From: a virus
Virus record (IMG/VR): IMGVR_UViG_3300045988_159436
Length of the DNA: 64,000 nt
Reading direction: 5' to 3' (one strand)
In this document: positions 1 through 64,000 of the stretch, piece after piece
How positions within the stretch are numbered: the first letter of the stretch is position 1
Layout of the letters: every line of letters begins with the position of its first letter
Notes under the pieces: generated by a model
Told to the model about the DNA's origin: nothing
What the model saw: the letters and a program-made list of their open reading frames with translations, nothing else
Database searches by the model: none
Position numbers and translations under genes: made by a program

Positions 1-2189
1 AAGAATTATTTAAAGGATTAAGCAAAAAAAGTTATGGAGACGAAAAAGCTGGCAAAAAAGGTAAAGGTGCTGGAAAAGAAGCAAGTAATGCTTACAAGTT
101 ATTAGATGCTGATTTGAAGAAAGCAAATGCTTCTTTTAAAGCTCAGTTAAAAGAAATAGAAGATGCCTTTAAAAATAATCAATTATCTACACAGGATTAT
201 ATAGAGGCATATTTAAAGAATAAACAAGGGCAGATAGATAAACAAATTGAAATATTAAAGGCTAAGATAGATATTGCGAAAAGTCTTGGTCAAGAAAATG
301 ATGTTGAGAAATTCTCTACAGAGTTGGAGAAGCTTGAAATAGATAGAGCGGAAGCATTAGCAGAAGCAAATAGAAAACTTGTAGATTCTTATAAGAAGTT
401 ACAAGATACATATGATTCGATTTCTAAATCTTATCATGGCTTATATGGAGCAACAGAAGCATCAACTACATTAGATATTATCAATGAATTAGGAGACTCC
501 TATACAAGAACTGTTGTAGAGCTTAAAACAGCACAAGAGAGATTAGCACAAGCAACACAAGAGAGTGATTCAAAACAGATAGAGTTATGGAATAATTGGG
601 TAGAAAAAGGAAAAGAAGCAGAGAAACAGATATTAGCAATAGCAAGAGCTAAAAGACAAGAATATGAAATCACACAAGCACAGGCACAAGTGGAAGCTGT
701 TCAACTGCAATCTATAAGAAGAGAGAACGAAATTAATCATCTTGTAGAGCAGAGTAGAATGGATAGTTTAACAGCAGAAGGAAGAATTTTTTATGAACGT
801 CAGCAATATGTTGATGATTATGTTAAAACTTATGCTAAATTAGTTGCTTTATATGAAACGGAAGCAGATTATGCCGCTAAAGCAGGAAGCTTAGAAAAAC
901 AAAATGAATGGGTAAAAAAAGCAGAAGATGCAAGAGCGGCAATGAAATCTATTGTTGAAGAAGTTCCACCATTTCAAAAGAAATTAAGAGAAGGTTTTTC
1001 AGATGGCTTGGCAGGAATGTTTGATGATTTAACAGAAGGAAAAAGCTGGAAAGAATCTTTTCAGAATTTCGCAAGCAATCTTTTAAAAGAATGGGCTTCT
1101 ATGTGGCATAAAAGATTAGCACAAGATATAACTAATAAATTGTTTGATGCGGTTCTTCCAAAAGGGGAAAAAGCATTAACAATAGATACAGAATTTGATG
1201 TACAAGTTAATGAGTATAAAGAAGAAATAAAAGCTCAAATGGAACAGGGCGTACAGGCAGTAACAGAAGGTTCTTTAAATATTAAAGGGCAATTTGATGC
1301 TTTGATTCCCACATTACAGCAATTTGGAGAAACTGTTCAAGTAGCAATGGCAAAGATGTCTTCTGGCTCTGGTCAAGAAGCTGGTTTAGGTGGAATCGCA
1401 ACTGGCGCAGGAGGGTTTTCCATAGGAGAATCAATGACTGGCGCAAATTATGGTGGGATGTCTTTAGAGAACGAAAGTTTAGTTGATAGCTTAAAAAACC
1501 AGTTTAATGGGTTAACACTTACTGCAAAAGATTTTGGTCAGTCAATGGGAACTTTAAATGGTTTATTGGCAAAAAATGCAGGAGCGCAAAAATTAGATAA
1601 TAAATTAACTATGCAAGCTGGATTGCAGGCACTCCCTAATATGTTAATGGGGTTAGCTATGGTTTCTGGTAACGAAGGTTTAATGAAATTTGCTATGGCA
1701 TTACAGGTAGTAATGGCAGTTATTCAAATGATAAATGCTATGAGTAGTGTGAGCGGATTTGCTACTGGTGGTTATGTTTCTGGCGCAGGAACAGGAACCA
1801 GTGATAGTATTCCTGCAATGTTATCAAATGGAGAATATGTTTTAACTGCAAAAACAGTGAAACGTCTTGGAGTAGATTATCTTGATAGATTAAATGAAGG
1901 TAAAGCACTCGCTCCTTCAATGGCTAAATTGCCTAAGTTTAAATTTGCAGAAGGAGGATTAGTAGAAGCATCTAAATCACAGGAAAATTTAAATCAAAAT
2001 CAAGTAACTAAAACGGAAGAAACAGGCGAGGGAATACAAATTACTTTTGCACCTGTATTTCAATCGCTAGACCCAGAGGCTAACATGAAAGCTTTTGACC
2101 AGCAATATCCTTTATTGGAGAAGCGAATAATAGATGCGATGAGAACTAAGCAAGTTATGAGACAGGCAGTGAAAGGAGCGGTAACTTAA
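1..2189 (+). CDS. tail tape measure protein (5' partial; frame open from window start)
   Basis: Reading frame is open from nt 3 with no stop. Long coiled-coil/Ala-Gln-rich protein with Gly-rich and hydrophobic segments, sitting immediately upstream of the tail-tip genes. Confidence 0.75.
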   Translation, partial: ELFKGLSKKSYGDEKAGKKGKGAGKEASNAYKLLDADLKKANASFKAQLKEIEDAFKNNQLSTQDYIEAYLKNKQGQIDKQIEILKAKIDIAKSLGQENDVEKFSTELEKLEIDRAEALAEANRKLVDSYKKLQDTYDSISKSYHGLYGATEASTTLDIINELGDSYTRTVVELKTAQERLAQATQESDSKQIELWNNWVEKGKEAEKQILAIARAKRQEYEITQAQAQVEAVQLQSIRRENEINHLVEQSRMDSLTAEGRIFYERQQYVDDYVKTYAKLVALYETEADYAAKAGSLEKQNEWVKKAEDARAAMKSIVEEVPPFQKKLREGFSDGLAGMFDDLTEGKSWKESFQNFASNLLKEWASMWHKRLAQDITNKLFDAVLPKGEKALTIDTEFDVQVNEYKEEIKAQMEQGVQAVTEGSLNIKGQFDALIPTLQQFGETVQVAMAKMSSGSGQEAGLGGIATGAGGFSIGESMTGANYGGMSLENESLVDSLKNQFNGLTLTAKDFGQSMGTLNGLLAKNAGAQKLDNKLTMQAGLQALPNMLMGLAMVSGNEGLMKFAMALQVVMAVIQMINAMSSVSGFATGGYVSGAGTGTSDSIPAMLSNGEYVLTAKTVKRLGVDYLDRLNEGKALAPSMAKLPKFKFAEGGLVEASKSQENLNQNQVTKTEETGEGIQITFAPVFQSLDPEANMKAFDQQYPLLEKRIIDAMRTKQVMRQAVKGAVT

Positions 2190-2617
2190 TGTATAATTTA
2201 GATATAAGTACAAATGAAGATTATTATGATTATCTTATAAATGAGCAAGTTACTGGAATAGCCGCTTTAAAAGTTTATAGTTATACATTATCTTATAATA
2301 CTTTAATTGATGAAAAATTTACAGGGAATGAACAGCGTAGAGATGTATGGTCACAGCCCAGAAGAACTTGGACATTGGAATTTCAAAAATCACCAGAATT
2401 AGGGCGTAAATTAGAGGATTTTTTTAAGGCACATTTGGGAAGAAGAACAGCTTTTAGATTTAAATGGGTAAAAGAGAATTCTGATGGTGAAGATATGGGC
2501 GGCGATGATGAATGGTATTATGTAAGATTCAATACTGATACTTATAGCACAGATATAGATTATCTTGGGTATAGACACACTACTTTAGAAATAATTGAGG
2601 TGAGAAACAATCAATGA
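2189..2617 (+). CDS. minor tail protein (lambda gpM-like, assigned by position only)
   Basis: TAATG stop/start overlap with the tape-measure gene; first of four consecutive tip genes. No diagnostic motif. Confidence 0.3.
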   Translation: MYNLDISTNEDYYDYLINEQVTGIAALKVYSYTLSYNTLIDEKFTGNEQRRDVWSQPRRTWTLEFQKSPELGRKLEDFFKAHLGRRTAFRFKWVKENSDGEDMGGDDEWYYVRFNTDTYSTDIDYLGYRHTTLEIIEVRNNQ

Positions 2618-3228
2618 GTATAGGAATACCAGAACAGATTGAACGTTATCTTGCAGACCCAGAAATAACAACAAGATTATTAGTTGTTATAGAGTATAGT
2701 GATGAAAATATTTATAGATTTATAGTGGATGAAAGTGTAGATGAAGTAATAATAAATGGAGAAACATATTTAAGTGCCGCTATTACAAGAAGTGATAGAG
2801 AAGAAAATTCTGATATGTCAATCGAAACCTTAACACTGACAATGTCTAATCATTGGCAAGGATGGGCGGCAATTTTAGCTAATCAAGGAAATAATTTTAT
2901 AAATAAACCTTGTAAAATTTACGAATGGATGCCAGAATTTCCAGAAGAAAAGCCTATATTAATTTATGATGGTGTTCTAGACAATATTAATATGACAGCC
3001 AGCACTTTTGAAGTTAAAGTAGTTAGAAGTATGGGTGATTATCAGCAAGAAAGTCCTAATATGACTTTTGACCCTAATTGCCAGTTTCAATTTAAAGATG
3101 AAAGATGTCGATATGTTGGAGAGTATTTTGAATGCGGCAAAACTTTAGCGGATTGTATGAATAGGCATAATGAAGAGCGTTTTGGGGGACATCCTTCTGT
3201 TCCAAGAGAAACGGTAATTCGGAGCTAG
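2614..3228 (+). CDS. minor tail protein L-like with C-terminal 4-Cys (putative Fe-S) motif
   Basis: C-terminal C-x9-C-x8-C-x6-C pattern (CQFQFKDERCRYVGEYFECGKTLADC), as in lambda gpL. Position between the M- and K-like genes. Confidence 0.5.
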   Translation: MSIGIPEQIERYLADPEITTRLLVVIEYSDENIYRFIVDESVDEVIINGETYLSAAITRSDREENSDMSIETLTLTMSNHWQGWAAILANQGNNFINKPCKIYEWMPEFPEEKPILIYDGVLDNINMTASTFEVKVVRSMGDYQQESPNMTFDPNCQFQFKDERCRYVGEYFECGKTLADCMNRHNEERFGGHPSVPRETVIRS

Positions 3229-3236
3229 GAGATATT

Positions 3237-3602
3237 ATGATTCCAAAAGAAGAAGCATATAAATTTGTAGGAAAATCTTTTGTTCAATTCACAGATGATA
3301 ATAAGGCGTGGGGGTGTCTTGCGCCTTATTATTTAATACATCCAGAATTTAAAGATTTTTTTACATTAGAGGATACTAAAGAGTTTTTAAAATTAGCAAA
3401 AGAACGTTTTCAAGAAATAAAATTAGAAGATATTAAATATGGTGATTTTATAGCCATTTTAATGCCTTTAGGTCTATGGCATATAATGGTTTATATAGAC
3501 GATGGAAAATATATTCATTGTACAAAAGATACTGGTGTTGTAGTTGAGAAACTAACACCAGCATATAAAGCTAGGATAAAGGGGGTATTTAGATGGGCGT
3601 AG
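3237..3602 (+). CDS. tail assembly protein K-like, NlpC/P60-fold
   Basis: Cys...His...His spacing (WGCLAP ... WHIMVYIDDGKYIHC) typical of the NlpC/P60 C-terminal half; RBS gagatattATG. Confidence 0.45.
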   Translation: MIPKEEAYKFVGKSFVQFTDDNKAWGCLAPYYLIHPEFKDFFTLEDTKEFLKLAKERFQEIKLEDIKYGDFIAILMPLGLWHIMVYIDDGKYIHCTKDTGVVVEKLTPAYKARIKGVFRWA

Positions 3603-6571
3603 TTGGAGCTGTACTTGGATTTGTTTTTTCTGTAGCATCTTATGTAGTTAGTAGACGTGAAATGAAAAAAATGAAAAAGACTGCTAAAAGAACCTATTCT
3701 GATACGATGGCTACTGAAACATCTAATACAATGCCTATTCCTATTATATATGGGACAGTAAAAAATGCAGGAAATTTAATTTATTCTAAATTATGGGATA
3801 ATAACCAAAGAGTAGCAAAACTTATAGTATTTTGTGATGGTAAAATAAAAGGAATAAGAGATATAAAATTAGATGATATAAATATAAATAGTTCAGATTT
3901 TGAAGGTGTAAGTTATAATACTTATATTGGAGATGGTGAGCAACTAATTGATAGCAGGGTAGATGGTGTAAATAATTCCCAAAGAGCACAAAAAGTAGGT
4001 GGACTGAAATATGATGCTTATTTAGCCTTAGAAGCTAAAGCAAATGATAAATTATCGGGCAATTTTAATGTTACAGCAATGATAGATGGTAAGATAGTAA
4101 AGTGCTATACATCAGAAACTGACTATTCAGAAAAATGGACTAATAATCCTGCTTGGTGTGTGCTAGATTTTTTAACTTGCTATAATGGTGTAGGTCTTAG
4201 TATGGATGAGATTGATTTACCAAGTTTTATAGAGGCGGCAAGTTTTTATGACGAGAAAGACTATACATTAAATATATGTTTAGATGAAACTCAGTCAAGA
4301 CTTGATTGGGTATCTACTATGTTAAATTGTTGTCGTTCAAGCTTAGTCTATAAAAATGGAAAATACTCTTTATTTGTTGAAAAGAAAGATGAAGTAGTAC
4401 AAAGCTTTGACCCTGATTCTATAAATAATTTGGAGATTTGGTGGTCTCCTATGGAAGACATTCCAGATAGGATTTATGTTCAATATATAGACCCAGAAAA
4501 TGAATGGGTGAAGGTTAACGCACAAGCAGAGGCAGTTAGTCCTTTGAGAAAACAGCCTAGAATAGAAACTTATGAATTATATGGTGTCACTAATTTTGAC
4601 CAAGCTAGCAGATTGGCATGGTTTTATTTAAATCAAGCAATAACTTGTAAAATGTACGTAAGATTTAGTACAGATAGACGAGCTTTGAATAGAACAGTTG
4701 GAGATGTTATCAGTTTAACTGATTATATAACAGAGTTTCAAAATAAGCAGTTTAGAATTATAAAAATCACAGATAAACAAGATGGTGGAATAGAGCTTAC
4801 TTGTAGAGAGTATAATCCAAGTATTTATAGTGAAGAAAAAGGAGCAACAGAACCTGTAATAAATGATTCTACTTTAGCAGACCCTACAGAACCTCCACCA
4901 GCAGTTGTTTATTTAGATAATGAACAAGAATACTATGTACTTCCTGATAAAACTGTTGTTTCAAGAATTTTTATTAAATATACATATCCAAGTTATTTTT
5001 ATTCAAGAGGTGTGAGAGTTTGGTATAGATTGCAGGGGGATGAAACTTGGTCATTTGGTGGAATATTTGATGACGGTTCTAATATTGCTGTAATCGAAAA
5101 TATGGAAATTTTAAAAACTTATGAATTCAAATTAGTACATGAAAATAGATATAATAAATTTTCAAATCCAACATATACGCCTTTAATTTTTATAACAGGA
5201 AATAATATAGCACCAGATATGCCACAAGATTTTGTTGGTTATGAAGCAGTAGGTGGGTTTAATTTAAGTTGGTCAGCAAATAAAGAAAGAGATATAGACC
5301 ATTATGAATTATATTCTGGGGTTGTTTCAGAAAGCACTAAGATAGCAGATGTTACTGGAACAAGTTATTTTTACTCAACAGGTATGGGAGAATATAGATT
5401 CTTATTAATAGCTGTTGATACTATGGGAAATATGTCTGTTCCTGCAAAATTGGATTTACAAATTGCTAGACCTGCTAATGTTACAGGTTTTGATTGTGTA
5501 CAAAATGAGCGTAATATAGAGTTTAGATGGAATAAAGTAAAAGGTGCTACTTATTATATAATAAGAGAGGGCTCTAGTTGGGAATATGGTAATTTTATAG
5601 GAAGTAGTGCTGGTCAAACATTTACATTGCCTTTTGCACAGGCAACACAAGTAGATTTTTGGATGAAAGCTTATACAGAATATGGTGTTCCTTGTGAGTT
5701 TGCTTCTTATTGTACTGTAAGAATAGCTTCTATTCCTAATAGAAATATGATTTATACTTATGATGCTGTAGAAGATGAGTGGAAAGGTATAAAATCATTT
5801 GGGCATATAAATGCTGGAGGATTTCAATTAGATGATAATAATTTAAGTGCAGAATATATTTATGAGATAGAGTTAGACCAAGAATACTGTTCAAGAAATT
5901 GGATAGAAAAAGTTATAAAACCTTTTAATCCAGAGAAGGAACAAAAATGGAAAGATTTAAAATTTACTTGGAATTCTGAAACAGCTAAACAAACAACTTG
6001 GATGCCAGTTGGTACAGATTTTACTTTTAATAGTTCTACAGAGATTGCTGTATATTTAGGAGAAAAAGATTCTACATCAGTAGATTATTGGACATTAGAT
6101 GAAACGCTTTTAAGCAATAAAGGAATTAAACCTAATCCTGATTATGGTATTGCTACTTATGGAATGGCGAGATTTCATAAAGGGTTATTAATGGATGGAA
6201 ATAGTATGGTAAAATGGCAGGATATAAATATACCAAAAATATTTTCTCTTTCTGTTAATGTAAAAATTCCTATTGATTCTGATTATTCATATGCTATTTT
6301 AACTTTAAAAAACTCTAAGACTGGGGATTGGATGCTTTTAAGCTATAGTAGTGATGGGGATAATTTTGTGTTAACTACTGATACTGGATTAGAAATATCG
6401 GCAGGAGACTTTTCATTTCCAAATGATAATTTAACTTTTATTTTATCACAAGGAGATGGGTATTTAAATTTGATAGTGTATAGTTCTGTATTTTCTTTAT
6501 TTAAAAATAATAAAATAGCGTATACAGATTATAAAACTTATGATAGTATTGCTTTATACAGCGATATTTAA
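3593..6571 (+). CDS. host-specificity / central tail fibre protein (lambda J-like)
   Basis: Motif NNPAWCVLDFLTCYNGVG matches lambda J (NNMAWCLWDMLTHPRYG). FN3-like repeats (YELYSG, FRWNKVKGATYY); N-terminal hydrophobic segment; 992 aa. Confidence 0.75.
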   Translation: MGVVGAVLGFVFSVASYVVSRREMKKMKKTAKRTYSDTMATETSNTMPIPIIYGTVKNAGNLIYSKLWDNNQRVAKLIVFCDGKIKGIRDIKLDDININSSDFEGVSYNTYIGDGEQLIDSRVDGVNNSQRAQKVGGLKYDAYLALEAKANDKLSGNFNVTAMIDGKIVKCYTSETDYSEKWTNNPAWCVLDFLTCYNGVGLSMDEIDLPSFIEAASFYDEKDYTLNICLDETQSRLDWVSTMLNCCRSSLVYKNGKYSLFVEKKDEVVQSFDPDSINNLEIWWSPMEDIPDRIYVQYIDPENEWVKVNAQAEAVSPLRKQPRIETYELYGVTNFDQASRLAWFYLNQAITCKMYVRFSTDRRALNRTVGDVISLTDYITEFQNKQFRIIKITDKQDGGIELTCREYNPSIYSEEKGATEPVINDSTLADPTEPPPAVVYLDNEQEYYVLPDKTVVSRIFIKYTYPSYFYSRGVRVWYRLQGDETWSFGGIFDDGSNIAVIENMEILKTYEFKLVHENRYNKFSNPTYTPLIFITGNNIAPDMPQDFVGYEAVGGFNLSWSANKERDIDHYELYSGVVSESTKIADVTGTSYFYSTGMGEYRFLLIAVDTMGNMSVPAKLDLQIARPANVTGFDCVQNERNIEFRWNKVKGATYYIIREGSSWEYGNFIGSSAGQTFTLPFAQATQVDFWMKAYTEYGVPCEFASYCTVRIASIPNRNMIYTYDAVEDEWKGIKSFGHINAGGFQLDDNNLSAEYIYEIELDQEYCSRNWIEKVIKPFNPEKEQKWKDLKFTWNSETAKQTTWMPVGTDFTFNSSTEIAVYLGEKDSTSVDYWTLDETLLSNKGIKPNPDYGIATYGMARFHKGLLMDGNSMVKWQDINIPKIFSLSVNVKIPIDSDYSYAILTLKNSKTGDWMLLSYSSDGDNFVLTTDTGLEISAGDFSFPNDNLTFILSQGDGYLNLIVYSSVFSLFKNNKIAYTDYKTYDSIALYSDI

Positions 6572-6583
6572 GGAGGAAAATTA

Positions 6584-7042
6584 ATGTTTAATGAAAATAT
6601 AGCTTTAGATTGTTCAATGGTTGGGGAGTTGTTTGATAAAGATGGAAATTTAAAGCAGTTAGTGGAAAAGCATAATATGATTTTGAATGCTGGATTTGAT
6701 TTTATTTGTGATTGTATTGGAAAATCTTCTGGTAGACCTACAAATTTAACACATATTGCTGTAGGGACAGGTAGCGCTAGCACACTAGCTACAGATTTAG
6801 GGTTAAAACAAGAGTGTGTAAGAAGCACAGCAACTTATACGCATACTAAAGGCACAAAATTTTTCACTATGGTAGCTACTTTTGCCCCTGGGGTTGGAAC
6901 AGGTTCTTTGACTGAAACTGGGTTATGTAATGCTTCTTCTGGAGGGGTTACAATGGATAGAGTTGTTTTTCCAGTAGTAAATAAAGAAGCAACAGATACT
7001 TTTAAAGTGACATTCCAATTTAAATTAGCAGAAAAGGCATAA
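6584..7042 (+). CDS. hypothetical tail-associated protein
   Basis: RBS aaggagga; follows the J-like gene. No recognisable motif. Confidence 0.3.
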   Translation: MFNENIALDCSMVGELFDKDGNLKQLVEKHNMILNAGFDFICDCIGKSSGRPTNLTHIAVGTGSASTLATDLGLKQECVRSTATYTHTKGTKFFTMVATFAPGVGTGSLTETGLCNASSGGVTMDRVVFPVVNKEATDTFKVTFQFKLAEKA

Positions 7043-7046
7043 ATAA

Positions 7047-8114
7047 ATGCCAACAGTAGAGATTTATACAGATGAGCCTAGACAAGCCAGAATAAATGAG
7101 ATTCCTTTAAAAATTAATACAATACATAAAAAAATCAAGGATTTTAGATTACAGGATAAGGGCGTAAGAATTGCTTATGATTTAGAGCTTAATGATACAG
7201 TATCTCGACAAGTTTCTTTTGAAAGAAGTTTTAAAGAAGAATTAGAAATAGAAGATAAGATTACTAAATTTTTTGAGAAAAAAACAGTATATAATTTAGA
7301 GACAGAAGAAATAGCAGAAAAGTTTACAGAAAAATTCTTTGAAAGCAGGATAGAAATTCAGGAATCTTTGAATAAAATATACGAATTAAATTTAGTAGAA
7401 GAATTAGAAATAGAAGATAAGATTACTAAATTTTTTGAGAAAAAAACAGTATATAATTTAGAGACAGAAGAAATAGCAGAAAAGTTTACAGAAAAATTCT
7501 TTGAAAGCAGGATAGAAATTCAGGAATCTTTGAATAAAATATACGAATTAAATTTAGTAGAAGAATTAGAAATAGAAGAATTAAAAGCTAAAGAATTGAG
7601 TAAGACATTTGAAGTATTTGTAGAATTAATAGAGATTTATTTAAGACATGCTGGAACTGTATTAAGTGATTTAACTCTTTATAATGTTGCTTTAAATGAA
7701 ACAAATTTTGACCAAGCAATAACTCCTGCTGGATATGATAGATTTAAAACAATGTTAACTGGGGATTATATTTACCAAAAAGCTTTATTTAGGTTTATTT
7801 TATCCGCTACAACTACAAGCGGTGAAAGACCAAATACAAGGGAGTATATGCATAAAGTAGATGTTCCTGATACCTTTGAGACAGGAACAATAGAATTTGA
7901 GACTAATTGGAATCCTGCTACATATGAATTTAGTAGAGAATTTCACATTGTGCCAGAAGTTACCTATACTATTATTAGAGTTGAAAATATGGAAGAATTA
8001 AATCAAGCAGTAGTTTTACCAATAGAAGTTACAACTAAACATATAATCGCACAATTAAAAGTTGGCAGTAAATATGTTAATGGTGCCGTTTCATTTTCTG
8101 CTAGAGGATATTAA
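7047..8114 (+). CDS. hypothetical acidic coiled-coil protein containing a perfect 54-aa tandem duplication
   Basis: ORF with E/K-rich repeats; structural-module context. Confidence 0.4.
   Translation: MPTVEIYTDEPRQARINEIPLKINTIHKKIKDFRLQDKGVRIAYDLELNDTVSRQVSFERSFKEELEIEDKITKFFEKKTVYNLETEEIAEKFTEKFFESRIEIQESLNKIYELNLVEELEIEDKITKFFEKKTVYNLETEEIAEKFTEKFFESRIEIQESLNKIYELNLVEELEIEELKAKELSKTFEVFVELIEIYLRHAGTVLSDLTLYNVALNETNFDQAITPAGYDRFKTMLTGDYIYQKALFRFILSATTTSGERPNTREYMHKVDVPDTFETGTIEFETNWNPATYEFSREFHIVPEVTYTIIRVENMEELNQAVVLPIEVTTKHIIAQLKVGSKYVNGAVSFSARGY
7236..7579 (+). repeat. perfect 162-bp in-frame tandem duplication (2 copies plus a 20-bp partial third)
   Basis: Copy 1 at 7236-7397 and copy 2 at 7398-7559 are identical (gaagaattagaaatagaagataagattactaaa...). 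Protein-level repeat ELEIEDKITKFFEKKTVYNLETEEIAEKFTEKFFESRIEIQESLNKIYELNLVE x2. Confidence 0.9.
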
Positions 8115-8125
8115 GGAGGGATAAT

Positions 8126-8734
8126 ATGCAAAAATTAGTTACGATTGAAGAGGCTTGGACGTTAGCAAATTCATTAGGTTATATAAATGATAATTTTAGA
8201 AGTTTATTAACAAATAATGCTGGAACAGCATTTCCTTCTACAGAGTTAGAGTTAGGGATGTCTTGTTTTCGAACTGACCAGTTAAAAATGTATAATTTAG
8301 TAAATGTAGAAAGAGAGATTTGGGTTTTAACAATGGATTTAACTCAAACATATGTTACTAAAGAATATGTAGATAATATTAAAATACCATTGAGTAGGGT
8401 TACGGATTTAATTGATTCTGTTACAAATAAAATTAAAGATAATTTAATTAATTCTGGATTAGATAATGGACAAGTAGTTGTGGTTGGGGATGGAAACAAA
8501 ATTGCTACTTCTTTAATTGATACTGGAACTGCATCTGGACAAATTCCAATAATCAATAAAAATAATAAAGTTGAAATGGGATTAATTGATACAGGAACAA
8601 CAGCAGGAAAAATTCCTATGCTTCAAGCCGAAGGTAAATTGCCTGCATCTACATTGCCTAACAATTTAGCAACTTTTAATGATGCAGGAGAATTAGTATT
8701 TCCAAATAAAAATAGAATATTTGTAGGTAGTTAA
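8126..8734 (+). CDS. tail fibre protein, N-terminal anchor-domain paralogue
   Basis: N-terminus (LLTNNAGTAFPSTELELGM.CFRTD) shares a motif with the ORFs at 10039 and 17638 (NAGTVFPTENLVIGMKFFDT). RBS aaggaggg. Confidence 0.45.
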   Translation: MQKLVTIEEAWTLANSLGYINDNFRSLLTNNAGTAFPSTELELGMSCFRTDQLKMYNLVNVEREIWVLTMDLTQTYVTKEYVDNIKIPLSRVTDLIDSVTNKIKDNLINSGLDNGQVVVVGDGNKIATSLIDTGTASGQIPIINKNNKVEMGLIDTGTTAGKIPMLQAEGKLPASTLPNNLATFNDAGELVFPNKNRIFVGS

Positions 8735-8735
8735 T

Positions 8736-10028
8736 ATGTCTAATGTAGATAGCAAGAATAAATTAAAAATGGTTATAGGGGGCGTTAAATATGGACTCCC
8801 TCTTTACGATAGTTATAATGATTTTTATAATAAAAAGTATGCAACAATTTTATTGTCAAATGGAGATATCAGGTATATTGGATTGACACCAGATAGGTCA
8901 GATTTGACGGTTAATGCAGGATGTTATTTATCAGATAAAAAGCATTATTTTCTTATAAGAGAAATAACTTCTAATTCAATTAATGCAGGAGGAAGTTTTT
9001 GGCAATATATTGCAAATAGTCAAACATTTCAATACCAGAAAATTATTTCTACAATGGCTTATGCCCCTGAAAGCGGAATTTATAGAGTTGTTTTTAAAAT
9101 AAAATGGTCTGGAAGTTATAATGATTATCATAATTATAGATACAATAGTTTCTATAGATTCACTGTAAAACAAGGCGATAAAGTTCTAGCAGATACTGGT
9201 GAACATAGTTTAGCAGAAAGTATTTTTTATCCTTATTCTACTGGGAATGCCTCACAATCTTCACAGGCAAGTGTTGCTAAATGGATGACATTAGGGGAAC
9301 AGAGATTGTATTTAAAAGCTGGAAGTAATGCTTTTGATTTATGGTTAGGAATGCGTTTTGATAATAATAAACATGCCGCCGCATATGTTTCTCCTTTTCA
9401 AGTAGAAGCAACATATTTAAATTCTAATCAATTAGATGCTTTTTATGATGATGGTATATTTAAATGCCCAGATAATGTTGATAAAATAAATGTTATAATG
9501 GCGGGTGGCGGTGGCGGTGGCGGCGCCTTAGTTCGTGTAAAGTATAAAAGTTATTCTGAACATTCAACTAATGTTTCATATTCTTATGGTTCTAATGATG
9601 GAAGTGATGGTCAATTTATAAATCGAGAAATTGCAGTTACTCCAAATGCTTCGTATCCTGTTTTTATCGGAAAAGGTGGAGCCGCTAGTACCGATAATTT
9701 AAAAATAGAACTTGGAGAATATACTTTTTCCACTCCTGGGAATTATGCCGCAGGAGATGGAAAAGATGGAACAGCTACTACTGCCTTTGGGCTTACTGCT
9801 AATGGAGGTAAAGGTGGTTATGGAGGACTTTTAACCATTTATGATTCTCACCGCACAAGAGAATTTATAAAAAGACCCCCAACAACTACAGAAAGTGCTA
9901 ATGGAGGTAAAGGTGGTTCTTTAGTTACTCAATCATGGGGTGGAATATTTGACAGATATACAGGAGACATGAAAAATGCTTCAAATGGAGGCAATGGATA
10001 TGTAAAGATAGAGTATTCAAAAAATTGA
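8736..10028 (+). CDS. hypothetical Gly-rich tail protein
   Basis: Contains a poly-Gly run encoded by (GGTGGC)n at 9501-9527 and Gly-rich C-terminal motifs (NGGKGG). Confidence 0.35.
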   Translation: MSNVDSKNKLKMVIGGVKYGLPLYDSYNDFYNKKYATILLSNGDIRYIGLTPDRSDLTVNAGCYLSDKKHYFLIREITSNSINAGGSFWQYIANSQTFQYQKIISTMAYAPESGIYRVVFKIKWSGSYNDYHNYRYNSFYRFTVKQGDKVLADTGEHSLAESIFYPYSTGNASQSSQASVAKWMTLGEQRLYLKAGSNAFDLWLGMRFDNNKHAAAYVSPFQVEATYLNSNQLDAFYDDGIFKCPDNVDKINVIMAGGGGGGGALVRVKYKSYSEHSTNVSYSYGSNDGSDGQFINREIAVTPNASYPVFIGKGGAASTDNLKIELGEYTFSTPGNYAAGDGKDGTATTAFGLTANGGKGGYGGLLTIYDSHRTREFIKRPPTTTESANGGKGGSLVTQSWGGIFDRYTGDMKNASNGGNGYVKIEYSKN

Positions 10029-10038
10029 GGTGATATAG

Positions 10039-10467
10039 TTGGCATACCAAAAATTTACTGGTGAAGAATTTATTGATACAGAATTAACACCAAAATTAAA
10101 TGATAATTTTGATGCTGTACGTTCTGGGAATGCAGGAACAGTTTTCCCAACAGAAAATTTAGTAATTGGAATGAAATTTTTTGATACAAGTTCAAATAAA
10201 GAATATACTTTAGTTAATTTAAATCCTATAGAATGGAAAAAATTAGGTGGAACAGTAATAAGAAGAACGTTTACTTTAGCAGATTGGGTAAAGAGCGGGA
10301 ATAATTATATTTATAATCTTGGAGATGGACAGTATTCGGTAACTGGGGTAGGAGCGCAAAGTGGGAGCTCTTATAAGAGTGTGTTGATAGATGTTACTAA
10401 TAATAACTTAGTTTCCATATCTGTTTTTAGTGGATACGTAGATTATACAGAATATAATGAAGAGTAG
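10039..10467 (+). CDS. tail fibre N-terminal domain protein (paralogue of the 8126 and 17638 N-termini)
   Basis: MAYQKFTGEEFIDTELTPKLNDNF..NAGTVFPTENLVIGM is near-identical in pattern to the start of the 17638 ORF (MAYEAFTGEEYIDTDLVAKLNQNY). Confidence 0.45.
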   Translation: MAYQKFTGEEFIDTELTPKLNDNFDAVRSGNAGTVFPTENLVIGMKFFDTSSNKEYTLVNLNPIEWKKLGGTVIRRTFTLADWVKSGNNYIYNLGDGQYSVTGVGAQSGSSYKSVLIDVTNNNLVSISVFSGYVDYTEYNEE

Positions 10468-10479
10468 GAGTGATAATTT

Positions 10480-12294
10480 TTGGAACATATAACTAAACAA
10501 GAAGATGTAACAGTAACTAGAATAGTAAGCTCTTTAAATACTTTAGATGATGAAAATATGGTGGTAGTGTCCACTACAGAGCCAGAGAAGAAAAAAGATG
10601 GATTAATATGGGTTAATCCAAATCAAGAAGAAGCGGAAAAATTGGTTTATGTAGGACATACAGTTGGTGACATTTATCCCATTAGTTATACAGAGTTAGA
10701 TTCAGGTCAGTTAATATTAAATGGTCAGTTAATAAGCAGAGAAATATATGGTGTGTTATGGGATTGGTTGCAAAAACACCCTAGTTTAATAAAAACAGAA
10801 GTAGAGTGGAATGCATATTTAGCATCAACAAATAATGTATGTTGCCCATATTTTAGTATGGGAACTACTGAAACTAATTTTAGATTGCCTAAATATAGTG
10901 GAGTATTTATTAGAGCTGATTCTGATATAACTAAAATTAATCAATTTAGTGAAGATACACAAAGAAATATTCTTGGACAATTTACAACTTTTCGTACAAG
11001 TTGGGATGATGGTACTGGAGAATTACTTTTTGGAGTGAGTGGAGCTTTTGCAAAAGTAGAAACTGGTAATAATATGGACAGTATTCATCAAGATGGCTCA
11101 GACAGACAACAGCAAACTATAAATTTCGACGCTTCACGTTCAGTAGGCGCAGAGCATACTGGCGAAGAAGTAAAACCTAAATCAATAAATCAAATATGGG
11201 TTATTCAAGCTGTAGGAACTATTACTAATCAAACAAGTATTGATGTAAGTGCTATTCAAGAAGAAGTGCAACAATTAATGGATTTTGGGAATTATCAAGT
11301 AGCTTGCATTAAGGATAAATCCAATTATTTTTCAAGAGATAGTTTATTTACTTCAAACAAAACGTCTATTGTTATTCCTAAGAATATGCGGATAAATATA
11401 AATGGAGAGGCTTATATAAGCACACGTAATGTCACTCTTAATACTTCAACATTAGGTGAAAATCTAGCGGGTAAAGATGTTTATATTTATGCCTTAGCAG
11501 GTTCTGGAACAGAGCCAGATTTTGTATTATCTTTAAATAGTACAGTTCCTACAGGATATACAGCAGAAAATAGCCGTAAAATAGGTGGTTTTCATTGTTT
11601 ATGTAAAGATGTTGGGATTATAGAAGGGCATGCTTTATCTGGATATGTTGCAGGGGATATCTTACCAGCAACAAGATGGGATTTAGAACACCGCCCAAAA
11701 GGAAATCCAGAAGGATTTGCTTATGAAGAATTAACGGATTGTTGGATTGCGATTTATCTGCCAAGTTGGGACGGAACTAAATTAGTCAGTGTTTATAATG
11801 GAGTTATTGCTGATGGAAGCTCTGCTAAAAAATGGCATGGAGAAGCTTTTTATGAGCAATTTGTAAAACAAGGAATGCGTTTAGTTTGGCGGCACGAATT
11901 TCAAATGGGAGCAAAAGGTTCTAATGAACAAACAAATATTCAAGGTTCATCTGACCCTAATACTACAGGTGGGCATGTAGATACGGCTGGAAGAAGAATG
12001 ATTAGTAATATAGGATTAGAAGATTGTTGTGGTGTATTATGGCAATTTTCAATGGATTTAGGCTTTGCTGGCGGGTCTGGTTGGACAAATTCTACTTATA
12101 ACTCTAATGTAGACGATAGAAGTTATGGACGAACATATGGAACGCTTTATCGCTTGCTGTTGGGTTCTAGCTGGAATGTTGGCTCGTATTGCGGTTCTCG
12201 TTCGGCTAATTGCAATGATTCTTCGGCTTATGTGTCTGTCCACAACTCTTCTCGTAGTGCGTCTGAGCCGAGAATTGAAAATTTGAGAAACTAA
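10480..12294 (+). CDS. DGR target protein (receptor-binding-type protein with C-terminal variable region)
   Basis: The last ~50 codons are the VR copy of the downstream TR. C-terminus is rich in Gly/Ser/Asn/Tyr/Trp, as expected for a CLec/FGE-type variable domain, and ends 9 codons after the VR. Confidence 0.8.
   Translation: MEHITKQEDVTVTRIVSSLNTLDDENMVVVSTTEPEKKKDGLIWVNPNQEEAEKLVYVGHTVGDIYPISYTELDSGQLILNGQLISREIYGVLWDWLQKHPSLIKTEVEWNAYLASTNNVCCPYFSMGTTETNFRLPKYSGVFIRADSDITKINQFSEDTQRNILGQFTTFRTSWDDGTGELLFGVSGAFAKVETGNNMDSIHQDGSDRQQQTINFDASRSVGAEHTGEEVKPKSINQIWVIQAVGTITNQTSIDVSAIQEEVQQLMDFGNYQVACIKDKSNYFSRDSLFTSNKTSIVIPKNMRININGEAYISTRNVTLNTSTLGENLAGKDVYIYALAGSGTEPDFVLSLNSTVPTGYTAENSRKIGGFHCLCKDVGIIEGHALSGYVAGDILPATRWDLEHRPKGNPEGFAYEELTDCWIAIYLPSWDGTKLVSVYNGVIADGSSAKKWHGEAFYEQFVKQGMRLVWRHEFQMGAKGSNEQTNIQGSSDPNTTGGHVDTAGRRMISNIGLEDCCGVLWQFSMDLGFAGGSGWTNSTYNSNVDDRSYGRTYGTLYRLLLGSSWNVGSYCGSRSANCNDSSAYVSVHNSSRSASEPRIENLRN
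12154..12266 (+). repeat. DGR variable repeat (VR)
   Basis: 113 bp aligns to TR (12442-12554) with 16 mismatches, every one at a TR adenine. The flanks diverge immediately outside the repeat. Confidence 0.85.
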
Positions 12295-12329
12295 GAAACC
12301 GAGAAAAAGTTTGGATAGTTGGACAGAGA

Positions 12330-12349
12330 GGTCTAGAAACCGAGAGACC
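12330..12349 (+). other. hairpin downstream of VR (ggtct-N10-agacc), candidate homing-associated structure
   Basis: 5-bp stem with 10-nt loop, next to gaaaccgaga direct repeats; about 60 bp after VR. Confidence 0.25.
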
Positions 12350-12366
12350 GAGACTAAAATTTTTAG

Positions 12367-12395
12367 TTGTGAGAAAATAAAGAAGATTATATAAT
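12367..12395 (+). promoter_or_regulatory. candidate promoter for the TR-RT transcript (TTGTGA-17-TATAAT)
   Basis: ttgtga at 12367-72, 17-bp spacer, tataat at 12390-95. Confidence 0.3.
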
Positions 12396-12441
12396 AATAT
12401 TATATAAGGGCATATATGATACTTAGATTGGCAAGATTTTT

Positions 12442-12554
12442 TTGCTGTTGAGTTCTAACTGGAATAATGGCACGAATTGCAGTTCTCGTTCAGCTAATTG
12501 CAATGATTCATCAGCTAATGTGAATGTCAACAACTCTTCTCGTAGTACGTCTGA
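12442..12554 (+). repeat. DGR template repeat (TR), non-coding
   Basis: Cognate of VR. Adenines sit mainly in AAT/AAC-type positions of the VR frame. Separated from the RT start by a ~150-nt spacer. Confidence 0.85.
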
Positions 12555-12705
12555 TACGTGGGTGATTTTAAAGCAGGTGCGGCTTACCCTCGGCTGATTA
12601 TATATGCCTCACTGAAAAGTGAAATACAAAACAGGGAGAAATAGGGGCTAGTAAAGTAATTGAACGTCCTTATTTCTAAATTTTATTAAATTAAAAGGAT
12701 AATTA

Positions 12706-13722
12706 ATGAAAAGAAAAGGAAATTTATGGACTAAAATAATAGACAAAAGCAATTTATATTTGGCTTTTGAGAAAGCTAAAAGACATAAAAGTTGGCAAAG
12801 AAAGGTTAAAATTATAGAAGCAAATTTAGATTATTATATTGAAAAGTTACAAAATGATTTGATAACAGGTCAATATAAAACTGCTGAATATAAGTTAAAA
12901 ACAATTTATGAGCCAAAGAAAAGAGATATTTATATTTTGCCATTTTATCCAGATAGGATAGTTCATCACGCTATTATGAATGTTTTAGAGCCTATATGGG
13001 ATAATAGATTTATTTATAATAGTTATGCTTGTCGAAAAAATAAAGGTCAACATAAAGGCAGTATAAAATGTATGGAATACACTAGAAAGTTTAAATATTG
13101 TTTGAAATGTGATATAAGTAAATTTTATCCTTCTATTAATCACAGGCTTCTAAAGAAAGTGATACGTAAAAAAATAAAATGTAAAAAGACTTTAAATTTA
13201 TTAGATGAGATAATTGATAGTGTTGATACGCCTGTAAATGTTCCTATAGGAAATTATTTAAGTCAGTGGTTTGGAAACTTATATTTAAATGAGTTAGATG
13301 TTTTTCTAAAGCAAGAGAATTGTGTAAAAAATTATTTAAGATATTGCGATGATTTTTTATTATTTTCTGATGATAAAACATATTTAAATAAAATGGCTAA
13401 AATAATAAATGAATATGTAGTTAATATTTTAGAATTAAAACTTAGCAAATGTGTTTTGTTTCCAACAGCACAAGGAGTTGATTTTTTAGGATATAGACAT
13501 TTCCATGCTGGTTATGTTTTGGTAAGAAAATCAACAGCTAAAAGAATGAAGCGTAGGATTAAAAGATTAAAATATGAATTATTAAAGAATAAAATAAGTC
13601 AAGATAAGGCTTTATCTGTTGTAGCAAGTTTATCTGGGGGGTTAAGATGGGCTAATAGTTACAATTTAAAAATGTCTTTAGAGCTAGAATTATTAAAAAA
13701 GGAATTAGGAGGAAACTCTTAG
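12706..13722 (+). CDS. DGR-type reverse transcriptase
   Basis: RT motifs including YCDDFLLF (YxDD) and the DGR-specific motif-4 IGNYLSQWFGNLYLNELD (I/LGxxxSQ); RBS aaaggataattaATG. Confidence 0.9.
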   Translation: MKRKGNLWTKIIDKSNLYLAFEKAKRHKSWQRKVKIIEANLDYYIEKLQNDLITGQYKTAEYKLKTIYEPKKRDIYILPFYPDRIVHHAIMNVLEPIWDNRFIYNSYACRKNKGQHKGSIKCMEYTRKFKYCLKCDISKFYPSINHRLLKKVIRKKIKCKKTLNLLDEIIDSVDTPVNVPIGNYLSQWFGNLYLNELDVFLKQENCVKNYLRYCDDFLLFSDDKTYLNKMAKIINEYVVNILELKLSKCVLFPTAQGVDFLGYRHFHAGYVLVRKSTAKRMKRRIKRLKYELLKNKISQDKALSVVASLSGGLRWANSYNLKMSLELELLKKELGGNS

Positions 13723-14001
13723 GTGGACAAGTTCAGTAGTTTTGCAGAAGAAAGATTAGTTGGAGATAAGGTTAGTGTTTCTGACATTTTAAATAAAGAA
13801 ATAACAGTTTTATCTTATAAAATAATGAAAAGTAAAATAGAAGATGATAATTATGCTCAAATTCAAATTGAAATAAATGGTGAAAAGAAAGTTGTATTTA
13901 CAAGTTCTAAAGTTTTAAAAGACCAATTAGAAACTTATAAAGACCATATTCCTTTTATTGCAACAATAATTAAAACAAGAAAATATTTTTCTTTTAGTTA
14001 A
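13723..14001 (+). CDS. hypothetical protein (possible DGR accessory; not Avd-like)
   Basis: Immediately follows the RT stop (TAGGTG start). 92 aa, beta-rich, not basic or helical like Avd. Confidence 0.3.
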   Translation: MDKFSSFAEERLVGDKVSVSDILNKEITVLSYKIMKSKIEDDNYAQIQIEINGEKKVVFTSSKVLKDQLETYKDHIPFIATIIKTRKYFSFS

Positions 14002-14013
14002 GGGGGAAATGTA

Positions 14014-14301
14014 ATGATAGGCTATCCAAAACATTTAAATACAAAAGCAGATTATGAATATGTAAAAAGTAATTTTCCAAAGGAAATGTGGGAAAATGAT
14101 TTTCGTGTTTTATTGGAGACCGCACATGATTGGTTTTTTATTAGAGAATTAGAAAAAGGAGAGGTTCCTGTATTATTAGAAAATCAAAAGATAGAAAAAA
14201 CGGAAGAAAAAGATTGTTTATTTGAATATAAATATGATGAAAATTGCACATTAAATAGATTAGGATTTACAATAGAAGAAATTGAAGAATATTTAAAATA
14301 A
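14014..14301 (+). CDS. hypothetical protein
   Basis: RBS aagggggaaatgtaATG. Confidence 0.35.
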   Translation: MIGYPKHLNTKADYEYVKSNFPKEMWENDFRVLLETAHDWFFIRELEKGEVPVLLENQKIEKTEEKDCLFEYKYDENCTLNRLGFTIEEIEEYLK

Positions 14302-14304
14302 TAG

Positions 14305-14333
14305 TTGACAATTTTTACATAATATGGTATAAT
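14305..14333 (+). promoter_or_regulatory. sigma-A promoter (TTGACA-17-TGgTATAAT)
   Basis: -35 at 14305-10, 17-bp spacer, extended -10 at 14325-33. Confidence 0.6.
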
Positions 14334-14397
14334 ATTTATAGTGTTCAGATAACAGCTATGACTGTTAAGTTATTACTTAAAATTTAATAAGTAATGC

Positions 14398-14426
14398 TTG
14401 ACAGTCTTTTTATTTTATGTTATAAT
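14398..14426 (+). promoter_or_regulatory. second tandem sigma-A promoter (TTGACA-17-TATAAT)
   Basis: -35 at 14398-403, -10 at 14421-26. Confidence 0.5.
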
Positions 14427-14447
14427 AGTATTGAGGTGGAGGAAATA

Positions 14448-14645
14448 TTGAAAGATTTTGAGAAACGTTTAAGTAAACAAAATTTTATGTTAATTAAAGT
14501 AAATGAATATTATTTTATTAGAAAAAGCAGAGCGTTTAAAAATAGTTATATGGTATTAGATTCAAAAGGGTATTTGATAGATTGTTTACAAGAAAAAATA
14601 GTTCGGCAAGTTTTTTTAGGCATAGATTTGGGGGAATGGGAATGA
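14448..14645 (+). CDS. small EWE-terminus family protein (1)
   Basis: TTG start with RBS ggaggaaata; ends ...LGEWE-TGA inside GAATGGGAATGA, which contains the next gene's ATG. ORF-track start 14394 lies upstream of the promoter -10. Confidence 0.45.
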   Translation: MKDFEKRLSKQNFMLIKVNEYYFIRKSRAFKNSYMVLDSKGYLIDCLQEKIVRQVFLGIDLGEWE

Positions 14646-14857
14646 TTAAAAAACCTAATAATAATTGTAAATTATGCAAGTGTCTTCATAACTATAGCTA
14701 TTTTAAAAAAGGTGAGTATTATTGGGCTGAATTAGGAGAACGTTTTTTTGCTGGTGCAGTTGTAGTATATTTTGGGAAGGACAGACATAATATGTGCTCT
14801 GTGGTTTTTTCCGACTTTTTCATTAAATTTCGATGGGAGGATTCACAATGGGAATGA
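14636..14857 (+). CDS. small EWE-terminus family protein (2)
   Basis: ATG embedded in GAATGGGAATGA; ends ...DSQWE-TGA. ORF-track start 14582 is internal to the previous gene. Confidence 0.45.
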   Translation: MGMIKKPNNNCKLCKCLHNYSYFKKGEYYWAELGERFFAGAVVVYFGKDRHNMCSVVFSDFFIKFRWEDSQWE

Positions 14858-15054
14858 GGATAACAGTAACTCCAAAAAGACAACTTATACATTATAATTT
14901 AAATGAGCAATATATAGCAGTGCCTGTATTTAGTGTGTATGGAAGTATGGAATATAATATTTATAATAAAAAAGGCAATCTTTTAAATTCTTGGGTATCC
15001 CAAGAGTCATTATTTAATTTTTTTAAAAAGGTAGTAGATAAAGAATGGGAATAA
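14848..15054 (+). CDS. small EWE-terminus family protein (3)
   Basis: ATGGGAATGAGG start overlaps the previous stop (alternative ATG at 14833); ends ...DKEWE-TAA. Confidence 0.45.
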   Translation: MGMRITVTPKRQLIHYNLNEQYIAVPVFSVYGSMEYNIYNKKGNLLNSWVSQESLFNFFKKVVDKEWE

Positions 15055-15254
15055 AGTTAGTAAAGGCAAAAGATAATTCGGCTCATTTTAGTCGTGGAGA
15101 GTTGTATAAAGTAACCCCATATAAAACTATGTATGGAGAAACAAAATATACTATTTATACTGAGAATGGGTGGTTTATAAAAAGTTTTGTAACAGAAGGG
15201 GAATTACTTTATTTTTTTGATGTAGTTAATAATTATAATTTTGGATGGGAATAA
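15045..15254 (+). CDS. small EWE-terminus family protein (4)
   Basis: Start ATGGGAATAAAG overlaps the previous EWE stop; ends ...NFGWE-TAA. Confidence 0.45.
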   Translation: MGIKLVKAKDNSAHFSRGELYKVTPYKTMYGETKYTIYTENGWFIKSFVTEGELLYFFDVVNNYNFGWE

Positions 15255-15269
15255 AAGGAGGAAATAAAA

Positions 15270-15647
15270 ATGGAACCAATTATTAGTCCGTGGGTATTTT
15301 ATTTTATTGATAAGTTAGATGAGGTGTCTGGATTGCCTTTATCAATTTTTGCTTTTGGAATGTTAACAAATTTTATATTAGTTATGGTTACTGAAACATC
15401 AGAAGAGTTTAAAAGGTGGTTTTTTCCAAAAGCGTGGTTAGCACTTTTTTTGCTATCAGTTATGTTTGTTTTTTTAGTTCCTACAAAAGAAACGGCATAC
15501 AAAATGATTATAGCAAATTATGTAACGCCTAACAGTATTTCTATAGTAAAAGAAGCCACAGAAGATAACATTGCTTCTTTAATAGATAAAATAGCAGTTG
15601 CTTCACAGGCATTATCAGGAAGGGAGAAAGAATCAAAATCCAAATGA
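15270..15647 (+). CDS. small membrane protein (paralogue of the 61102 ORF)
   Basis: RBS aaggaggaaat; two hydrophobic segments; shares ISPW..Y and PTKET..KM motifs with 61102-61404. Confidence 0.45.
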   Translation: MEPIISPWVFYFIDKLDEVSGLPLSIFAFGMLTNFILVMVTETSEEFKRWFFPKAWLALFLLSVMFVFLVPTKETAYKMIIANYVTPNSISIVKEATEDNIASLIDKIAVASQALSGREKESKSK

Positions 15648-15844
15648 AACAGATAGAAAAAGTAAAGAAATTATATAAACCAAAATTTGAAATAGTAAGA
15701 GCAGAGAAAGTAAAAGATAATTATATATTATTCTTAGATGATAAAAATATTATATTAGAAGAAGATGCTTTTAAATCATTATTTGAGCTTTATAGTGCTT
15801 TAGTTTCTTACTATGATGTAAGAAAGGATGAAACAAATGATTGA
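15644..15844 (+). CDS. hypothetical protein
   Basis: ATGA overlap with the previous gene. Confidence 0.35.
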   Translation: MKQIEKVKKLYKPKFEIVRAEKVKDNYILFLDDKNIILEEDAFKSLFELYSALVSYYDVRKDETND

Positions 15845-15898
15845 ATTATTCAATAGGGATTGTTTTGAAGTAGCAAAACGTAGAATAGAGGAAATAAA

Positions 15899-16432
15899 AT
15901 GATTATACGCAAAGATGATTATTTTAAAGTTCGTACTTTTTTTAAGTATGATGGTAATTCCTTTTTTAAAGGAGATTTATTACGAATAGTAAATAGTTGG
16001 TCAGATGAGGAAGCGGACTTTTGTAGTGAGTATTTTGAGTTATTTTTAAAGAAAAACAATTTAATGTTTAATCAAAAGTTTCAGGTTTTGGATTATGATG
16101 GAAAATATGCTGTTGGTAATGGGGCAAAATTTTGGATAGCAGATAATAAACTTCATTGTGATAATCCAGAGATGAATACTCGGCTTATTATGTTAGAACT
16201 ATTTGCTGGTAATTGTAGTGTAAAACAATTTCCTTATTATCCCACAAATGGTGATGTATATTTTTATGTCTATATGGACGGAAGCAATAATCAGGGAGTT
16301 GTATCTAAGGGAGTATTTTATGGTAATTTAGTAGACCAGCTTTTGCGAAGTTTAGGAAAATGTTATAGAACTAGAAACGAAGCAGAAGAGCATTTAAAAG
16401 AGGATGTTAATTTTTTATTAAAAGGAAGATGA
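15899..16432 (+). CDS. hypothetical protein
   Basis: RBS ggaaataaaATG. Confidence 0.4.
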   Translation: MIIRKDDYFKVRTFFKYDGNSFFKGDLLRIVNSWSDEEADFCSEYFELFLKKNNLMFNQKFQVLDYDGKYAVGNGAKFWIADNKLHCDNPEMNTRLIMLELFAGNCSVKQFPYYPTNGDVYFYVYMDGSNNQGVVSKGVFYGNLVDQLLRSLGKCYRTRNEAEEHLKEDVNFLLKGR

Positions 16433-16436
16433 AAAA

Positions 16437-16688
16437 ATGGAAACTAAATTATTAATTATTTTAGAAAGTTTAGAAAACAAAGGGGATATAAATTCTGAAA
16501 TAGATTTATCTGAAACAGGTTATACTCCAAAAGTTATTAAAGAAGCATTACAGTCTTTAGGTTATAAAATGGTTAGTGGTTCTTGGGATTGTTACGATTT
16601 TTCAGAGGAATATGAGAAAGAGGGGGCATCAAATGTGGTGCTATCTTTTAATGCAGAAACTTTTAAATTCACAATAATGGGGGTATAA
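16437..16688 (+). CDS. hypothetical protein
   Basis: RBS gaaaaaATG overlapping the previous stop. Confidence 0.35.
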   Translation: METKLLIILESLENKGDINSEIDLSETGYTPKVIKEALQSLGYKMVSGSWDCYDFSEEYEKEGASNVVLSFNAETFKFTIMGV

Positions 16689-16714
16689 AAATAACACTAG
16701 AAGATATTGCAGTA

Positions 16715-17011
16715 ATGAGCGCAAAAGTTCCGCAAGAATTGTTAATTTCTTATATACAAAATGTGTCTTTAATTTATCTTATAGCGATTTTTGTTGGCAT
16801 CCTTTTCTTGGTATCTGTTATCCTTTTTCTGGCATATTGGTTAAAGAATGGGTTAGAAACGTTAGATGAGGGGACATTAACTATTATCGCACTTTTTTTA
16901 GTAAGCACTTCTCTTTTTACTATTGGAGCTTCTTTTCAGGCTTTTGAAAGTTTTATTTTTTATTTTAATTGCTATTTTAATCCATTAGTTATGATATTAC
17001 AGGCGGTGTAA
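16715..17011 (+). CDS. small membrane protein
   Basis: Three hydrophobic segments. Confidence 0.35.
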   Translation: MSAKVPQELLISYIQNVSLIYLIAIFVGILFLVSVILFLAYWLKNGLETLDEGTLTIIALFLVSTSLFTIGASFQAFESFIFYFNCYFNPLVMILQAV

Positions 17012-17016
17012 AAATA

Positions 17017-17223
17017 ATGTATAAAGTTTGGGTAGTAATAAGTGGAAAAAAATACTGGATAAAAAGTGCTGATTTTTTCCAAATTAGTGGAACGCAAATT
17101 GAAAACTCTGATGATGTAAAAATTTATCTTACTAAGGAAGATGCAGAAGAGGCATTAAAGCAGGTTCGTATAGATATGAGAGGGACAGCTACAGATTCAG
17201 GAATATTAGAAATTATGAAGTAA
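17017..17223 (+). CDS. hypothetical small protein (YKVW..SGKKYW family)
   Basis: Paralogue of the next ORF (MYKVWVVISGKKYWIK vs MAYKVWITARGKKYWV). Confidence 0.4.
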   Translation: MYKVWVVISGKKYWIKSADFFQISGTQIENSDDVKIYLTKEDAEEALKQVRIDMRGTATDSGILEIMK

Positions 17224-17235
17224 GAGGTTATAAAA

Positions 17236-17508
17236 ATGGCATATAAAGTTTGGATAACAGCACGTGGGAAGAAATATTGGGTAACAAAATTTGTAAACAT
17301 TGCAGGAGTTCTTGAAATTCATTTTACACAAGATATAACAGATAATGTAGCTATATATCCCAGTAAGGATATAGCAAGACGAGCATTAATAGCTACTTTA
17401 AATCATATACCAGAAGCTGTAGAAGGAGGAATGTTGGAAATTCCTGCAAAAATAATTAAAAAAAAAAGGTTGACAAAAATCCGAAAGTATGCTATAATAG
17501 ACATATAA
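17236..17508 (+). CDS. hypothetical small protein (paralogue of 17017)
   Basis: RBS gaggttataaaaATG; A10 tract near the 3' end. Confidence 0.4.
   Translation: MAYKVWITARGKKYWVTKFVNIAGVLEIHFTQDITDNVAIYPSKDIARRALIATLNHIPEAVEGGMLEIPAKIIKKKRLTKIRKYAIIDI
17470..17498 (+). promoter_or_regulatory. sigma-A promoter (TTGACA-17-TGcTATAAT)
   Basis: -35 at 17470-75, -10 at 17493-98. Confidence 0.5.
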
Positions 17509-17526
17509 ATAAAGAGTAAAAACAAT

Positions 17527-17556
17527 GGGGAAGCTCTGAAAGGGCTTCCTTTTTAG
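17527..17556 (+). terminator. rho-independent terminator (ggaagc...gcttcc + T5)
   Basis: GC stem followed by a T-run, about 30 nt downstream of the predicted transcription start. Confidence 0.55.
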
Positions 17557-17637
17557 CATATTGAATGGAGGGTTGAAATGGTAGAGAATAAAATGCCATT
17601 ATATTTCAATGCTGGGGAATTGGGCGGGGTGAGATGA

Positions 17638-19515
17638 ATGGCTTATGAAGCTTTCACTGGTGAAGAGTATATAGATACAGATTTAGTAGCGAAACTAAAT
17701 CAAAATTATGATGCTTGCGGAAAACTGGCAAGTAAAAACACATGGTCAGCAGATAATGACTTTACAGCAGGTTTGACAGTAAACAAAACTCCTACAGTAA
17801 ATACTGATGTATCGAATAAAAAATATGTAGATGATAGTATAGCTAACGGAGATGTAAATTCGGCTAAATATTTAAACATAACGAATTTTATCCCTTCAAA
17901 TAGCGATTTTAATGATTACAAAACTCCTGGAAAATATCAAGTACAAAGCTATACAGTAGCAAGCACAATGGCAAATATCCCCACTAGCTATAATGATGCA
18001 ACGCCAAGGAGCGGTGTATTAAGTGTATTGATTGGATTTAATGCCCTTAGAACAAGTTTAGTCCAGATTTATCGAACTTATGGGAGTAGTTATGTAGTTT
18101 CAAGAACGTATCAACGCTGTTTTTACCATGAAAATAGTCGTTGGACTGCATGGCGAGAAATTGCTTGTACTGATGAAGTAGGCTTATTAAATCAAGCAAA
18201 TACCTATACAGCATTAAATATTTTCAGGGCAAATATTGGCGTATCTAACGGAACTGCGGCAGGTAGCAGTGGTACTGTAAGTTTTGGTGTTTCTCCGACA
18301 GGTGAAACAGTACAAGCAAGAATTGGAACAGATAATTTAGGTGGATTATTTTATTACGCAAGCACAAATCAACCTCATGTATTTAGAGTTGGAACGAATA
18401 ATAATGTGTTTGTCATACGTGACGATAATACAAAAGTAACTTTTTCTAGCAATAATAAGTCCTTTGCAACGGTCACACATGATGGTGTTGCAAAATGGTT
18501 AGGTAATGCTAATACAGCAACAAAGTTACAAACCGCACGCACAATAAATGGAGTATCTTTTGATGGCACAGCAAACATTACAATAGCTGACTCTACAAAG
18601 CTCCCTATTGCTGGTGGAACAATGACAGGTAATTTAACACTTAAAGGCAATCCAACAGCAGATTTGATGGCGGCTACAAAAAAATATGTAGATGATAGTG
18701 TTGCAAGTGCAACAGCTGGTTTACTGAGTTCTAACAATATTTGGACTGGCAGTAATACATATAATAGGGATATTCATATAACAAATGGTTCGTCCGCTGG
18801 TTCGAGTGGTACGTTATATTTAGGTGTTAAACCTGCGAATGAAACAGTACAAGCAAGAATTGGAACAGATAATTTAGGTGGATTATTTTATTACGCAAGC
18901 ACAAATCAACCTCATGTATTTAGAGTTGGAACGAATAATAATGTGTTTGTCATACGTGACGATAATACAAAAGTAACTTTTTCTAGCAATAATAAGTCCT
19001 TTGCAACGGTCACACATGATGGTGTTGCAAAATGGTTAGGTAATTCTGCCACAGCAACAAAACTAGCAACTGCAAGGACTATCACAGCAAATCTTGCAAG
19101 TAGCACTGCTGGTAGCTTTGACGGCTCGGCAAATATAACAGTCGGAGTTACTGGTACTTTACCAATCGCAAATGGTGGAACAGGTTTAACTTCTGCTCCT
19201 TCTATGTTAGTAAACCTTGCTAGTACAACAGCCACATCTCCGTTACAGGCATCTCCACGTCCAGGTGTGACAGGGACTTTACCGATAGCAAACGGCGGCA
19301 CTGGACAGACAACAGCGGCAGGAGTAAGAAATGCTTTAGGGCTGGGAAACACGACAGGAGCAGTTCCTATAGCAAATGGAGGAACAGGTGCAACAACAGC
19401 CGCCGCCGCAAGGACTGCATTAGGATGTGCACCTGCATATACCTATAGTACAACTGATTTAACCGCTGGAAGCTCTAAATTAACCACAGGCACACTTTAT
19501 ATTGTGTATGAATAA
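17638..19515 (+). CDS. tail fibre protein with internal 205-bp duplication and PIANGGTG C-terminal repeats
   Basis: N-terminal domain paralogous to 10039; repeated (G)TLPIANGGTG motifs; RBS ggggtgagATGaATG. Confidence 0.6.
   Translation: MAYEAFTGEEYIDTDLVAKLNQNYDACGKLASKNTWSADNDFTAGLTVNKTPTVNTDVSNKKYVDDSIANGDVNSAKYLNITNFIPSNSDFNDYKTPGKYQVQSYTVASTMANIPTSYNDATPRSGVLSVLIGFNALRTSLVQIYRTYGSSYVVSRTYQRCFYHENSRWTAWREIACTDEVGLLNQANTYTALNIFRANIGVSNGTAAGSSGTVSFGVSPTGETVQARIGTDNLGGLFYYASTNQPHVFRVGTNNNVFVIRDDNTKVTFSSNNKSFATVTHDGVAKWLGNANTATKLQTARTINGVSFDGTANITIADSTKLPIAGGTMTGNLTLKGNPTADLMAATKKYVDDSVASATAGLLSSNNIWTGSNTYNRDIHITNGSSAGSSGTLYLGVKPANETVQARIGTDNLGGLFYYASTNQPHVFRVGTNNNVFVIRDDNTKVTFSSNNKSFATVTHDGVAKWLGNSATATKLATARTITANLASSTAGSFDGSANITVGVTGTLPIANGGTGLTSAPSMLVNLASTTATSPLQASPRPGVTGTLPIANGGTGQTTAAGVRNALGLGNTTGAVPIANGGTGATTAAAARTALGCAPAYTYSTTDLTAGSSKLTTGTLYIVYE
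18303..18507 (+). repeat. 205-bp perfect intragenic direct repeat, copy A
   Basis: Identical to 18840-19044 (offset 537 bp, in frame). Confidence 0.85.
18840..19044 (+). repeat. 205-bp perfect intragenic direct repeat, copy B
   Basis: Identical to 18303-18507. Confidence 0.85.
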
Positions 19516-19527
19516 AGAGGTGCGAAA

Positions 19528-20139
19528 ATGGCAAAAAGCATTTATATAGGTGTAGATGGTAAAGCAAGAAAAGCAAAGAATATATACATTGGAGTAGACG
19601 GCAAGGCAAGAAAAGTCAAAAAAATGTATATAGGAGTAAATGGCGTAGCAAGATTATGTTACACGTCCGAAGTAACAGTAACGGTCACAATCGTACAATC
19701 AGCAAATCAAACAATAACAGTAATTTGCAATGGCAATTCATATACATCAACATTCACAGCAGAAGCAGGGTCAACTTATACGGCAAGTATATCAGCAAGT
19801 ACAGGTTATAATGCAGGCACATTAAGCAGTACAAGTGGAACATTGACAGATAATATCACTATTAGTGCAACAGCCGCTACCTTGAAAACCTATACTTATA
19901 CGATTAATCAGCCTACAGGTGGAACGATTACTGTTACAGTTGATGGAGTTGCATATACATCAACCTTTACTGTTCAGCATGGCAAAACTGCAAGCAATTT
20001 GTGTACGCCGAATAGTGGATACACCTTTAAGACATTTACATTGTCAGGAAGCTATCAAACTGCAAGCGCAAATACATTAGCAATAAATGGCGATGCTGAA
20101 ATTGGAGCTGTATTAGAAAAGGAGGACGAAGATGTTTAA
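19528..20139 (+). CDS. hypothetical fibre-associated protein with 3 x IYIGVDGKARK repeats and duplicated Ig-like segments
   Basis: RBS aagaggtgcgaaaATG; 33-bp-period N-terminal repeats. Confidence 0.4.
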   Translation: MAKSIYIGVDGKARKAKNIYIGVDGKARKVKKMYIGVNGVARLCYTSEVTVTVTIVQSANQTITVICNGNSYTSTFTAEAGSTYTASISASTGYNAGTLSSTSGTLTDNITISATAATLKTYTYTINQPTGGTITVTVDGVAYTSTFTVQHGKTASNLCTPNSGYTFKTFTLSGSYQTASANTLAINGDAEIGAVLEKEDEDV

Positions 20140-20407
20140 TTGGTTGATAAAATTATTAGGCGGGAAAACAAAATCGGAATATGAAGATATGCAAAAAGAA
20201 CTAAATGAAAAATGTGCTAAATTATCAAACACATTAGACAGTTATGCGAATCTTGATTTTGTTGCAAGTGGTGAATATTCTTTTAGTGTAAAAGCAAATT
20301 CACCTTATAGTATTTTAGTTAAAAAAGGTCAAAATCTTATAATCACTGGTTATAACAAAGATGGAGAGCTTTTAGAAAAAATTGATGTAAATAAGGAGGA
20401 CGAATAA
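20132..20407 (+). CDS. hypothetical protein
   Basis: RBS aaggaggacgaagATGtttaat. The same initiation region recurs at 20393-20417. Confidence 0.4.
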   Translation: MFNWLIKLLGGKTKSEYEDMQKELNEKCAKLSNTLDSYANLDFVASGEYSFSVKANSPYSILVKKGQNLIITGYNKDGELLEKIDVNKEDE

Positions 20408-20427
20408 AATGTTTAATAAATTAATTA

Positions 20428-20436
20428 GGGGGGGGG
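20428..20436 (+). repeat. homopolymeric G9 tract
   Basis: Nine consecutive G between an ATG-initiated 12-codon leader (20409) and the 20452 ORF; a G8 variant would fuse the two. Confidence 0.8.
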
Positions 20437-20451
20437 CAGGCAGATAAAGAA

Positions 20452-20943
20452 TTGTCTGTCAGCCGTCTTCCAAAATTACAATTACACGCACTAACTGATA
20501 ATCCTATGAATATTACAGTCACAGGGAATATTACGGTTAGTGCGACACTAGAAAATAGTGGACAAATAGGTTTAACGGTCGGTCAATATACTTATGGCGG
20601 AAATCATTGGCAGTACGGTTATAGTAGCGCAGACTATGCATCAGATCAAGTATATGGCAGTCTAAGTCCTGATACGTTCTATGGAATTAAAATAACTTCA
20701 TTAATCGCAGGATTAATAGTTGATCCTAGTAGTCAGCAGCCTTTGCTACATATACTATTGATATCTTTTGCTAATAGTTTAAGTCAGAGTTCGATAAAAG
20801 TGACAATTAATAATAAGACTTATACGCTTAGTGCCCCTAATGGAAGCGCCTATTATTATGTAAATTTACCTGATAATGATACATCATTAGTGATGTGGTT
20901 ACAATCACAGGTAGGTAAGACCATAACTGTAAACCTAGAGTAG
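20452..20943 (+). CDS. ALTDNPM-box protein paralogue (start uncertain, possibly phase-variable)
   Basis: Contains LTDNPMNITVTGNITVSATLE, homologous to the 20993 and 21434 N-termini. No RBS of its own. Confidence 0.4.
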   Translation: MSVSRLPKLQLHALTDNPMNITVTGNITVSATLENSGQIGLTVGQYTYGGNHWQYGYSSADYASDQVYGSLSPDTFYGIKITSLIAGLIVDPSSQQPLLHILLISFANSLSQSSIKVTINNKTYTLSAPNGSAYYYVNLPDNDTSLVMWLQSQVGKTITVNLE

Positions 20944-20992
20944 CATTATTTTCAATATGTAATATTCCTCTGTGAGAAATCGGAGGAAAAAG

Positions 20993-21412
20993 ATGGCTTT
21001 GACAGACAATCCTATGAGTTTAGTGGTTACAGGCAATGTAACAGTTGGGGCAACATTAGAAGCAAGTGTACCGACTACTGAAACAAGATTGTTGAGTACT
21101 ATGGATGTGAATACAACGGTTACTATTACAGTGCCTGCGGGTGTAAAAGTATTAAAAGTATCAGGTGCTGTAGACCATGAACACGAAGGTGAAGTAGCTT
21201 TAGATGTATATTCAGTAAATAGCAAAAAATATTGGTTATCTGTATATAATTACGGATATGCTAGTGATATTTGGTATGTAGGAGTTACACCCAATAAAAG
21301 TTATACATTAAAGTTATCAACTGATAGCGAAACTGGCACTGAATCTGGAAGTGTAACTATTAGTTATTCACAATCAATTAACAATCAAACGCCTAAAGTA
21401 ACCGATTACTAA
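20993..21412 (+). CDS. ALTDNPM-box protein paralogue
   Basis: RBS cggaggaaaaagATG; MALTDNPMSLVVTGNVTVGATLEAS; ends KVTDY. Confidence 0.45.
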   Translation: MALTDNPMSLVVTGNVTVGATLEASVPTTETRLLSTMDVNTTVTITVPAGVKVLKVSGAVDHEHEGEVALDVYSVNSKKYWLSVYNYGYASDIWYVGVTPNKSYTLKLSTDSETGTESGSVTISYSQSINNQTPKVTDY

Positions 21413-21433
21413 ACTCAAAATCTGCCGTATATT

Positions 21434-21847
21434 ATGGCTTTAACTGATAATCCAATGTCAATTATCGTGACAGGCAATGTCACCATAGGAGCTAGCTTAG
21501 AGGCTAGTATTCCTAGTGGGGAAGTTACTTTAGCACATGGCAGTACCTTTACAGTTCCCGCAGGAATAACAGTATTAAGAGCTTCATTTAATCAATCTGG
21601 ATATTTAAGTTTGATTACGTATGTAGGTGTAACACCCAATAAATCCTATAAATTGTATTCTAATTGGACTGAATATAATTATGGAGAAGGTGAAGAATAC
21701 TTGTTGTATAATGCTAACAATAATAAATCTTGGATTGATTATACTATAGGCAATTTAGATGTTGATACTGGTTACACTGAGCTGAATTTTAAACTCGAAT
21801 GGTCGCCTACTATCAATTCACACGCAGTAGAAGTTACAGACTATTAA
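21434..21847 (+). CDS. ALTDNPM-box protein with a 27-aa constant N-terminus followed by a switchable C-terminal cassette
   Basis: MALTDNPMSIIVTGNVTIGASLEASIP, then the C-terminal part; ends VEVTDY. The 36-bp inverted repeat lies within codons 16-27. Confidence 0.45.
   Translation: MALTDNPMSIIVTGNVTIGASLEASIPSGEVTLAHGSTFTVPAGITVLRASFNQSGYLSLITYVGVTPNKSYKLYSNWTEYNYGEGEEYLLYNANNNKSWIDYTIGNLDVDTGYTELNFKLEWSPTINSHAVEVTDY
21480..21515 (+). repeat. 36-bp perfect inverted repeat, left copy (candidate inversion crossover site)
   Basis: tcaccataggagctagcttagaggctagtattccta; the exact reverse complement is at 22149-22184. Confidence 0.85.
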
Positions 21848-22148
21848 TAATCAGTAATATTAGGAGATTTCGCATTAATAGTTGGAGACCAAGATATCAA
21901 AATTCTAGCTCTATCATCCCTAGCACTTATCCAATATTTACTAGAGCTAGAATAATAGCAATAATAAAAATCATTGCTACCAACCACGACTGTTAACGTA
22001 TATGTTTTTCCACCAGTTACTCCTACATAATTAGGAGATTTTTCCCCCACATCCTGAACTTCAACAACTTTTATATTAGTGGGTATAGTCACACTCCATT
22101 TATTTGTAGAGCCCGGCGATGAATATGTAGGAGATTGTACACTTCCTG
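21844..22148 (-). other. promoterless alternative C-terminal cassette on the minus strand (ends ...NITDY)
   Basis: Minus-strand frame encodes TGSVQSPTYSSPG...SWSPTINAKSPNITDY, paralogous to the + strand C-termini, and begins exactly at the inverted repeat. No start codon or RBS of its own inside the segment. Confidence 0.45.
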
Positions 22149-22184
22149 TAGGAATACTAGCCTCTAAGCTAGCTCCTATGGTGA
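22149..22184 (-). repeat. 36-bp perfect inverted repeat, right copy
   Basis: Reverse complement of 21480-21515. Confidence 0.85.
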
Positions 22185-22298
22185 GGGGATTTAAGAAAGG
22201 AATTGTAGATGGTAAAAATACTAATAATGGTACTATTTTTCTTGTTCCCCACATTAGCGGATGCTCATGTTGTAATGGGTGGTGATAGGGGAGAAACA

Positions 22299-22796
22299 AT
22301 GAAGAATATAAAAATAGTAGAAAATTATTTTAAAAATAATTTTAATTTAACTTTACATAGAGATGTTGCTGTTATTAATGTTGGTTCAGTAAAAGAATAT
22401 GCGGATTTGTTAAAATACTTTAAAATAAATAATGCAGAAGAAATAGCTCAAAAAAGTGGAGCGGTAACATCTCGAAATTCTGTAATAGTTATAAATACTG
22501 CTGGAACAGATAAGAGTGATAGATTGTTTCTTTTAGCGCATGAAATGACACATCAATATCAGTTCCAGCAGAAGGGAAAAGCGGCTACAGAAGATATGGC
22601 AATGCTTGAAGGATTTGCTGATTTAATAGCCAATGACATAAGTGGAGCTTACATATCTATTGAAAATTATGGAATAAAGCGGGAAGATTTAAAGAGTTAT
22701 TCAGATTTCAACGAAGCACAAAAACAGTATGGAAATAAGGTATATGAACAGGCAAGATATTATGCAAGAAAAGAGAAGTTTTTAGATTATTACTAA
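22299..22796 (+). CDS. HExxH zinc-metallopeptidase-like protein (alternative start 22209 would add a signal-peptide-like N-terminus)
   Basis: LLAHEMTHQYQ plus a downstream EGFAD (gluzincin-like third ligand). RBS ggggagaaacaATG at 22299. The upstream in-frame extension MVKILIMVLFFLFPTLADA resembles a signal peptide. Confidence 0.4.
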   Translation: MKNIKIVENYFKNNFNLTLHRDVAVINVGSVKEYADLLKYFKINNAEEIAQKSGAVTSRNSVIVINTAGTDKSDRLFLLAHEMTHQYQFQQKGKAATEDMAMLEGFADLIANDISGAYISIENYGIKREDLKSYSDFNEAQKQYGNKVYEQARYYARKEKFLDYY

Positions 22797-22859
22797 GGAG
22801 CGTATAAAATGACTCATAGTGTGGGGAAAGTTGATAAAAAATAAGGAGGATGCTTTATC

Positions 22860-23075
22860 TTGAAAATTGTAGATAAGTTTTATATTCGGTGTGTTAGTTA
22901 TTTTGCACAAGAAGAGTGTGAAGAGTTGTGTTTACAGTTATTTCAATTAAGTGATGAAGTTCTTGCCTTATCAAATGAAGTAAACATAATGCTATTTGAT
23001 TGTTTTGATTTAAAGAAAGTATACTTAAATCAACGAGCATTAAATTGTTTAAGGAAAGCGGAAATTTGTCCGTAA
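22860..23075 (+). CDS. hypothetical protein
   Basis: RBS aaggaggatgctttatcTTG. Confidence 0.3.
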   Translation: MKIVDKFYIRCVSYFAQEECEELCLQLFQLSDEVLALSNEVNIMLFDCFDLKKVYLNQRALNCLRKAEICP

Positions 23076-23428
23076 GAAATGAGGTTAATATGAAGGAATA
23101 TCTATATAAGATATTTAAATTAGTTTTTAAAAATCGTTATGATAAAGATGTATTAAAACTAAAAGATGAAATTTATGAATTACGCAAAGAAAAGGTAGAA
23201 AAAGTTAGAGAATGTGAACAAGTTAGACGTGAATTAATGGGAGTTAAAAAAAGAATGTCAGCTTTAGATAATTCTAGATTAGAAGATGAAGTAAAGGTAA
23301 ATGAATTAATAGCCCATTTAAAAGAATGTGAAGAACAAATAGAAGAATTAAATGAAAAAGTAAAGAATCTTCAAAGTAAAAATAAAGGCTTAACAACACA
23401 GATAAAAAACATGAAAGAAGGAAAATAA
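23045..23428 (+). CDS. coiled-coil protein (probable true start at Met16, about 23090)
   Basis: Heptad-rich, charged sequence. Confidence 0.35.
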   Translation: MFKESGNLSVRNEVNMKEYLYKIFKLVFKNRYDKDVLKLKDEIYELRKEKVEKVRECEQVRRELMGVKKRMSALDNSRLEDEVKVNELIAHLKECEEQIEELNEKVKNLQSKNKGLTTQIKNMKEGK

Positions 23429-23531
23429 TATGGGACTCTACACAAAACTAAAGAATGCGGCAAATAATTTCATAGAGGTTATGTGTAGAGGTTTGGAACG
23501 TCTACACTATCTGTAAGAACGGAGGGGTGTA

Positions 23532-23843
23532 GTGAATAGGGATTTTGAGACAGAATTAAGAGAAGATTTAGCAGTAATAAAAACAAAGCAACAAAGCAAC
23601 TCAGAAAGTCTTGGAGTGTTCTTAGAAAAAACACAAACACAAGAAGTAGAATTAAAGACAGTAGAAAATAATATAAAGACAATTTTCAAAAGATTAGATG
23701 AAATGAGAGCAGAAGCAAAGGAAAATAAAGTAGAGCTAAATAAAGTTATAGATGATAAGTGTTCTGATATTTTTAGATTAGCAACATTTTTATCAGGAAT
23801 AATAAGTATGTTTATAAGCATACTTGCACTTATTTTAAAGTAA
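23532..23843 (+). CDS. XhlA-like lysis-associated membrane protein
   Basis: N-terminal coiled coil plus a single C-terminal TM (LATFLSGIISMFISILALILK), directly upstream of the holin and endolysin. Confidence 0.45.
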   Translation: MNRDFETELREDLAVIKTKQQSNSESLGVFLEKTQTQEVELKTVENNIKTIFKRLDEMRAEAKENKVELNKVIDDKCSDIFRLATFLSGIISMFISILALILK

Positions 23844-23855
23844 TGGGGTTTTATA

Positions 23856-24197
23856 ATGTTTGAGAAGCTAAAGAATATTATCAAATCAAAAATTCTTGTA
23901 AAGCCTAGAATTGCTGGTGGGAGTTTAAAGCTTCTCTATATAATGATTGCATTAATAATAACAACTGTTTTAGCTTATATATTTGCTTGGGCATACCAAG
24001 CGATATTTAAAGGCGTAATAGCATTACCTGATTTATTAGCCTTAACGAAAGTTTTATTCTCCCCAGAAGCAATCGCCGCTATATTCTTTTATGGGGCATC
24101 CATAATAGATAAAGACGGAGATGGAGAGAGCGACAAATTAGAAAAAGAAGCACAGAAGGAAGATAAAAAAGAAGGTGGATGTAATGTACGAAAGTAA
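23856..24197 (+). CDS. holin (2 TM, charged C-terminal tail)
   Basis: Two hydrophobic helices, a KE/D-rich C-terminus, and an overlap with the endolysin start. Confidence 0.5.
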   Translation: MFEKLKNIIKSKILVKPRIAGGSLKLLYIMIALIITTVLAYIFAWAYQAIFKGVIALPDLLALTKVLFSPEAIAAIFFYGASIIDKDGDGESDKLEKEAQKEDKKEGGCNVRK

Positions 24198-24636
24198 ACA
24201 TTGGAGCGTAACAGAATGGGATTGTTGGCGCAGAAACAGTAATGAATATGCGTGGGACAATGAAAATGGGAAGTTATGCACGAATAATGAAAAAACAGCA
24301 AATTTATTTAAAATATTAGATATGCTGAGAGATTGGAATTTTAATTGGGTAGTAAATACTACAGTTTATCACTCTGAGTATGGAACAGATTTCAAATCTG
24401 GTTATAGAACTGTAGACGATGGCGTTAATGCGGCGTGTGGTGGAGCATTAGGAAGTTATCACACGAAAGGATGTGCCGCAGATATTCATATCGCTGGTCA
24501 AGATGATACTGATACTGCTTTAGCAGACACCGTTTTAGCGGCGGCAAAAGCGTGGGGATTAGAAGACCAGTTAGGAATAGGTTATTATGGTGATTGGATT
24601 CATATAGATACCAGAGGAGTAACTTCGAGATGGTAA
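24175..24636 (+). CDS. endolysin, peptidase M15 (L-Ala-D-Glu / VanY-like zinc peptidase)
   Basis: SYHTKGCAADIHI (SxHxxGxAxD) and GDWIHIDTRG (His/Asp zinc ligands). Confidence 0.7.
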   Translation: MDVMYESKHWSVTEWDCWRRNSNEYAWDNENGKLCTNNEKTANLFKILDMLRDWNFNWVVNTTVYHSEYGTDFKSGYRTVDDGVNAACGGALGSYHTKGCAADIHIAGQDDTDTALADTVLAAAKAWGLEDQLGIGYYGDWIHIDTRGVTSRW

Positions 24637-24674
24637 TAGGAGGAACTGCAAGAATAGTCTTGTAGGAAAGAAAT

Positions 24675-24989
24675 ATGGTTAGTACAATTACAGTAGATAA
24701 TTTTAAGTGTAAATGTTGTGGGGCAACGCCTAAAGTGAGTAAACGGCTGTTGAAAATATTGAATGATATACAGACAAACGTTGGCTCTGAATTAACAATA
24801 TTATCACCTACTTGTAAAGACCAAGAATTTAAAAAGTTATTAAAAGCTTGTGTCATTTTAGTTCCTAAACTTTATACTGTTGATGATTTAGCGGACTTAG
24901 CGATACTGTATAACGCAGATGGTATAAGAAGGTTATATAAATATAAAGCAGTATATGTAGATGTTTTAGGAAATAAAATGGATTATTAA
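24675..24989 (+). CDS. hypothetical protein
   Basis: RBS ggaaagaaatATG. Confidence 0.35.
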   Translation: MVSTITVDNFKCKCCGATPKVSKRLLKILNDIQTNVGSELTILSPTCKDQEFKKLLKACVILVPKLYTVDDLADLAILYNADGIRRLYKYKAVYVDVLGNKMDY

Positions 24990-24990
24990 T

Positions 24991-25016
24991 CCCTTACTAA
25001 GTAAGGGATTTTTTTT
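24991..25016 (+). terminator. rho-independent terminator (cccttac-taa-gtaaggg + T8)
   Basis: Perfect 7-bp GC-containing stem followed by a T8 run. Confidence 0.7.
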
Positions 25017-25017
25017 A

Positions 25018-25046
25018 TTGACAAAATTAAAAAAGTATGGTATAAT
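25018..25046 (+). promoter_or_regulatory. sigma-A promoter (TTGACA-17-TGgTATAAT)
   Basis: -35 at 25018-23, -10 at 25041-46. Confidence 0.6.
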
Positions 25047-25067
25047 AGATTTAACGAGGTGATAGTA

Positions 25068-25322
25068 ATGGAAATGTTGGCATTGAAAAGTGGCGTAGAT
25101 TATCGAACGTTTAGGTTTATATTTGGAACTGACAAACTTTCTTATAAAGCTTCTCATAATCTTTGGAAAAAGCTTTCTACTGGTGTATCAAAAAAGCATT
25201 TAAACTTAGAATCAGTTGAAGGTGTACTAATTTATAATTTTGAATACTCTAATGGAAAGTATTGTTATTTTCCTGAGTTTTGGTTTGAAGAAGTTAGGTA
25301 TTCTGATATTGAATGGGAGTAA
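25068..25322 (+). CDS. small EWE-terminus family protein (5)
   Basis: RBS gaggtgatagtaATG; ends ...SDIEWE-TAA. Confidence 0.45.
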   Translation: MEMLALKSGVDYRTFRFIFGTDKLSYKASHNLWKKLSTGVSKKHLNLESVEGVLIYNFEYSNGKYCYFPEFWFEEVRYSDIEWE

Positions 25323-25325
25323 AAA

Positions 25326-25568
25326 ATGGTAAAATTAAAGGAAGGATTAAGGCATGCTGAGTGGCTTTGGTTTATGCACAATTCAATACAGTTTAGAAAT
25401 GCTTGTTATGTAGATGCTAATATATTATGGAATATGTTAAAAGATGGGGTTTCAGAAGATGCCTTAAAAATCAGAGATGATAGTACAGGTTATAAAGAAA
25501 TCTGTTATAAAGAAGTTAAATATGCCTTACCTATAAAGTGGTGTTTGCCAATTTTTGAATGGGAATAA
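25326..25568 (+). CDS. small EWE-terminus family protein (6)
   Basis: Ends ...PIFEWE-TAA, immediately followed by a promoter. Confidence 0.45.
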   Translation: MVKLKEGLRHAEWLWFMHNSIQFRNACYVDANILWNMLKDGVSEDALKIRDDSTGYKEICYKEVKYALPIKWCLPIFEWE

Positions 25569-25575
25569 AAAACAC

Positions 25576-25604
25576 TTGACAAAAGGAAAAAAGTGTGGTA
25601 TAAT
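25576..25604 (+). promoter_or_regulatory. sigma-A promoter (TTGACA-17-TGgTATAAT)
   Basis: -35 at 25576-81, -10 at 25599-604. Confidence 0.6.
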
Positions 25605-25629
25605 AGTATAAAAGATAGGAGATGGTTTA

Positions 25630-25947
25630 ATGAGTTTATTAGTGGATATGTACGAATTAAAAACAGAGGAATATATTAAGACGAGAAAACAAACAGCAGA
25701 AGTTATTGAGACTTTAAGAGCATTAAGGGATACAAATACAAATCCTTTATATCGTAAAGCAATGAATGAGGCTATTAGGGAAATTAAGCAAATTGGATTT
25801 GCAAGAAAAGGTAAAATTACAAACTGTTTGGGAAAACTTTTTGAAGAGGAATCCGCAGAATATAGACGTAAACTTAGCGATATTGAAACTGAGGACTCTA
25901 TACGTACATTAGAGTCTATTTCTTGTAGACATTTTCAGGGTTTTTGA
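25630..25947 (+). CDS. hypothetical protein
   Basis: RBS aggagatggtttaATG. Confidence 0.4.
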   Translation: MSLLVDMYELKTEEYIKTRKQTAEVIETLRALRDTNTNPLYRKAMNEAIREIKQIGFARKGKITNCLGKLFEEESAEYRRKLSDIETEDSIRTLESISCRHFQGF

Positions 25948-25956
25948 TTAATAAAA

Positions 25957-27447
25957 ATGGCTATTAAAGTTTTTATAAGTAACTCTCAATTATTAAAAAA
26001 CTTAACAGATATAGAAAAAGAACGAATAAAAAAAGATTTAACTTTTAAAAATCCTGAATATGAAAGTATTCTTAAATTCTCTAGATGGGGTAGCACTAAA
26101 GTTCCAGAATTTCTTTATTATTATAAAGAAGTAGGGGATAGCTTAGAAGTTCCTAGAGGATATAAGATACCTTTTAATTATGAAGTAGTAGAAGATACCT
26201 CAATTAGTTTTAATAATATAGAATATCCATCAGTACAAATCCAGCCTAGAAAAGTACAACAGGTAGCAATAGAGCATTTCACTGATAATACTGGAACACT
26301 TGTTATAAATACAGGGTTAGGTAAGTCAATAATTGGTTTGATGCTGGCAGGAAAGCTAAAAGAAAGGGTATTAATTATAGTTAATAAAGACGATTTAATA
26401 GATGGTTGGCAAAAAGATGCTCTGTTGTGCTATGGGGAAATAGAAATAGGTTTAGTAAAAGGCAAGGTTTTCAATATAGGAAAACAAATTACTTTAACTA
26501 CGATACAGACTCTTTCTAGGCTAGGTGACGAAAAGCTTGATAAATTAAAAGAAAGTATATCAATGTTAATTTGTGATGAATGTCATAGGTGTTCTGCTAA
26601 GATATACAGTGTTCTGAATGGCTTTCCTGCCAGATATCGTTTAGGGTTAACAGCAACTAAAATGAGAAATGATGGATTAGCAGATGTATTAGATTTAATT
26701 TGTGGGCATACATTGTATGAATACAAAGGAGAATTTGAAACTTCTGATATTATAGATACAAAAGACATTTTTGTAATAAAGAGAGAGAGTCAGTTGAAAT
26801 GGAATCCAGTGATTGATTATTACTGGACGAAAAGCGGAGCAAAAGTAAAAGCATTAGTATATAAAGATAAAGTATTTGCGCCACATACGCCAGAATGGAA
26901 AGCTTTAATAACACAGTTATTAAGTACAAAAGAAGTTGATAGTTTACCTGTTAATTTACAGGAAGCTTATAAAACTGTATCAGAAGATTTAACATTTAAC
27001 AGATTAGTTGTTGAAGATATTATAAAAGAATATAATTCAGGAAAATCTTGTATAGTGTTTTGTAAAGAGAAAGAGCATATAAATTTATTGTATGATATGT
27101 TGGTAGATATATGTCCAAGAATACAAAAATACTATGGAGATATGAAAGAAACAAAAGCAGAAATAAAAGAAAAAGCAGAAACAAAAGAAGCATTAATTAC
27201 ATTAGCTACTATTTCTATTAGTTGTGAAGGAACTAACGTAAAATCATGGGAGAGAGGATTTCTTGTATCTACAGTGGCAAACAAGAAAGATTTAATACAG
27301 ATTTTAGGAAGGTTACGAAGAACTAAAGATGGTAAGACTAATGTATTTTTTTATGATTACAGACATCCTTTTATGGCAATTTTTAATAAGCATGGAGTAA
27401 AGAGGGATAAGTGGTATAGAGAAATAGGAATTACAAAAATTATTTAA
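25957..27447 (+). CDS. SF2 DNA helicase (DEAD/DEAH-box, phage replication-associated)
   Basis: Walker A GLGKS, DECH box, TAT-like motif III, C-terminal helicase motifs. Confidence 0.6.
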   Translation: MAIKVFISNSQLLKNLTDIEKERIKKDLTFKNPEYESILKFSRWGSTKVPEFLYYYKEVGDSLEVPRGYKIPFNYEVVEDTSISFNNIEYPSVQIQPRKVQQVAIEHFTDNTGTLVINTGLGKSIIGLMLAGKLKERVLIIVNKDDLIDGWQKDALLCYGEIEIGLVKGKVFNIGKQITLTTIQTLSRLGDEKLDKLKESISMLICDECHRCSAKIYSVLNGFPARYRLGLTATKMRNDGLADVLDLICGHTLYEYKGEFETSDIIDTKDIFVIKRESQLKWNPVIDYYWTKSGAKVKALVYKDKVFAPHTPEWKALITQLLSTKEVDSLPVNLQEAYKTVSEDLTFNRLVVEDIIKEYNSGKSCIVFCKEKEHINLLYDMLVDICPRIQKYYGDMKETKAEIKEKAETKEALITLATISISCEGTNVKSWERGFLVSTVANKKDLIQILGRLRRTKDGKTNVFFYDYRHPFMAIFNKHGVKRDKWYREIGITKII

Positions 27448-27453
27448 AAATGC

Positions 27454-27482
27454 TTGACAAAATTAAAAAAGTATGATATAAT
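27454..27482 (+). promoter_or_regulatory. sigma-A promoter (TTGACA-17-TGaTATAAT)
   Basis: -35 at 27454-59, -10 at 27477-82. Confidence 0.6.
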
Positions 27483-27497
27483 GTTAAGACTTAAAGA

Positions 27498-27980
27498 ATG
27501 GATGATAAAATGGTTGAATGTAAAATTATAGACTTTTCAGAAGCAGAGATAGATGATTCACGTTTCAAAGAATTAGCTATGCAGTATGATATGTATAGAA
27601 AGACAAAGCTTGAAGCGGAAAAAAGAGTGAAAGAATTAAAAGAACAGCTAGATGCTTATGTAGAGTCTAATGGCAAAAGTGATTTAAATGGTAATAAGTA
27701 TTTACCTTTTTTAGATAATAAATATCTAAAAAGAGAGGTAAGAAAAAGCTATGATGTAATACCTTATATGGCTGAAAGTATTTTGAGAGACTATGGTGTT
27801 TTAGATAAAGTTTTAAAGTATGAAGCTTATTATGATATGGAAGTATTGGAACATCTTATCGCAGATGGAGTAATACCATTAGAGGTAGCAGAGAAAATGT
27901 TTAAAGAAAAATTAAGTTATTCAACTAAAATAGTAGATTTAAAGGATGTGAGCGAGGATGCCGAGAAAGAGGAAAGCTAA
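27498..27980 (+). CDS. hypothetical protein
   Basis: ORF downstream of a promoter. Confidence 0.4.
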   Translation: MDDKMVECKIIDFSEAEIDDSRFKELAMQYDMYRKTKLEAEKRVKELKEQLDAYVESNGKSDLNGNKYLPFLDNKYLKREVRKSYDVIPYMAESILRDYGVLDKVLKYEAYYDMEVLEHLIADGVIPLEVAEKMFKEKLSYSTKIVDLKDVSEDAEKEES

Positions 27981-28341
27981 AAGAGGCAGACCCGCAGGGC
28001 AAATATTACAGGGAAAATTATTTAAAATAAATGGCAAGATACTACGATTATATACAAGAGCAAAATTAATAGAAGCTTTTAAATTGGCTGGTATTCCTAG
28101 AGGTTCATTAACTTTACGTAATTGGGAAAATACAGGTATTTTACCTCCTGCCCTAGTGAGAGTAAATAATATTTGTTATTACACACAGGAACAAATAAAT
28201 GCTATTGTTAGAGTAGCTTTAGAGTGTGGAGTTAGGAGAGGTTTTCCTATTGAAAAGACTGGATTTTCTGAACGAGTAAAAATTGCTTTACAAAAAGTAA
28301 ATGAAAGATTGTTTATGCCAGATAAAGAAATGGAGGAATAA
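27958..28341 (+). CDS. DNA-binding protein (basic N-terminus, MerR/excisionase-like HTH)
   Basis: N-terminal MPRKRKAKRGRP, then LAGIPRGSLTLRNWENTGILP. Confidence 0.35.
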   Translation: MPRKRKAKRGRPAGQILQGKLFKINGKILRLYTRAKLIEAFKLAGIPRGSLTLRNWENTGILPPALVRVNNICYYTQEQINAIVRVALECGVRRGFPIEKTGFSERVKIALQKVNERLFMPDKEMEE

Positions 28342-28342
28342 A

Positions 28343-28546
28343 ATGGAAACAATAAAAGTAGGTTTATCAAAAGGTGTAACATTGAATTTAGGTAATTATG
28401 AAAGTGCAAAATTTGATTGTTGGATGGAAGCAGAAGTATTAGAAAAAGAAAGAGATACAACATTAGATTTGTTTTCAGAACTTATTGATAATCGTTTAGA
28501 ACAAGAAGCAAAGGAACTAGAACGTTCCATAGCAAAACGTAAATGA
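28343..28546 (+). CDS. hypothetical protein
   Basis: RBS aaatggaggaataaaATG; ORF-track start 28301 is probably spurious. Confidence 0.35.
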   Translation: METIKVGLSKGVTLNLGNYESAKFDCWMEAEVLEKERDTTLDLFSELIDNRLEQEAKELERSIAKRK

Positions 28547-28986
28547 TAGTAACAAAAGCACAGGCAAAGAAGTTATTTGGTGGAGCAATAGTAACTTCTG
28601 ATAAAAGTGGAATTGTAAAATCAACAGAAGATTATAGTAAGTTCAAATCTAATGATTGGATAAAATATTTTTCAGATAAAGCAAAAGAACATGATGTAAA
28701 GTATCAAGTAGTTAAATATAAAGATACCTCTGTAATTAAATCATTAATGGCTACATATCCAAGTGATGAAATAAAAAAGATAATTGATTTCCTTTGGGAT
28801 TCTGATTACCGTTTTAAAGCAGGTGGCAGGGAAAAAACCTTTATGGAATATGGCATTTATTTAATGTCAAATGCTTGGTTGAGCAGTTATTATAATTTAG
28901 CAATAGCTTATACAGGAGAGAGTTTAACTCCTAAGCGGGGTTGGAAAGAGGAATCTGAGAATGGTGGGATAGAAATTGACATCTGA
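28543..28986 (+). CDS. hypothetical protein
   Basis: ATGA overlap with the previous gene. Confidence 0.4.
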   Translation: MIVTKAQAKKLFGGAIVTSDKSGIVKSTEDYSKFKSNDWIKYFSDKAKEHDVKYQVVKYKDTSVIKSLMATYPSDEIKKIIDFLWDSDYRFKAGGREKTFMEYGIYLMSNAWLSSYYNLAIAYTGESLTPKRGWKEESENGGIEIDI

Positions 28987-29602
28987 TTTACCAACAAGAG
29001 AAGGGAAAATGCGTGAATATATAAGCAAAGAGTCTTTATATTTAATGGGAATACCTAGTGGCTATCAGGGTAAGTTTTTATCTGACTATCATTTTGCAGA
29101 GCCTAAATTAAAGAGTATTATACAAGGCTATGTAACTAATCCTAGAGATATGTTAAATGATTGTGTTAATCTATTATTTAGGGGGCAAAATGGAGCGGGG
29201 AAAAGTTTCTTAGCTTCCATTATTTTACAAGAATTGTATATTCGTTACTATTCTGGTTATTTAGTTACTTTTAATGAAATTATAAGAAAAACATATAGCC
29301 AACAAGATGTAAGTTCTGTTTATGATTCAGAATTTTTAGTAATAGATGAATTAGGTGCGGAAGTTGATACAGCAAAAGGAGCAGAAAAAGCTTTATTAGA
29401 AAACATATTAAAGATAAGGGATACAAAAGGATTACCAACAATAATTTGCACTAATTTAAAGCAGGAAGAATTAACTAAAAGATATGGATATACTATTGAC
29501 AGTATGCTAAATCTTTTCATTCAGGTTACTTTTACTACTAATGATGGTAGGAGAGAAGCTTTTAGAAATAAAGATGCCATAAAGAAATTACGACAGGGGT
29601 GA
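28976..29602 (+). CDS. DnaC/IstB-like AAA+ helicase loader
   Basis: Walker A GQNGAGKSFLA and Walker B FLVIDELG. Confidence 0.55.
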   Translation: MTSDLPTREGKMREYISKESLYLMGIPSGYQGKFLSDYHFAEPKLKSIIQGYVTNPRDMLNDCVNLLFRGQNGAGKSFLASIILQELYIRYYSGYLVTFNEIIRKTYSQQDVSSVYDSEFLVIDELGAEVDTAKGAEKALLENILKIRDTKGLPTIICTNLKQEELTKRYGYTIDSMLNLFIQVTFTTNDGRREAFRNKDAIKKLRQG

Positions 29603-29763
29603 TAAAGTGGATTTAGATAACGTAAAGAGTGACCACTGCATTAATTGTAACTCTGTAGAAGTATTTGCATATGTGGAATACGACCATTTGCCATTGTGCA
29701 GAAATTGTTATAAGTTATATGATAAGGGTGAAATTAATGCGGGACAGTTAAGGGAGAAAAGAC

Positions 29764-30174
29764 GTGAAAAGAGGGCAACTAACTAATCAATCTCTTCCAA
29801 TTATCGCCTTTAACTTAGAGAGTTGTTTTTTTAACAATAAAACAACGTTTGTTAATGAATTATTTAAAGATAAATATGAAATTTTGGGGATGCAGTATAA
29901 CCCTCAACATTTAGATACTGTTATGAAGATTTGGAAAAGCGGAAAATACTCAATTCATTTAGTGACTTATAAAGACCCAGATGAATGGAAAGAGCTTGAA
30001 GGATTTTTATTTGAAAAGTATTTATATTTTAACAATCTAGAATTTATTGAGGGCTTTAAGGAATTGAAGAGATTTTGTGAATTAAAGTATCTTTATTATG
30101 TAGACGATGGAGATAGATTATTTTTACCTAAGAACGCTGTTTCAATGCAAGAGTTTTTAGGGGTGATGAAATGA
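29764..30174 (+). CDS. hypothetical protein
   Basis: ORF with GTG start. Confidence 0.35.
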   Translation: MKRGQLTNQSLPIIAFNLESCFFNNKTTFVNELFKDKYEILGMQYNPQHLDTVMKIWKSGKYSIHLVTYKDPDEWKELEGFLFEKYLYFNNLEFIEGFKELKRFCELKYLYYVDDGDRLFLPKNAVSMQEFLGVMK

Positions 30175-31418
30175 GCGTAGATTCTAATTTTATTTTAAAA
30201 TTATTAGAAACTAAGGATTGGAAAACAGTAGCGGAGAAAAGAATATCTGCCAAGTTTTTCAACCCAGCTTATAAGAGAGTGTTTAATTATATTTCAGACT
30301 TTAAAATCAAATATGGTGATATCCCTAGTGCAGAGTCATTAAAAGCAAGATTTCCAGAGCTTGACTTTACTGGAAGGGTAGCAGAGCCATTTGAATTTTA
30401 TTGTGATGAATTAAGAAATAAAGTTAAGCATAATTTATTAAGGGACACAATACTTTCTGTGCAAACAGATATAAACTCATTGAATACAGAAGAAGCAGTT
30501 AAGAAGTTACAGAAACTAATACAAAATATTGATTCTGAAATTGTTCTTAACGATACCTGTAAAATAGGTGAAAGAACAGAAGAGCGTTTTGAGCAGTACA
30601 AAGAGCGGCAAAAAACAGGTGGCATTTCTGGGATGCCTATAGGTTTATTGCCGATAGATAAACAGATAGGTGGGGTTAAAGAATTAGACCTTATAACTTT
30701 CTTAGGATACACAGGAACTGGTAAAACGTGGCTCTTGTGCATTATTGCTGTAGCAATGGCAAAAATGGGATATAAGGTTTTGTTTTTAACTAAAGAAATG
30801 TTGCCAGCTCAATTAATAGACAGAATTGATGCAGTATGGTCAGGGATAAGCTACTCTCGTATTAAAGATGGTCAGTTATCGCCACAAGAAGAAGAGAAGT
30901 ATTATAAGTATCTTTTAGAAGAAGCACCAAAATATAAAGATAAGTTAATTGTTGAATTAGTCGAGGGCGGTGTAATATCTTGTGGAAGTTCCATTGATTT
31001 ACATAAGCCAGATGTCTGTTTAATTGATGGTGGTTATTTAATGGCTGATGATTCTGAGGATGATGACTGGCGGGGAATTTTAGAAGTATGGAGAGGATTT
31101 AAAGCATTAGCTCGAAACAGAAAAGTCCCAATTCTTTGCACCTCACAGTTAAAGGGAGAGACTGCGACATTAAGTAATATTTCTTATGTCAAAGCCTTAG
31201 CCCAAGAAGCGGATGCTGTTTATGGTTTAGAGCAAGATAAAACAGATAAGGCGGAGAAAGAGATAAAAATAGTAACTTTAAAAGTGCGTGATGGCGAATG
31301 GAAACCACCTTTTAAAATGAGTTGGGATTTTACTGAAATGAAACATGATTTATTATATGTGGAAGAAGAAAAGAAAAGGACACCAATAGCGGTAAAACAA
31401 ATACAAAGGATTGAGTAG
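30171..31418 (+). CDS. DnaB-like replicative helicase
   Basis: Walker A GYTGTGKTW, RecA-like C-terminal domain (ILCTSQL), N-terminal DnaB-like helical domain. Confidence 0.6.
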   Translation: MSVDSNFILKLLETKDWKTVAEKRISAKFFNPAYKRVFNYISDFKIKYGDIPSAESLKARFPELDFTGRVAEPFEFYCDELRNKVKHNLLRDTILSVQTDINSLNTEEAVKKLQKLIQNIDSEIVLNDTCKIGERTEERFEQYKERQKTGGISGMPIGLLPIDKQIGGVKELDLITFLGYTGTGKTWLLCIIAVAMAKMGYKVLFLTKEMLPAQLIDRIDAVWSGISYSRIKDGQLSPQEEEKYYKYLLEEAPKYKDKLIVELVEGGVISCGSSIDLHKPDVCLIDGGYLMADDSEDDDWRGILEVWRGFKALARNRKVPILCTSQLKGETATLSNISYVKALAQEADAVYGLEQDKTDKAEKEIKIVTLKVRDGEWKPPFKMSWDFTEMKHDLLYVEEEKKRTPIAVKQIQRIE

Positions 31419-32391
31419 TATGAGAATAGAAGAACTTTTAACTGTATGCGAAGCATTAAATATAAAGAATATCAAAGTAGTAGGTAATGATATTATGGCA
31501 TCTTGTTGTTTTCATCAAGATACAAGACCTTCTTTCGGTTTAAACGCTGAAAAAGAATGTTATCATTGTTTTGGCTGTGGTGAGAGCGGAACAATAATTG
31601 GCTTAATAGCAAAATGTTTAAACATCTCATATGCCGAAGCTAGGTTAAAGCTTGATGAAATAATTGGAGAACAGGCGCAGAAAGTTGAAGAAGTTCCTTT
31701 ACGAGAATACGAAGAAGTTCCAGAGCAAGAGGAAAGATTTGTTTTATCTAATTCTTCATTGGGGGCGTTTCACAGCGGGCAAGTATTCCATAAATACTTT
31801 ATTGAAAGAGGATTTAGCCCAGAAGACCAACAAAGGTTTTTATTTGGCTGGGATTCGCAAAAGAAAAGAATTACTATTCCTGTATTTTGGGAAGATGGGC
31901 AATTATGTGGGTTTATAGGTAGAGCAGTGCTTAATGATAAAACACAAGAATATGCGAATATTTATGGTAAAGCCCCTAAATATTATGTATATGATAATTT
32001 CCCACGTTCAGGAATTTTGTTTCCTTTGAATTTGTTTAGACCTATCAATGATACTGTCATTTTAGTAGAAGGAGTATTAGATGCTCTATGGCTACAAAAA
32101 CATGGTTACGCAAATGCTTTAGCCATATTAACTTGTAGTATCTCAGACGCTCAAATTTCACTTCTGAGGAGTTTTAATATTAAAAAGGTAATATTAGCCT
32201 TAGACGGAGATAAAGCTGGTCAGAACGGCTGTAAACGCATATACGACCTATGTAAGAATGAGTTTGTGTTTAGTATTGTGAATTACCCAGAAAATTGTAA
32301 AGATGTTCAAGACATGAATAAAGAACAGTTAGATTATATGTTTACTAATTTAGAGATGTATCCAAGATTAAAATTAAGAAAAATAGAATAG
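31411..32391 (+). CDS. DnaG-type DNA primase
   Basis: CHC2 zinc finger (CCFHQD...CYHCFGCGESG) and Toprim motifs (EGVLDALW, ALDGDKAG). Confidence 0.7.
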   Translation: MSSMRIEELLTVCEALNIKNIKVVGNDIMASCCFHQDTRPSFGLNAEKECYHCFGCGESGTIIGLIAKCLNISYAEARLKLDEIIGEQAQKVEEVPLREYEEVPEQEERFVLSNSSLGAFHSGQVFHKYFIERGFSPEDQQRFLFGWDSQKKRITIPVFWEDGQLCGFIGRAVLNDKTQEYANIYGKAPKYYVYDNFPRSGILFPLNLFRPINDTVILVEGVLDALWLQKHGYANALAILTCSISDAQISLLRSFNIKKVILALDGDKAGQNGCKRIYDLCKNEFVFSIVNYPENCKDVQDMNKEQLDYMFTNLEMYPRLKLRKIE

Positions 32392-32400
32392 GAGAAAAGA

Positions 32401-33132
32401 ATGGTAGCTTCAATTTTTAAAAGAGGATTTCAGGCAAGGGCAGAAGTAGAAAAGACCACTAAAAAAGGTGGGTATATTAAAGATTATTTTTTAACAGCGA
32501 GGGATAATCCTGATGCGCCAGTTAGATTTTTAACTGATGAACCTATCAGTTTTTGGAGTCACAATGTTCAAGAAGGTGGCAGATACAATAACTATGCTTG
32601 CACTTGTGAACCAGATTGTCCATTGTGTCAGGCGGGAGCACCTAGAAGCTTCAAATCAGCTTATTTAGTAGTAGATGGCAGACAAGGTAGCTATATCAGC
32701 AAAAAAACAGGGGAAAAAGTGGAGTTTGATAAAGCGGTGGCTGTCCTTTTAAGGGGTAACGATTGCGGCATTATTGAGCGTAATAGACAGCGTTATGGGC
32801 TGTTAGATGCGCCTTATTACGCAACACGTATGGGACAGAAACCAAGTATTTCTTATTTGTTTGACAAAGCAGGAGCAGAGATTTTTGAGAAATATCCATA
32901 TTTGGATAAAGATATTTTTGCTATTGGAGAGTTAAACGAAGCGGCGAAAGAAAAGATTCAGGAATTACTGCCTGATAAATATAGAGGGCTTGATTATTAT
33001 GAAATCATTGAAAAGAAATTCCCATTTTATGGTGTTGAAGACACTTCTTTCGATACTGCAACAGTTTTGGAAGAGCCAGAGCCTATTCGTCCAGCAGGAT
33101 TTAGCAGAGTTCTGATAAGGGAAGTGGATTAA
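32401..33132 (+). CDS. possible gp32-like single-strand DNA-binding protein
   Basis: N-terminal IFKRGF...KTTKK resembles the gp32 basic LAST motif; His...C-x-C...C-x2-C cluster (HNVQEGGRYNNYACTCEPDCPLC) resembles the gp32 zinc site. Confidence 0.3.
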   Translation: MVASIFKRGFQARAEVEKTTKKGGYIKDYFLTARDNPDAPVRFLTDEPISFWSHNVQEGGRYNNYACTCEPDCPLCQAGAPRSFKSAYLVVDGRQGSYISKKTGEKVEFDKAVAVLLRGNDCGIIERNRQRYGLLDAPYYATRMGQKPSISYLFDKAGAEIFEKYPYLDKDIFAIGELNEAAKEKIQELLPDKYRGLDYYEIIEKKFPFYGVEDTSFDTATVLEEPEPIRPAGFSRVLIREVD

Positions 33133-33533
33133 TGGCTAAATGGTCTCAAAAAGCATTAGATTCTTGTATGAAGTATTGGCAGAAAATTTTAGGACTTAGT
33201 CATTGGGATATAGTTATTACATATGCAAATAATAGGGATATTGAATATTTATTGGGCTACCCAGCATTAGCAAGTATTTCTTCTAGCCCTTCTATGGAGA
33301 GGGCAATAATTCGGATAAACAGTAATCCTGAGCTTGACGAAGATGCTATTATAAATGGCAGTGATGATGTTGAGTGGAGTATACTTCACGAATTATTGCA
33401 TCTTTATTACCTAGATTTATATATAAATAAAGAAGATAAAGCACAAACAGAATTGATAGAAAAAATTATCAATAAGACTTGTAAAGCATTATTGACTACA
33501 GGAAGGTTTAGAAATGGGCGCAATAGCAGATAG
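33132..33533 (+). CDS. hypothetical protein containing an HELLH motif
   Basis: ATGG overlap with the previous gene; ILHELLHLYY. Confidence 0.35.
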   Translation: MAKWSQKALDSCMKYWQKILGLSHWDIVITYANNRDIEYLLGYPALASISSSPSMERAIIRINSNPELDEDAIINGSDDVEWSILHELLHLYYLDLYINKEDKAQTELIEKIINKTCKALLTTGRFRNGRNSR

Positions 33534-33804
33534 ACAAACTTTAATTAATAAAATAGCAGAGCAAAATAATATTACTTCAACAGAGGCAAATAATATTATT
33601 AAGATGTTTTGTAAAGGCGTAGAAGGAGTTTTAGAAGAATATGCTGGATTAGTTTTGCCTAGATATTTTTCTTTAGTATCTAGACAACAAGATATAAAAA
33701 CTTCTTATAACATTCATACTAAGACTTTTCAAGATAGAAAACCTTTTAACAGGTTTGTTTTCAAGCCAAGTAAAAAATGGAAGAAGTTAATTAATAAGGA
33801 GTGA
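33514..33804 (+). CDS. hypothetical protein
   Basis: ORF overlapping the previous gene end. Confidence 0.35.
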   Translation: MGAIADRQTLINKIAEQNNITSTEANNIIKMFCKGVEGVLEEYAGLVLPRYFSLVSRQQDIKTSYNIHTKTFQDRKPFNRFVFKPSKKWKKLINKE

Positions 33805-33808
33805 TTAT

Positions 33809-36800
33809 TTGTTTCATCAAAGATTCTTTAAATTAACTATTGTCAATAAAGAGAATGTTGATAGATTTTTTGAGGAATATGAACGAGCGAAACAAATTTT
33901 CTTTGACTTTGAAACTTCTGGATTAGATGTAAGATATAAGGGGAAAGATTATGCAGTAGGATTAACAGTAGCCTTTGAAGATAGTGTCAGTAAGGAAGTA
34001 TACTATATTCCTTTCAGACACTATTTTGAAGGTAGCTATATTGGTTGTGGGAGACTCGATTACCGTAAAAACACTGCGGTTTTTGATGATGCTAAAAATT
34101 TTCCTGATTTTTTACCAGAAAAGTTTTCAGGAGAATATTATAATATGGATATTGTTGATTTTATGGAACGATTGAAGCCTTTAATGGAAAATGGCGGGAA
34201 AGAGTATATAGCCCATCATATTTCATTTGACTTACATTTATTTGCAAATGAAGGTGTAGATATAGTAAAAGTGTTTGAAACAAATACTTTTACTGATACA
34301 CAAATAGCTGTACATACTTTAGATGAAGAACAAGAGAAGAATTTAGAAGCAGTAACTGAAACAATTTTCTCTGTAAAAAAATCTCATTTTAAAGATACTA
34401 TTATGACAGTTACTAAAGAGGAAAAGAAACTTTTGGGATTAGCTTCTAATAGTAATGCTAGTTTTCAACACGTTCAGATTCCAATAGGAGCACAATATTC
34501 AGCAGAAGATGTATATTTTATGAAAGAAATGTATGAGCCAATTCTTAATGCGTTAAGAGAAGATGGTGGTTACGAATATTTTAGAGAAGTACGAATGCCA
34601 TATATGAAAGTTTTGTGGAAAATGGAACGTAATGGAATCAAAGTTGACATAGAAAAACTTGAAGGTATGATAAAATTAGCAGAAGAAAAATTGGAAGAAT
34701 TAACATACAAAATATATGAAGTAGTAGGAGCTAAATTTAATATTAACAGTGGTCAACAGTTATTTGAGATATTATATGGTTTTAAAAAGAAATTAAAGGA
34801 TAAGAAAACAGGGGAATATAAAGAGTCTTTTAATGAAGATTTAGTAGCATTAAATTTTGGTTTTAAGCCTATCGCATGGACAGAGGGCGGGAAATCAAGA
34901 GATATGGTATTAAGAACACCAAAAACAGATAAAGATGCGCTAAAGAAATTATTAAGACAAACTCCTAAAAGAGAAGATGGGCATAAATTAATTAAACTTC
35001 TACAAGATTATTTTAAATTAACAAAATTGTATACAGCATTTATGCTGGGTATAAAAGAAAAAATATATTGTGATGGAAAAGTACATCCAAGCTTCAACCA
35101 AAATGGTTGTCTTGTAGCAAACACTTTAATTCCTACAGATAGGGGATTGTTCCGCATTCAGGATTTAGTAACAGATGCTTTAGTTGATGGTGAATTTGTT
35201 TCTAAAACCTATACGCTATTAAATCGAAATTTAGAACCTGAAAAGACTTCCCATATAGTTAAATATGAGAATAGGAATACTATAAAAATTCGTACTGCTT
35301 TAGGGGTTACTATCGAAGGAACTGAAAATCACCCAATAATATGTAATAAATATTCTTCAAAAGATTTATACCTTAATAGGAATAGTTGTCGTTTTAAAAA
35401 TTTATATAAGAAAAAGGATGCTCAAATTTTCAAGCGTTTAGATGAGATAAATACTGAAACTTATGTAGCAGTCCCTTATGGTTATAATTTTTTTGCTAAA
35501 GATTATCAGAAACTTGAATATGAATATGTTGCAATGCGTAGTGGATTTAAGCAAGTTAAATTACCAGAAATTTTAGATGAAGATGTGGCAGAGTTTATGG
35601 GGATGTATTATGCAGATGGGTGTTTATCAGACACAAATGGTACTTTTACTATTTGCTTTACTAATGGAGATTCCTGTGTAATAAATCGTATACAAGAATT
35701 GTCTTTAAGACTTTTTGGAATAAAAGCACATGTTCGTGACTGTCATCCTCATAGAAATTCTTTGGATATTAGAATTAGTGCTAAAAGACTTGCTAGTATT
35801 GAGAAAGCTTTTCAGCTTAAAAGAGGATGCACAAACAAAGTTATTCCTGATATTATTTTACAGTCCCCAAGAAGTGTTGTAATAGCTTTCATAAAAGGAA
35901 TGACATTAGATAGTTATTTTGTAGAAGAATCTAATAAAAAACAGCTAAGATTTACTGTTTCAAATGAGCAAAGTCTTTTTCAACTTCAAACATTGCTATT
36001 GAATTTAGGTATTATTGGTGGGGCAAGACATCTCAATACTTATACTGGAAATGTTTATATGCTAACATTAACTAATGGAGAATATTTAAAGTTTAGAGAT
36101 ATCGTAGGATTTGTTCAAAAGAAAAAGTATAAAGATTTTGAGTATCAAAGAATTTCTGGTCAATATTTAGTAGATGAAGGTAATTCATTAATTTGGGTAA
36201 AGGTTAAAGAAATAGATAAAGGAAGGGCAGATGTTTATGACTTTACTCTACCCGAAACACATAGTTTTATTTCAAATGGGTTTATTAGTCATAATACATC
36301 ATCATTTAGGCTAAGTTGTTCTGACCCGAACTAAACAGATGGTTCGCTAGGCAAGAAATTCCTAGAAAAATTAACTGCTCTAACTCGGTGAAACTCCACC
36401 AATAAAAGGACAACACCGAACTAAGTTAGTTAGCGATAACTAAAAAGTGTAACGACTAGAGAAAGTAGGCTATATTAGTCGAAATCTCCACGAATGGGCA
36501 GAGCCTAAACCGAAAGGCATGGCTAAGATATAGTCTGAACTCCGTACAATGGTAAAGACGGAGAAGCGGGGATAAAGAGCCCCGTGATAACATAATTGTT
36601 CAACAGCTTCCTAAGCCTTTAGAAGAGCCTAAAGATGGTGAAGATAGAAGTTACTATGATTTTTGGATACAATTTGAAATAAGAAGTTTAATGATAGCTG
36701 ACAATGAAGACGAAGTAATTGTTGCGGCAGATTATCATGCTCTGGAAAAGTTTTTAACAGCGCATTTTTCAAAAGACCCATTGTTGATTAAAATGCTAAA

Positions 36801-37968
36801 AGAGAAACTTGACCCACATGGAACAGTAGCAACAATTATTTTTCCAGAATTAGCAGATGCAGACCCAAATTCAATTAAGAAGTTAGCACCACATAAAAGA
36901 AATGTGGCTAAGACTGTAGGTTTCGCTCAAATCTAGGGTGAAGTAAAATCCCTCTCAAAACGGTGAAAGCCTAACAGGTTAATACCGTGCCGAACTCTGT
37001 GAAAACAGCGGTGTAGAGACTTATAATGTATCGGCTATGTTAAAACATAAATCAATCGAATACATTTAATGGGGGATAGGAGCAAGCTCCTAAAGGTATA
37101 GTCCGACACTCTTGGCAACAGGAGAAAACAGAATGGTAGATTATGGCGGTTCAAAAATAGCGGTAGCAAGAAATCTAGAGATAGATGAAAAGACCGCACA
37201 AGAATATATAGATAGATATTTTGAAGGTTTTGCAGGGTTAAGAAAATACGATAGAGATTTAATTCAATTTGCTAGAAAGAATGGTTATATAGAAACATTA
37301 TTTTCTGGGCATAAACGTCACTTGTGGGGGATAAATTCCCAAGATGGCAGAACACGTTCATATTATGAGCGGCTAGCAGTTAATTCAAAATCACAAGGGG
37401 CGGCGGCAGATTGCACAACATTAGCACAGATAGATGTGGATAATGATGTAGTATTAAAATCTATTGGTGCAAGACAAATACTTAATGTACACGATAAACT
37501 TTAGTCAAATAACTTGTCGTGTTTAAACTCTTCGATATGCTGGAACGCAAAAATACAGTATTACCAAAGAGTGACAATATACTGTATATCACGAAAGTGT
37601 GTAGCCAATCAGCAGGGAGGAAATGAGAGCATTTCACCCTCACAGACTAACAAAAGCATAGAATAGTAGGAACTGCACATTACTACTATTTGAGAAGTGA
37701 GTAGAGTACGGCTTTGTTGAGATACAAAGTGGGTTGACATCCTTAAATGGAAGCGGGGAGGCATAGTGCAGATGTATGATATAGTCGAGTGTGTTTTTAA
37801 GCATACGTTATGGAGATAGTCATGGTTTGTCCTAAAAAGTTTGCAGAATTATGCAAGCAGAGATTAACTTTTCATATGGAAAATTGTTTACCAAGCAGGG
37901 GTATAAATTTAACAATTCCATTAGAAGCCGTAGGAGATATAGGTAGAACTTATAGTGAAGCAAAATAA
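33809..37968 (+). CDS. family-A DNA polymerase (3'-5' exonuclease + polymerase) in 4 exons, with an in-frame intein in exon 1
   Basis: Exo I motif FFDFETSGLD; after the intein, SSFRLSCSDPN (RLSSSDPNLQNIP motif); exon 2 VAADYHALE (motif A) and KRNVAKTVGF (motif B); exon 3 ...SQGAAADC...NVHD (motif C); exon 4 ...EIVMVCPKK...HMENC...IPLEAVGDIGRTYSEAK matching Pol I C-termini. Exons approximately 33809-36332, 36668-36923, 37131-37495, 37813-37968. Confidence 0.8.
35108..36295 (+). mobile_element. intein (396 aa) with LAGLIDADG homing-endonuclease domain
   Basis: Begins with Cys (CLVANTLIP) directly after HPSFNQNG, ends ...FISHN followed by Thr. Internal FMGMYYADG and FIKGMTLDSY LAGLIDADG-type motifs. 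Confidence 0.75.
36333..36667 (+). mobile_element. group I intron 1 in the polymerase gene (no ORF; boundaries +/- 2 nt)
   Basis: Interrupts the DPN|LQ motif. Contains the S-like core aagatatagtctgaac and paired elements (cgctaggcaag...cctag); exon U before the 5' splice site. Confidence 0.6.
36924..37130 (+). mobile_element. group I intron 2 in the polymerase gene (small, no ORF; boundaries approximate)
   Basis: Interrupts motif B (TVGF | MVDYGGS); contains aaaggtatagtccgac core-like element. Confidence 0.5.
37496..37812 (+). mobile_element. group I intron 3 in the polymerase gene (no ORF)
   Basis: Exon ends VHD (...cacgaT), intron ends ...tatgG, downstream exon starts EIVM. Contains the gatatagtcgag S-like element. 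Confidence 0.65.
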
Positions 37969-37971
37969 TGC

Positions 37972-38000
37972 TTGACAAAAATAAGATTATGTGGTATAAT
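37972..38000 (+). promoter_or_regulatory. sigma-A promoter (TTGACA-17-TGgTATAAT), overlapping the polymerase stop
   Basis: -35 at 37972-77, -10 at 37995-38000. Confidence 0.6.
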
Positions 38001-38015
38001 AAGGAGGTAAAGAAT

Positions 38016-38390
38016 ATGACAATTAAAGTAGGTGGACAGATGGCAGATGATTTAGTTTACCGAGGAGATGCTTCTTCTTCTAAAACATCTTCTGGTGAAT
38101 ATGAAGAAGTTTTAAAACTTTTAGAAGCTCAGGTAGGAATGCTTGAAGACATAAATAATCGTTTACAAAAGTGTGTTGTTGGGGAGACCATTTCAGTTGA
38201 AAGTGTAGCCCCAGAAGGGTTAGTACCAAATGTTCTTGGTATACGTTTAAGTAGATTAGAGGATAAGTTAGAAGTTATTATTAGAGATTATTCTGATTGT
38301 GTTGATGTAATTGAAGAGAAATTAGGCAAGATGACATTACAGGGGGGATACTTTGCCAGATTTAAAGCAGTTAGTAAAGACTATAAATAA
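38016..38390 (+). CDS. hypothetical protein
   Basis: RBS aaggaggtaaagaatATG. ORF-track start 37968 lies upstream of the predicted transcription start. Confidence 0.4.
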   Translation: MTIKVGGQMADDLVYRGDASSSKTSSGEYEEVLKLLEAQVGMLEDINNRLQKCVVGETISVESVAPEGLVPNVLGIRLSRLEDKLEVIIRDYSDCVDVIEEKLGKMTLQGGYFARFKAVSKDYK

Positions 38391-39444
38391 AGCGCATGGT
38401 AAGAACGCTATACGTTTAGGGGCAACTATTAAAGAGCAGATGTCCTATAAGATTTCAACAGGTAGTGTGGCTTTAGATTATGTAATTGGTGGTGGAATAC
38501 CTTCTGGAAGATTAATAACTATTGCAGGAGCTTATTCTACTGGTAAATCATTATTAGCTTATAAGATGATTGCTAATGTTCAAAAAATGAAAAAGAAACT
38601 TGTTACAGTTGATGGCGAAGATATAGAAATTGTAGCAGAAGATGGTGATATTCCTTTAACTTGTGCTTTGATACAAACGGAACAAGGTAGTCTTACAAAA
38701 GAATGGGCAATAGAAAACGGCATAGATTTAGAGTCACTTTTATTTTGCCAACCTGATGGAATGGAAGAAGCTTTAGATATAGCTATAGCCTTGCAGAGAG
38801 CAGGAGTAGAATTGATTGTTATTGATTCTTATGCCGCTTTACTACCTACTAAAGTATTAACTTCTGACTTTGATGAAAGCTATCAAATGGGAATCAAGCC
38901 TAAAATGTTAGGTGAGTATCATGGTAAATTTCAGTTGTTTAATAATGCATTAGAGCGAGAAGGAAAACTTCCTTCTACGGTTGTTGCAATTAATCAGTTG
39001 AGAGAGAAAATTGGCGTGATGTATGGAAGTCCAGAGTATACAACAGGTGGTAGAAGCACTGGATTTACAAATACTTTAGAGATTAGATTACGTATGGGTG
39101 ATACTATTGCAGTAGGTAGTGGAGAAACAAAAAGAATTGTAGGTAAGACAATCAAATTTAGAATCGAGAAAAATAAAGCTGGCGTTCCTTATGGAACAGG
39201 TGAGTATGATATTTATACAGACACTTGTGATTATATTCAAAGAGGGGATATTGATAACGAAAAAGCATTAATTATGATTGCAGTATTGTTAGGAATAGTT
39301 GAGCGCAGAGGTGGCTGGTATTACTATAATGGTGAGCAGTTATCACAGGGGCAAGATAATTTAATTAAATTATTGCGTTCTAACAGAGCTTTATTTGAAG
39401 AGATAAGGGAAAAGGTGTTAACATCAGATGAGCATATACAATAG
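38353..39444 (+). CDS. recA: RecA-family recombinase
   Basis: GGIPSGRLITIAGAYSTGKS (Walker A) and AINQLREKIGVMYGSPEYTTGG match RecA core motifs. TTG start with RBS aggggggata. Confidence 0.8.
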   Translation: MPDLKQLVKTINKAHGKNAIRLGATIKEQMSYKISTGSVALDYVIGGGIPSGRLITIAGAYSTGKSLLAYKMIANVQKMKKKLVTVDGEDIEIVAEDGDIPLTCALIQTEQGSLTKEWAIENGIDLESLLFCQPDGMEEALDIAIALQRAGVELIVIDSYAALLPTKVLTSDFDESYQMGIKPKMLGEYHGKFQLFNNALEREGKLPSTVVAINQLREKIGVMYGSPEYTTGGRSTGFTNTLEIRLRMGDTIAVGSGETKRIVGKTIKFRIEKNKAGVPYGTGEYDIYTDTCDYIQRGDIDNEKALIMIAVLLGIVERRGGWYYYNGEQLSQGQDNLIKLLRSNRALFEEIREKVLTSDEHIQ

Positions 39445-39628
39445 AGGCTATAACTCTTTTTTATATGATATTCTGGTAAGGCGAGGGTATTATACAGCTT
39501 CTTGTCATAATTGTTGGTTTTATGACAGAGGCTGTATTAATACAGATGTTACAGAGTATGATTTAATTAAGGGTGAAGAAACATATTGTATCTTTTGGAA
39601 GCCACCACCAGTACAAGGGAATAGGTGA
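39428..39628 (+). CDS. small Cys-rich protein
   Basis: CHNC...C...C pattern. Confidence 0.3.
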   Translation: MSIYNRGYNSFLYDILVRRGYYTASCHNCWFYDRGCINTDVTEYDLIKGEETYCIFWKPPPVQGNR

Positions 39629-40161
39629 TAAAAAGCATGGTGAGAAAAGGAACAACAAAGTACAAAAGTAACAAACAAGAAAAAGATGTAGCAAAAATAT
39701 TAGGTGGAAAAACAGTAATGGCTAGTGGCTCTTTATGGCAAGCTAAGGGTGATGTAAGAACATCAAGATACTTAGTTGAGTGTAAGACTACTGATAAAGA
39801 TTTCTATAAGCTGGAACAAAAGATTTTAGCTAAAATTGCAAAGGAAGCTATAAAGGACGGACTAAGAAGCCCTCTATTAGTTTTTGATTGCAAGAATGAG
39901 AGATTTGTAGTCTTTAGAGTAAAGGACTGTTCGTTAAAAGCCTCTTTAATCTTTAAATTATTTAAAGTAAAGGTTATTGATACTTTAGTAAAAGGTAGAA
40001 GTATAGCTTTAGACTATAAAGAAGATTTAAAGAGTTTAAATAAAAATGAGAATGCTATAGGATTTAGTGTTCATAACTATAGATTAGTTCCTGAAACTTG
40101 GTTTTTAGTTTCAGAAGAAGTATTCTTAAAAAATGAAAGAGTATTATACGAGGTTATGTAA
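39625..40161 (+). CDS. putative PD-(D/E)xK nuclease
   Basis: GDV...YLVECKTT D..ExK-like motif. Confidence 0.3.
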   Translation: MIKSMVRKGTTKYKSNKQEKDVAKILGGKTVMASGSLWQAKGDVRTSRYLVECKTTDKDFYKLEQKILAKIAKEAIKDGLRSPLLVFDCKNERFVVFRVKDCSLKASLIFKLFKVKVIDTLVKGRSIALDYKEDLKSLNKNENAIGFSVHNYRLVPETWFLVSEEVFLKNERVLYEVM

Positions 40162-41027
40162 TGAAGCGGTTAAAAGTAAGAGGTTCAGCTACTAGCCTGT
40201 TTTCTATTATGAAGGGGTCAAATTGCCCTTTAACAACAGCAATAGACTCTTATTTATTAACTGAAAAAGATGATGAAGGAAGAAAACATGGCTTTAATAG
40301 TCCTAGTGGGATAAAAGATTGTGTAAGGTCTCTTTATTATGTTAGAAAGTCTTATGATTGCACAAATGTAATTAAGCCAAGAACAAAACGAGTGTTTCAT
40401 AATGGCAAAGATGTTCACACTAGGATACAGAATTGTTTAGTAAGGTCTGGGTTATTGTTGCAAGAAGAACCACCAGTATTTAATGTAGAGCTACAAATAT
40501 TAGGAAATGCAGATGGATTGGCTTTGATTAATGGACGTTTAGGTGTATTAGAAATAAAGTCAATTAATCATTGTGAATATGTAGGGTTAATAGAGCCAAA
40601 ACCAGAGCATATAAGACAGGCTTCAATTTATATGTATTGTTTTGAGACGATAAGGCAAGCAATGCAGAGCGAGGATTTTTGTGGAGAAGAACTTGCTAAT
40701 AAATATTACTTATCTTTAGATAAATCTTTAAAAGTAAAAGAGCGGAAGAGCAGGAAACAGGGATTTTTAAGAATGTTAGGTCTTATAGAAGACTACAAAG
40801 ACACTCCAATAGATAGTATTGATTTTTTGTACGAGAATAAAAACACACAAGAGATTAAAGAATTTATTGTTTATTGGGATGAAAATATCATGCAAGAGAT
40901 AAAAAATAAATACACATTTTTGAATGAGTGTGTAGCAAAAAACAAAATACCTGATAGACCAGAAGGTAGTACCAAAAGCGGTAGTTGTAAAAACTGTAAA
41001 TATAAAGGAGTGTGTTATAGTGAATAA
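40161..41027 (+). CDS. Cas4/RecB-family exonuclease with C-terminal Fe-S cysteines
   Basis: ADGLAL...LEIKS (D-ExK) and C-terminal SCKNCKYKGVCY cysteine cluster. Confidence 0.55.
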   Translation: MKRLKVRGSATSLFSIMKGSNCPLTTAIDSYLLTEKDDEGRKHGFNSPSGIKDCVRSLYYVRKSYDCTNVIKPRTKRVFHNGKDVHTRIQNCLVRSGLLLQEEPPVFNVELQILGNADGLALINGRLGVLEIKSINHCEYVGLIEPKPEHIRQASIYMYCFETIRQAMQSEDFCGEELANKYYLSLDKSLKVKERKSRKQGFLRMLGLIEDYKDTPIDSIDFLYENKNTQEIKEFIVYWDENIMQEIKNKYTFLNECVAKNKIPDRPEGSTKSGSCKNCKYKGVCYSE

Positions 41028-41259
41028 AATTCTTTCTAAGGTATTTTATGGATTAGGCATGTTATTAGGGGTAATAGTAATGTCTATTGTTTGTGTGGCT
41101 TTCAGTTTTTGTTTCTGTGTAGTGCCTTATTTAATATATACTTTTTTGCCAGTAACACTTAGTCCAGTTTTAATTTGGCTATTTGGCGCAATTTATTTAG
41201 TTACTGCTTTTTTATGCCTTTATAACTTTATGGTTCGGGGCAAAGCTTTTAACTTATGA
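41020..41259 (+). CDS. small membrane protein (2 TM)
   Basis: Two hydrophobic helices. Confidence 0.35.
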   Translation: MNKILSKVFYGLGMLLGVIVMSIVCVAFSFCFCVVPYLIYTFLPVTLSPVLIWLFGAIYLVTAFLCLYNFMVRGKAFNL

Positions 41260-41807
41260 AAGTATGGCAAATATTTAAAGAGTATGCTTGGATATTATGC
41301 ATTTTTTTAAGTGTAGCGTGTTTTTATTTTTATAACAAACCGCCAGAGATTATTTATAAATCAGCAGTAAATATTGATAATGGCGAATTAACAGTTGAGG
41401 ATATAAAACGTCCTCAAATTACATTAGATTCAAGTATTAAGGAACAAGCGAAAGTTCAAGTAATAGAAAAAAAAGATGAAACAGAAGCGGATTTAAATAT
41501 AAAAGATAATTATAAATTTAAAGCTAATATAAATGGTAAAGAGATTGAAATTGTTCCTGATACTAAAGAAAATTTTGAGTTTAAAAAAGATGCTGTTAAT
41601 ATAGATAGAGATATAGAGATAGAATATAAAATTAAGACAACAACATTACAGCCTAATTTTGGTTTAGGATTGGGAATTGATTTTAATGGGAATCCAGCAA
41701 TGAGTGCAAACGTGAAGCTTAAAAAAGCACCAGTATACTTTTGGGGAGCATCAAACTTCAAAGATTCGCATATGATAGGAGTAGGTATTTATGGTGACTT
41801 TAATTGA
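41256..41807 (+). CDS. hypothetical protein with N-terminal TM
   Basis: ATGA overlap with the previous gene. Confidence 0.4.
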   Translation: MKVWQIFKEYAWILCIFLSVACFYFYNKPPEIIYKSAVNIDNGELTVEDIKRPQITLDSSIKEQAKVQVIEKKDETEADLNIKDNYKFKANINGKEIEIVPDTKENFEFKKDAVNIDRDIEIEYKIKTTTLQPNFGLGLGIDFNGNPAMSANVKLKKAPVYFWGASNFKDSHMIGVGIYGDFN

Positions 41808-42273
41808 CAAGATTGAAAATCAACTTTCACAAGAAGGTGTACCCCCTTTCTCCAATGAGAATATTGAAAGAGACTATTTAAAATTGCCAAGATATTTAGA
41901 TGAGTTACCTGCCGCTGAAATAGGAAGGTATCTTCATGCTACAGTACAGCAAAGGGTATATGTAAGAACGCTTATATCTCAAACAAGAGCGTATTTAAGG
42001 GAAGCACAGAGTCAGTTAAATATGGAAAAAGCTTTAATTTATAAAAGTTTTCCAGTAAAAATGAGTCTTACAGAAAAAGAATTAAAACTTGCAGAATATC
42101 CTTCCGCTAAAGAGGCAATGGAAAGGGTGATATATTTGCAAGAAAGACTTGATTATTTAAAAGATGTATTAGATAGCTTAGAAGATTTAAAATTTAATAT
42201 TAGTAGAGAGTTGTCTAGACGTGGAGTAGACTTTACAGATGCCAACAGAAGTGCTAGGGTTGGTGTAGAGTGA
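41791..42273 (+). CDS. hypothetical protein
   Basis: ORF overlapping the previous gene end. Confidence 0.4.
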   Translation: MVTLIDKIENQLSQEGVPPFSNENIERDYLKLPRYLDELPAAEIGRYLHATVQQRVYVRTLISQTRAYLREAQSQLNMEKALIYKSFPVKMSLTEKELKLAEYPSAKEAMERVIYLQERLDYLKDVLDSLEDLKFNISRELSRRGVDFTDANRSARVGVE

Positions 42274-42800
42274 AGCAAGTAGATGTTCTTAAAGAACGGT
42301 TAGAACTTTTAAAAAGATATGAACCTGATTCGAAAGAAATAGTAGAGTTAGAAAATCGGATTAAATTAAGCAAAAAAGCTAAATCCAGTAGGAGAAAAGG
42401 GGCATCTTATGAATCAAAGGTAAGGAAGCTTTTGGGCGAAAGATTTCCTGATTTAGATTTTTCAAGAGTTCCTTCCAGTGGTGGATTTCAAAAATCCTCA
42501 GCCAATACTTTGTTAAGAGGGGACTTAGTTAATCTAAATGAAGATTATGATTTCAAATTACATTTAGAACTAAAAAATCAAAATAGATGGCAAGTTAATA
42601 CATGGTTTGAGCAAGCTGAAAGCGATTGTATTGAAGGTAAATTACCTATAGTTATTATGCATAGAACGCAGAAAAATGAAAATGGCAAGCGAATAGCAGA
42701 AGCAGATGATTTTGTATTTTTACGTTTAAAAGATTTTTTAGATATTTTAGATGATGGAAAAATAATCAAAAAATGTCTTGACAAAAAGACAAAAATGTGA
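42270..42800 (+). CDS. putative PD-(D/E)xK nuclease / resolvase-like
   Basis: GDLVNL...LHLELK motif. Confidence 0.3.
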   Translation: MKQVDVLKERLELLKRYEPDSKEIVELENRIKLSKKAKSSRRKGASYESKVRKLLGERFPDLDFSRVPSSGGFQKSSANTLLRGDLVNLNEDYDFKLHLELKNQNRWQVNTWFEQAESDCIEGKLPIVIMHRTQKNENGKRIAEADDFVFLRLKDFLDILDDGKIIKKCLDKKTKM

Positions 42801-42806
42801 TATAAT
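42778..42806 (+). promoter_or_regulatory. sigma-A promoter (TTGACA-17-TGaTATAAT)
   Basis: -35 at 42778-83, -10 at 42801-06. Confidence 0.6.
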
Positions 42807-42867
42807 AACATTTGTAATAATTTTAAAAAAGCCTATAAAGGGCTATAAAAGGAAAGAGGAAGATAGA

Positions 42868-43428
42868 ATGGAAAAAACAGCTTTATTTAAAGTTTCTTCA
42901 ACAAGTAATGCAAAAAGTGTAGCAGGCTCAATCAGCCACACATTGAAAGGTGACGGAGATACAGCACCAAAAGATGTAGTATTGCAAGCAATCGGAGCTA
43001 AAGGCTAATTGGCTCCCATCACAGTGATGTGATGAAAAATAGCGGGGAAGAAAACTGGAAAGCTGAGAAGCTAATCAGATTGGAAGGTTTAGTTTAAAAG
43101 CTAAACCACAAGCAGAGCATAGACAGTGAACCTCTTAGAGAATATAATCTGTCCACGAGTCCCCGCCGCTTATAACGAGGTTATTCGAGCGTTATAAGAT
43201 GAAAAGATATGCCGAACTAACAGGAAACGAACTGTTAGAAGTAGAGGATAAAAAGCCTTTACGATAACATAATTGAGTGCCATTAATCAAACATGTAAAG
43301 CTATTGCTATTTCAAGAGGGCATTTAGCTGTGGCAGGATACGATGTAGTTACTAGAATTGGATTTGACGTTGTTGAAATTGATGGTGAAGAACGTACAAT
43401 TTTGAAATTCTTCGTATCATTGAGATAA
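42868..43428 (+). CDS. spoVS: SpoVS homologue, split by an intervening sequence
   Basis: Exon 1 (42868 to about 43005) MEKTALFKVSSTSNAKSVAGSISHTL...VVLQAIGAKG and exon 2 (about 43276-43428) AINQTCKAIAISRGHLAVAGYDVVTRIGFDVVEIDGEERTILKF align along the full length of B. subtilis SpoVS (...SVAGALAGVL...IQAIGAGALNQAVKAVAIARG...IDGEERTAIKLIV). Confidence 0.65.
43007..43275 (+). mobile_element. probable group I intron in the spoVS-like gene (no ORF; boundaries approximate)
   Basis: A ~270-nt non-coding insert exactly between conserved SpoVS residues; contains agaatataatctgtcc core-like element. Confidence 0.45.
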
Positions 43429-43452
43429 CTCTGACTAGAGTATAACAGTCAT

Positions 43453-43480
43453 AGCCCACCTAAATGGTGGGCTTTTATTT
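43453..43480 (+). terminator. rho-independent terminator (agcccacc-taaa-ggtgggct + T-run)
   Basis: GC-rich stem followed by ttttatttt. Confidence 0.65.
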
Positions 43481-43494
43481 TAAGGAGGCATACT

Positions 43495-43878
43495 ATGAAC
43501 CAAGAACTCACATTAGCAGTTAGCAGTAGTTTTGAAGCCGCTCATCATTTAGTAAATCCAACAGCATTTAATGAAAAATGCCTTAAACTACATGGACATT
43601 CTTATAAGTATACTATCTTTTTAAAAGGAGAAGTACAAGATGGTGGTATGGTAGAAGATTTTGGAGCTATAAAGAGATATATTATAAATGAAATAACAAA
43701 GCTCTATGACCATTCAGATTTAAACAGATTTTTTTATAATCCTACCGCAGAAATGTTAGTTTTAGATATGGCATGGAGAGTAGAAGCCTTAATAGAGGAT
43801 AATAGTTTAAAAGTTAAACTGACCAAAATAGAATTAGCCGAAACGGATAATAATAGGGTAATATGGGAGTCACAGTAA
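43495..43878 (+). CDS. queD: 6-carboxy-5,6,7,8-tetrahydropterin synthase QueD
   Basis: CLKLHGHSY (CxxxHGH) plus the N-terminal EAAHHL motif. Confidence 0.7.
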   Translation: MNQELTLAVSSSFEAAHHLVNPTAFNEKCLKLHGHSYKYTIFLKGEVQDGGMVEDFGAIKRYIINEITKLYDHSDLNRFFYNPTAEMLVLDMAWRVEALIEDNSLKVKLTKIELAETDNNRVIWESQ

Positions 43879-44535
43879 ATGTATATTACAGAGATTTTTA
43901 GTAGTATTCAAGGTGAGGGGAAGTATACAGGCTATCCTACTACCTTTGTTAGATTATTTGGTTGCAATTTATTTGAGATGTCTCCTAGCTATGCTTGTAA
44001 GTATTGTGATGAGAAACATTCAATGACAGGCAAACGAATAAAGATGCATTTAGGATTGGTAATGGATAAGATAGGGGCATTAGGAAATAAATATGTTTGT
44101 ATTACAGGTGGAGAACCTTTAATGCAGGAAGAAACTATGCCTTTAGTTTATGAATTATTGTATAATGATTATATTGTTACAGTAGAAACAAATGGGACAA
44201 TTCCTATAGAGCATTGTGAATATGTAAGAAGTTATTCATATTGTATGGATGTTAAATTACCTAGTAGCAGAACAGTATTAGCACCAGATTTAAATTGTTA
44301 TAAGAATTTAGGAGAGCTAAAAGTAAATGATGAAGTTAAGTTTGTTATTTCTAATATCCATGATTATGAAGAAGCAAAACGGATTTTAAAGAAATATAAA
44401 ACTAAAGCAAGCCTTATTTTTTCTCCTGTGAATTGTGATTTAGAATTAGCAAGAGAAATAATGGGTTGGTTAATGAAAGATAAACTAAAAGCTAAATTAG
44501 GATTACAAATACATAAATTATTAGAAATTAAATAG
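43879..44535 (+). CDS. queE: 7-carboxy-7-deazaguanine synthase QueE (radical SAM)
   Basis: EIFSSIQGEGKYTGYPTTFVRLFGCN...C..CD N-terminal signature. Confidence 0.7.
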   Translation: MYITEIFSSIQGEGKYTGYPTTFVRLFGCNLFEMSPSYACKYCDEKHSMTGKRIKMHLGLVMDKIGALGNKYVCITGGEPLMQEETMPLVYELLYNDYIVTVETNGTIPIEHCEYVRSYSYCMDVKLPSSRTVLAPDLNCYKNLGELKVNDEVKFVISNIHDYEEAKRILKKYKTKASLIFSPVNCDLELAREIMGWLMKDKLKAKLGLQIHKLLEIK

Positions 44536-44545
44536 TAAAAATCTG

Positions 44546-44574
44546 TTGACAAATATGGATTTTTATGGTATAAT
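44546..44574 (+). promoter_or_regulatory. sigma-A promoter (TTGACA-17-TGgTATAAT)
   Basis: -35 at 44546-51, -10 at 44569-74. Confidence 0.6.
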
Positions 44575-44585
44575 GGGAGTATAGT

Positions 44586-46446
44586 ATGAAGATAGAAAAT
44601 GTTAGAATATATGGTTTGCCAGAGAGCTTAATAGCCTCTGGCTATCCTATGTTATCTACAGAATTAAATGAAGAGGAATTTTTAAAGGAAGTAGAAGCGA
44701 CAGAAAAAATAATTAAAAATAAATCTGGTAGTAATAAACATATAGAAAGAGGTATTAGATTAGGCAATTCTCCTTTAGGTAGCGGACATAATTGTGCTTT
44801 AAAGGGAATTACAGTACAATTTGATTTAACTTTGCCTCAGTATACATGGCAACAGTTACAAAGATATCACTATATTGATTTTATAAGCTCAATGGGCGTT
44901 TTAGGCAGTAATGCCTAAAATTATCAGACGGAGAACCTGTAAATGCAGGGTGTCAGAAATGGCTAACGGTTCAGAACTAGAGATAGTTTATGAGTAAGGG
45001 AAGCTAAACCTTTCGAGGCAAGCTAATACCGTGCTGTATAAATTTGAAAAGGAAATTATTATGGAAAAAATTGAAGATATGATTATTTTAGAGTATTTAC
45101 CACTTCAAAAAGTAAGAGTGAGATGCTCTATTTGTGGAAAAGAAAGAATAGTATCTTTAAGAAATTTAAGGAGAAAAGGCAATAGACATACTATAAATAC
45201 TTGTAAAGAATCTTTTGTTAATTTACTAATAGGAAAAGAGCTAGGCGATTATGTTGTTTCTGGTTCTGCTCCTAAAAATAAAATAGAATTAAGCTGTAAG
45301 ATATGTGGGCATAAAACGTCTTGTTATGAAAGTGGGCTAACCCCAAGATTCCATAATGGTAGCACTTGTAAAGAAGATTTTGCTAAAAGTTTTCTAGGAA
45401 AATCTACAGATGCTTTTAAGATAGTTGATTATTTTAAAAAGGGACAACAGTATCAATTAGTGTTAGAATGTTTATCCTGTGCAACACGAAGGAATATACC
45501 TATTAATAAAATAGATACATATTCTTTTTCTCATAAAGATTGTTTTTATTTTCTTCCTAATGATAACATAAAGAAAACTATAAGTTATCGTTGGGAGGGG
45601 ATAAATCAACGTGTTTTTAATCCTAACAATAATAACTATACGTATTATGGAGCAAGAGGTGTGCAGAATAAATTCAAAGATAAAGTTGATTTCTATTATC
45701 ATTTTTATCCCGAATTATCTAAAAATTCTTCTCTAACTATAGATAGAATAGATGTTAATGGGGATTATAGCAAAGAAAATACAAGACTAATTACAATAAA
45801 AGAACAGCAGTCTAATAAAAGAGAAACTCATTATTTTATAGCACAAGCTGGTGATAAATGCTATGTTTCTAATAACACTATGGAATTTGGAAAAAGATTT
45901 GGCATAAATGGTAGAAGCATAGGAAATTGTTTGAGAGGACAATCTAAAACTGCTGGTGGCTTTAAATTCAAAGAAATTACAAAAGAGCAATTTGAGAATT
46001 TATGTAGTGTAACGACTAAAGGGATAATTGTTATCCAAGAGGTTGTAGGTGAAATTCCTACGCTGTAGCACCGTCCCCCTGAAAAGGGTGAAGAGATAGT
46101 CTATTCCCTTCAAATACGCCGAAAGGCGGGGTATAAAGCAATGTCAAAAATGCATCGTATTACAATGCTTGATTTAGATAAACATTGTCCTTTAGTGGAT
46201 AATGAATTATTAAAAATTTCACAAAGATATGTAAATGCTTATAAAAAAGGTGAGATTGGCATAGATGCTTGTTTATCTAATATTCCTATGGGATTACAGA
46301 TGACAGCACGAATGACTACAAACTATTTACAACTATTATCTATTTATCATCAGAGAAATACCCATCGTTCAGATGAATGGAAAGAATTTTGTTCTTGGGT
46401 AAAAACACTGCCTATGTTTAAAGAGTTGTGTTTAAAAGGAGAATAA
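44586..46446 (+). CDS. ThyX-like (flavin-dependent thymidylate synthase family) gene split by a group I intron
   Basis: Exon 1 (44586 to about 44915) and exon 2 (about 46136-46446) together show the ThyX-like pattern ...LPQYTWQQLQR... / ...HRI...NELLKISQRY... / ...RNTHRSDEWKEF (compare APIFVARQWFRHR, ELSGRY, RADSHAQWEI). Exact splice junction not determined. Confidence 0.4.
44916..46135 (+). mobile_element. group I intron carrying a homing-endonuclease ORF
   Basis: 5' part ggttcagaactagag (R-like) and 3' part agagatagtctattc (S-like) flank the ORF; sits between two halves of one gene. Confidence 0.55.
45031..46068 (+). CDS. intron-encoded homing endonuclease (zinc-finger + HNH_3-like domain)
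   Basis: N-terminal CSICGKE/CKICGH zinc knuckles; C-terminal IDRIDVNGDYSKENTRLITIKEQQSN resembles the HNH_3 motif. Start may be Met11 (45061). Confidence 0.5.
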   Translation: MLYKFEKEIIMEKIEDMIILEYLPLQKVRVRCSICGKERIVSLRNLRRKGNRHTINTCKESFVNLLIGKELGDYVVSGSAPKNKIELSCKICGHKTSCYESGLTPRFHNGSTCKEDFAKSFLGKSTDAFKIVDYFKKGQQYQLVLECLSCATRRNIPINKIDTYSFSHKDCFYFLPNDNIKKTISYRWEGINQRVFNPNNNNYTYYGARGVQNKFKDKVDFYYHFYPELSKNSSLTIDRIDVNGDYSKENTRLITIKEQQSNKRETHYFIAQAGDKCYVSNNTMEFGKRFGINGRSIGNCLRGQSKTAGGFKFKEITKEQFENLCSVTTKGIIVIQEVVGEIPTL

Positions 46447-46450
46447 ATGT

Positions 46451-46870
46451 ATGGATTTAAACTCTGTTAATATAACAGCTACACAAGTAGCTAAAAATTA
46501 TTTTTCAGCTTATGTTGAAAATGGCTTTATTTATTCTTATAGTGTATATGGTGAAAGACAACAAGTTGGTGTTACAAATGATGCTTATACTGCTTTACAG
46601 AAGACAGCGCAAGAAGCTTTAGATAAAGCTGAAAAGTATTATCAACGATTAGTAGAGTTAGGAGATATAGTACCTCCTAAAACATCAGAAGAAACTATTG
46701 CAGAATTGATGTCTGTAGTTAGTGAATTACGTAATGAGATAAGAGAAATGAAGACAGTTCAACATAAGGGGGATTCAAATGAATCTATTAAGTATACTGA
46801 AAGCTCTGGGAATAAAAATTTCCCCACAAATAGAGGAAGCTATAGCAAAGGCACAGCAACTGGCAAATAA
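46451..46870 (+). CDS. hypothetical protein
   Basis: RBS aaaaggagaataaATG. Confidence 0.4.
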   Translation: MDLNSVNITATQVAKNYFSAYVENGFIYSYSVYGERQQVGVTNDAYTALQKTAQEALDKAEKYYQRLVELGDIVPPKTSEETIAELMSVVSELRNEIREMKTVQHKGDSNESIKYTESSGNKNFPTNRGSYSKGTATGK

Positions 46871-47129
46871 CTATGGCAATTCTAAAGAGGGCTTTATAAA
46901 AGCAGTTAATGAAAATGGTGGAACAGAATCTTTAACAAAAGCCTTAGCAACATTAGATAATCCAAATGTTGCTAGAGTTTTAACAGCGTTAGGGCACCCG
47001 CCAGAGTCTATAAAACAAGCAGTTAATAGTCTTGGAGCAATAGCTCCTACGCCACGACAAACTCCTAATAATCAAAATATTTCTAATGAGATTAGGTCTT
47101 TTGAAGAAAGGCTTAAAAGATTAAAGTAG
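46779..47129 (+). CDS. hypothetical protein (overlaps the previous ORF out of frame; start uncertain)
   Basis: ORF with helical repeats. Confidence 0.3.
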   Translation: MNLLSILKALGIKISPQIEEAIAKAQQLANNYGNSKEGFIKAVNENGGTESLTKALATLDNPNVARVLTALGHPPESIKQAVNSLGAIAPTPRQTPNNQNISNEIRSFEERLKRLK

Positions 47130-47166
47130 TAATGCTTTAGTTATATATTTTAAGGAGTGATTTTAA

Positions 47167-47664
47167 GTGGATGAAAAAATGAATTGGGGCTTTATCATTC
47201 TTATCTTCTTGTTCTTTATGATTTTTGGAGGATGGGGTAATGGTGGTCTGTTTGGTGGCAGAGGTGGAGAATGCGCTGGTTGTGGTGTAGTTTCTAATTG
47301 TCAAGTAGAAAAACAGCAAATCATTGATACAGCTAGAACTCAATACATGATTGAAAACACTGCAAAACAAACTCAAGAACAGGCAATGGCTTTAGCTAAT
47401 GCTCTTGGAACTAAAATTGATTTCTATGAATATCAAAATCTGCGTGACCAACTGGCACAAGAAAGAACTAAAAATGTGGTTCTGGAAAATCGTGTCTATA
47501 GTGATGCTAAATTTAATGCACTGGAAAGACAGAACGAAGCTATGTTTGGCGTATTAAAATCTGAAATTGCAGACTTGTCTTGCAATGTTCCGAAACGTCC
47601 TCCATACTATGCACAAGGTTTTGTAACTTGTGGTTCTCCAATTCCTAATGGATGTTGCAACTAA
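47167..47664 (+). CDS. membrane-anchored coiled-coil protein
   Basis: N-terminal TM (WGFIILIFLFFMIFGGWG), Gly-rich linker, coiled coil, C-terminal Cys pair. Confidence 0.4.
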   Translation: MDEKMNWGFIILIFLFFMIFGGWGNGGLFGGRGGECAGCGVVSNCQVEKQQIIDTARTQYMIENTAKQTQEQAMALANALGTKIDFYEYQNLRDQLAQERTKNVVLENRVYSDAKFNALERQNEAMFGVLKSEIADLSCNVPKRPPYYAQGFVTCGSPIPNGCCN

Positions 47665-47698
47665 TCTTTTGAAGTTCCGCTTATTTGCGTGATTGAGG

Positions 47699-47726
47699 GG
47701 TAGGCGGTATGCCTACCTCTCTTTTT
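47699..47726 (+). terminator. rho-independent terminator (ggtaggc-ggtat-gcctacc + tctcttttt)
   Basis: Perfect 7-bp stem followed by a T-run. Confidence 0.6.
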
Positions 47727-47746
47727 ATATTAAGGAGCGATTATTA

Positions 47747-48127
47747 ATGAATTGTAATTGTACAAATATTTTAGCCTCTACTTCTATTACATCAGAAGCT
47801 AATGATATTGATATCGTGGTTCCAAGCAGAACTATTTATAATGGTCAATGTGAGAAGTTATTAATACAACAGGCAATTCCTGTAAGTACAAATGGAAATG
47901 CAGTTCCTGTAAAATTAACTATTGGCGATGCTTCTGTTTTATTATTAGACCGTTGTGGAAACGCTGTTTTTTCTGACCAATTAAAATCAAGAAAAATCTA
48001 TGATATCAGATTTCACACAACAGCTTTAACAGCTACTATTCTGTGTTCTATTCCAAACTGTACTAGCGGAGTAAATACTGTATTTAATCCTGCAACACCT
48101 CCTTCTGAGCCTGTTCCAAGTAATTAA
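47747..48127 (+). CDS. hypothetical Cys-containing protein
   Basis: RBS aaggagcgattattaATG; ORF-track start 47693 lies inside the terminator. Confidence 0.4.
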   Translation: MNCNCTNILASTSITSEANDIDIVVPSRTIYNGQCEKLLIQQAIPVSTNGNAVPVKLTIGDASVLLLDRCGNAVFSDQLKSRKIYDIRFHTTALTATILCSIPNCTSGVNTVFNPATPPSEPVPSN

Positions 48128-48145
48128 TAGACAGGAGGATTAGCT

Positions 48146-48376
48146 ATGAAACTAGATTTAGTGTCCTTAATGTTAGGTTTTGGTGTTGGTTATCTAGCAT
48201 TGACAGAATCAGGTAGAAAACAGTTAATAAAAGTAAGCAATCAAGGTGGGGAATTAGTAAATAAGCTTACAGATAAGTATATAGGCGAGCCTATCAGTAA
48301 AGCATTAGGGGGAATAGAAAGTGTCACACATGAAGAAGTCGTTAATGCATCTGACGAAGAAGCAAAACTGGATTGA
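48146..48376 (+). CDS. small membrane protein
   Basis: RBS caggaggattagctATG; N-terminal TM. Confidence 0.4.
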   Translation: MKLDLVSLMLGFGVGYLALTESGRKQLIKVSNQGGELVNKLTDKYIGEPISKALGGIESVTHEEVVNASDEEAKLD

Positions 48377-48776
48377 TGATTTAGTTGAAATATTAAAATG
48401 TAGATTAAAATATCCTACAACAGATTTAAAAGAAGTTTATGAAGATATAGAAGAAGACATTTATTTATGTGTTAATGGCGAGCATTTTGATGAGGACTTA
48501 GCGAAACAAGCCGTTAGTGAGATGATAAATGCAGGTGGTACAACTGGCGAGAAATGGAGCAAGGAGCGTACTGATGAGGCTGCTAGGATTGTCGGCATCA
48601 CTGAAAACCTCTGGGATTTTTACTATGTTATTAATATGTACTACAGCGATTACAACACAGTTATCGGTGAAGATATTACAATGGCGGCGAAACTCTCTAA
48701 AGCGTTCATTGAGGATGTAGATGTTCCAGAAGGAAAGGCTTATAGATACTACAAATATGTAGTTAAAGATGAATAA
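48321..48776 (+). CDS. hypothetical protein
   Basis: ORF overlapping the previous gene end. Confidence 0.35.
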   Translation: MSHMKKSLMHLTKKQNWIDDLVEILKCRLKYPTTDLKEVYEDIEEDIYLCVNGEHFDEDLAKQAVSEMINAGGTTGEKWSKERTDEAARIVGITENLWDFYYVINMYYSDYNTVIGEDITMAAKLSKAFIEDVDVPEGKAYRYYKYVVKDE

Positions 48777-48987
48777 TAACAGAAATAATAATAGTCTTCT
48801 GGATACTTTAGGAGCTTTGGGTGATTTATTAGGCATATTAAACTACATAGAAAATTTACAACAAACTAAAAATGATGTTATAATGAAAGAACTAAGAAAG
48901 CAGGATAGTGTATATTTTAAGCAAATATTAGAGAATCAAGCAAGAATTGAAGAAAAGTTAGATAAGTTACTTGACAAGCAAGAGTAG
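48769..48987 (+). CDS. hypothetical protein
   Basis: ATGA overlap with the previous gene. Confidence 0.35.
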   Translation: MNNNRNNNSLLDTLGALGDLLGILNYIENLQQTKNDVIMKELRKQDSVYFKQILENQARIEEKLDKLLDKQE

Positions 48988-48999
48988 TTATGATATAAT
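48971..48999 (+). promoter_or_regulatory. sigma-A promoter (TTGACA-17-TGaTATAAT)
   Basis: -35 at 48971-76, -10 at 48994-99. Confidence 0.55.
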
Positions 49000-49030
49000 A
49001 GAGGTGTAGTCAAGGCTACGCCTCTATTTT
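49000..49030 (+). terminator. terminator hairpin whose 5' arm overlaps the promoter start region (agaggtgtag...ctacgcctct + T4)
   Basis: 10-bp stem (one G-U pair), 6-nt loop, then a T-run. Confidence 0.4.
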
Positions 49031-49049
49031 AATTATAAGGAAGATTAAA

Positions 49050-49313
49050 ATGCAGAAATTTAAATTGAGAAGTAACGACCTAGATACTTTATATAGTATC
49101 TTTAAACATAGTTCATTAACTCCCTTAGATATAAAGCAGTTAAGACAAAATAAATTTTTCTATACTTATACGCCACGAAGAGCAATGGAAAGAAATGAAA
49201 GAGTTTTTGTTAGAGTGGCAGATACTTTTGACTGTCCAATATTGTTTAATATGGCAGGTAGAAACTTTCTATATTTTTTTAAGGAAGTTAATGATAGGGA
49301 TGAGTGGGAATGA
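49050..49313 (+). CDS. small EWE-terminus family protein (7)
   Basis: Ends ...DRDEWE-TGA; RBS aaggaagattaaaATG. Confidence 0.45.
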   Translation: MQKFKLRSNDLDTLYSIFKHSSLTPLDIKQLRQNKFFYTYTPRRAMERNERVFVRVADTFDCPILFNMAGRNFLYFFKEVNDRDEWE

Positions 49314-49369
49314 TAAAAAATAAAATTAGCAAAGAATTTAAGGAATTTTATGGATGGGAGTAATAAAAC

Positions 49370-49858
49370 ATGAAAATTATAGCAGTAGATTTTGATGGAA
49401 CATTATGTGAAAATAAGTATCCAGAAATAGGTGAGCCTGTTACTGGGTATTATCGAGGGTGGAAAGGTGATAAATATTTTTCTTGTCGTTTTAATTTTAT
49501 TAAGCTTTTAATAGCTTTGCAAGAAATGGGAAATAAAATAATTCTTTTTACTTGCAGAGGTGGTGAACAATTAGAAGAAGCTGTAAGTTGGTGCAATAAC
49601 CTATTTGGATTAAAATTTGATGCAGTTAATAATGATGTAGAAGAAACTTTACAAAGGTATGCTCCGACTCTTGAATTAAGAAATCAATTATCTGCTACAA
49701 GAAAGATTTATGCAGATGTTTATATAGATGACAGAAATTTAAATGCAGATGAATATTTAGAGAAGAATTTAATTTTATTAGATGCAAAATCTTTATATGA
49801 TATGGGGATAACAGAAAATGCTACAGAATTTTTAATTGAAAGGGTGTTGAATAAATGA
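49370..49858 (+). CDS. HAD-superfamily phosphatase / nucleotidase-like
   Basis: Motif I VDFDGTLC at the N-terminus. Confidence 0.5.
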   Translation: MKIIAVDFDGTLCENKYPEIGEPVTGYYRGWKGDKYFSCRFNFIKLLIALQEMGNKIILFTCRGGEQLEEAVSWCNNLFGLKFDAVNNDVEETLQRYAPTLELRNQLSATRKIYADVYIDDRNLNADEYLEKNLILLDAKSLYDMGITENATEFLIERVLNK

Positions 49859-50217
49859 GAAAAATAGTTGTGGCTGGTACAAGAGAATTTAATGATTATA
49901 GATTATTATGTGATGTTTTAGATTTTCATATAAATGGTGAACAAGTAATTATAATTAGTGGTAATGCTAAAGGAGCAGATTCAATGGGAGAGGTTTATGC
50001 TTCTTCTCATAATTTGAAATGTGTAAAATTTCCCCCTGATTATGAAACTTATCCCTCTAAAGTAGCTCCATTAAAAAGGAACGAGGAAATGGCAAAGGAA
50101 GCTACAGAAGGAATTATATTTTGGGATGGTGTTTCAAGAGGTACTTGGAATATGATTCAGCAATTAAGAAAATATAAGAAAAAAGTAACTATTATTAACT
50201 ATAGGAAGTTGGCATAA
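49855..50217 (+). CDS. SLOG / DprA-like Rossmann-fold protein (DUF2493-like)
   Basis: GNAKGADSMGE (GxxxGAD) motif in a ~120-aa protein. Confidence 0.4.
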   Translation: MRKIVVAGTREFNDYRLLCDVLDFHINGEQVIIISGNAKGADSMGEVYASSHNLKCVKFPPDYETYPSKVAPLKRNEEMAKEATEGIIFWDGVSRGTWNMIQQLRKYKKKVTIINYRKLA

Positions 50218-50218
50218 A

Positions 50219-50827
50219 ATGGATAATTGCGAATTTTATTTATTATATAGCGGTGGGTATGATAGCACTGTGTTGCTTTATGATTTTATTGATAAATTAC
50301 CTAATAAATTGACGGTAATACATATTGTTACTCAGTATAATCAAGAAGAAACAAAAGCGGCAAGAAAAATAATTGAATTAGTAAAAGATAAAATTCTTAA
50401 CTATATTGAATTAGAAATGCCTGTTTACAAAACAGAAATAGAATACATTCCTTATAGAAATGCTCAATTTATATTAAGAGCACTTTCAACCTTGACAATT
50501 AAAGCAAGATGTGCTATAATATTATTAGGGTTGATAAAGGTAGAGGAACCTTTCCCTGATTGCACACAATATTGGTTAAAAACAATGGAGAAATTAGTTC
50601 AAGTAGAAAATCCTCATATTGGATTAGAGGCACCTTATATCAATAATACTAAAGATGAAATTTATACCGTAGGATGCAAGTTTAAGGTTCCTTTAAGAAA
50701 TACTTTTAGTTGTAACTTTCCTGTAGATGGTGCAGAATGCGGGGAATGTGGAAACTGTAAATGGAAAGCAAAACATAAATATCCTAATTATTTTAGAGTT
50801 ATAGAAGGAGGTAAAAACAATGTTTAA
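50219..50827 (+). CDS. queC: 7-cyano-7-deazaguanine synthase QueC
   Basis: PP-loop YSGGYDST; C-terminal zinc cysteines CNFPVDGAECGECGNCKWK. Confidence 0.7.
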   Translation: MDNCEFYLLYSGGYDSTVLLYDFIDKLPNKLTVIHIVTQYNQEETKAARKIIELVKDKILNYIELEMPVYKTEIEYIPYRNAQFILRALSTLTIKARCAIILLGLIKVEEPFPDCTQYWLKTMEKLVQVENPHIGLEAPYINNTKDEIYTVGCKFKVPLRNTFSCNFPVDGAECGECGNCKWKAKHKYPNYFRVIEGGKNNV

Positions 50828-51020
50828 AATTATTAATGGTAAGGGAACAGGTTCTAACACGCAAAAGAGTGCAGTGAATACCTCCCCACAAGTAAAGATT
50901 ACTAGCCCAGCAACAAGAAGAAGTTTATCTTGGCTTAGAAGGGTGCAAACAAGTTTAACTCCAAGAACAAAAAAAGCTTTGGATTGGTTAGAAGCCAATA
51001 GTGTTAGATTACCTAAATAA
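50820..51020 (+). CDS. hypothetical basic protein
   Basis: ORF overlapping the previous gene end. Confidence 0.3.
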   Translation: MFKIINGKGTGSNTQKSAVNTSPQVKITSPATRRSLSWLRRVQTSLTPRTKKALDWLEANSVRLPK

Positions 51021-51035
51021 TAGGAGAATTAGTTA

Positions 51036-52877
51036 ATGAAAAATGGATATACGTTATTTCTTTCTGGCGTTGAACCAGAAGAAAATTTCTATACTGCAAT
51101 AGACGTTACTTCTAGTCTATTGCAGTCTTATTGGTATATAAAGCGGCGTGGAAAAGATAAAATTGTAGAACGTTTTGATAAAGTTAAGAAGAACTCTTTG
51201 TTAATTGATAGTGGAGCACATACCTTTCTCACTTTAGCAGAATATCAAGATAAGACAGTAGATTATTGGGAAGAGTATATAAAAGGGTATATAGCTTTTG
51301 TAAGAAAACATAGAGAAAAAGTATTTGCTTGTGTTGAAATGGATATAGATACTTTAGTAGGAACAGAACAAGTAAATAAATGGAGAGAAGAATACTTTCA
51401 TTCTTTAGAGGAAGAGGGCATTCCTGTTATTTATGTTTATCATGCAGAAAAAGGATTGGAAGAGTGGGAAAGAATGTGTAAAGCATATCCCTATGTAGGA
51501 TTCTCTTATAATGAATTTGAAGATGCTATTTTAATTGATAAATTATTTGAAATAGCAATGGAATATAAAACTAAAGTACATGGTTTTGCAGTATCGGGGT
51601 ATAGGGAATTATTAAAACATGAGTATTATACAAGTGACAGTACAAGCTGGATTACAGGAGCTCAATATGGAGAATTAAACTATTTTGAAGGTGGAAAATT
51701 AAAGCGGTTAACAAAAGAGAAATGGAAAAATGAATATTATGCAAAAATACTTGATTTATGCACAAGTAAAAAGTTACTAGAAGCAGAGGCTCCTTATGAA
51801 TTAATGCGTATTAGTGCTTTAAGCTATAAGAAATTAGAAGAGCATGTAAATGATATATTTAGAGGTAAAAGATATTGGGTTGGAAGAAAGGAAGTGTCTA
51901 AAGTAGCGAGTAAGGAAAATTTACCGCCAGTAGAATGGTTTTCAACTGATATGGAAGATTGGCAAGAATGGGCACAGAAATTAAATATAGATACTAACCT
52001 TCCTGATGAAGCAGGTAAATCATTAGTTGTTGCCTGTTACAATTTTGTGACAGATAATCCTATTATAAATGAGTATCCTCTTGAAGAGTTAATTGATTTA
52101 TGTGGGCTTTTTGGTGATAAGAAGTCAAATACTCTTACCAAGTGCCGAAAAGCCCTTAAAGAGCACTTTACAGCTCTCTTAAAGGGCAGTATGGATTTAT
52201 CCACTTTGACAGAAGAAGAAGTAGAAGAGAAAAAAAATGTAGCTCCAAAAGAGCGGGAAGAGTATGTTCAAGAAAAAGAGTATGTAGAATGTACTGTTAG
52301 CAAGGAAGAGTGTCAAGGTTTATTAAAAGGATTATTAACTTCTGGTGTGACAGATGAAGCAGAGAAAGCTTTAATTGAACAGGGAATAGAGCCTATTTAT
52401 GATGAGAATGGAAATATTAAAGCAGGTATTAAACGAATAAAGAAAAGAAAATCTTTAAGTTCAAGTGTGATGCCAGAGTTAAGTTGCAATATTTGTACTA
52501 AAGCACGGAGATGTCCTTTATATGAAGAAGGAATGCTTTGTGCTTATAATAAAATGTTTAAGCAATTTGATACAAGAAATCCCGAAGATGTAGTAGATGC
52601 TATGAGCAGTATTGCAAATTTAAGTTTAGAAAGATTATCAAGGGCTGTAACATTTGAAAAGTTAGATGGTGGCTTAAATACTAAAGAAGTAACAGAGACA
52701 ATGGCAGAAGCATGGAAATATCTTGAAAAGATACAAGAAATTCAAACAAAGAGTGATAAAGTTATAGCAGAGCGTAGAGTTGTAACTTCTTCTAATGGCG
52801 ATGTAGAAGTAAGAGAAAGTGTAACAGGAAATCCGCAAGGTTTATTGTCTGAGATTCTAAAAACAAAAAAAAGTTGA
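51036..52877 (+). CDS. tRNA-guanine-transglycosylase-fold protein, candidate DpdA-like 7-deazaguanine DNA transglycosylase, with extra C-terminal domain
   Basis: LLIDSGAHTFL resembles the TGT catalytic DSGGFQ box; co-located with queC/D/E; C-terminal Cys cluster (CNICTKARRCP...C). Tentative. Confidence 0.35.
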   Translation: MKNGYTLFLSGVEPEENFYTAIDVTSSLLQSYWYIKRRGKDKIVERFDKVKKNSLLIDSGAHTFLTLAEYQDKTVDYWEEYIKGYIAFVRKHREKVFACVEMDIDTLVGTEQVNKWREEYFHSLEEEGIPVIYVYHAEKGLEEWERMCKAYPYVGFSYNEFEDAILIDKLFEIAMEYKTKVHGFAVSGYRELLKHEYYTSDSTSWITGAQYGELNYFEGGKLKRLTKEKWKNEYYAKILDLCTSKKLLEAEAPYELMRISALSYKKLEEHVNDIFRGKRYWVGRKEVSKVASKENLPPVEWFSTDMEDWQEWAQKLNIDTNLPDEAGKSLVVACYNFVTDNPIINEYPLEELIDLCGLFGDKKSNTLTKCRKALKEHFTALLKGSMDLSTLTEEEVEEKKNVAPKEREEYVQEKEYVECTVSKEECQGLLKGLLTSGVTDEAEKALIEQGIEPIYDENGNIKAGIKRIKKRKSLSSSVMPELSCNICTKARRCPLYEEGMLCAYNKMFKQFDTRNPEDVVDAMSSIANLSLERLSRAVTFEKLDGGLNTKEVTETMAEAWKYLEKIQEIQTKSDKVIAERRVVTSSNGDVEVRESVTGNPQGLLSEILKTKKS

Positions 52878-52902
52878 CAATAATCCCTTAATATGGTATA
52901 AT
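52874..52902 (+). promoter_or_regulatory. sigma-A promoter (TTGACA-17-TGgTATAAT)
   Basis: -35 at 52874-79, -10 at 52897-902. Confidence 0.6.
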
Positions 52903-52927
52903 AAAACTATATTAAGGGATTTTTTTT
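52884..52927 (+). terminator. terminator hairpin enclosing the promoter -10 (tcccttaatat...atattaaggga + T8)
   Basis: 11-bp perfect stem whose loop contains tggtataat, followed by a T8 run. Confidence 0.55.
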
Positions 52928-52942
52928 AAGAGGTGGCAATAA

Positions 52943-53260
52943 ATGAAGATAATTAGTTATGGAAAAAGATTTAGATTATTAGAAAAAGGGTATATTGGAG
53001 ACAGGTTGTTTTCTAAAGGGTCAATATTTATGGCTACAGGATTAATTAGTTTTAAGGGTAATAATCTGTTCCGTGTTTATAATCCTGATGGCAGTTTAAA
53101 ACAAAATTTGCATACTGGTAATGGACATGTAAATTTTTCTTTAAGTTTATCTCCTATATCAAAAGATGAGCTTTTAGCATCAGAAGAATGTTATTGGTTT
53201 TTAAATGATAGAGAATTAAGAATTTATTTTAAAGAAATTGTCTATGAGGAATGGGAGTAA
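52943..53260 (+). CDS. small EWE-terminus family protein (8)
   Basis: RBS aagaggtggcaataaATG; ends ...YEEWE-TAA inside GAATGGGAGTAA. Confidence 0.45.
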   Translation: MKIISYGKRFRLLEKGYIGDRLFSKGSIFMATGLISFKGNNLFRVYNPDGSLKQNLHTGNGHVNFSLSLSPISKDELLASEECYWFLNDRELRIYFKEIVYEEWE

Positions 53261-53574
53261 GAGTTATGAAAAAATACAAAGAAACTTTTATAACAAAAAG
53301 TCAGTTTTCTGATGGATTAAGGACTTTTCCTAAAGGAACAATATTTGAAAGCACAGGAGTTTTTTGTGGCAGTGAAACACTTTTTTGTGTTTACTATCCC
53401 GATGGCTCTCCTTATACTTGTTTACATGATGGCAATAGTGCTCAAATAATGCTTTTTAATAGTACACCTATAACATTAGCTGAAATTCGAGCACAAGGTG
53501 ATTGTCATTGGTGGGTTAAAGATTCTGATATTAATGAATATTTTATACCAAAATCATCTTTAGAATGGGAGTGA
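53251..53574 (+). CDS. small EWE-terminus family protein (9; paralogue of 8)
   Basis: Start ATGGGAGTAAGAG overlaps the previous stop; ends ...SLEWE-TGA. Shares KG(S/T)IF..TG...........F.VY.PDGS with the previous protein. Confidence 0.45.
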   Translation: MGVRVMKKYKETFITKSQFSDGLRTFPKGTIFESTGVFCGSETLFCVYYPDGSPYTCLHDGNSAQIMLFNSTPITLAEIRAQGDCHWWVKDSDINEYFIPKSSLEWE

Positions 53575-53843
53575 AAAAATTGAGCATAACACTAGGAGAG
53601 TATTTTATAGTTACTAGTCCTTTCAAACATGATGGTAATGTATTTCACAGAGGTGATTTATTGCGGGTAATTAAAATATATGATAGTTGGTCTAAAGTTT
53701 TAGTTTCCAACAAATCTTGGATAACAACTAAAGCAGGGCATACAGACACAGAAAATCAATATAGTTTTGGTAGGGGAACAAATTGGAATATTGATATAGA
53801 GTATTTATTTGAAAATTGTGTTTGCAGGTCAGAATGGGAGTAG
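53565..53843 (+). CDS. small EWE-terminus family protein (10)
   Basis: Start ATGGGAGTGAAA overlaps the previous stop; ends ...RSEWE-TAG. Confidence 0.45.
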   Translation: MGVKKLSITLGEYFIVTSPFKHDGNVFHRGDLLRVIKIYDSWSKVLVSNKSWITTKAGHTDTENQYSFGRGTNWNIDIEYLFENCVCRSEWE

Positions 53844-54205
53844 TGGAGATAAGATATAAAGCAGGAGATGTAGTAAAAATTGACAAAACAAGATTTGTTA
53901 TAGAAAGAGTTACTAAAAAAGGCTATATTTTATTTCCTCATATAGGATTTTTCGTAAAGGATTGCCAAATAAATAAAAAAATTAAAGTGAAGAAATCTTA
54001 TGAATTAGGAGATAAATTTAAATGTCTATGTGACTTTAGTTCAGGGACTTCTGTGGCGAAAAAAGACAAACATTATATTTGTACACAGAAATTTTCAGAT
54101 GGCACATATATGCTTACAAGAATAAAAAATAAAGAAGAGAAATTAAGAGTGAATACAAATCAGATTCATGCTTATTTTAGACATTATTTTGGAGGTTGGG
54201 AATAG
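53834..54205 (+). CDS. small EWE-terminus family protein (11)
   Basis: Start ATGGGAGTAGTG overlaps the previous stop; ends ...FGGWE-TAG. Confidence 0.45.
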   Translation: MGVVEIRYKAGDVVKIDKTRFVIERVTKKGYILFPHIGFFVKDCQINKKIKVKKSYELGDKFKCLCDFSSGTSVAKKDKHYICTQKFSDGTYMLTRIKNKEEKLRVNTNQIHAYFRHYFGGWE

Positions 54206-54408
54206 TGCCAATAGGAACAAGAGTAAGAATAAGAGAAGATTTAAAAACTACAGAAACTTATGGTGGTGTAAGAGTTATAGAAGATATGCTAGTTTATGCA
54301 GGTAAAGAAACAACAATAATTTGGCATGAAGCTAATGTATATCATATACTTTTAGATGATGGTTTTTACTATTGGACAGATGGAATGTTTATTAGTGAAT
54401 GGGAATAA
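54204..54408 (+). CDS. small EWE-terminus family protein (12; YYWTDGMF paralogue)
   Basis: GTG start 8 nt after ggagg (alternative TTG at 54196); ends ...GMFISEWE-TAA. Confidence 0.45.
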
Positions 54409-54415
54409 AAAAGTC

Positions 54416-54444
54416 TTGACAAAATAAAATAGTTGTGGTATAAT
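54416..54444 (+). promoter_or_regulatory. sigma-A promoter (TTGACA-17-TGgTATAAT); 37-nt identical copy at 55270
   Basis: -35 at 54416-21, -10 at 54439-44. Confidence 0.6.
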
Positions 54445-54477
54445 AAGTGCATAAGATATTGAAAGAGAGGTTATAAC

Positions 54478-55269
54478 ATGTGTATTATAATTTATAAACC
54501 AGCAAAAGCTACACTAAAAAAAGAAACATTAAAAACAGCATTTGAAAACAATCCTGATGGTGCAGGATTTATGTACCAATCTGATTTACTTGAAGCTCCT
54601 AAAATGCAAAAGGGATTTTTTGATTTTGATAAATTTTATGAGGCATATGAGAAAGTGGCTGAAAGTGATAAAGGTTATAATATTGCTGTTCATTTTAGAA
54701 TTGCAACGCATGGAGCTGTTAATAGTTTAAACTGTCATCCTTTTATTGTTAAAGAAAGTGTTGAAAAAACTATTAGCGAAAAAGGACAGTATAGTTCTTT
54801 ATTTATGCAAAATGGTGTTATTAAAAGTATTTCTGTAAATAAGAAAGATAAATATAGTGATACTTGTAATTTCACCTATAAAATTATGTCTAAAATTAAA
54901 ACATTAACAAGCATGAAGATAAAAGATATTCTGGAAACTATTGAATCTCCAAGTAGATTTTGTTTAATGCAAGAAGGGCGAAAACCTTTATTGATTGGTA
55001 GTTTCAAAAAAGATGGTGGAGTAAGTTTTAGTAATGAATCCTATAAAGAAATAAAAACTGCTATTTCTTATCCTACTACTTTTGAAACTTATTTACTTGC
55101 ATTCGAAGATTGCGATGCAAAAGATATTAGAGATATTGAAACAGAACTTAAAGATGACCAATGTGGAATTATTGATGCTTATAATGTAGGAGATGTAACT
55201 TTCTTTGAAACGAACTATCTCCCTATTAGAGAAAAGATTGCAGGTAAAGAATTTCGATGTTATCGTTGA
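54478..55269 (+). CDS. class-II (Ntn) glutamine amidotransferase-like protein, YafJ-type
   Basis: N-terminal Met-Cys (MCIIIY), NPDGAGFMY, VHFRIATHG, NCHPF; parallels the YafJ motifs MCELLG, HKDGWGIAF, AHIRQANRG, NTHPF. Confidence 0.6.
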   Translation: MCIIIYKPAKATLKKETLKTAFENNPDGAGFMYQSDLLEAPKMQKGFFDFDKFYEAYEKVAESDKGYNIAVHFRIATHGAVNSLNCHPFIVKESVEKTISEKGQYSSLFMQNGVIKSISVNKKDKYSDTCNFTYKIMSKIKTLTSMKIKDILETIESPSRFCLMQEGRKPLLIGSFKKDGGVSFSNESYKEIKTAISYPTTFETYLLAFEDCDAKDIRDIETELKDDQCGIIDAYNVGDVTFFETNYLPIREKIAGKEFRCYR

Positions 55270-55275
55270 AAAGTC

Positions 55276-55304
55276 TTGACAAAATAAAATAGTTGTGGTA
55301 TAAT
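55276..55304 (+). promoter_or_regulatory. sigma-A promoter (duplicate of the 54416 promoter)
   Basis: aaaagtcttgacaaaataaaatagttgtggtataata is identical to 54410-54446. Confidence 0.6.
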
Positions 55305-55336
55305 ATAAATACACTAAAAATAAAGGAGATAATAGT

Positions 55337-55729
55337 ATGAATTTTCGCATTAACGATGTAGTAACATTAAAACAAGGATTGACAGGTGAAAAAGAAAAGT
55401 ATAGCGGCAAGACTTTAATGATTCGAGCTATTTCCGAAGGGCATTACATTATGAAAGTACCTAATAAAACTGCACCAAAAGATAATCGTGAACTTATGGA
55501 TGTAAGTTTTAATGATGCTGATATTCAATTAAATCCTTTAGAAGTAAAGGTAGAAACTGAATCTGATGGAATTATTGATATTATGGCTAAAAATTCAAAA
55601 GATGAATGGATTGCAATTTTACGGTTACAGGATGGAGAATTATTGCGTAAAAAAGATTTAGCAAAACAAGGTTTTTCTGGCTTGAAGTTAGACTTTAAAG
55701 GAAGACTTCGGTTAGTAACCAGTTATTAA
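55337..55729 (+). CDS. hypothetical protein
   Basis: RBS aaggagataatagtATG. Confidence 0.4.
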   Translation: MNFRINDVVTLKQGLTGEKEKYSGKTLMIRAISEGHYIMKVPNKTAPKDNRELMDVSFNDADIQLNPLEVKVETESDGIIDIMAKNSKDEWIAILRLQDGELLRKKDLAKQGFSGLKLDFKGRLRLVTSY

Positions 55730-56037
55730 TGTTACCTGAATATATAAGTGCTGAAAATGGAATAAAGTATGTGCCTTTTACTGGCAATATTTTATTCCTT
55801 AAAAGTATATTATATGAACACAATAATTTTCCAATAAGATTACTTTTAGAAGAAGAACAATTATCCGCTTTTATCATTGTTTATGTAACAGCAAAGAACT
55901 TAATTTGTGTGGATACAAGTTCAGAAGGTAAATTGTTTGAAAGTATTTTAAAAATACCTGTTAGCACTTTAAAAGAGCGTGTGTTTGAGGGAATAAATTA
56001 TGAAATTTACATTAAACAAACTGCTTTAGGAGAGTAG
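55729..56037 (+). CDS. hypothetical protein
   Basis: TAATG overlap with the previous gene. Confidence 0.35.
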   Translation: MLPEYISAENGIKYVPFTGNILFLKSILYEHNNFPIRLLLEEEQLSAFIIVYVTAKNLICVDTSSEGKLFESILKIPVSTLKERVFEGINYEIYIKQTALGE

Positions 56038-56040
56038 CCA

Positions 56041-56376
56041 ATGAAAAGATATCACATAGCAGTAAAATTTGATAAAGAAAAGATAGCAAATATAGATTTC
56101 TGTAAATTACATTTAATATTTACTAAACATTTTAAACAAAGAGCATGTTTAAAAAGGATTCCTAAGCCTTATAAAGCTCTGTTAAAAAGGGGTAAGATTT
56201 TTGAGTATCATACAGATGATAATGAAAATTTGCTTAAATTTGTCATACGTTGTAAATACAACGAAAATTGTGATGTTTGTTATGTGTTAACTCCTACTGG
56301 CAGGGTTATTACTGGTTGGTGGCAAGATACAAATGATAGTCATTCAACATTAAAAATAAATTTATATGAAAGGTGA
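56041..56376 (+). CDS. hypothetical protein
   Basis: ORF follows the previous stop by 3 nt. Confidence 0.35.
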   Translation: MKRYHIAVKFDKEKIANIDFCKLHLIFTKHFKQRACLKRIPKPYKALLKRGKIFEYHTDDNENLLKFVIRCKYNENCDVCYVLTPTGRVITGWWQDTNDSHSTLKINLYER

Positions 56377-56383
56377 TAAGAAT

Positions 56384-56917
56384 ATGAATAAGAAAACTGA
56401 TGAAATCAAAAAAAGTGGAGATGAAGATTTTCAAGCATTTGTAGACCTTTGTTCTGCTATTATGCTTGGTGAGGATAAGAGAGCAGAATCAGTAATGAGA
56501 AAAGCAGTAAAGAAAGCGACTAAAGAACTTGATAATATTGATATCCCTAAAGGTTATACTATTGATACTGAACGTTGGAAGCAATTTCCTCAATTAGAAT
56601 CAGGAATGCTGGTTTTTGTTTCAAATGGTTGCTGGGGCAAAATTTCTGAAGATTACGAAACTGGTCGTCTTTATTTTTATCGTAAAGGAGGAGCAATTTC
56701 TTTAGGTGAATTGCAAAAACAAACTGGAAAAGGTTTAGAAGAATTATTTATAGAAGTATACGTTCCTAAGAATCAGTTTGCAATTCATTCATACAATCCT
56801 GAGAATTTTAATTTGCATTATACTTGTTTGAAAAAGAAACCTGAAAAAGTGCGTATTTCTTTAGCAGAATTGTTGAAAAGAGCGGGGTTAGAAGGAAAGG
56901 AAGTTGAAATTCATTAA
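56384..56917 (+). CDS. hypothetical protein
   Basis: RBS aaaggtgataagaatATG. Confidence 0.4.
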   Translation: MNKKTDEIKKSGDEDFQAFVDLCSAIMLGEDKRAESVMRKAVKKATKELDNIDIPKGYTIDTERWKQFPQLESGMLVFVSNGCWGKISEDYETGRLYFYRKGGAISLGELQKQTGKGLEELFIEVYVPKNQFAIHSYNPENFNLHYTCLKKKPEKVRISLAELLKRAGLEGKEVEIH

Positions 56918-57141
56918 TGTTTGGATGTGCGGCTTGTTTAACGATTTTTTTATTCACTATTAACTTATTAGGCTATGTCTCTTTAAGTTATTGGATTATT
57001 TTCGCACCAGTTATTTTTGCCTTTGGCATTACAGCTCTTTTTGGACTATTTGCAGTAGGTATTATAGCGACAATGGATTATATTGTTACATCAGAAAGGT
57101 TTAAGGAATGGAAGGACTTACACAAACAAGAAAAGAATTAA
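56917..57141 (+). CDS. small membrane protein (2 TM)
   Basis: TAATG overlap with the previous gene; hydrophobic helices. Confidence 0.35.
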   Translation: MFGCAACLTIFLFTINLLGYVSLSYWIIFAPVIFAFGITALFGLFAVGIIATMDYIVTSERFKEWKDLHKQEKN

Positions 57142-57320
57142 TAGAATCTGCTATTAAGCTTCTTTTAGATTGCGATGATTATGAAGGTTTAAATTTTAAA
57201 GAATATGATACGACACAAGAAATAGTAGAAATTCCAAGTAAAGAATTTGAGCTTTTACACAAACTTTCCCGAATTGGAAGTTTGTTTGTACTTTCTATTT
57301 TAGAGAGTGAGCAAAAATAG
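57108..57320 (+). CDS. hypothetical protein
   Basis: ORF overlapping the previous gene end. Confidence 0.3.
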   Translation: MEGLTQTRKELIESAIKLLLDCDDYEGLNFKEYDTTQEIVEIPSKEFELLHKLSRIGSLFVLSILESEQK

Positions 57321-57321
57321 T

Positions 57322-57350
57322 TTGACAAAATCCCTTACATGTGATATAAT
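57322..57350 (+). promoter_or_regulatory. sigma-A promoter (TTGACA-17-TGaTATAAT)
   Basis: -35 at 57322-27, -10 at 57345-50. Confidence 0.6.
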
Positions 57351-57369
57351 GCATATGTAAGGGATTTTT
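57331..57369 (+). terminator. terminator hairpin enclosing the promoter -10 (tcccttacat...atgtaaggga + tttttac)
   Basis: 10-bp perfect stem whose loop contains gtgatataatgc, followed by a T-run. Confidence 0.55.
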
Positions 57370-57386
57370 ACTAAGGGGGCTTACAA

Positions 57387-57605
57387 ATGATGCCAATAGG
57401 AGCAGAAGTAAAAATAAGAAAAGATTTAAAATTAGGTGTACTTTATAAAAACAGAAATAATAAACGTGCTATGCATGCTTGTAGAGGCATGTTATTATTG
57501 GCAGGTAAAAAAGCGTTTATAACAAATAATGTTAATAATATTTACTCTATAGATAATAGTTTTTATTATTGGACAGATGGAATGTTTGAAACTGAATGGG
57601 AATAA
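57387..57605 (+). CDS. small EWE-terminus family protein (13; YYWTDGMF paralogue)
   Basis: RBS aagggggcttacaaATG; ends ...GMFETEWE-TAA. Confidence 0.45.
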   Translation: MMPIGAEVKIRKDLKLGVLYKNRNNKRAMHACRGMLLLAGKKAFITNNVNNIYSIDNSFYYWTDGMFETEWE

Positions 57606-57612
57606 AAAAGTC

Positions 57613-57641
57613 TTGACAAATTTAAAAGAAAATGATATAAT
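57613..57641 (+). promoter_or_regulatory. sigma-A promoter (TTGACA-17-TGaTATAAT)
   Basis: -35 at 57613-18, -10 at 57636-41. Confidence 0.6.
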
Positions 57642-57671
57642 ACATTTATCAAATCAAAAGGAGATGTAAAA

Positions 57672-58844
57672 ATGTTAAATTGCAAAATTTGTGGTAATGA
57701 AATTAGTGGAACTTATACAATTTATCAAAAAGACGGAGTAGAATATCCAGCACATATTGAATGCGTTGAAGAAAATAAGCAACATTGTGATGAGTGCAAT
57801 AAATTTTTTGATAGAGAAGATTTAAAAACTACAACATTAGGAAACCATTATTGCCCAGATTGTTTGTCTGAAAAAACTGTAGTTTGTGGAAAATGTGGTA
57901 AACACGTAGAAAATGCACCATTGAAAAGAGTAAATAGTGTATCTTATTGTCAAGAATGTTTTGAACAGAAATGGGTATATTGTGCAAAATGTGGTAAAAG
58001 GGTTTTAAGAAGTAGAGCAAAAAATTTAAATAATACACATTATTGCGCTTCATGTGCTAGTTCTGTTGTTAAGGTAGAAAATTATAGTTACAAACCTACC
58101 CCTATATTTTGTGGTGTAGATAGTTCTCGTTATTTTGGTATTGAAGTCGAAACTGAGGGCAGAGAAAATAATCTTTATGCGGAAGAAATTATTGGAGATT
58201 CAAAAATTTTCTATGCAAAACATGATGGCAGTTTAAATGACGGAATTGAATTTGTAAGTCATCCTTGCACTCTTAACTATTGGAGAGAGGAATCCAAGCT
58301 TGATGAATTTTGCAAAAGGGCGATTGGTTTAGGGTTTAATTCTCATAAAACTACTTCTTGTGGATTGCATGTTCATATTACTAAATCTACAGTAGAAAGG
58401 GAAGCTTTTGAAAAAGTGCTTCTGTTTTTGAGTAATAACTGGGATGATGTGGTGAAATTTACCCGCCGCAAAAGTTCCAGCATTAATAGATGGGCGGCTA
58501 ATAATTTAGGGGATGCGCCAATGATTAAAACTTGTACTCTTGCACAAAAAATGAAATTAGTAAAAGAGTATTCTTCTGGCAGTCGTTATGTAGCAGTAAA
58601 TGAAACATCTAAAACATATGAATTTCGTATTTTTAGGGGAACTTTAAAACCTGAAACTATTTTAGCTTGTATTGAGTTTTGCGATGCTCTTATCAATTTA
58701 TGTGCTAGTTTGCCTTTTGCAAACATTGAAACAGCTAATTTTAATACTTTAATGGAATTTGCAAAACCTAAAGGATGCTATAAAGAGCTTGTAGAATATT
58801 GGGAAACTCGAACAATGAAGAAAAAGGATGTTGTTCTTGGATAA
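57672..58844 (+). CDS. multi-zinc-ribbon protein fused to a putative amidoligase (GS-like COOH-NH2 ligase, Amidoligase_2-type)
   Basis: N-terminal six CxxC pairs; C-terminal GIEVETEG (E.E), DGIEFVSHP, CGLHVHI (HxH), YEFRIFRG (Arg), as in glutamine-synthetase-like amidoligases. Confidence 0.45.
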   Translation: MLNCKICGNEISGTYTIYQKDGVEYPAHIECVEENKQHCDECNKFFDREDLKTTTLGNHYCPDCLSEKTVVCGKCGKHVENAPLKRVNSVSYCQECFEQKWVYCAKCGKRVLRSRAKNLNNTHYCASCASSVVKVENYSYKPTPIFCGVDSSRYFGIEVETEGRENNLYAEEIIGDSKIFYAKHDGSLNDGIEFVSHPCTLNYWREESKLDEFCKRAIGLGFNSHKTTSCGLHVHITKSTVEREAFEKVLLFLSNNWDDVVKFTRRKSSSINRWAANNLGDAPMIKTCTLAQKMKLVKEYSSGSRYVAVNETSKTYEFRIFRGTLKPETILACIEFCDALINLCASLPFANIETANFNTLMEFAKPKGCYKELVEYWETRTMKKKDVVLG

Positions 58845-58880
58845 AAAACTTTTATAATTAAAGAAAGCAGAGTGATATAA

Positions 58881-59489
58881 ATGTGTATTGTAATTTACCA
58901 ACCTAAAGGAAAGCAAGTGCAAAAAGCAATTTTACAGAAAGCATTTGAAAACAATCCTGATGGTGCAGGATTTATGGTTCAAAAAGATAAAGAAGCACCA
59001 TATATGATGAAGGGATTTTTTGATTTTGATAAATTTTATAAATCATATCTTCCATTTTCTAAAGGGGATTATAACGTAGCAATTCATTTTAGAATTGCTA
59101 CACATGGAACAGTAAACAAAGATAACTGTCATCCATTTAAAATTTCTTCTGATATTGCTGATACTGTTTTATTTAATGGCAGGGCAGATTCGCTGATAAT
59201 GCATAATGGCATTATTAGTAGCATTATGACACCAAGAAATCTGCCATATAGTGATACAATGAATTTTATTGCAAAGATTTTATGTTGGATGAAAGACCTT
59301 AAATCTAAAGATTTGACAGAAGTATTAGAAAACCTCGAAAGTTATTCAAAGTTTTGTATAATGAGAAAAGGATTTGACCCCATTCTAGCGGGGCTTTTTA
59401 TTGAAGATAGAGGTATTTTTTATAGCAATTCAACTTATAAATATAGTTATGTTAATACTTTTCAAAATTGTAAAACTTATTTAAATTAA
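58881..59489 (+). CDS. class-II (Ntn) glutamine amidotransferase-like protein, YafJ-type (paralogue of 54478)
   Basis: MCIVIY, NPDGAGFMV, IHFRIATHG, NCHPF. Confidence 0.6.
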   Translation: MCIVIYQPKGKQVQKAILQKAFENNPDGAGFMVQKDKEAPYMMKGFFDFDKFYKSYLPFSKGDYNVAIHFRIATHGTVNKDNCHPFKISSDIADTVLFNGRADSLIMHNGIISSIMTPRNLPYSDTMNFIAKILCWMKDLKSKDLTEVLENLESYSKFCIMRKGFDPILAGLFIEDRGIFYSNSTYKYSYVNTFQNCKTYLN

Positions 59490-59500
59490 GGAGGGTAAAA

Positions 59501-59803
59501 ATGGAAACGAGAAATTATATAAGCGAAGAGCTTTTTCAAAAAATGAAAGAAGCTTTAACTAAAAATGATGATACATTTTGTGATTTTTCCAGTGATGTAA
59601 CTGTTATGTTAACTGTTCCAAAAACTTTAAGTAAATTTACAGTTTCCAAGAAAGTATTTCGTATTCGTATTAAAGATAATTGGTTTAGTGTAGATGCAAA
59701 AAGATTAAAAAGTCTCTCCTATGCGATACTAAATAAAAGATTAAATAGAACAATATTAGCGGCAGAAGATGCTCCTGATGAAATCATTGCTTTTTGCGAA
59801 TGA
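59501..59803 (+). CDS. hypothetical protein
   Basis: RBS aaggagggtaaaaATG. Confidence 0.4.
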   Translation: METRNYISEELFQKMKEALTKNDDTFCDFSSDVTVMLTVPKTLSKFTVSKKVFRIRIKDNWFSVDAKRLKSLSYAILNKRLNRTILAAEDAPDEIIAFCE

Positions 59804-60246
59804 AAACATTTAGAGGAATAATGGAAGTATCGTCACAAGTGTGCATAGGGGATATTTTTAATCCAAATCTTGTATTTGATACTTCCAAAGGTATTTATAA
59901 ATGTTATGTAGAAGAAGAAAATGCTGAAATTATAGCAATATATCTAATAAAAGAAGGATATAAAAATCCTGAAATAACAAATAACTATTCTATCATTCTT
60001 AGTCCTTCAACTTTTATTGGATTTTTTAACAACGACTACAGTACAAAAAAAGCACAAAATATTAAAGAAGCAAGTCAATATGAATTACCTAAAGAATATG
60101 TAATAGAAAACGCATTAAAAAATTCAATTATAAATTTGCCTATTGTAACTTTAAAATATTTTGTAGCCTGTTTAAAAACAAAAAATTATGTATTATATAG
60201 AGGCAAGCATGGATTTAAAATAGCGAAATTGGAGGAGTGCTTATGA
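59794..60246 (+). CDS. hypothetical protein
   Basis: ORF overlapping the previous gene end. Confidence 0.35.
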   Translation: MRMKTFRGIMEVSSQVCIGDIFNPNLVFDTSKGIYKCYVEEENAEIIAIYLIKEGYKNPEITNNYSIILSPSTFIGFFNNDYSTKKAQNIKEASQYELPKEYVIENALKNSIINLPIVTLKYFVACLKTKNYVLYRGKHGFKIAKLEECL

Positions 60247-60650
60247 TAGAAACTTATCAAAGCTCAAATGACATTAGTTTTGGAGATGTATTTAAATTTG
60301 TAAAAGATTGCTATTATAAAGGCATGAGAATTCCTAAAGGGACTTTAGCTACAGTAACTTTTTCTATACCTTATAAGGGTTATTGGACAGTAAAAGTAAA
60401 TGAAGTAATGGTTCAAGTCAGAGAAGATGATATAGTTTTCCATGCTTCTTTGAAGGATTGTTTAAAAGTAGGGACAGTAGTATCATTTTACAATATGGGT
60501 AAAAAAGTAAAAGGAGTAATTGAGAATTTAGAAAATACTAAAGAGGCTAAGATTATTACAGGACATAATTGTTATGTCGTTTTACCTCTTACAAGACTTT
60601 CTTTACTTCTACCAAGAACTAAAGATTGGTCTTACGTAAAAAAAGATTAA
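60237..60650 (+). CDS. hypothetical protein
   Basis: ORF overlapping the previous gene end. Confidence 0.35.
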   Translation: MLMIETYQSSNDISFGDVFKFVKDCYYKGMRIPKGTLATVTFSIPYKGYWTVKVNEVMVQVREDDIVFHASLKDCLKVGTVVSFYNMGKKVKGVIENLENTKEAKIITGHNCYVVLPLTRLSLLLPRTKDWSYVKKD

Positions 60651-60655
60651 TTATA

Positions 60656-60754
60656 CAGCAAATAAAGATTATTATTAAAGTATCTAATACACATTATAGA
60701 CGTGTATTTTAAAACTTAATAAATTTAATCTTTATTTGCTGTTTTTATTTTTAT
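60656..60754 (+). terminator. large hairpin (15-bp perfect stem cagcaaataaagatt / aatctttatttgctg, 56-nt loop) followed by a T-run
   Basis: Stem arms at 60656-70 and 60727-41; the loop holds a nested acac...gtgt hairpin; tttttatttttatt follows. Confidence 0.4.
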
Positions 60755-60822
60755 TAAAATGGAGCAGAAAATAACAAATGCACATTATTTTAAACATACC
60801 TTTCAGACGCATATATTTGACC

Positions 60823-60883
60823 TCTGAGGAGTTTTATAGAGTTTTAGGGAGGATTACTCTTGCGAAGAATAAAACTCCTCAGA
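60823..60883 (+). promoter_or_regulatory. second large hairpin (14-bp stem tctgaggagtttta / taaaactcctcaga, 33-nt loop containing agggagg)
   Basis: Perfect 14-bp inverted repeat in the AT-rich intergenic region upstream of the 60910 promoter. Confidence 0.35.
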
Positions 60884-60909
60884 AGTGAAATTTGAGCATT
60901 AAATTAAAA

Positions 60910-60938
60910 GTTGACAATAGAAATTGAGTATGGTATAA
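60910..60938 (+). promoter_or_regulatory. sigma-A promoter (TTGACA-17-TGgTATAAT)
   Basis: -35 at 60910-15, -10 at 60933-38. Confidence 0.6.
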
Positions 60939-60955
60939 TAAAGGCGAGGTGAAGA

Positions 60956-61114
60956 TATGGAAAAATTAACAAAAGTAATGAAAAATGGAAAGCTTTATAG
61001 AATTTTATTAAATGTTAGTGGTTATTGTATTATTCAAGATTTAGAAACAAATGCGATTGAATTTGCAGATGAAAAAGAATTGGATTTTAAAGAAGGAGTG
61101 AATGAAAATGATTA
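60956..61114 (+). CDS. small hypothetical protein (~52 aa)
   Basis: RBS aggcgaggtgaagatATG; below the ORF-track size cut-off; overlaps the next start. Confidence 0.3.
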
Positions 61115-61404
61115 GTCCGTGGACAATTTATTGGTTAGGAGTTTTAGAGTCTTTACAGAGCACTATTTTTATAATTTTAAGTGTATTTACTATAGTGCTT
61201 GTTATACATGGAATCAATGAACTTACAAAAAATTCAGAAGAAAGAAAGGACATCAACATATTAAAAAAAGGCATTATAATTTGGTTGGTTATGATATTTG
61301 TGATAAGCTTTATTCCATCAAAAGAGACAGTAAAGAAAATGTATTTGATTGATAATCCAACAAGTAAAATGACTCTTGAAGTATTGGAGACTGTAAAAGA
61401 ATGA
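61102..61404 (+). CDS. small membrane protein (paralogue of 15270)
   Basis: MISPWTIYW...SKETVKKMY parallels 15270 (IISPWVFYF...TKETAYKMI); two TM helices. Confidence 0.45.
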   Translation: MKMISPWTIYWLGVLESLQSTIFIILSVFTIVLVIHGINELTKNSEERKDINILKKGIIIWLVMIFVISFIPSKETVKKMYLIDNPTSKMTLEVLETVKE

Positions 61405-61419
61405 TATGGAGGCAAATAC

Positions 61420-61680
61420 ATGATAAAGTTTAAATATGAGAAAGCAACAGATATTTTACCTATCAATGGTATTTTAGCTTGCACTATTAATGGATTACTA
61501 GAGAAAGATTTATTTAAGAAGCTTATAGAGAAATCGTCATTAGAATATACAGAGCAGGAAGTAAATAAAAGTTATATTTACCGCATTAGTGTCACTACTT
61601 CTAAAGATTTAGAAAAGACATACTCTTTAGTTCATTCATTTGGGCTTTATTTAGGCGAATTTAATACTTTAAGGATGTGA
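61420..61680 (+). CDS. hypothetical protein
   Basis: RBS tatggaggcaaatacATG. Confidence 0.4.
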   Translation: MIKFKYEKATDILPINGILACTINGLLEKDLFKKLIEKSSLEYTEQEVNKSYIYRISVTTSKDLEKTYSLVHSFGLYLGEFNTLRM

Positions 61681-61686
61681 AATAAT

Positions 61687-61854
61687 TTGATAAAAGAATT
61701 TAAAGTAACAATTAAAAAAACAGTTGAATATACTACTTATTTAACTCTTAATCATTTACAAGATGCTTATGAAGAAGCCGAGCGGGAAATGGATAGATTA
61801 GATATTAGTGAATATGAAGAAGTAGATAGTGAAATAACAGTGGAGGAGCAATAA
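61687..61854 (+). CDS. small acidic hypothetical protein (~55 aa, TTG start)
   Basis: Uninterrupted frame between annotated genes; below the ORF-track cut-off. Confidence 0.25.
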   Translation: MIKEFKVTIKKTVEYTTYLTLNHLQDAYEEAEREMDRLDISEYEEVDSEITVEEQ

Positions 61855-61855
61855 A

Positions 61856-62038
61856 ATGTTGTGCTATAAAGATATGTCATTTTGTTCTGCTAGCTACAAA
61901 GAAGCAGAAAAACCTTGTATTTGCACTGAATGTTTTAGGCATTTAAGCAAAGTTCCTGAAAATTTGCCTGATTATATGCCAGTAGCTGTATCTGATTTCT
62001 CTAAAGAATGTGAGGAATACAAATATGCGAGAATTTAA
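61856..62038 (+). CDS. small Cys-rich protein
   Basis: C...C..C...C pattern. Confidence 0.3.
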   Translation: MLCYKDMSFCSASYKEAEKPCICTECFRHLSKVPENLPDYMPVAVSDFSKECEEYKYARI

Positions 62039-62288
62039 AATAGGAGACAGTGTTTTAATAAGAACAGATTTAGTAGTTGTATATGTTATAGAGATTTTAA
62101 AGTGTCATTTTTGCGGTAATATGGTAGAAAATGTTTTAACAAAATCTATATATAAAGTTGATAAAGAACGTGAAGATTTAATAAATTATATAAACTCATT
62201 AACAAAACATAAAATACCTTCTGAATTAAAATACAAACTTGAAAATGAGGGGAAGTATCTTTATGGACAATATAACTCTATTAAATGA
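62010..62288 (+). CDS. hypothetical protein (likely start at ATG 62025)
   Basis: RBS gaggaatacaaATATG. Confidence 0.35.
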   Translation: MRNTNMREFKIGDSVLIRTDLVVVYVIEILKCHFCGNMVENVLTKSIYKVDKEREDLINYINSLTKHKIPSELKYKLENEGKYLYGQYNSIK

Positions 62289-62637
62289 ATTTAGAAATCT
62301 TATAAAAGAAGTAAAGCAATTAGAAAGTATATATGAAGTGGAAATAAATGAAATGGACAAAGCCTTTGGTGATATAAGGCACTTTTGTGAGCTAGATTAC
62401 CCTGTAGAACGTAAGGGAAAAACGAAAGTAGTAAAACTTATCAAAGAGTGCAGTGATAGGCGTAGAAAAGCAAAAGACAATTTAGAAATATTGAAACCAC
62501 TTATAGCATATATTGATGCACACCCTAAATTTGTGCAAGATATAGGAGCGGTGGCAAATGAAATGAAAAATATAGAAAGAAAACAACAAGGCAGAATATA
62601 TAGACCGAGGGTATTAAAAGAATTATTTAGTGAGTGA
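62239..62637 (+). CDS. hypothetical protein
   Basis: ORF; alternative start at 62263. Confidence 0.35.
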   Translation: MKMRGSIFMDNITLLNEFRNLIKEVKQLESIYEVEINEMDKAFGDIRHFCELDYPVERKGKTKVVKLIKECSDRRRKAKDNLEILKPLIAYIDAHPKFVQDIGAVANEMKNIERKQQGRIYRPRVLKELFSE

Positions 62638-62643
62638 TAATAA

Positions 62644-63108
62644 ATGATAATATTAAAGAAAACAGAAAGAATAACAAAAGTTCCTATAATGCTTTCTCCA
62701 TCACAACAAAGAAAAAATGATATATTAGTTGATTTATTACATCGTGTATACTCTTCAATAATACAAAGCGTATCATTACAGCGGTTAAAGAAATCTGAAT
62801 TAGGAATAATAATGATGTCTTTAACATGGAGAGCGGCAGGGATAAGATATGTACAACTATCAACAAATTATGGAGCTTCTTTAGTAAAGAGAGAGCAAGC
62901 ATATAAAAGTATGTATAAAGTAGAAATAAATAGAGAATTAACGAGAGATTTATTTTATAGTTTCGTAGATTTTTTTATTTATGACTTATCTTCAAGTGAT
63001 TATAATAGAGTATTTAATAATTTTCTTTTTACAGGCGATTGGTTTGAAGATTTACATACTTATTTAGATTGTTATATTCGTTATATGAATTTAAAGGAAT
63101 GGGAGTAA
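62644..63108 (+). CDS. EWE-terminus family protein (14)
   Basis: Ends ...NLKEWE-TAA inside GAATGGGAGTAA, which supplies the next ATG. Confidence 0.45.
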   Translation: MIILKKTERITKVPIMLSPSQQRKNDILVDLLHRVYSSIIQSVSLQRLKKSELGIIMMSLTWRAAGIRYVQLSTNYGASLVKREQAYKSMYKVEINRELTRDLFYSFVDFFIYDLSSSDYNRVFNNFLFTGDWFEDLHTYLDCYIRYMNLKEWE

Positions 63109-63596
63109 GAAAAATGCAACTAACAAGATTAGATACTGAACATTTATTGAATCAATTAGAAGGAGAAACGAGAGAAGAACAGCTCGATAGGTTACAAATA
63201 GTATGTGACGTTTTAGAGAGGTTTACAGGGATAGGAGAGCATATGCCAGGGTTTTTATCTAATGATTTTATGGCTAAGGTAAAACTAGCATTTAGAAGAC
63301 CTTTAAAGAAAGGTGATTTAGTAATAGCTAGAAGACGGTTTCTAGGGGAAAATAATATTGCTCTATGTGAAGGGGCTGTATGTGAAGTTTTAGAGATATT
63401 AGAAGGGCGTAAATTAGCTGTAAGGAATATTCATACTAAAATGCCAATAGAAGCCCCAGAAGATTGTTTTAAGCTTTTAGGTGTAAAAGAGGAATGCTGG
63501 GCAGAAGAAGAAGAAGAGATAACAGTAAAATATGCTAAGGCATTTTCAGATTGGGGATTAATGGCAGAAATAGCGAGAGAAAAAAGAGGCGGCTAA
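63099..63596 (+). CDS. hypothetical protein (starts MGVRK at the EWE junction)
   Basis: ATGGGAGTAAGA start overlaps the previous stop; ORF-track start 63069 is internal to the previous gene. Confidence 0.4.
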   Translation: MGVRKMQLTRLDTEHLLNQLEGETREEQLDRLQIVCDVLERFTGIGEHMPGFLSNDFMAKVKLAFRRPLKKGDLVIARRRFLGENNIALCEGAVCEVLEILEGRKLAVRNIHTKMPIEAPEDCFKLLGVKEECWAEEEEEITVKYAKAFSDWGLMAEIAREKRGG

Positions 63597-63598
63597 AA

Positions 63599-63778
63599 AT
63601 GAGATATATGGAAATAGAAGATAAATATATAGACAGATTAACAAAAAAGATGAATGTGGCGGCAAAATATGGGTGGGAAGTAGTAACTACAATTTTCAAT
63701 GGAGAAGAGTATATAGCATTATTAAGAACAGAATCGAATAAGCCAGAAACATTTGATTTTAGACGTGAAAGAATTTAG
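63599..63778 (+). CDS. hypothetical small protein
   Basis: RBS gaggcggctaaaaATG. Confidence 0.35.
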   Translation: MRYMEIEDKYIDRLTKKMNVAAKYGWEVVTTIFNGEEYIALLRTESNKPETFDFRRERI

Positions 63779-63809
63779 AAAAAGGGCGGGAAAATAATAA
63801 ATAAAATAC

Positions 63810-63839
63810 TTGACAATAAGAATAATAAATGATATAATA
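63810..63839 (+). promoter_or_regulatory. sigma-A promoter (TTGACA-18-TGaTATAAT)
   Basis: -35 at 63810-15, -10 at 63834-39. Confidence 0.55.
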
Positions 63840-64000
63840 TAAGCAAGAGGTAAGGAAAAAGGAGCTGATATTATGAAAAAATCATATAAATAATGAGGGG
63901 AAAAACAGGGGCGGGAAAATAGAGCGGAAGAATAGATAAGAAATATATAACTAAGAATAGTATTGATATAGAATATATGTAGTTACAAAAGAATGAATAG

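Follow-up and report, generated by a model that had tools for sequence, protein, structure and literature searches.

An apparent group I intron of the IA type in the spoVS gene of a tailed phage

The 276-nt sequence that divides a spoVS gene in a tailed-phage genome is very probably a group I intron, with an anatomy traceable from P1 to P10 and a predicted splicing reaction that would restore the full-length reading frame. The window analyzed here, one strand of that genome with a length of 64,000 nt and a G+C content of ∼31%, carries all of its long ORFs on the + strand. PHROGs and Pfam searches of these ORFs identified tape measure, tail fibre, helicase, DNA polymerase, and RecA genes, as well as QueD, a QueE-like radical SAM enzyme, and a Tgt/DpdA-like protein; ARAGORN found zero tRNAs in the window. 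When the 20 kb around the locus was compared by megablast to 50,697 phage records, the sole match was a 75-nt 3′ part of the intron, and hence the phage has no close sequenced relative among those records. Its helicase is 43.6% identical to that of Bacillus phage BCD7, the nearest cultured relative, to which the phage is distantly related.

The divided gene and the boundaries of its insert

Two ORFs lie at the locus, the first running from an ATG at 42868 to a stop at 43006-43008 and the second spanning 43273-43428. The initial annotation read these two frame segments together as SpoVS, and each matched Pfam PF04232 alone: the first at profile positions 3-36 (E 3.7e-05) and the second at positions 36-82 (E 1.4e-11), such that the profile coordinates of the two halves abut. 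The Pfam check on the joined exons was likewise positive, the 94-aa protein scoring 77.8 bits (cut-off 24, E 5.4e-22) over positions 3-82 of the 83-position profile and matching PDB entry 2EH1, “SpoVS related protein,” with an E of 2.1e-14. Using tblastn, we obtained one unbroken alignment of the joined protein to uninterrupted SpoVS genes in phages, namely Bacillus phage BCD7, Lysinibacillus phages LysYB1 and LysYB2, Stenotrophomonas phage TS-12, and Streptomyces phages including BRock. On the strength of these matches, which lie far beyond chance, the joined exons encode a full-length SpoVS-family (Alba-fold) protein. The gene and its expression signals are as follows.

42778..42806, + strand: sigma-A-type promoter TTGACA-17-TATAAT, 12/12 match, with a TG extended -10 (TG 42798-42799, -15/-14)
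42851..42860, + strand: ribosome-binding site GGAAAGAGGA, 7-8 nt upstream of the ATG
42868-42999, + strand: spoVS exon 1, 44 codons (MEKT..LQAIGA), last base U42999
43000..43275, + strand: very probable group I intron of 276 nt with no ORF, its last base being omega-G 43275; precisely missing from intron-less alleles and supported by covariation
43276-43428, + strand: spoVS exon 2, 50 codons (SAINQ..FFVSLR) plus a TAA stop
43453..43483, + strand: intrinsic terminator with an 8-bp stem, 6 of its pairs being G-C, and a T tract downstream

The boundaries of the insert were defined by alleles that lack it. Scanning IMG/VR with the joined protein yielded 16 loci from near-identical phages, two of which (L005 and L006) encode the joined protein without an insert, with 100% and 99% identity over residues 1-94. 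Their DNA alignment at the junction reads ...CGGAGCT|AGTGCCATT... A Logan contig (L044) aligns colinearly to the window with 97-98.6% identity, broken only by two clean gaps, one of which corresponds to exactly 43000-43275, give or take 1 nt. In all three intron-less alleles the junction is GGAGCT|AGTGCC, and the 1-nt ambiguity is settled by the group I rule that a U precedes the 5′ cut and a G precedes the 3′ cut. The insert thus occupies 43000-43275 (276 nt) and the protein junction is ..LQAIGA|SAINQ.., so that the last two codons of the first ORF (AAA GGC) and the TAA at 43006-43008 are intron sequence. Of the two segments originally delimited, 42868-43005 and about 43276-43428, the second was correctly placed; the first ends at 42999, its terminal KG codons belonging to the intron.

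Residues G43 and A44 show no variation among 19 aligned SpoVS sequences. The suggestion that an insert of ∼270 nt falls between absolutely conserved residues is in keeping with this alignment: the 276 nt directly follow G43-A44, and the insert therefore lies inside the most conserved motif of the SpoVS family. Such a placement is typical for homing-endonuclease targets (PMC3984707). The ends of the insert carry neither terminal inverted repeats nor a target duplication, which argues against an IS or MITE insertion. Three further candidates were rejected: a group II intron (the insert is too short and has a group I core), an intein (the insert contains in-frame stops), and translational bypass (276 nt is too long).

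Intron anatomy and covariation

The elements assigned to the intron, together with the flanking exon bases that pair with it, are listed below.

42994..43016, + strand: P1, exon GGAGCU (42994-42999) with internal guide GGCUCC (43011-43016), placing U42999.G43011 at the 5′ splice site
43006-43008, + strand: in-frame stop UAA in the P1 loop
43000-43005 with 43279-43284, + strand: P10, AAAGGC with exon-2 positions 4-9, pairing at 5/6 positions
43017..43034, + strand: P2, 7 bp with a GUGA tetraloop; three compensatory pairs in the divergent allele L019
43042-47, + strand: P3 5′ strand (P3 = GCGGGG/CCCCGC)
43055-58/43075-78, + strand: P4
43061-64/43069-72, + strand: P5, with a GAGA loop
43080-82/43109-11, + strand: P6
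43086-92/43101-07, + strand: P6a
43115-43120, + strand: P7 5′ strand, G43115, bulged A43116, and GCAU 43117-20 (P7 = G(A)GCAU/AUGCC)
43122-26/43149-53, + strand: P7.1
43132-34/43138-40, + strand: P7.1a
43161-66, + strand: P3 3′ strand
43169..43198, + strand: P8 hairpin; extra DNA of related alleles enters the loop between 43184 and 43185
43199..43213, + strand: J8/7 AUGAAAAGAU and P7 3′ strand AUGCC
43217-23/43232-38, + strand: P9
43241-47/43256-62, + strand: P9.1, with the conserved loop AUAAAAAG
ending at 43275, + strand: 3′ tail to omega-G

The stretch 43199-43213 (AUGAAAAGAUAUGCC) is the canonical J8/7-P7 “S” element, for which the RF00028 consensus is gAAGAUAUAGUCu, and it is invariant across the intron family. 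The initial annotation had singled out a different group-I-core-like motif, agaatataatctgtcc (43139-43154); this motif is indeed conserved in the family, but it forms the 3′ side of the peripheral P7.1/P7.1a and not the “S” element. The hairpin at 43122-43153, between P7 and P3′, constitutes P7.1/P7.1a with conserved UGAACC and GAAUAUAAU loops. As these are the extra paired elements of subgroup IA, the intron is of the IA type, an assignment that does not separate IA1-like from IA2. The minimum-free-energy fold of the insert has a z-score of -5.4.

In blastn searches, parts of the intron matched inserts in split genes of many phages, many of them phages of Bacillota, including the terminase gene in MT835481, gyrA in Yersinia phage phiR1-37, and the tape-measure genes of Staphylococcus phage 6ec and of Clostridioides phage phiCD211. 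The 6ec insert contains an HNH ORF, and the phiCD211 insert adjoins an annotated Intron_gpI. We collected the family with a degenerate pattern derived from three conserved single-stranded motifs, which returned 23 viral loci and 20 bacterial loci, the latter all in Bacilli or Clostridium. Searching the window by nhmmer with a profile of the spoVS-intron family revealed no second copy.

Covariation was assessed in an 18-sequence alignment (A2) from diverse viral contigs, covering 56 proposed pairs in 10 helices and including the P3 pseudoknot. Standard pairs filled 89.0% of the cells, a figure somewhat favored by a structure drawn from the window sequence and a collection made by motif, versus 33-47% when the 3′ partners were slid by 1-3 columns. 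Changes on both sides of a pair, which are less affected by that choice, were found at 43 of the 56 pairs (13-26 when slid), and the covariation score was 0.573 (≤0.152 when slid); 0 of 500 shuffles reached the observed values. The helices P3 (97% of cells paired), P7 (100%), P7.1 (100%), and P7.1a (98%) all display changes on both sides. P3 covaries fully, from GGG/CCC to CCC/GGG, and the outer P7 pair beside the bulge shifts from G-C to A-U in exact step. All 18 sequences share the pair G43117-C43212, with a bulged A or C just before it at 43116; judging from established group I architecture, this is likely the guanosine-binding pair. Support from the alignment is weak for P8 and for the innermost P5 pair.

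A second line of comparison came from L019, which carries a divergent intron at the same spoVS site. Compensatory changes occur there in P2 (three pairs), P4, P7 (A-U to G-C), P7.1, and P9, and in P10 a C-to-A change in the exon is accompanied by a fitting G-to-U change in the intron, as judged from the two sequences compared. Boundaries, core architecture, and covariation thus agree in supporting the original proposal of a group I intron, and we consider this identification, along with the anatomy and the splicing deduced from it, to be highly probable.

The RF00028 check put forward in the initial annotation came out negative: Rfam 15 gave no match at gathering score in the whole window, and RF00028 gave nothing at E≤10 on 42900-43400. 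As a control, the same short-region settings were applied to phiCD211, where RF00028 scored 41.7 bits (E 3.4e-9) on the annotated tape-measure intron and found nothing on the intron immediately upstream, which is a member of the spoVS-intron family. Since the family goes unmatched in the control as well, the miss reflects a gap in what the model covers and does not count against a group I intron; by this control the search neither supports nor refutes the assignment. An Rfam scan of six related loci at E≤1 missed even the annotated phiCD211 intron, which was recovered only by the short-region search. Genes split by introns of this family are accordingly fragmented or missed by annotation pipelines. 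The window's second intron was also missed by Rfam at gathering score.

By architecture, the spoVS intron is comparable to the IA introns of T4 td/nrdB/nrdD, Staphylococcus phage Twort orf142, and the Bacillus phage SPO1 DNA polymerase gene (reviewed by Hausner, Hafez and Edgell 2014, PMC3984707), which likewise interrupt phage protein genes within a block of conserved codons. Shared features are the U.G pair at the 5′ splice site, the omega-G, the P3-P9 core, and extra helices between P7 and P3′, as well as an endonuclease ORF in a peripheral loop and a stop codon in frame shortly downstream of the 5′ splice site. Unlike these introns, it occupies a new host gene and has a GCAU/AUGC P7 with nested P7.1/P7.1a bearing the two conserved loops; P7 and the nested helices differ enough that RF00028 gives no match. 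The tape-measure inserts of 6ec and phiCD211 are 76-86% identical over ∼75 nt to the spoVS intron's 3′ module, which runs from P8 to omega-G, but they lie in another gene and at another insertion site. Prophages of the Bacillus cereus group have IA2 introns in their tape-measure genes (Tourasse and Kolsto 2008, PMC2504315); the likeness to these is one of gene type, the sequence match being seen in 6ec, phiCD211, and similar phages. The spoVS insertion site is new, and a well-resolved secondary structure is now at hand for this family of subgroup-IA phage introns.

Alleles, mobility, and proposed splicing

Inserts of five lengths were found at the spoVS site.

0 nt: L005 and L006, also L044
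276 nt: the window, L007, L010, and L017
419 nt: five loci
887 nt: four loci (L009, L011, L013, and L018)
∼893 nt, divergent: L019

The extra DNA of the longer alleles lies in the P8 loop, as a 611-nt segment in the 887-nt form or a 143-nt ORF remnant in the 419-nt form. The 887-nt form contains a 207-codon ORF, located in L009 at 2299-2922, that matches Pfam HNH_3 (E 7e-12) and, weakly, helix-turn-helix profiles; across the 887-nt alleles and L019 these HNH_3 ORFs encode 207-209 aa. The 419-nt form corresponds to an internal deletion of the HNH ORF, and the 276-nt form lacks the further 143 nt, leaving the window allele without an endonuclease ORF. The ribozyme part of the window intron is the same as that of the ORF-bearing alleles except for one base. 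Intact target sites exist in the same population (L005, L006, L044, and protein cluster P0001), and the intron-less allele is common, P0001 alone holding 110 member sequences. The window intron thus represents the ORF-less end state of a mobile homing-endonuclease element, the HNH enzyme being the putative agent of homing. Cycles of invasion, ORF decay, and loss are familiar for introns of this kind (PMC3984707). At this one site the stages of such a life cycle are represented side by side, as empty sites, as introns with an intact or a deleted HNH ORF, and as introns that lack the ORF altogether.

The series of 887, 419, and 276 nt plus the intron-less form resembles that of the lysin intron of Streptococcus thermophilus phages, although gene, intron family, and hosts differ. 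Foley et al. (2000) reportedly found that intron in related phages with a full, a partly deleted, or no endonuclease ORF. SpoVS genes of phages are already known, as are group I introns of phages with HNH endonucleases, and the spoVS intron is an ordinary phage feature in this respect.

A promoter specific to spoVS had been proposed at 42778-42806. Its consensus character is confirmed by the 12/12 match, but the window contains 18 perfect promoters in this format, spread over the + strand from 14.3 to 63.8 kb, and the one at 42778-42806 is not special to spoVS. The gene is thus one of many units that host RNA polymerase reads from the phage's standard type of promoter, which is probably early. 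In the mechanism we propose, host RNA polymerase would transcribe the spoVS unit from this promoter to the terminator at 43453-43473, and the intron would fold into P1-P10 with the P3/P7 pseudoknot and the P7.1/P7.1a extension. Exogenous guanosine bound in P7 would attack after U42999 at the U.G pair in P1, and the freed 3′-OH of exon 1 would then attack after omega-G43275, so that GGAGCU becomes linked to AGUGCC. Ribosomes translating unspliced RNA would halt at the UAA (43006-43008) in the P1 loop, clear of the ribozyme core, after making a 46-aa peptide. The host GTP pool drops at sporulation onset; coupling of SpoVS output to that pool through guanosine-dependent splicing is nevertheless unlikely, because intron-less alleles are common.

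Alternatively, the insert could be a dead group I remnant or another non-splicing insertion, reducing spoVS to a pseudogene that yields the truncated 46-aa peptide only. The loss of the homing endonuclease ORF, the failure of RF00028 to recognize the RNA, and the abundance of intron-less alleles would all suit a dead intron. Against it, the ribozyme part differs by a single base from that of the ORF-bearing alleles, and the core helices are all intact and covary across the family. The exons contain no frameshift or stop and encode a protein 100% identical to that of an intron-less allele, and between the two intron-bearing spoVS genes of the window and L019 dN/dS is 0.068 at a dS of ∼1.0. A non-splicing insertion of another kind is further disfavored by the absence of terminal inverted repeats and of a target duplication. 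We therefore regard a dead or non-splicing insert as very improbable. The low dN/dS, combined with the intact exons and with ribozyme parts whose pairings have been preserved despite divergence, favors continued expression by way of splicing, although the purifying selection could predate a recent and independent invasion of each lineage by the intron.

SpoVS in the phage lineage, its host, and its possible role

The closest homologues of the window SpoVS, down to 47-49% identity, all occur in phage contigs with the same gene order, in which a PDDEXK_15 nuclease (sometimes followed by an S26 peptidase) precedes SpoVS, QueD, and QueE. This order extends to BCD7, whose gp31, annotated as “putative stage V sporulation protein S” (JN712910), is 47% identical and likewise lies upstream of QueD and QueE; in contrast to the window gene, the BCD7 spoVS is uninterrupted, and the two genomes have no detectable DNA similarity. 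The gene is thus a long-standing syntenic member of the phage lineage and does not look like a recently captured host gene. Compared to B. subtilis SpoVS and the Thermus SpoVS-related proteins 2EH1/2EK0, the phage protein shares the full PF04232 match and the AIGA-xA-NQ-KAIA-RG and GEERT motifs, but the phage clade has a 5-residue insertion (GDGDTAPKD region) and 43% identity to B. subtilis SpoVS, whose row in alignment A3 serves as illustration only. A protein scan of 185,579 representative bacterial genomes found no close bacterial counterpart.

The host of the phage is likely a member of the Bacillota, as judged from four observations: BCD7 is the closest relative in culture, the genome has a low G+C content, its promoters follow the Gram-positive style, and the intron family occurs in genomes of Bacilli and Clostridium. 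A spore-forming host is plausible. A tblastn search with a candidate endolysin fragment (24175-24636) returned no match, and PHROGs annotation of ten ORFs between 15 and 25 kb was mostly blank.

The likeliest role of the phage SpoVS is nucleic-acid binding or regulation, in line with the Alba fold and DNA binding predicted for the family (PMC2732212). One account is that the protein is an Alba-like DNA or RNA binder for phage DNA metabolism or regulation, acting for example on 7-deazaguanine-modified DNA or in early transcription, and has no specific link to sporulation. Besides the predicted fold, the conservation of the PDDEXK_15-(S26 peptidase)-SpoVS-QueD-QueE order down to 47-49% SpoVS identity, the RuvC-like and SSB genes that adjoin spoVS in Streptomyces phage BRock, and the reading of spoVS from the phage's standard strong promoter type all fit such a function. 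However, adjacency to Que genes is absent in TS-12, LysYB1, and BRock, where spoVS has other neighbors, and the arrangement may reflect lineage synteny only. We take this account to be a fair contender that falls somewhat short of an even chance. A narrower version, that SpoVS of the BCD7-like lineage is a conserved phage-intrinsic binder, maintained next to a PDDEXK nuclease and the 7-deazaguanine genes QueD and QueE and acting on the phage's own, possibly modified, DNA or on transcription, and is not a sporulation auxiliary gene at all, is offered tentatively and would not be our expectation.

The initial annotation instead favored manipulation of host sporulation and deduced a spore-forming Firmicute host. 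Within Firmicutes SpoVS is indeed confined to spore-formers, and BCD7, which has a spoVS gene, infects B. cereus; the passage of PMC2732212 that cites Resnekov 1995 and Perez 2006 states that B. subtilis spoVS mutations block stage V and change sigma-K/sigma-D dependent expression. Among bacterial genomes the intron core pattern is found only in Bacilli and Clostridium, and virome studies list spoVS as a sporulation AMG (PMC6172770, PMC8940887). On the other hand, SpoVS is universal in Thermotogae, Chloroflexi, and Deinococcus-Thermus (PMC2732212, also the source for its distribution within Firmicutes) and occurs outside spore-formers, and tblastn placed it in phages of Stenotrophomonas and Streptomyces. 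The phage clade has, moreover, diverged from bacterial SpoVS with no close bacterial relative found, and its fixed synteny with nuclease and DNA-modification genes fits phage-intrinsic nucleic-acid binding equally. Interference of the phage SpoVS with host sporulation is possible, and phage-intrinsic nucleic-acid binding could account for the gene just as easily. An auxiliary gene whose spliced product alters the sporulation program of a spore-forming Bacillota host is therefore a reading we consider doubtful, and neither the manipulation nor the spore-forming host is supported in the form originally stated.

The stability of SpoVS in the phage lineage counsels caution in taking a viral “spoVS” as a sign of sporulation control or of a spore-forming host. 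If SpoVS is a phage-intrinsic binder in the BCD7-like lineage, the natural alleles (intron-less, HNH-bearing, ORF-remnant, and ORF-less) would offer a ready system for studying both its role and the gain and loss of the endonuclease.

A second intron, the spoVS-intron family and possible further insertions

Comparison with the near-identical Logan contig L044 indicates that the window contains a second intron in addition to the one that splits spoVS. The gene in question is uninterrupted in L044, where it encodes 203 aa, and its window counterpart is broken by a 1249-nt insert.

44586-46446: split gene, intact in L044
about 44890-46138: second intron
45031-46068: 345-aa HNH endonuclease ORF within the insert

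Near 46090 the insert also has an 'S'-like element of the classical group I type, GAAGAGAUAGUCU. The cuts of the insert were set after T44889 and G46138 by the U/G rule (U before the 5' cut, G before the 3' cut). Rfam gave no detection of this intron at gathering score in the window. The second intron and the spoVS intron belong to different families.

In Clostridium phage phiCD211 (L003, 1306-1894), the tape-measure gene seems to carry a pair of group I introns in tandem, with a mini-exon of ~33 nt between them. The annotation in the phiCD211 record covers only the second, which scores 41.7 bits against the Rfam group I intron model RF00028, under the gathering score of 50; the first, a member of the spoVS-intron family, is invisible to RF00028. 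The exact core pattern of this family was found at 20 loci (L045-L064) in 185,579 representative bacterial genomes. Those with a genus name include Sediminibacillus, Virgibacillus, Thalassobacillus, Peribacillus, Neobacillus, Evansella, Metabacillus and Bacillus, and the remainder lie in MAGs of uncultured Bacilli, Bacillales or Bacillus and in one Clostridium MAG.

Either of two other genes of the window could contain another insertion, for example an intein.

33809-36334: DNA polymerase ORF
38353-39444: RecA

Residues 434-514 and 791-830 of the polymerase ORF are extra segments that match unrelated PHROGs, and the match of RecA to its Pfam model falls into two stretches.

Promoters and the promoter-like sequence of the spoVS intron

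Eighteen perfect TTGACA-17-TATAAT promoters, all on the + strand, lie between 14305 and 63838, among the non-structural genes. Every one has a TG extended -10 and most begin with TTGACAA; as a group they look like a uniform promoter set through which the phage uses the host polymerase. The spoVS intron itself contains a promoter-like TAGACA-17-TATAAT (11/12 positions) at 43120-43148, overlapping P7/P7.1 and the conserved GAAUAUAAU loop. In the alleles that have the HNH ORF, this ORF begins ~40 nt further downstream, and there the promoter-like sequence could serve to express the endonuclease; alternatively, it could be no more than a by-product of the conserved motif.

Gene neighbourhood of SpoVS and a diversity-generating retroelement

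SpoVS lies among genes whose order is kept in Bacillus phage BCD7 and metagenomic relatives alike (L065, L066-L071).

42270-44535: PDDEXK_15 nuclease, (S26 signal-peptidase-like), SpoVS, QueD, QueE
51036-52877: elsewhere in the window, a Tgt/DpdA-like gene with an extra segment

Some of the relatives also have QueC and FolE. Taken together, the conserved gene order, these additional genes and the Tgt/DpdA-like gene suggest 7-deazaguanine DNA modification.

The region 10480-13722 is a diversity-generating retroelement.

12154-12266: VR, at the 3' end of the tail protein gene
12442-12554: TR, a repeat of VR (87% identity)
12706-13722: reverse transcriptase ORF, after TR (RVT_1, E 2.7e-17)

All 15 mismatches between VR and TR fall at TR adenines.

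Follow-up and report, generated by a model that had tools for sequence, protein, structure and literature searches.

A widespread ligase–Ntn gene pair of phages, its duplicated Ntn gene, and a possible role in gamma-glutamyl chemistry

An amidoligase gene followed directly by a gene for a stand-alone Ntn amidohydrolase constitutes an autonomous, widespread two-gene module of phages. The pairing is obligate, and it is independent both of the Que genes and of the EWE genes that accompany it in the DNA analyzed here, a viral stretch of 64,000 nucleotides (IMG/VR record IMGVR_UViG_3300045988_159436; ‘the window’, below). To the reading that we prefer—that the ligase and its Ntn partner carry out an early-expressed make-and-break of gamma-glutamyl amides on a target supplied by the host—we give a probability of about 0.42.

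The three ORFs on which the original prediction was built do lie at 54478, 57672 and 58881, all on the + strand. The second (57672–58844, 390 aa) encodes the ligase, and its identity as an Amidoligase_2 enzyme, a GS/GCS2-like carboxylate-amine ligase, is firm: in profile searches PF12224 scores 37.4 bits against a gathering score of 22, and the E-x-E, HxH and Arg motifs singled out earlier are present as GIEVETEG (aa 156), GLHVHI (aa 231) and FRIFRG (aa 318). These belong to the catalytic domain, aa ∼135–390. Aa 1–130 form a tandem LIM-like zinc module, which a LIM profile matches with E=3.5e-5. Described previously as ‘six CxxC zinc knuckles’, the zinc motifs are real but more numerous—seven CxxC (aa 4, 39, 61, 72, 93, 104 and 125) plus H28-x2-C31—and this Cys/His set makes four zinc ribbons. 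Twelve zinc cysteines are invariant among 41 homologues, as are E158, E160, H233, H235, R319 and R322. The AF2 model (pLDDT 88.6) is matched by Foldseek to YbdK, GmaS, PafA, Dop, GS and PINCH LIM4-5. Judged from this model, the nearest solved folds (YbdK/GCS2, gamma-glutamylmethylamide synthetase, GS, PafA and Dop) are all those of enzymes that act on the gamma-carboxylate of Glu; the matches are remote (TM 0.3–0.4, about 10–13% identity), however, so ‘glutamate gamma-carboxylate’ as the substrate is extrapolated from what the superfamily does. The LIM module is confined to the clade of ligases of the window type—those of Marvin and MEP401 have other N-termini—and so the target may differ among clades.

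The partner genes, g1 (54478–55269, +; 263 aa) and g2 (58881–59489, +; 202 aa), each encode a stand-alone class-II GATase-fold Cys-Ntn amidohydrolase, recognizable in both cases by motifs and homology, and further by phrog_25883 for g1 and by predicted fold for g2. The proteins are 49% identical across 209 aligned positions (E=6e-69); g1 has a C-terminal extension of ∼60 aa, and g2 consists of the Ntn core only. Both carry all the motifs reported for them earlier: the Met-Cys start, NPDGAGF at aa 25, HFRIATHG at aa 72 (g1) and aa 69 (g2), and NCHPF at aa 85 (g1) and aa 82 (g2). The GATase_4 profile (PF13230), unlike that of the ligase, fell short: g2 reaches 16.2 bits, below the cut-off of 23, and a search of g1 gave no match. 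Despite this, the original class-II GATase assignment is secure, because the family profile matches the glutaminase domain of GlmS (E=1e-7), the AlphaFold model of g2 (pLDDT 92.1) has GlmS, GFAT, EgtC and PurF as structural matches, several members of the family do pass the GATase_4 cut-off, and Cys2, Arg71, Asn109-Gly110 and Asp125 are invariant or almost so among 54 homologues. The equivalents of the gamma-glutamyl-binding and catalytic residues Cys1, Arg73, Asn98-Gly99 and Asp123 are kept. In g1, QNG takes the place of the HNG of the family and no ligase adjoins the gene, which may thus have acquired a different role.

Both Ntn-containing units have a small EWE-tailed gene and a sigma-70-type promoter immediately before them. 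In cassette copy A, the EWE gene (54196–54408, +; phrog_7488, E=1.2e-11) adjoins, on its 5′ side, the extended −10 promoter of g1 (TTGACA-17-TGnTATAAT; 54416–54444, +), from which g1 is transcribed as a single-gene unit; a second promoter, identical to the first through the −10 box, stands right after the g1 stop (55276–55304, +). In copy B, the EWE gene (57387–57605, +; phrog_7488, E=2.8e-8) precedes the promoter (57613–57641, +) of an operon in which g2 starts 36 nt 3′ of the ligase. All three promoters match the consensus at 12/12 positions, and the g1 and ligase-g2 units would, on this evidence, be expressed early. The two EWE copies are identical at 33 of 76 aligned residues, with 84–88% nucleotide identity at both ends, which shows that a cassette of EWE gene, promoter and Ntn gene was duplicated locally as a segment, g1 being the extra Ntn copy. 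This duplication explains why the Ntn genes are placed among EWE genes.

Of 61 distant IMG/VR loci, 60 have a ligase homologue immediately 5′ of the Ntn gene and on the same strand; in the sole exception the Ntn gene is at the contig edge. The pair recurs in mycobacteriophage Marvin (gp105/106), in OM43 phage MEP401 (gp05/06) and in podovirus MW202733. Small integrative elements of gut bacteria have ligase and Ntn genes that abut or overlap, the Ntn there belonging to a different class-II subfamily, and the LIM-ligase architecture, too, is present in bacterial elements. The Ntn family as a whole extends to 416 viral contigs and, at E<=1e-30, to 7,060 cluster representatives, the top matches beginning at the N-terminus. 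Sister contigs of the window contain a second LIM-ligase, L010. Phage C75C1 encodes, beside an Amidoligase_2, a fusion of a GGACT gamma-glutamylamine cyclotransferase and an Ntn that retains its catalytic residues. We found no small ORF conserved alongside the pair, and no homologue of the window neighbours, EWE genes included, adjoining it elsewhere. A survey of gene neighborhoods thus bears out the association of the two enzymes; since the pair travels without queuosine-type DNA-modification genes or EWE proteins, it supports neither of the substrates that had been proposed.

The pairing has been in the literature since 2009, and the original remark that co-occurrence had been noted computationally, with the substrate not known, is correct. 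Iyer, Abhiman, Burroughs and Aravind reportedly described, by computation, the pair of a phage amidoligase (PF12224) gene and a GAT-II/Ntn gene. The groups listed for it are phiEco32; the LUZ24, PaP3 and tf group; Marvin gp105/106; and the OM43 phages MEP401 and MEP402. The window is like these in families, gene order, strand and early-region location, and both window proteins have direct homologues, by sequence, in Marvin and MEP401. It differs in the tandem-LIM module of its ligase, in its duplicated Ntn and in the L010 of its sister contigs, and whereas the phiEco32/LUZ24 cassette has an extra COOH-NH2 ligase, an ATP-grasp and a GGCT, the window has the minimal two genes. When a LUZ24-like phage was evolved experimentally, its amidoligase and its GATase both acquired parallel missense mutations (PMC11450229), which we read as a sign that both are under selection.

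In the mechanism that we favor, the ligase would be an ATP-dependent enzyme of the GS/gamma-glutamylcysteine-ligase kind, joining the gamma-carboxylate of glutamate to an amine as a gamma-glutamyl-type amide, and the tandem-LIM module would probably dock it on another macromolecule, for which a protein is the likeliest candidate. The conserved Arg and Asp of the Ntn would bind the L-gamma-glutamyl group and its N-terminal Cys would cleave the gamma-amide, thereby removing or turning over that group in the manner of EgtA/EgtC, or of a writer and an eraser. This predicted chemistry is favored by the folds found for the ligase, the gamma-glutamyl-binding residues kept in the Ntn, the Ntn-cyclotransferase fusion of C75C1, and the Clostridium prophages in which a gamma-glutamyl cyclotransferase accompanies amidoligases (PMC11318856). 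EgtC, among the fold matches of the Ntn, is a gamma-glutamyl amidohydrolase, and we suppose that the Ntn likewise acts as a hydrolase, not as an ammonia donor. Ergothioneine synthesis employs the same couple of folds—a GS-like gamma-glutamylcysteine ligase, EgtA, and a stand-alone class-II Ntn, EgtC—and EgtC is like g2 in structure and in the residues kept, at a sequence identity of just 12–14%. In that route, however, EgtB and EgtD act between ligation and removal, whereas the module has no such enzymes, and the window offers no evidence of a thiol-histidine pathway. A ligase and a hydrolase of one and the same bond, with no enzyme between them, look futile, and this counts against us; a synthase with its ammonia donor is the more naturally complete two-gene unit.

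Such a unit would be a heteromeric, glutamine-dependent amidotransferase, in which the Ntn hydrolyses glutamine and hands the ammonia to the ligase, and a host carboxylate is converted, via an acyl-phosphate, to a carboxamide, much as in MurT/GatD or AsnB. (It was the generic part of the earlier proposal for the ligase.) We doubt this, but take it seriously. Every glutamine-binding and catalytic residue of class-II GATases is conserved in the Ntn, whose best profile and fold matches (GlmS, GFAT, PurF) are true glutaminase domains; strict adjacency and frequent overlap of the two genes are what one would expect for subunits of one enzyme; and two genes suffice. MurT/GatD and AsnB, too, combine an ATP-dependent ligase with a glutaminase subunit, from adjacent genes, for carboxylate amidation, but MurT has the Mur-ligase fold and works with a class-I GATase, AsnB is a PP-loop synthase fused to a class-II domain, and neither has a GS-like ligase. 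Where carboxylates are amidated with glutamine, the synthases are of the PP-loop, Mur-ligase or other kinds, and a GS-like ligase that employs a glutaminase subunit is not known. The canonical class-II amidotransferases GlmS, PurF, AsnB and GltB are fusions, whereas none of the top 150 Ntn cluster representatives is fused to a ligase. Nor can a gamma-glutamyl cyclotransferase supply ammonia. Yet this is what the Ntn is fused to in C75C1, and what replaces it in Clostridium prophages, whose amidoligases are paired with a gamma-glutamyl cyclotransferase (PMC11318856). An improbable alternative is modification of peptidoglycan stem peptides to block superinfection, an envelope role put forward for the larger phiEco32/LUZ24/RIO-1 cassette and credited, in PMC10580990, PMC5498523 and PMC11318856, to Iyer et al. 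2009 and Hardies et al. 2013. Peptidoglycan has gamma-linked D-Glu, which suits the chemistry, and a role in exclusion would fit the temperate or integrative elements that carry the pair. But the window holds the minimal pair, with no ATP-grasp, COOH-NH2_lig or GGCT found among its neighbours; by eye, no signal peptide or membrane segment is evident in either sequence; the LIM-type module suggests a protein partner; and the hosts differ greatly in envelope (Mycobacterium, Proteobacteria, Bacteroidota, Clostridia) and include, for viruses in which the pair is reported, Poseidoniales archaea, which lack peptidoglycan (PMC11706807).

The substrates originally suggested fare worse. That the proteins ending in WE are the substrate, their C-terminal Glu being amidated or ligated by the ligase together with the Ntn—as PafA acts on Pup, or in the manner of RimK or tubulin-tyrosine ligase—now seems very unlikely. 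The earlier count of 14 such proteins stands, and the enrichment is strong (14 of 194 ORFs, versus a background of 12 of 4,128 in distant pair-bearing loci); an EWE gene is immediately 5′ of each Ntn-containing unit, the LIM module suggests a protein partner, and PafA is among the fold matches. PafA and Dop are indeed a GS-like ligase and reverse enzyme for the gamma-carboxylate of a C-terminal Glu on a small protein tag; but these Foldseek matches are remote, Dop is a paralogue of PafA whereas the partner here is an Ntn, the Pfam family of PafA is not Amidoligase_2, and there is no tag protein whose occurrence follows that of the pair from genome to genome. The pair is present in hundreds of phages and elements with WE-ended ORFs at background and no EWE homologue alongside, and bacterial elements with the LIM-ligase have only 0–1 such ORFs. 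Segmental duplication explains the adjacency, the EWE proteins belong to unrelated families, and in several EWE genes TGGGAR-stop overlaps the start or ribosome-binding site of the next gene, so that the tail may be more than a signal in the protein. Less credible still is that g1 and/or g2 is a detached Gat for QueC, or that the ligase amidates 7-carboxy-7-deazaguanine, to give dG+, dADG or a new amide in DNA. The same genome arm does encode, outside the module, QueD and QueE (43495–44535), the stand-alone QueC already noted (50219–50827, +; PF06508, 79.7 bits) and a DpdA-like DNA transglycosylase (51036–52877, +); the CDG carboxylate could in principle be amidated by a ligase; g1 lacks an adjoining ligase; and the Gat domain of Gat-QueC is class II (PMC10516641), like g1 and g2. 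But what Gat-QueC makes from preQ0 is dG+ (archaeosine); ADG, the product originally envisaged, is ascribed to a QueC variant (PMC6884629; PMC10516641). In the dG+ synthase of phage 9g, moreover, Gat is fused to QueC, whereas g1 and g2 are separate and have no specific similarity to that domain (hhalign probability 0.8%). QueC, DpdA, QueD and QueE occur within 10 kb of the Ntn in 0/61 distant viral loci, and 30 Ntn phage records and 55 DpdA-relative phage records have no accession in common. A distance of 3.6 kb separates g1 from QueC, and g1 forms a unit of its own with promoters on both sides; that no ligase adjoins it can be accounted for by a second one encoded elsewhere in the genome.

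If the gamma-glutamyl reading is right, the target would be available in any host cell, and be neither the lineage-specific EWE proteins nor 7-deazaguanine. The purpose of the module may then be host takeover, exclusion or anti-defence.

The window contains two genes for Ntn amidohydrolases, g1 (54478–55269, + strand, 263 aa) and g2 (58881–59489, + strand, 202 aa), and between them one for an amidoligase (57672–58844, + strand, 390 aa). All three ORFs exist exactly as the original prediction described them, and their motifs are confirmed. The products of g1 and g2 are paralogs (49% identity, E=6e-69); each begins with Met-Cys and has NPDGAGF, HFRIATHG and NCHPF where the original prediction placed them. 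Among 54 Ntn homologs the nucleophile, C2, which sits directly after the initiator Met in g1 and g2, is at least 90% conserved, and R71, N109, G110 and D125 vary little or not at all. These residues correspond to Cys1, Arg73, Asn98-Gly99 and Asp123 of GlmS, and align with its HTRWATHG and HNG motifs. The family profile matches the GlmS glutaminase domain (E=1e-7); the stand-alone entries 3mdn and 1te5 are more distant from it. The AF2 model of g2 (pLDDT 92.1) has the four-layer alpha-beta-beta-alpha Ntn fold, and Foldseek pairs it, with probability 1.00, with the glutaminase domains of GlmS, GFAT, EgtC and PurF. Judged by the cysteine, the binding residues and the modeled fold, g1 and g2 are members of the class-II (Ntn) glutamine amidotransferase superfamily. 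The label ‘YafJ-type’ suits the family, several other members of which exceed the GATase_4 (PF13230) cut-off with up to 33.4 bits, but not these two proteins individually: g2 scores 16.2 bits against a gathering threshold of 23, and g1 has no match to this Pfam entry. An exhaustive profile search returned 7,060 cluster representatives at E≤1e-30. Of the best 150 of these, 147 match from residue 1–4, as a Cys-1 nucleophile requires; the C-terminal extensions of long family members contain no Pfam domain.

The amidoligase clears its own Pfam threshold (Amidoligase_2, PF12224; 37.4 bits, E=3.4e-9, gathering threshold 22), and also hits two PHROG families with the annotation ‘amidoligase enzyme’, phrog_2443 and phrog_7469. 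It carries GIEVETEG, GLHVHI and FRIFRG, and in 41 homologs E158, E160, H233, H235, R319 and R322 are invariant, together with twelve zinc cysteines. In its AlphaFold model (pLDDT 88.6) the catalytic domain finds YbdK/GCS2, gamma-glutamylmethylamide synthetase (GmaS), glutamine synthetase (GS), PafA and Dop by Foldseek. Score, E-x-E, H-x-H and Arg motifs, and the GS-like modeled fold all identify it as a GS/GCS-like carboxylate–amine ligase, and its predicted activity is ATP-dependent amide-bond formation. A sequence search found no solved structure of an Amidoligase_2 member, and we know of no member that has been characterized. The N-terminus matches tandem LIM domains structurally, and the likeness is seen by profile, too (PINCH1 LIM4-5, E=3.5e-5). 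Its first 130 residues hold not six CxxC zinc knuckles, as originally counted, but seven CxxC and one HxxC, forming four zinc ribbons. Possibly, this LIM-type module recognizes a protein partner.

The window represents one arm of a phage genome of low GC content (~31%), with nearly all of its coding capacity on the + strand; a nucleotide search of isolated phages with the 50–60 kb region gave no match, and hence no close cultured relative. Elsewhere in the window lie a diversity-generating retroelement (10480–13722), comprising an Mtd-like receptor-binding protein (10480–12294; PF21916 mtd_2nd, 71.8 bits) and, after it, a reverse transcriptase (12706–13722; RVT_1, 63.6 bits), and, in the structural region (20452–21847), three tandem paralogous ORFs of ~140–160 aa with the N-terminal pattern (M)ALTDNPM...VTGNVT.

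Around the enzyme genes, extended −10 sigma-70-type promoters (TTGACA-17-TGnTATAAT, each 12/12) are found before g1 (54416–54444), just after g1 (55276–55304), at 57322–57350, and before the ligase (57613–57641). The two that flank g1 do not differ up to and including the −10 box, and their placement on both sides makes g1 a single-gene unit. The ligase and g2, separated by 36 nt, constitute one operon. A promoter box, AAAAGTCTTGACAAA, usually followed by TGnTATAAT, recurs at 25569, 27447, 37965, 42771, 44539, 54409, 55269, 57606 and 63803; it has 19 matches at ≤3 mismatches, versus 7.8 expected. These boxes resemble strong early promoters for the host RNAP, of the kind seen in low-GC Gram-positives. 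Parts of the region are also repeated. Positions 54206–54429 and 57391–57626 are 84–88% identical in nucleotide sequence, and 54461–54745 and 58863–59139 are 73% identical, which indicates that a cassette—a gene for an EWE protein (one that ends in Trp-Glu; here of phrog_7488 type), a promoter and an Ntn gene—has been duplicated. Only one copy has the ligase between promoter and Ntn gene. It is on account of this duplication that the enzymes appear to be ‘embedded among EWE cassettes’. Sister contigs possess a second LIM/zinc-ribbon Amidoligase_2 (18071–19525 in L010, a sister contig; 484 aa, PF12224 41.9 bits), ~8–10 kb downstream of g2 and so past the end of the window. It is 32% identical to the window ligase, and no Ntn gene adjoins it. 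The genome thus has two genes of each kind, ligase and Ntn, and g1, which is unpaired, may have the second ligase as its partner.

Pairing of this kind is the rule. A pattern scan found relatives of g2 in 416 IMG/VR contigs, and 73 of these loci were fetched: 10 from the same phage or close relatives, one from a sister lineage (65% identity in g2), one the g1 copy of the same phage, and 61 distant. An amidoligase homolog lies directly upstream, on the same strand, in 60 of the 61 distant loci; in the exception, the Ntn gene is at the contig edge. The same pair, in the same order, occurs in mycobacteriophage Marvin (gp105/gp106), Methylophilales phages MEP401 and MEP402, and an uncultured podovirus (MW202733), and the neighborhoods of homologs show, as a whole, that the ligase–Ntn adjacency recurs in unrelated phages. 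Copy number varies: one locus (L076) has ligase and Ntn twice in tandem, and in three (L028, L044, L046) a single Ntn gene comes after two ligases. Among bacteria, the nearest relatives of the LIM-ligase (at least 1,319 proteins) come from gut Bacteroidales and Clostridia, where they occupy small integrative elements with the order HTH regulator, ligase, class-II GATase, D5_N/DUF5906 primase-helicase, excisionase-like HTH, integrase. Ligase and GATase genes abut or overlap in these elements, and the Ntn protein belongs to a different class-II subfamily (27–31 bits to the g1/g2 profile); the partnership has therefore outlasted a swap of Ntn subfamily.

The original prediction linked the Ntn proteins to DNA modification, as stand-ins for a Gat domain that would enable QueC to make 7-amido-7-deazaguanine (ADG). 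Genes for QueD, QueE, a divergent stand-alone QueC and a DpdA-like protein are indeed present in the phage, whose DNA very probably contains dPreQ0 or dADG. [quoted passage not shown] 2019, PMC6884629), and ADG has been attributed to a QueC variant (Hutinet et al. 2023, PMC10516641). We tried g1 and g2 as detached Gat domains and reject the idea: neither they nor their family are significantly similar to the Gat-QueC of phage 9g by BLASTP or profile comparison, and hhalign gives a probability of 0.8%. The window QueC itself (202 aa) has no Gat domain, and aligns only to the QueC half of the 9g protein. Relatives of QueC, DpdA, QueD and QueE are absent within ±10 kb of the Ntn gene in all 61 distant loci, and no accession is common to the 30 phage records with an Ntn protein and the 55 that have a DpdA relative. 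Nothing ties Ntn or ligase to the probable deazaguanine modification of this phage.

The deazaguanine genes have some features of their own. The DpdA-like protein (51036–52877, 613 aa), whose best isolate relative is from Bacillus phage BCD7 (33% identity over 98% of the query), devotes approximately its first 280 aa to the transglycosylase part; the C-terminal ~330 aa contain no Pfam domain, and are weakly like small terminase subunits (phrog_6902; Tsukamurella phage TIN2 TerS). Immediately upstream of QueC, an ORF of HAD-like phosphatase type (49370–49858; phrog_1238/24386) overlaps a SLOG/YspA (YAcAr) ORF (49855–50217), and both may be part of the locus. Adjoining QueD/QueE, just downstream, a phrog_6721 gene is split into N-terminal (44586–44918) and C-terminal (46141–46446) halves by an HNH endonuclease ORF (45031–46068), probably the result of an intron or homing-endonuclease insertion.

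The second proposal was that the enzymes amidate, or ligate to, the C-terminal Glu of the EWE proteins. Fourteen window ORFs do end in Trp-Glu, as counted before (within 14394–15254, 25059–25568, 49050–49313, 52943–54408, 57387–57605 and 62644–63108), and the families they belong to, if any, are unrelated. In the window they number 14 of 194 ORFs, but the distant loci together have 12 such ORFs out of 4,128, and there are 0–1 per locus in bacterial elements that carry the same LIM-ligase. Nor do EWE homologs accompany the pair elsewhere: when 22 window neighbors, EWE genes included, were compared by tblastn with all loci, matches came only from sister phages. The proposal fails on both counts, and with it any three-component system that includes an EWE protein or another neighbor. 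Next to the pair no conserved peptide was found, either; the ORFs downstream of Ntn in every locus share no length or C-terminus. The ligase–Ntn module as such needs no EWE proteins. In tandem arrays the TGGGAR-stop overlaps the ATG of the next gene or supplies its GGGAG ribosome-binding site, so the tail is perhaps not purely a protein-level feature. In three cases a consensus promoter directly follows the WE-ended ORF. The tail may be a tag on the protein, or a junction or translation-coupling motif, instead.

What might a ligase and an Ntn enzyme accomplish by themselves? The reading we favor, with a probability of roughly 0.4, is that the two make and break the same kind of bond: the ligase would form a gamma-glutamyl amide, and the Ntn protein would hydrolyze it. 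The solved relatives of the ligase all activate the gamma-carboxylate of glutamate, whether of free Glu (GS, GmaS, GCS/YbdK) or of the C-terminal Glu of Pup (PafA). In the Ntn protein, for its part, the residues that bind an L-gamma-glutamyl group by its free alpha-amino and alpha-carboxylate are conserved, and in fold the protein resembles EgtC, a gamma-glutamyl amidohydrolase that acts downstream of a GS-like ligase. In Phage C75C1 (OQ984151; L085:5001–5897), a compact Cys-Ntn domain (MC..., HFRFATVG, NCHPF), its catalytic residues intact, is fused to a GGACT/AIG2 gamma-glutamylamine cyclotransferase ~850 bp downstream of an Amidoligase_2 gene; the annotation of this protein reads just ‘gamma-glutamyl cyclotransferase’. 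The partner of amidoligases in Clostridium prophages is, instead, a gamma-glutamyl cyclotransferase (PMC11318856).

A glutamine-dependent amidotransferase, with ligase and Ntn acting as a complex, strikes us as the somewhat less likely arrangement. It stays attractive, in that synthase plus glutaminase in two genes would be a functionally complete unit. No protein among the best 150 of the 7,060 Ntn representatives is long enough to be a ligase–Ntn fusion, which we sought as a sign of ammonia channeling. Cyclotransferases such as those of C75C1 and the Clostridium prophages, moreover, cleave gamma-glutamyl amides and cannot donate ammonia. A third reading, which we regard as very improbable, restores the EWE proteins to the scheme: the two LIM-amidoligases would be PafA-like, joining the gamma-carboxylate of the invariant EWE C-terminal Glu to lysines of host or phage proteins, or capping the EWE proteins, and both Ntn paralogs would deconjugate or process the products. 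Lineage-specific co-option is still conceivable, given that only in this lineage have WE tails expanded and both ligase and Ntn been duplicated, with the genes interleaved; if true, this would be a phage-encoded Pup-like tagging system with ~14 tags.

We infer that the pair would serve in host takeover, exclusion or anti-defense, rather than in metabolism. Its early consensus promoters and its position at the start of integrative elements point this way, as do parallel missense mutations that arose in both genes of the pair in an experimentally evolved LUZ24-like phage (PMC11450229). The module matches no catalogued defense system: neither g1 nor g2, neither ligase, nor the bacterial homologs hit any model in PADLOC-DB 2.0. 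Phages phiEco32, LUZ24 and RIO-1 have a seven-gene ‘peptidoglycan modification cassette’ that includes COOH-NH2_lig, ATP-grasp and gamma-glutamyl cyclotransferase genes, whereas Pfam and PHROG scans of the ORFs from 55.3 to 60.7 kb found none of these beside the window pair.

That amidoligases and Ntn proteins co-occur had been noted computationally, as the original prediction said; papers that cite Iyer et al. 2009 credit the pairing to that study. Annotations of phiEco32-like, LUZ24-like, Marvin-like and OM43 phages routinely include the pair, mostly together with a hypothesis of cell-wall modification or superinfection exclusion, and a 2023 paper describes the function of the pair as still to be explored (PMC10580990). 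On experimental function, the literature we found amounts to genome annotations and one directed-evolution observation. The pair in the window is a further member of an already known kind, and its peculiarities are modest: the module is reduced to its minimum of two genes, its ligase has tandem LIM domains, the Ntn gene is duplicated, and there is a second ligase.

For this phage, two attractive links, with 7-deazaguanine DNA modification and with the EWE proteins, lack support and can be dropped. For the family, spread over 416 viral contigs, 7,060 protein-cluster representatives and hosts from four bacterial phyla, and among the most widespread gene pairs of phages and mobile elements without a tested function, the problem has narrowed. 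The pair is self-sufficient, is driven by consensus early promoters, and is independent of DNA-modification genes and co-encoded peptides. Its context consistently suggests gamma-glutamyl amide chemistry, perhaps directed at a protein that the LIM-type zinc module recognizes, and what was an annotation puzzle becomes a short list of direct enzyme assays.
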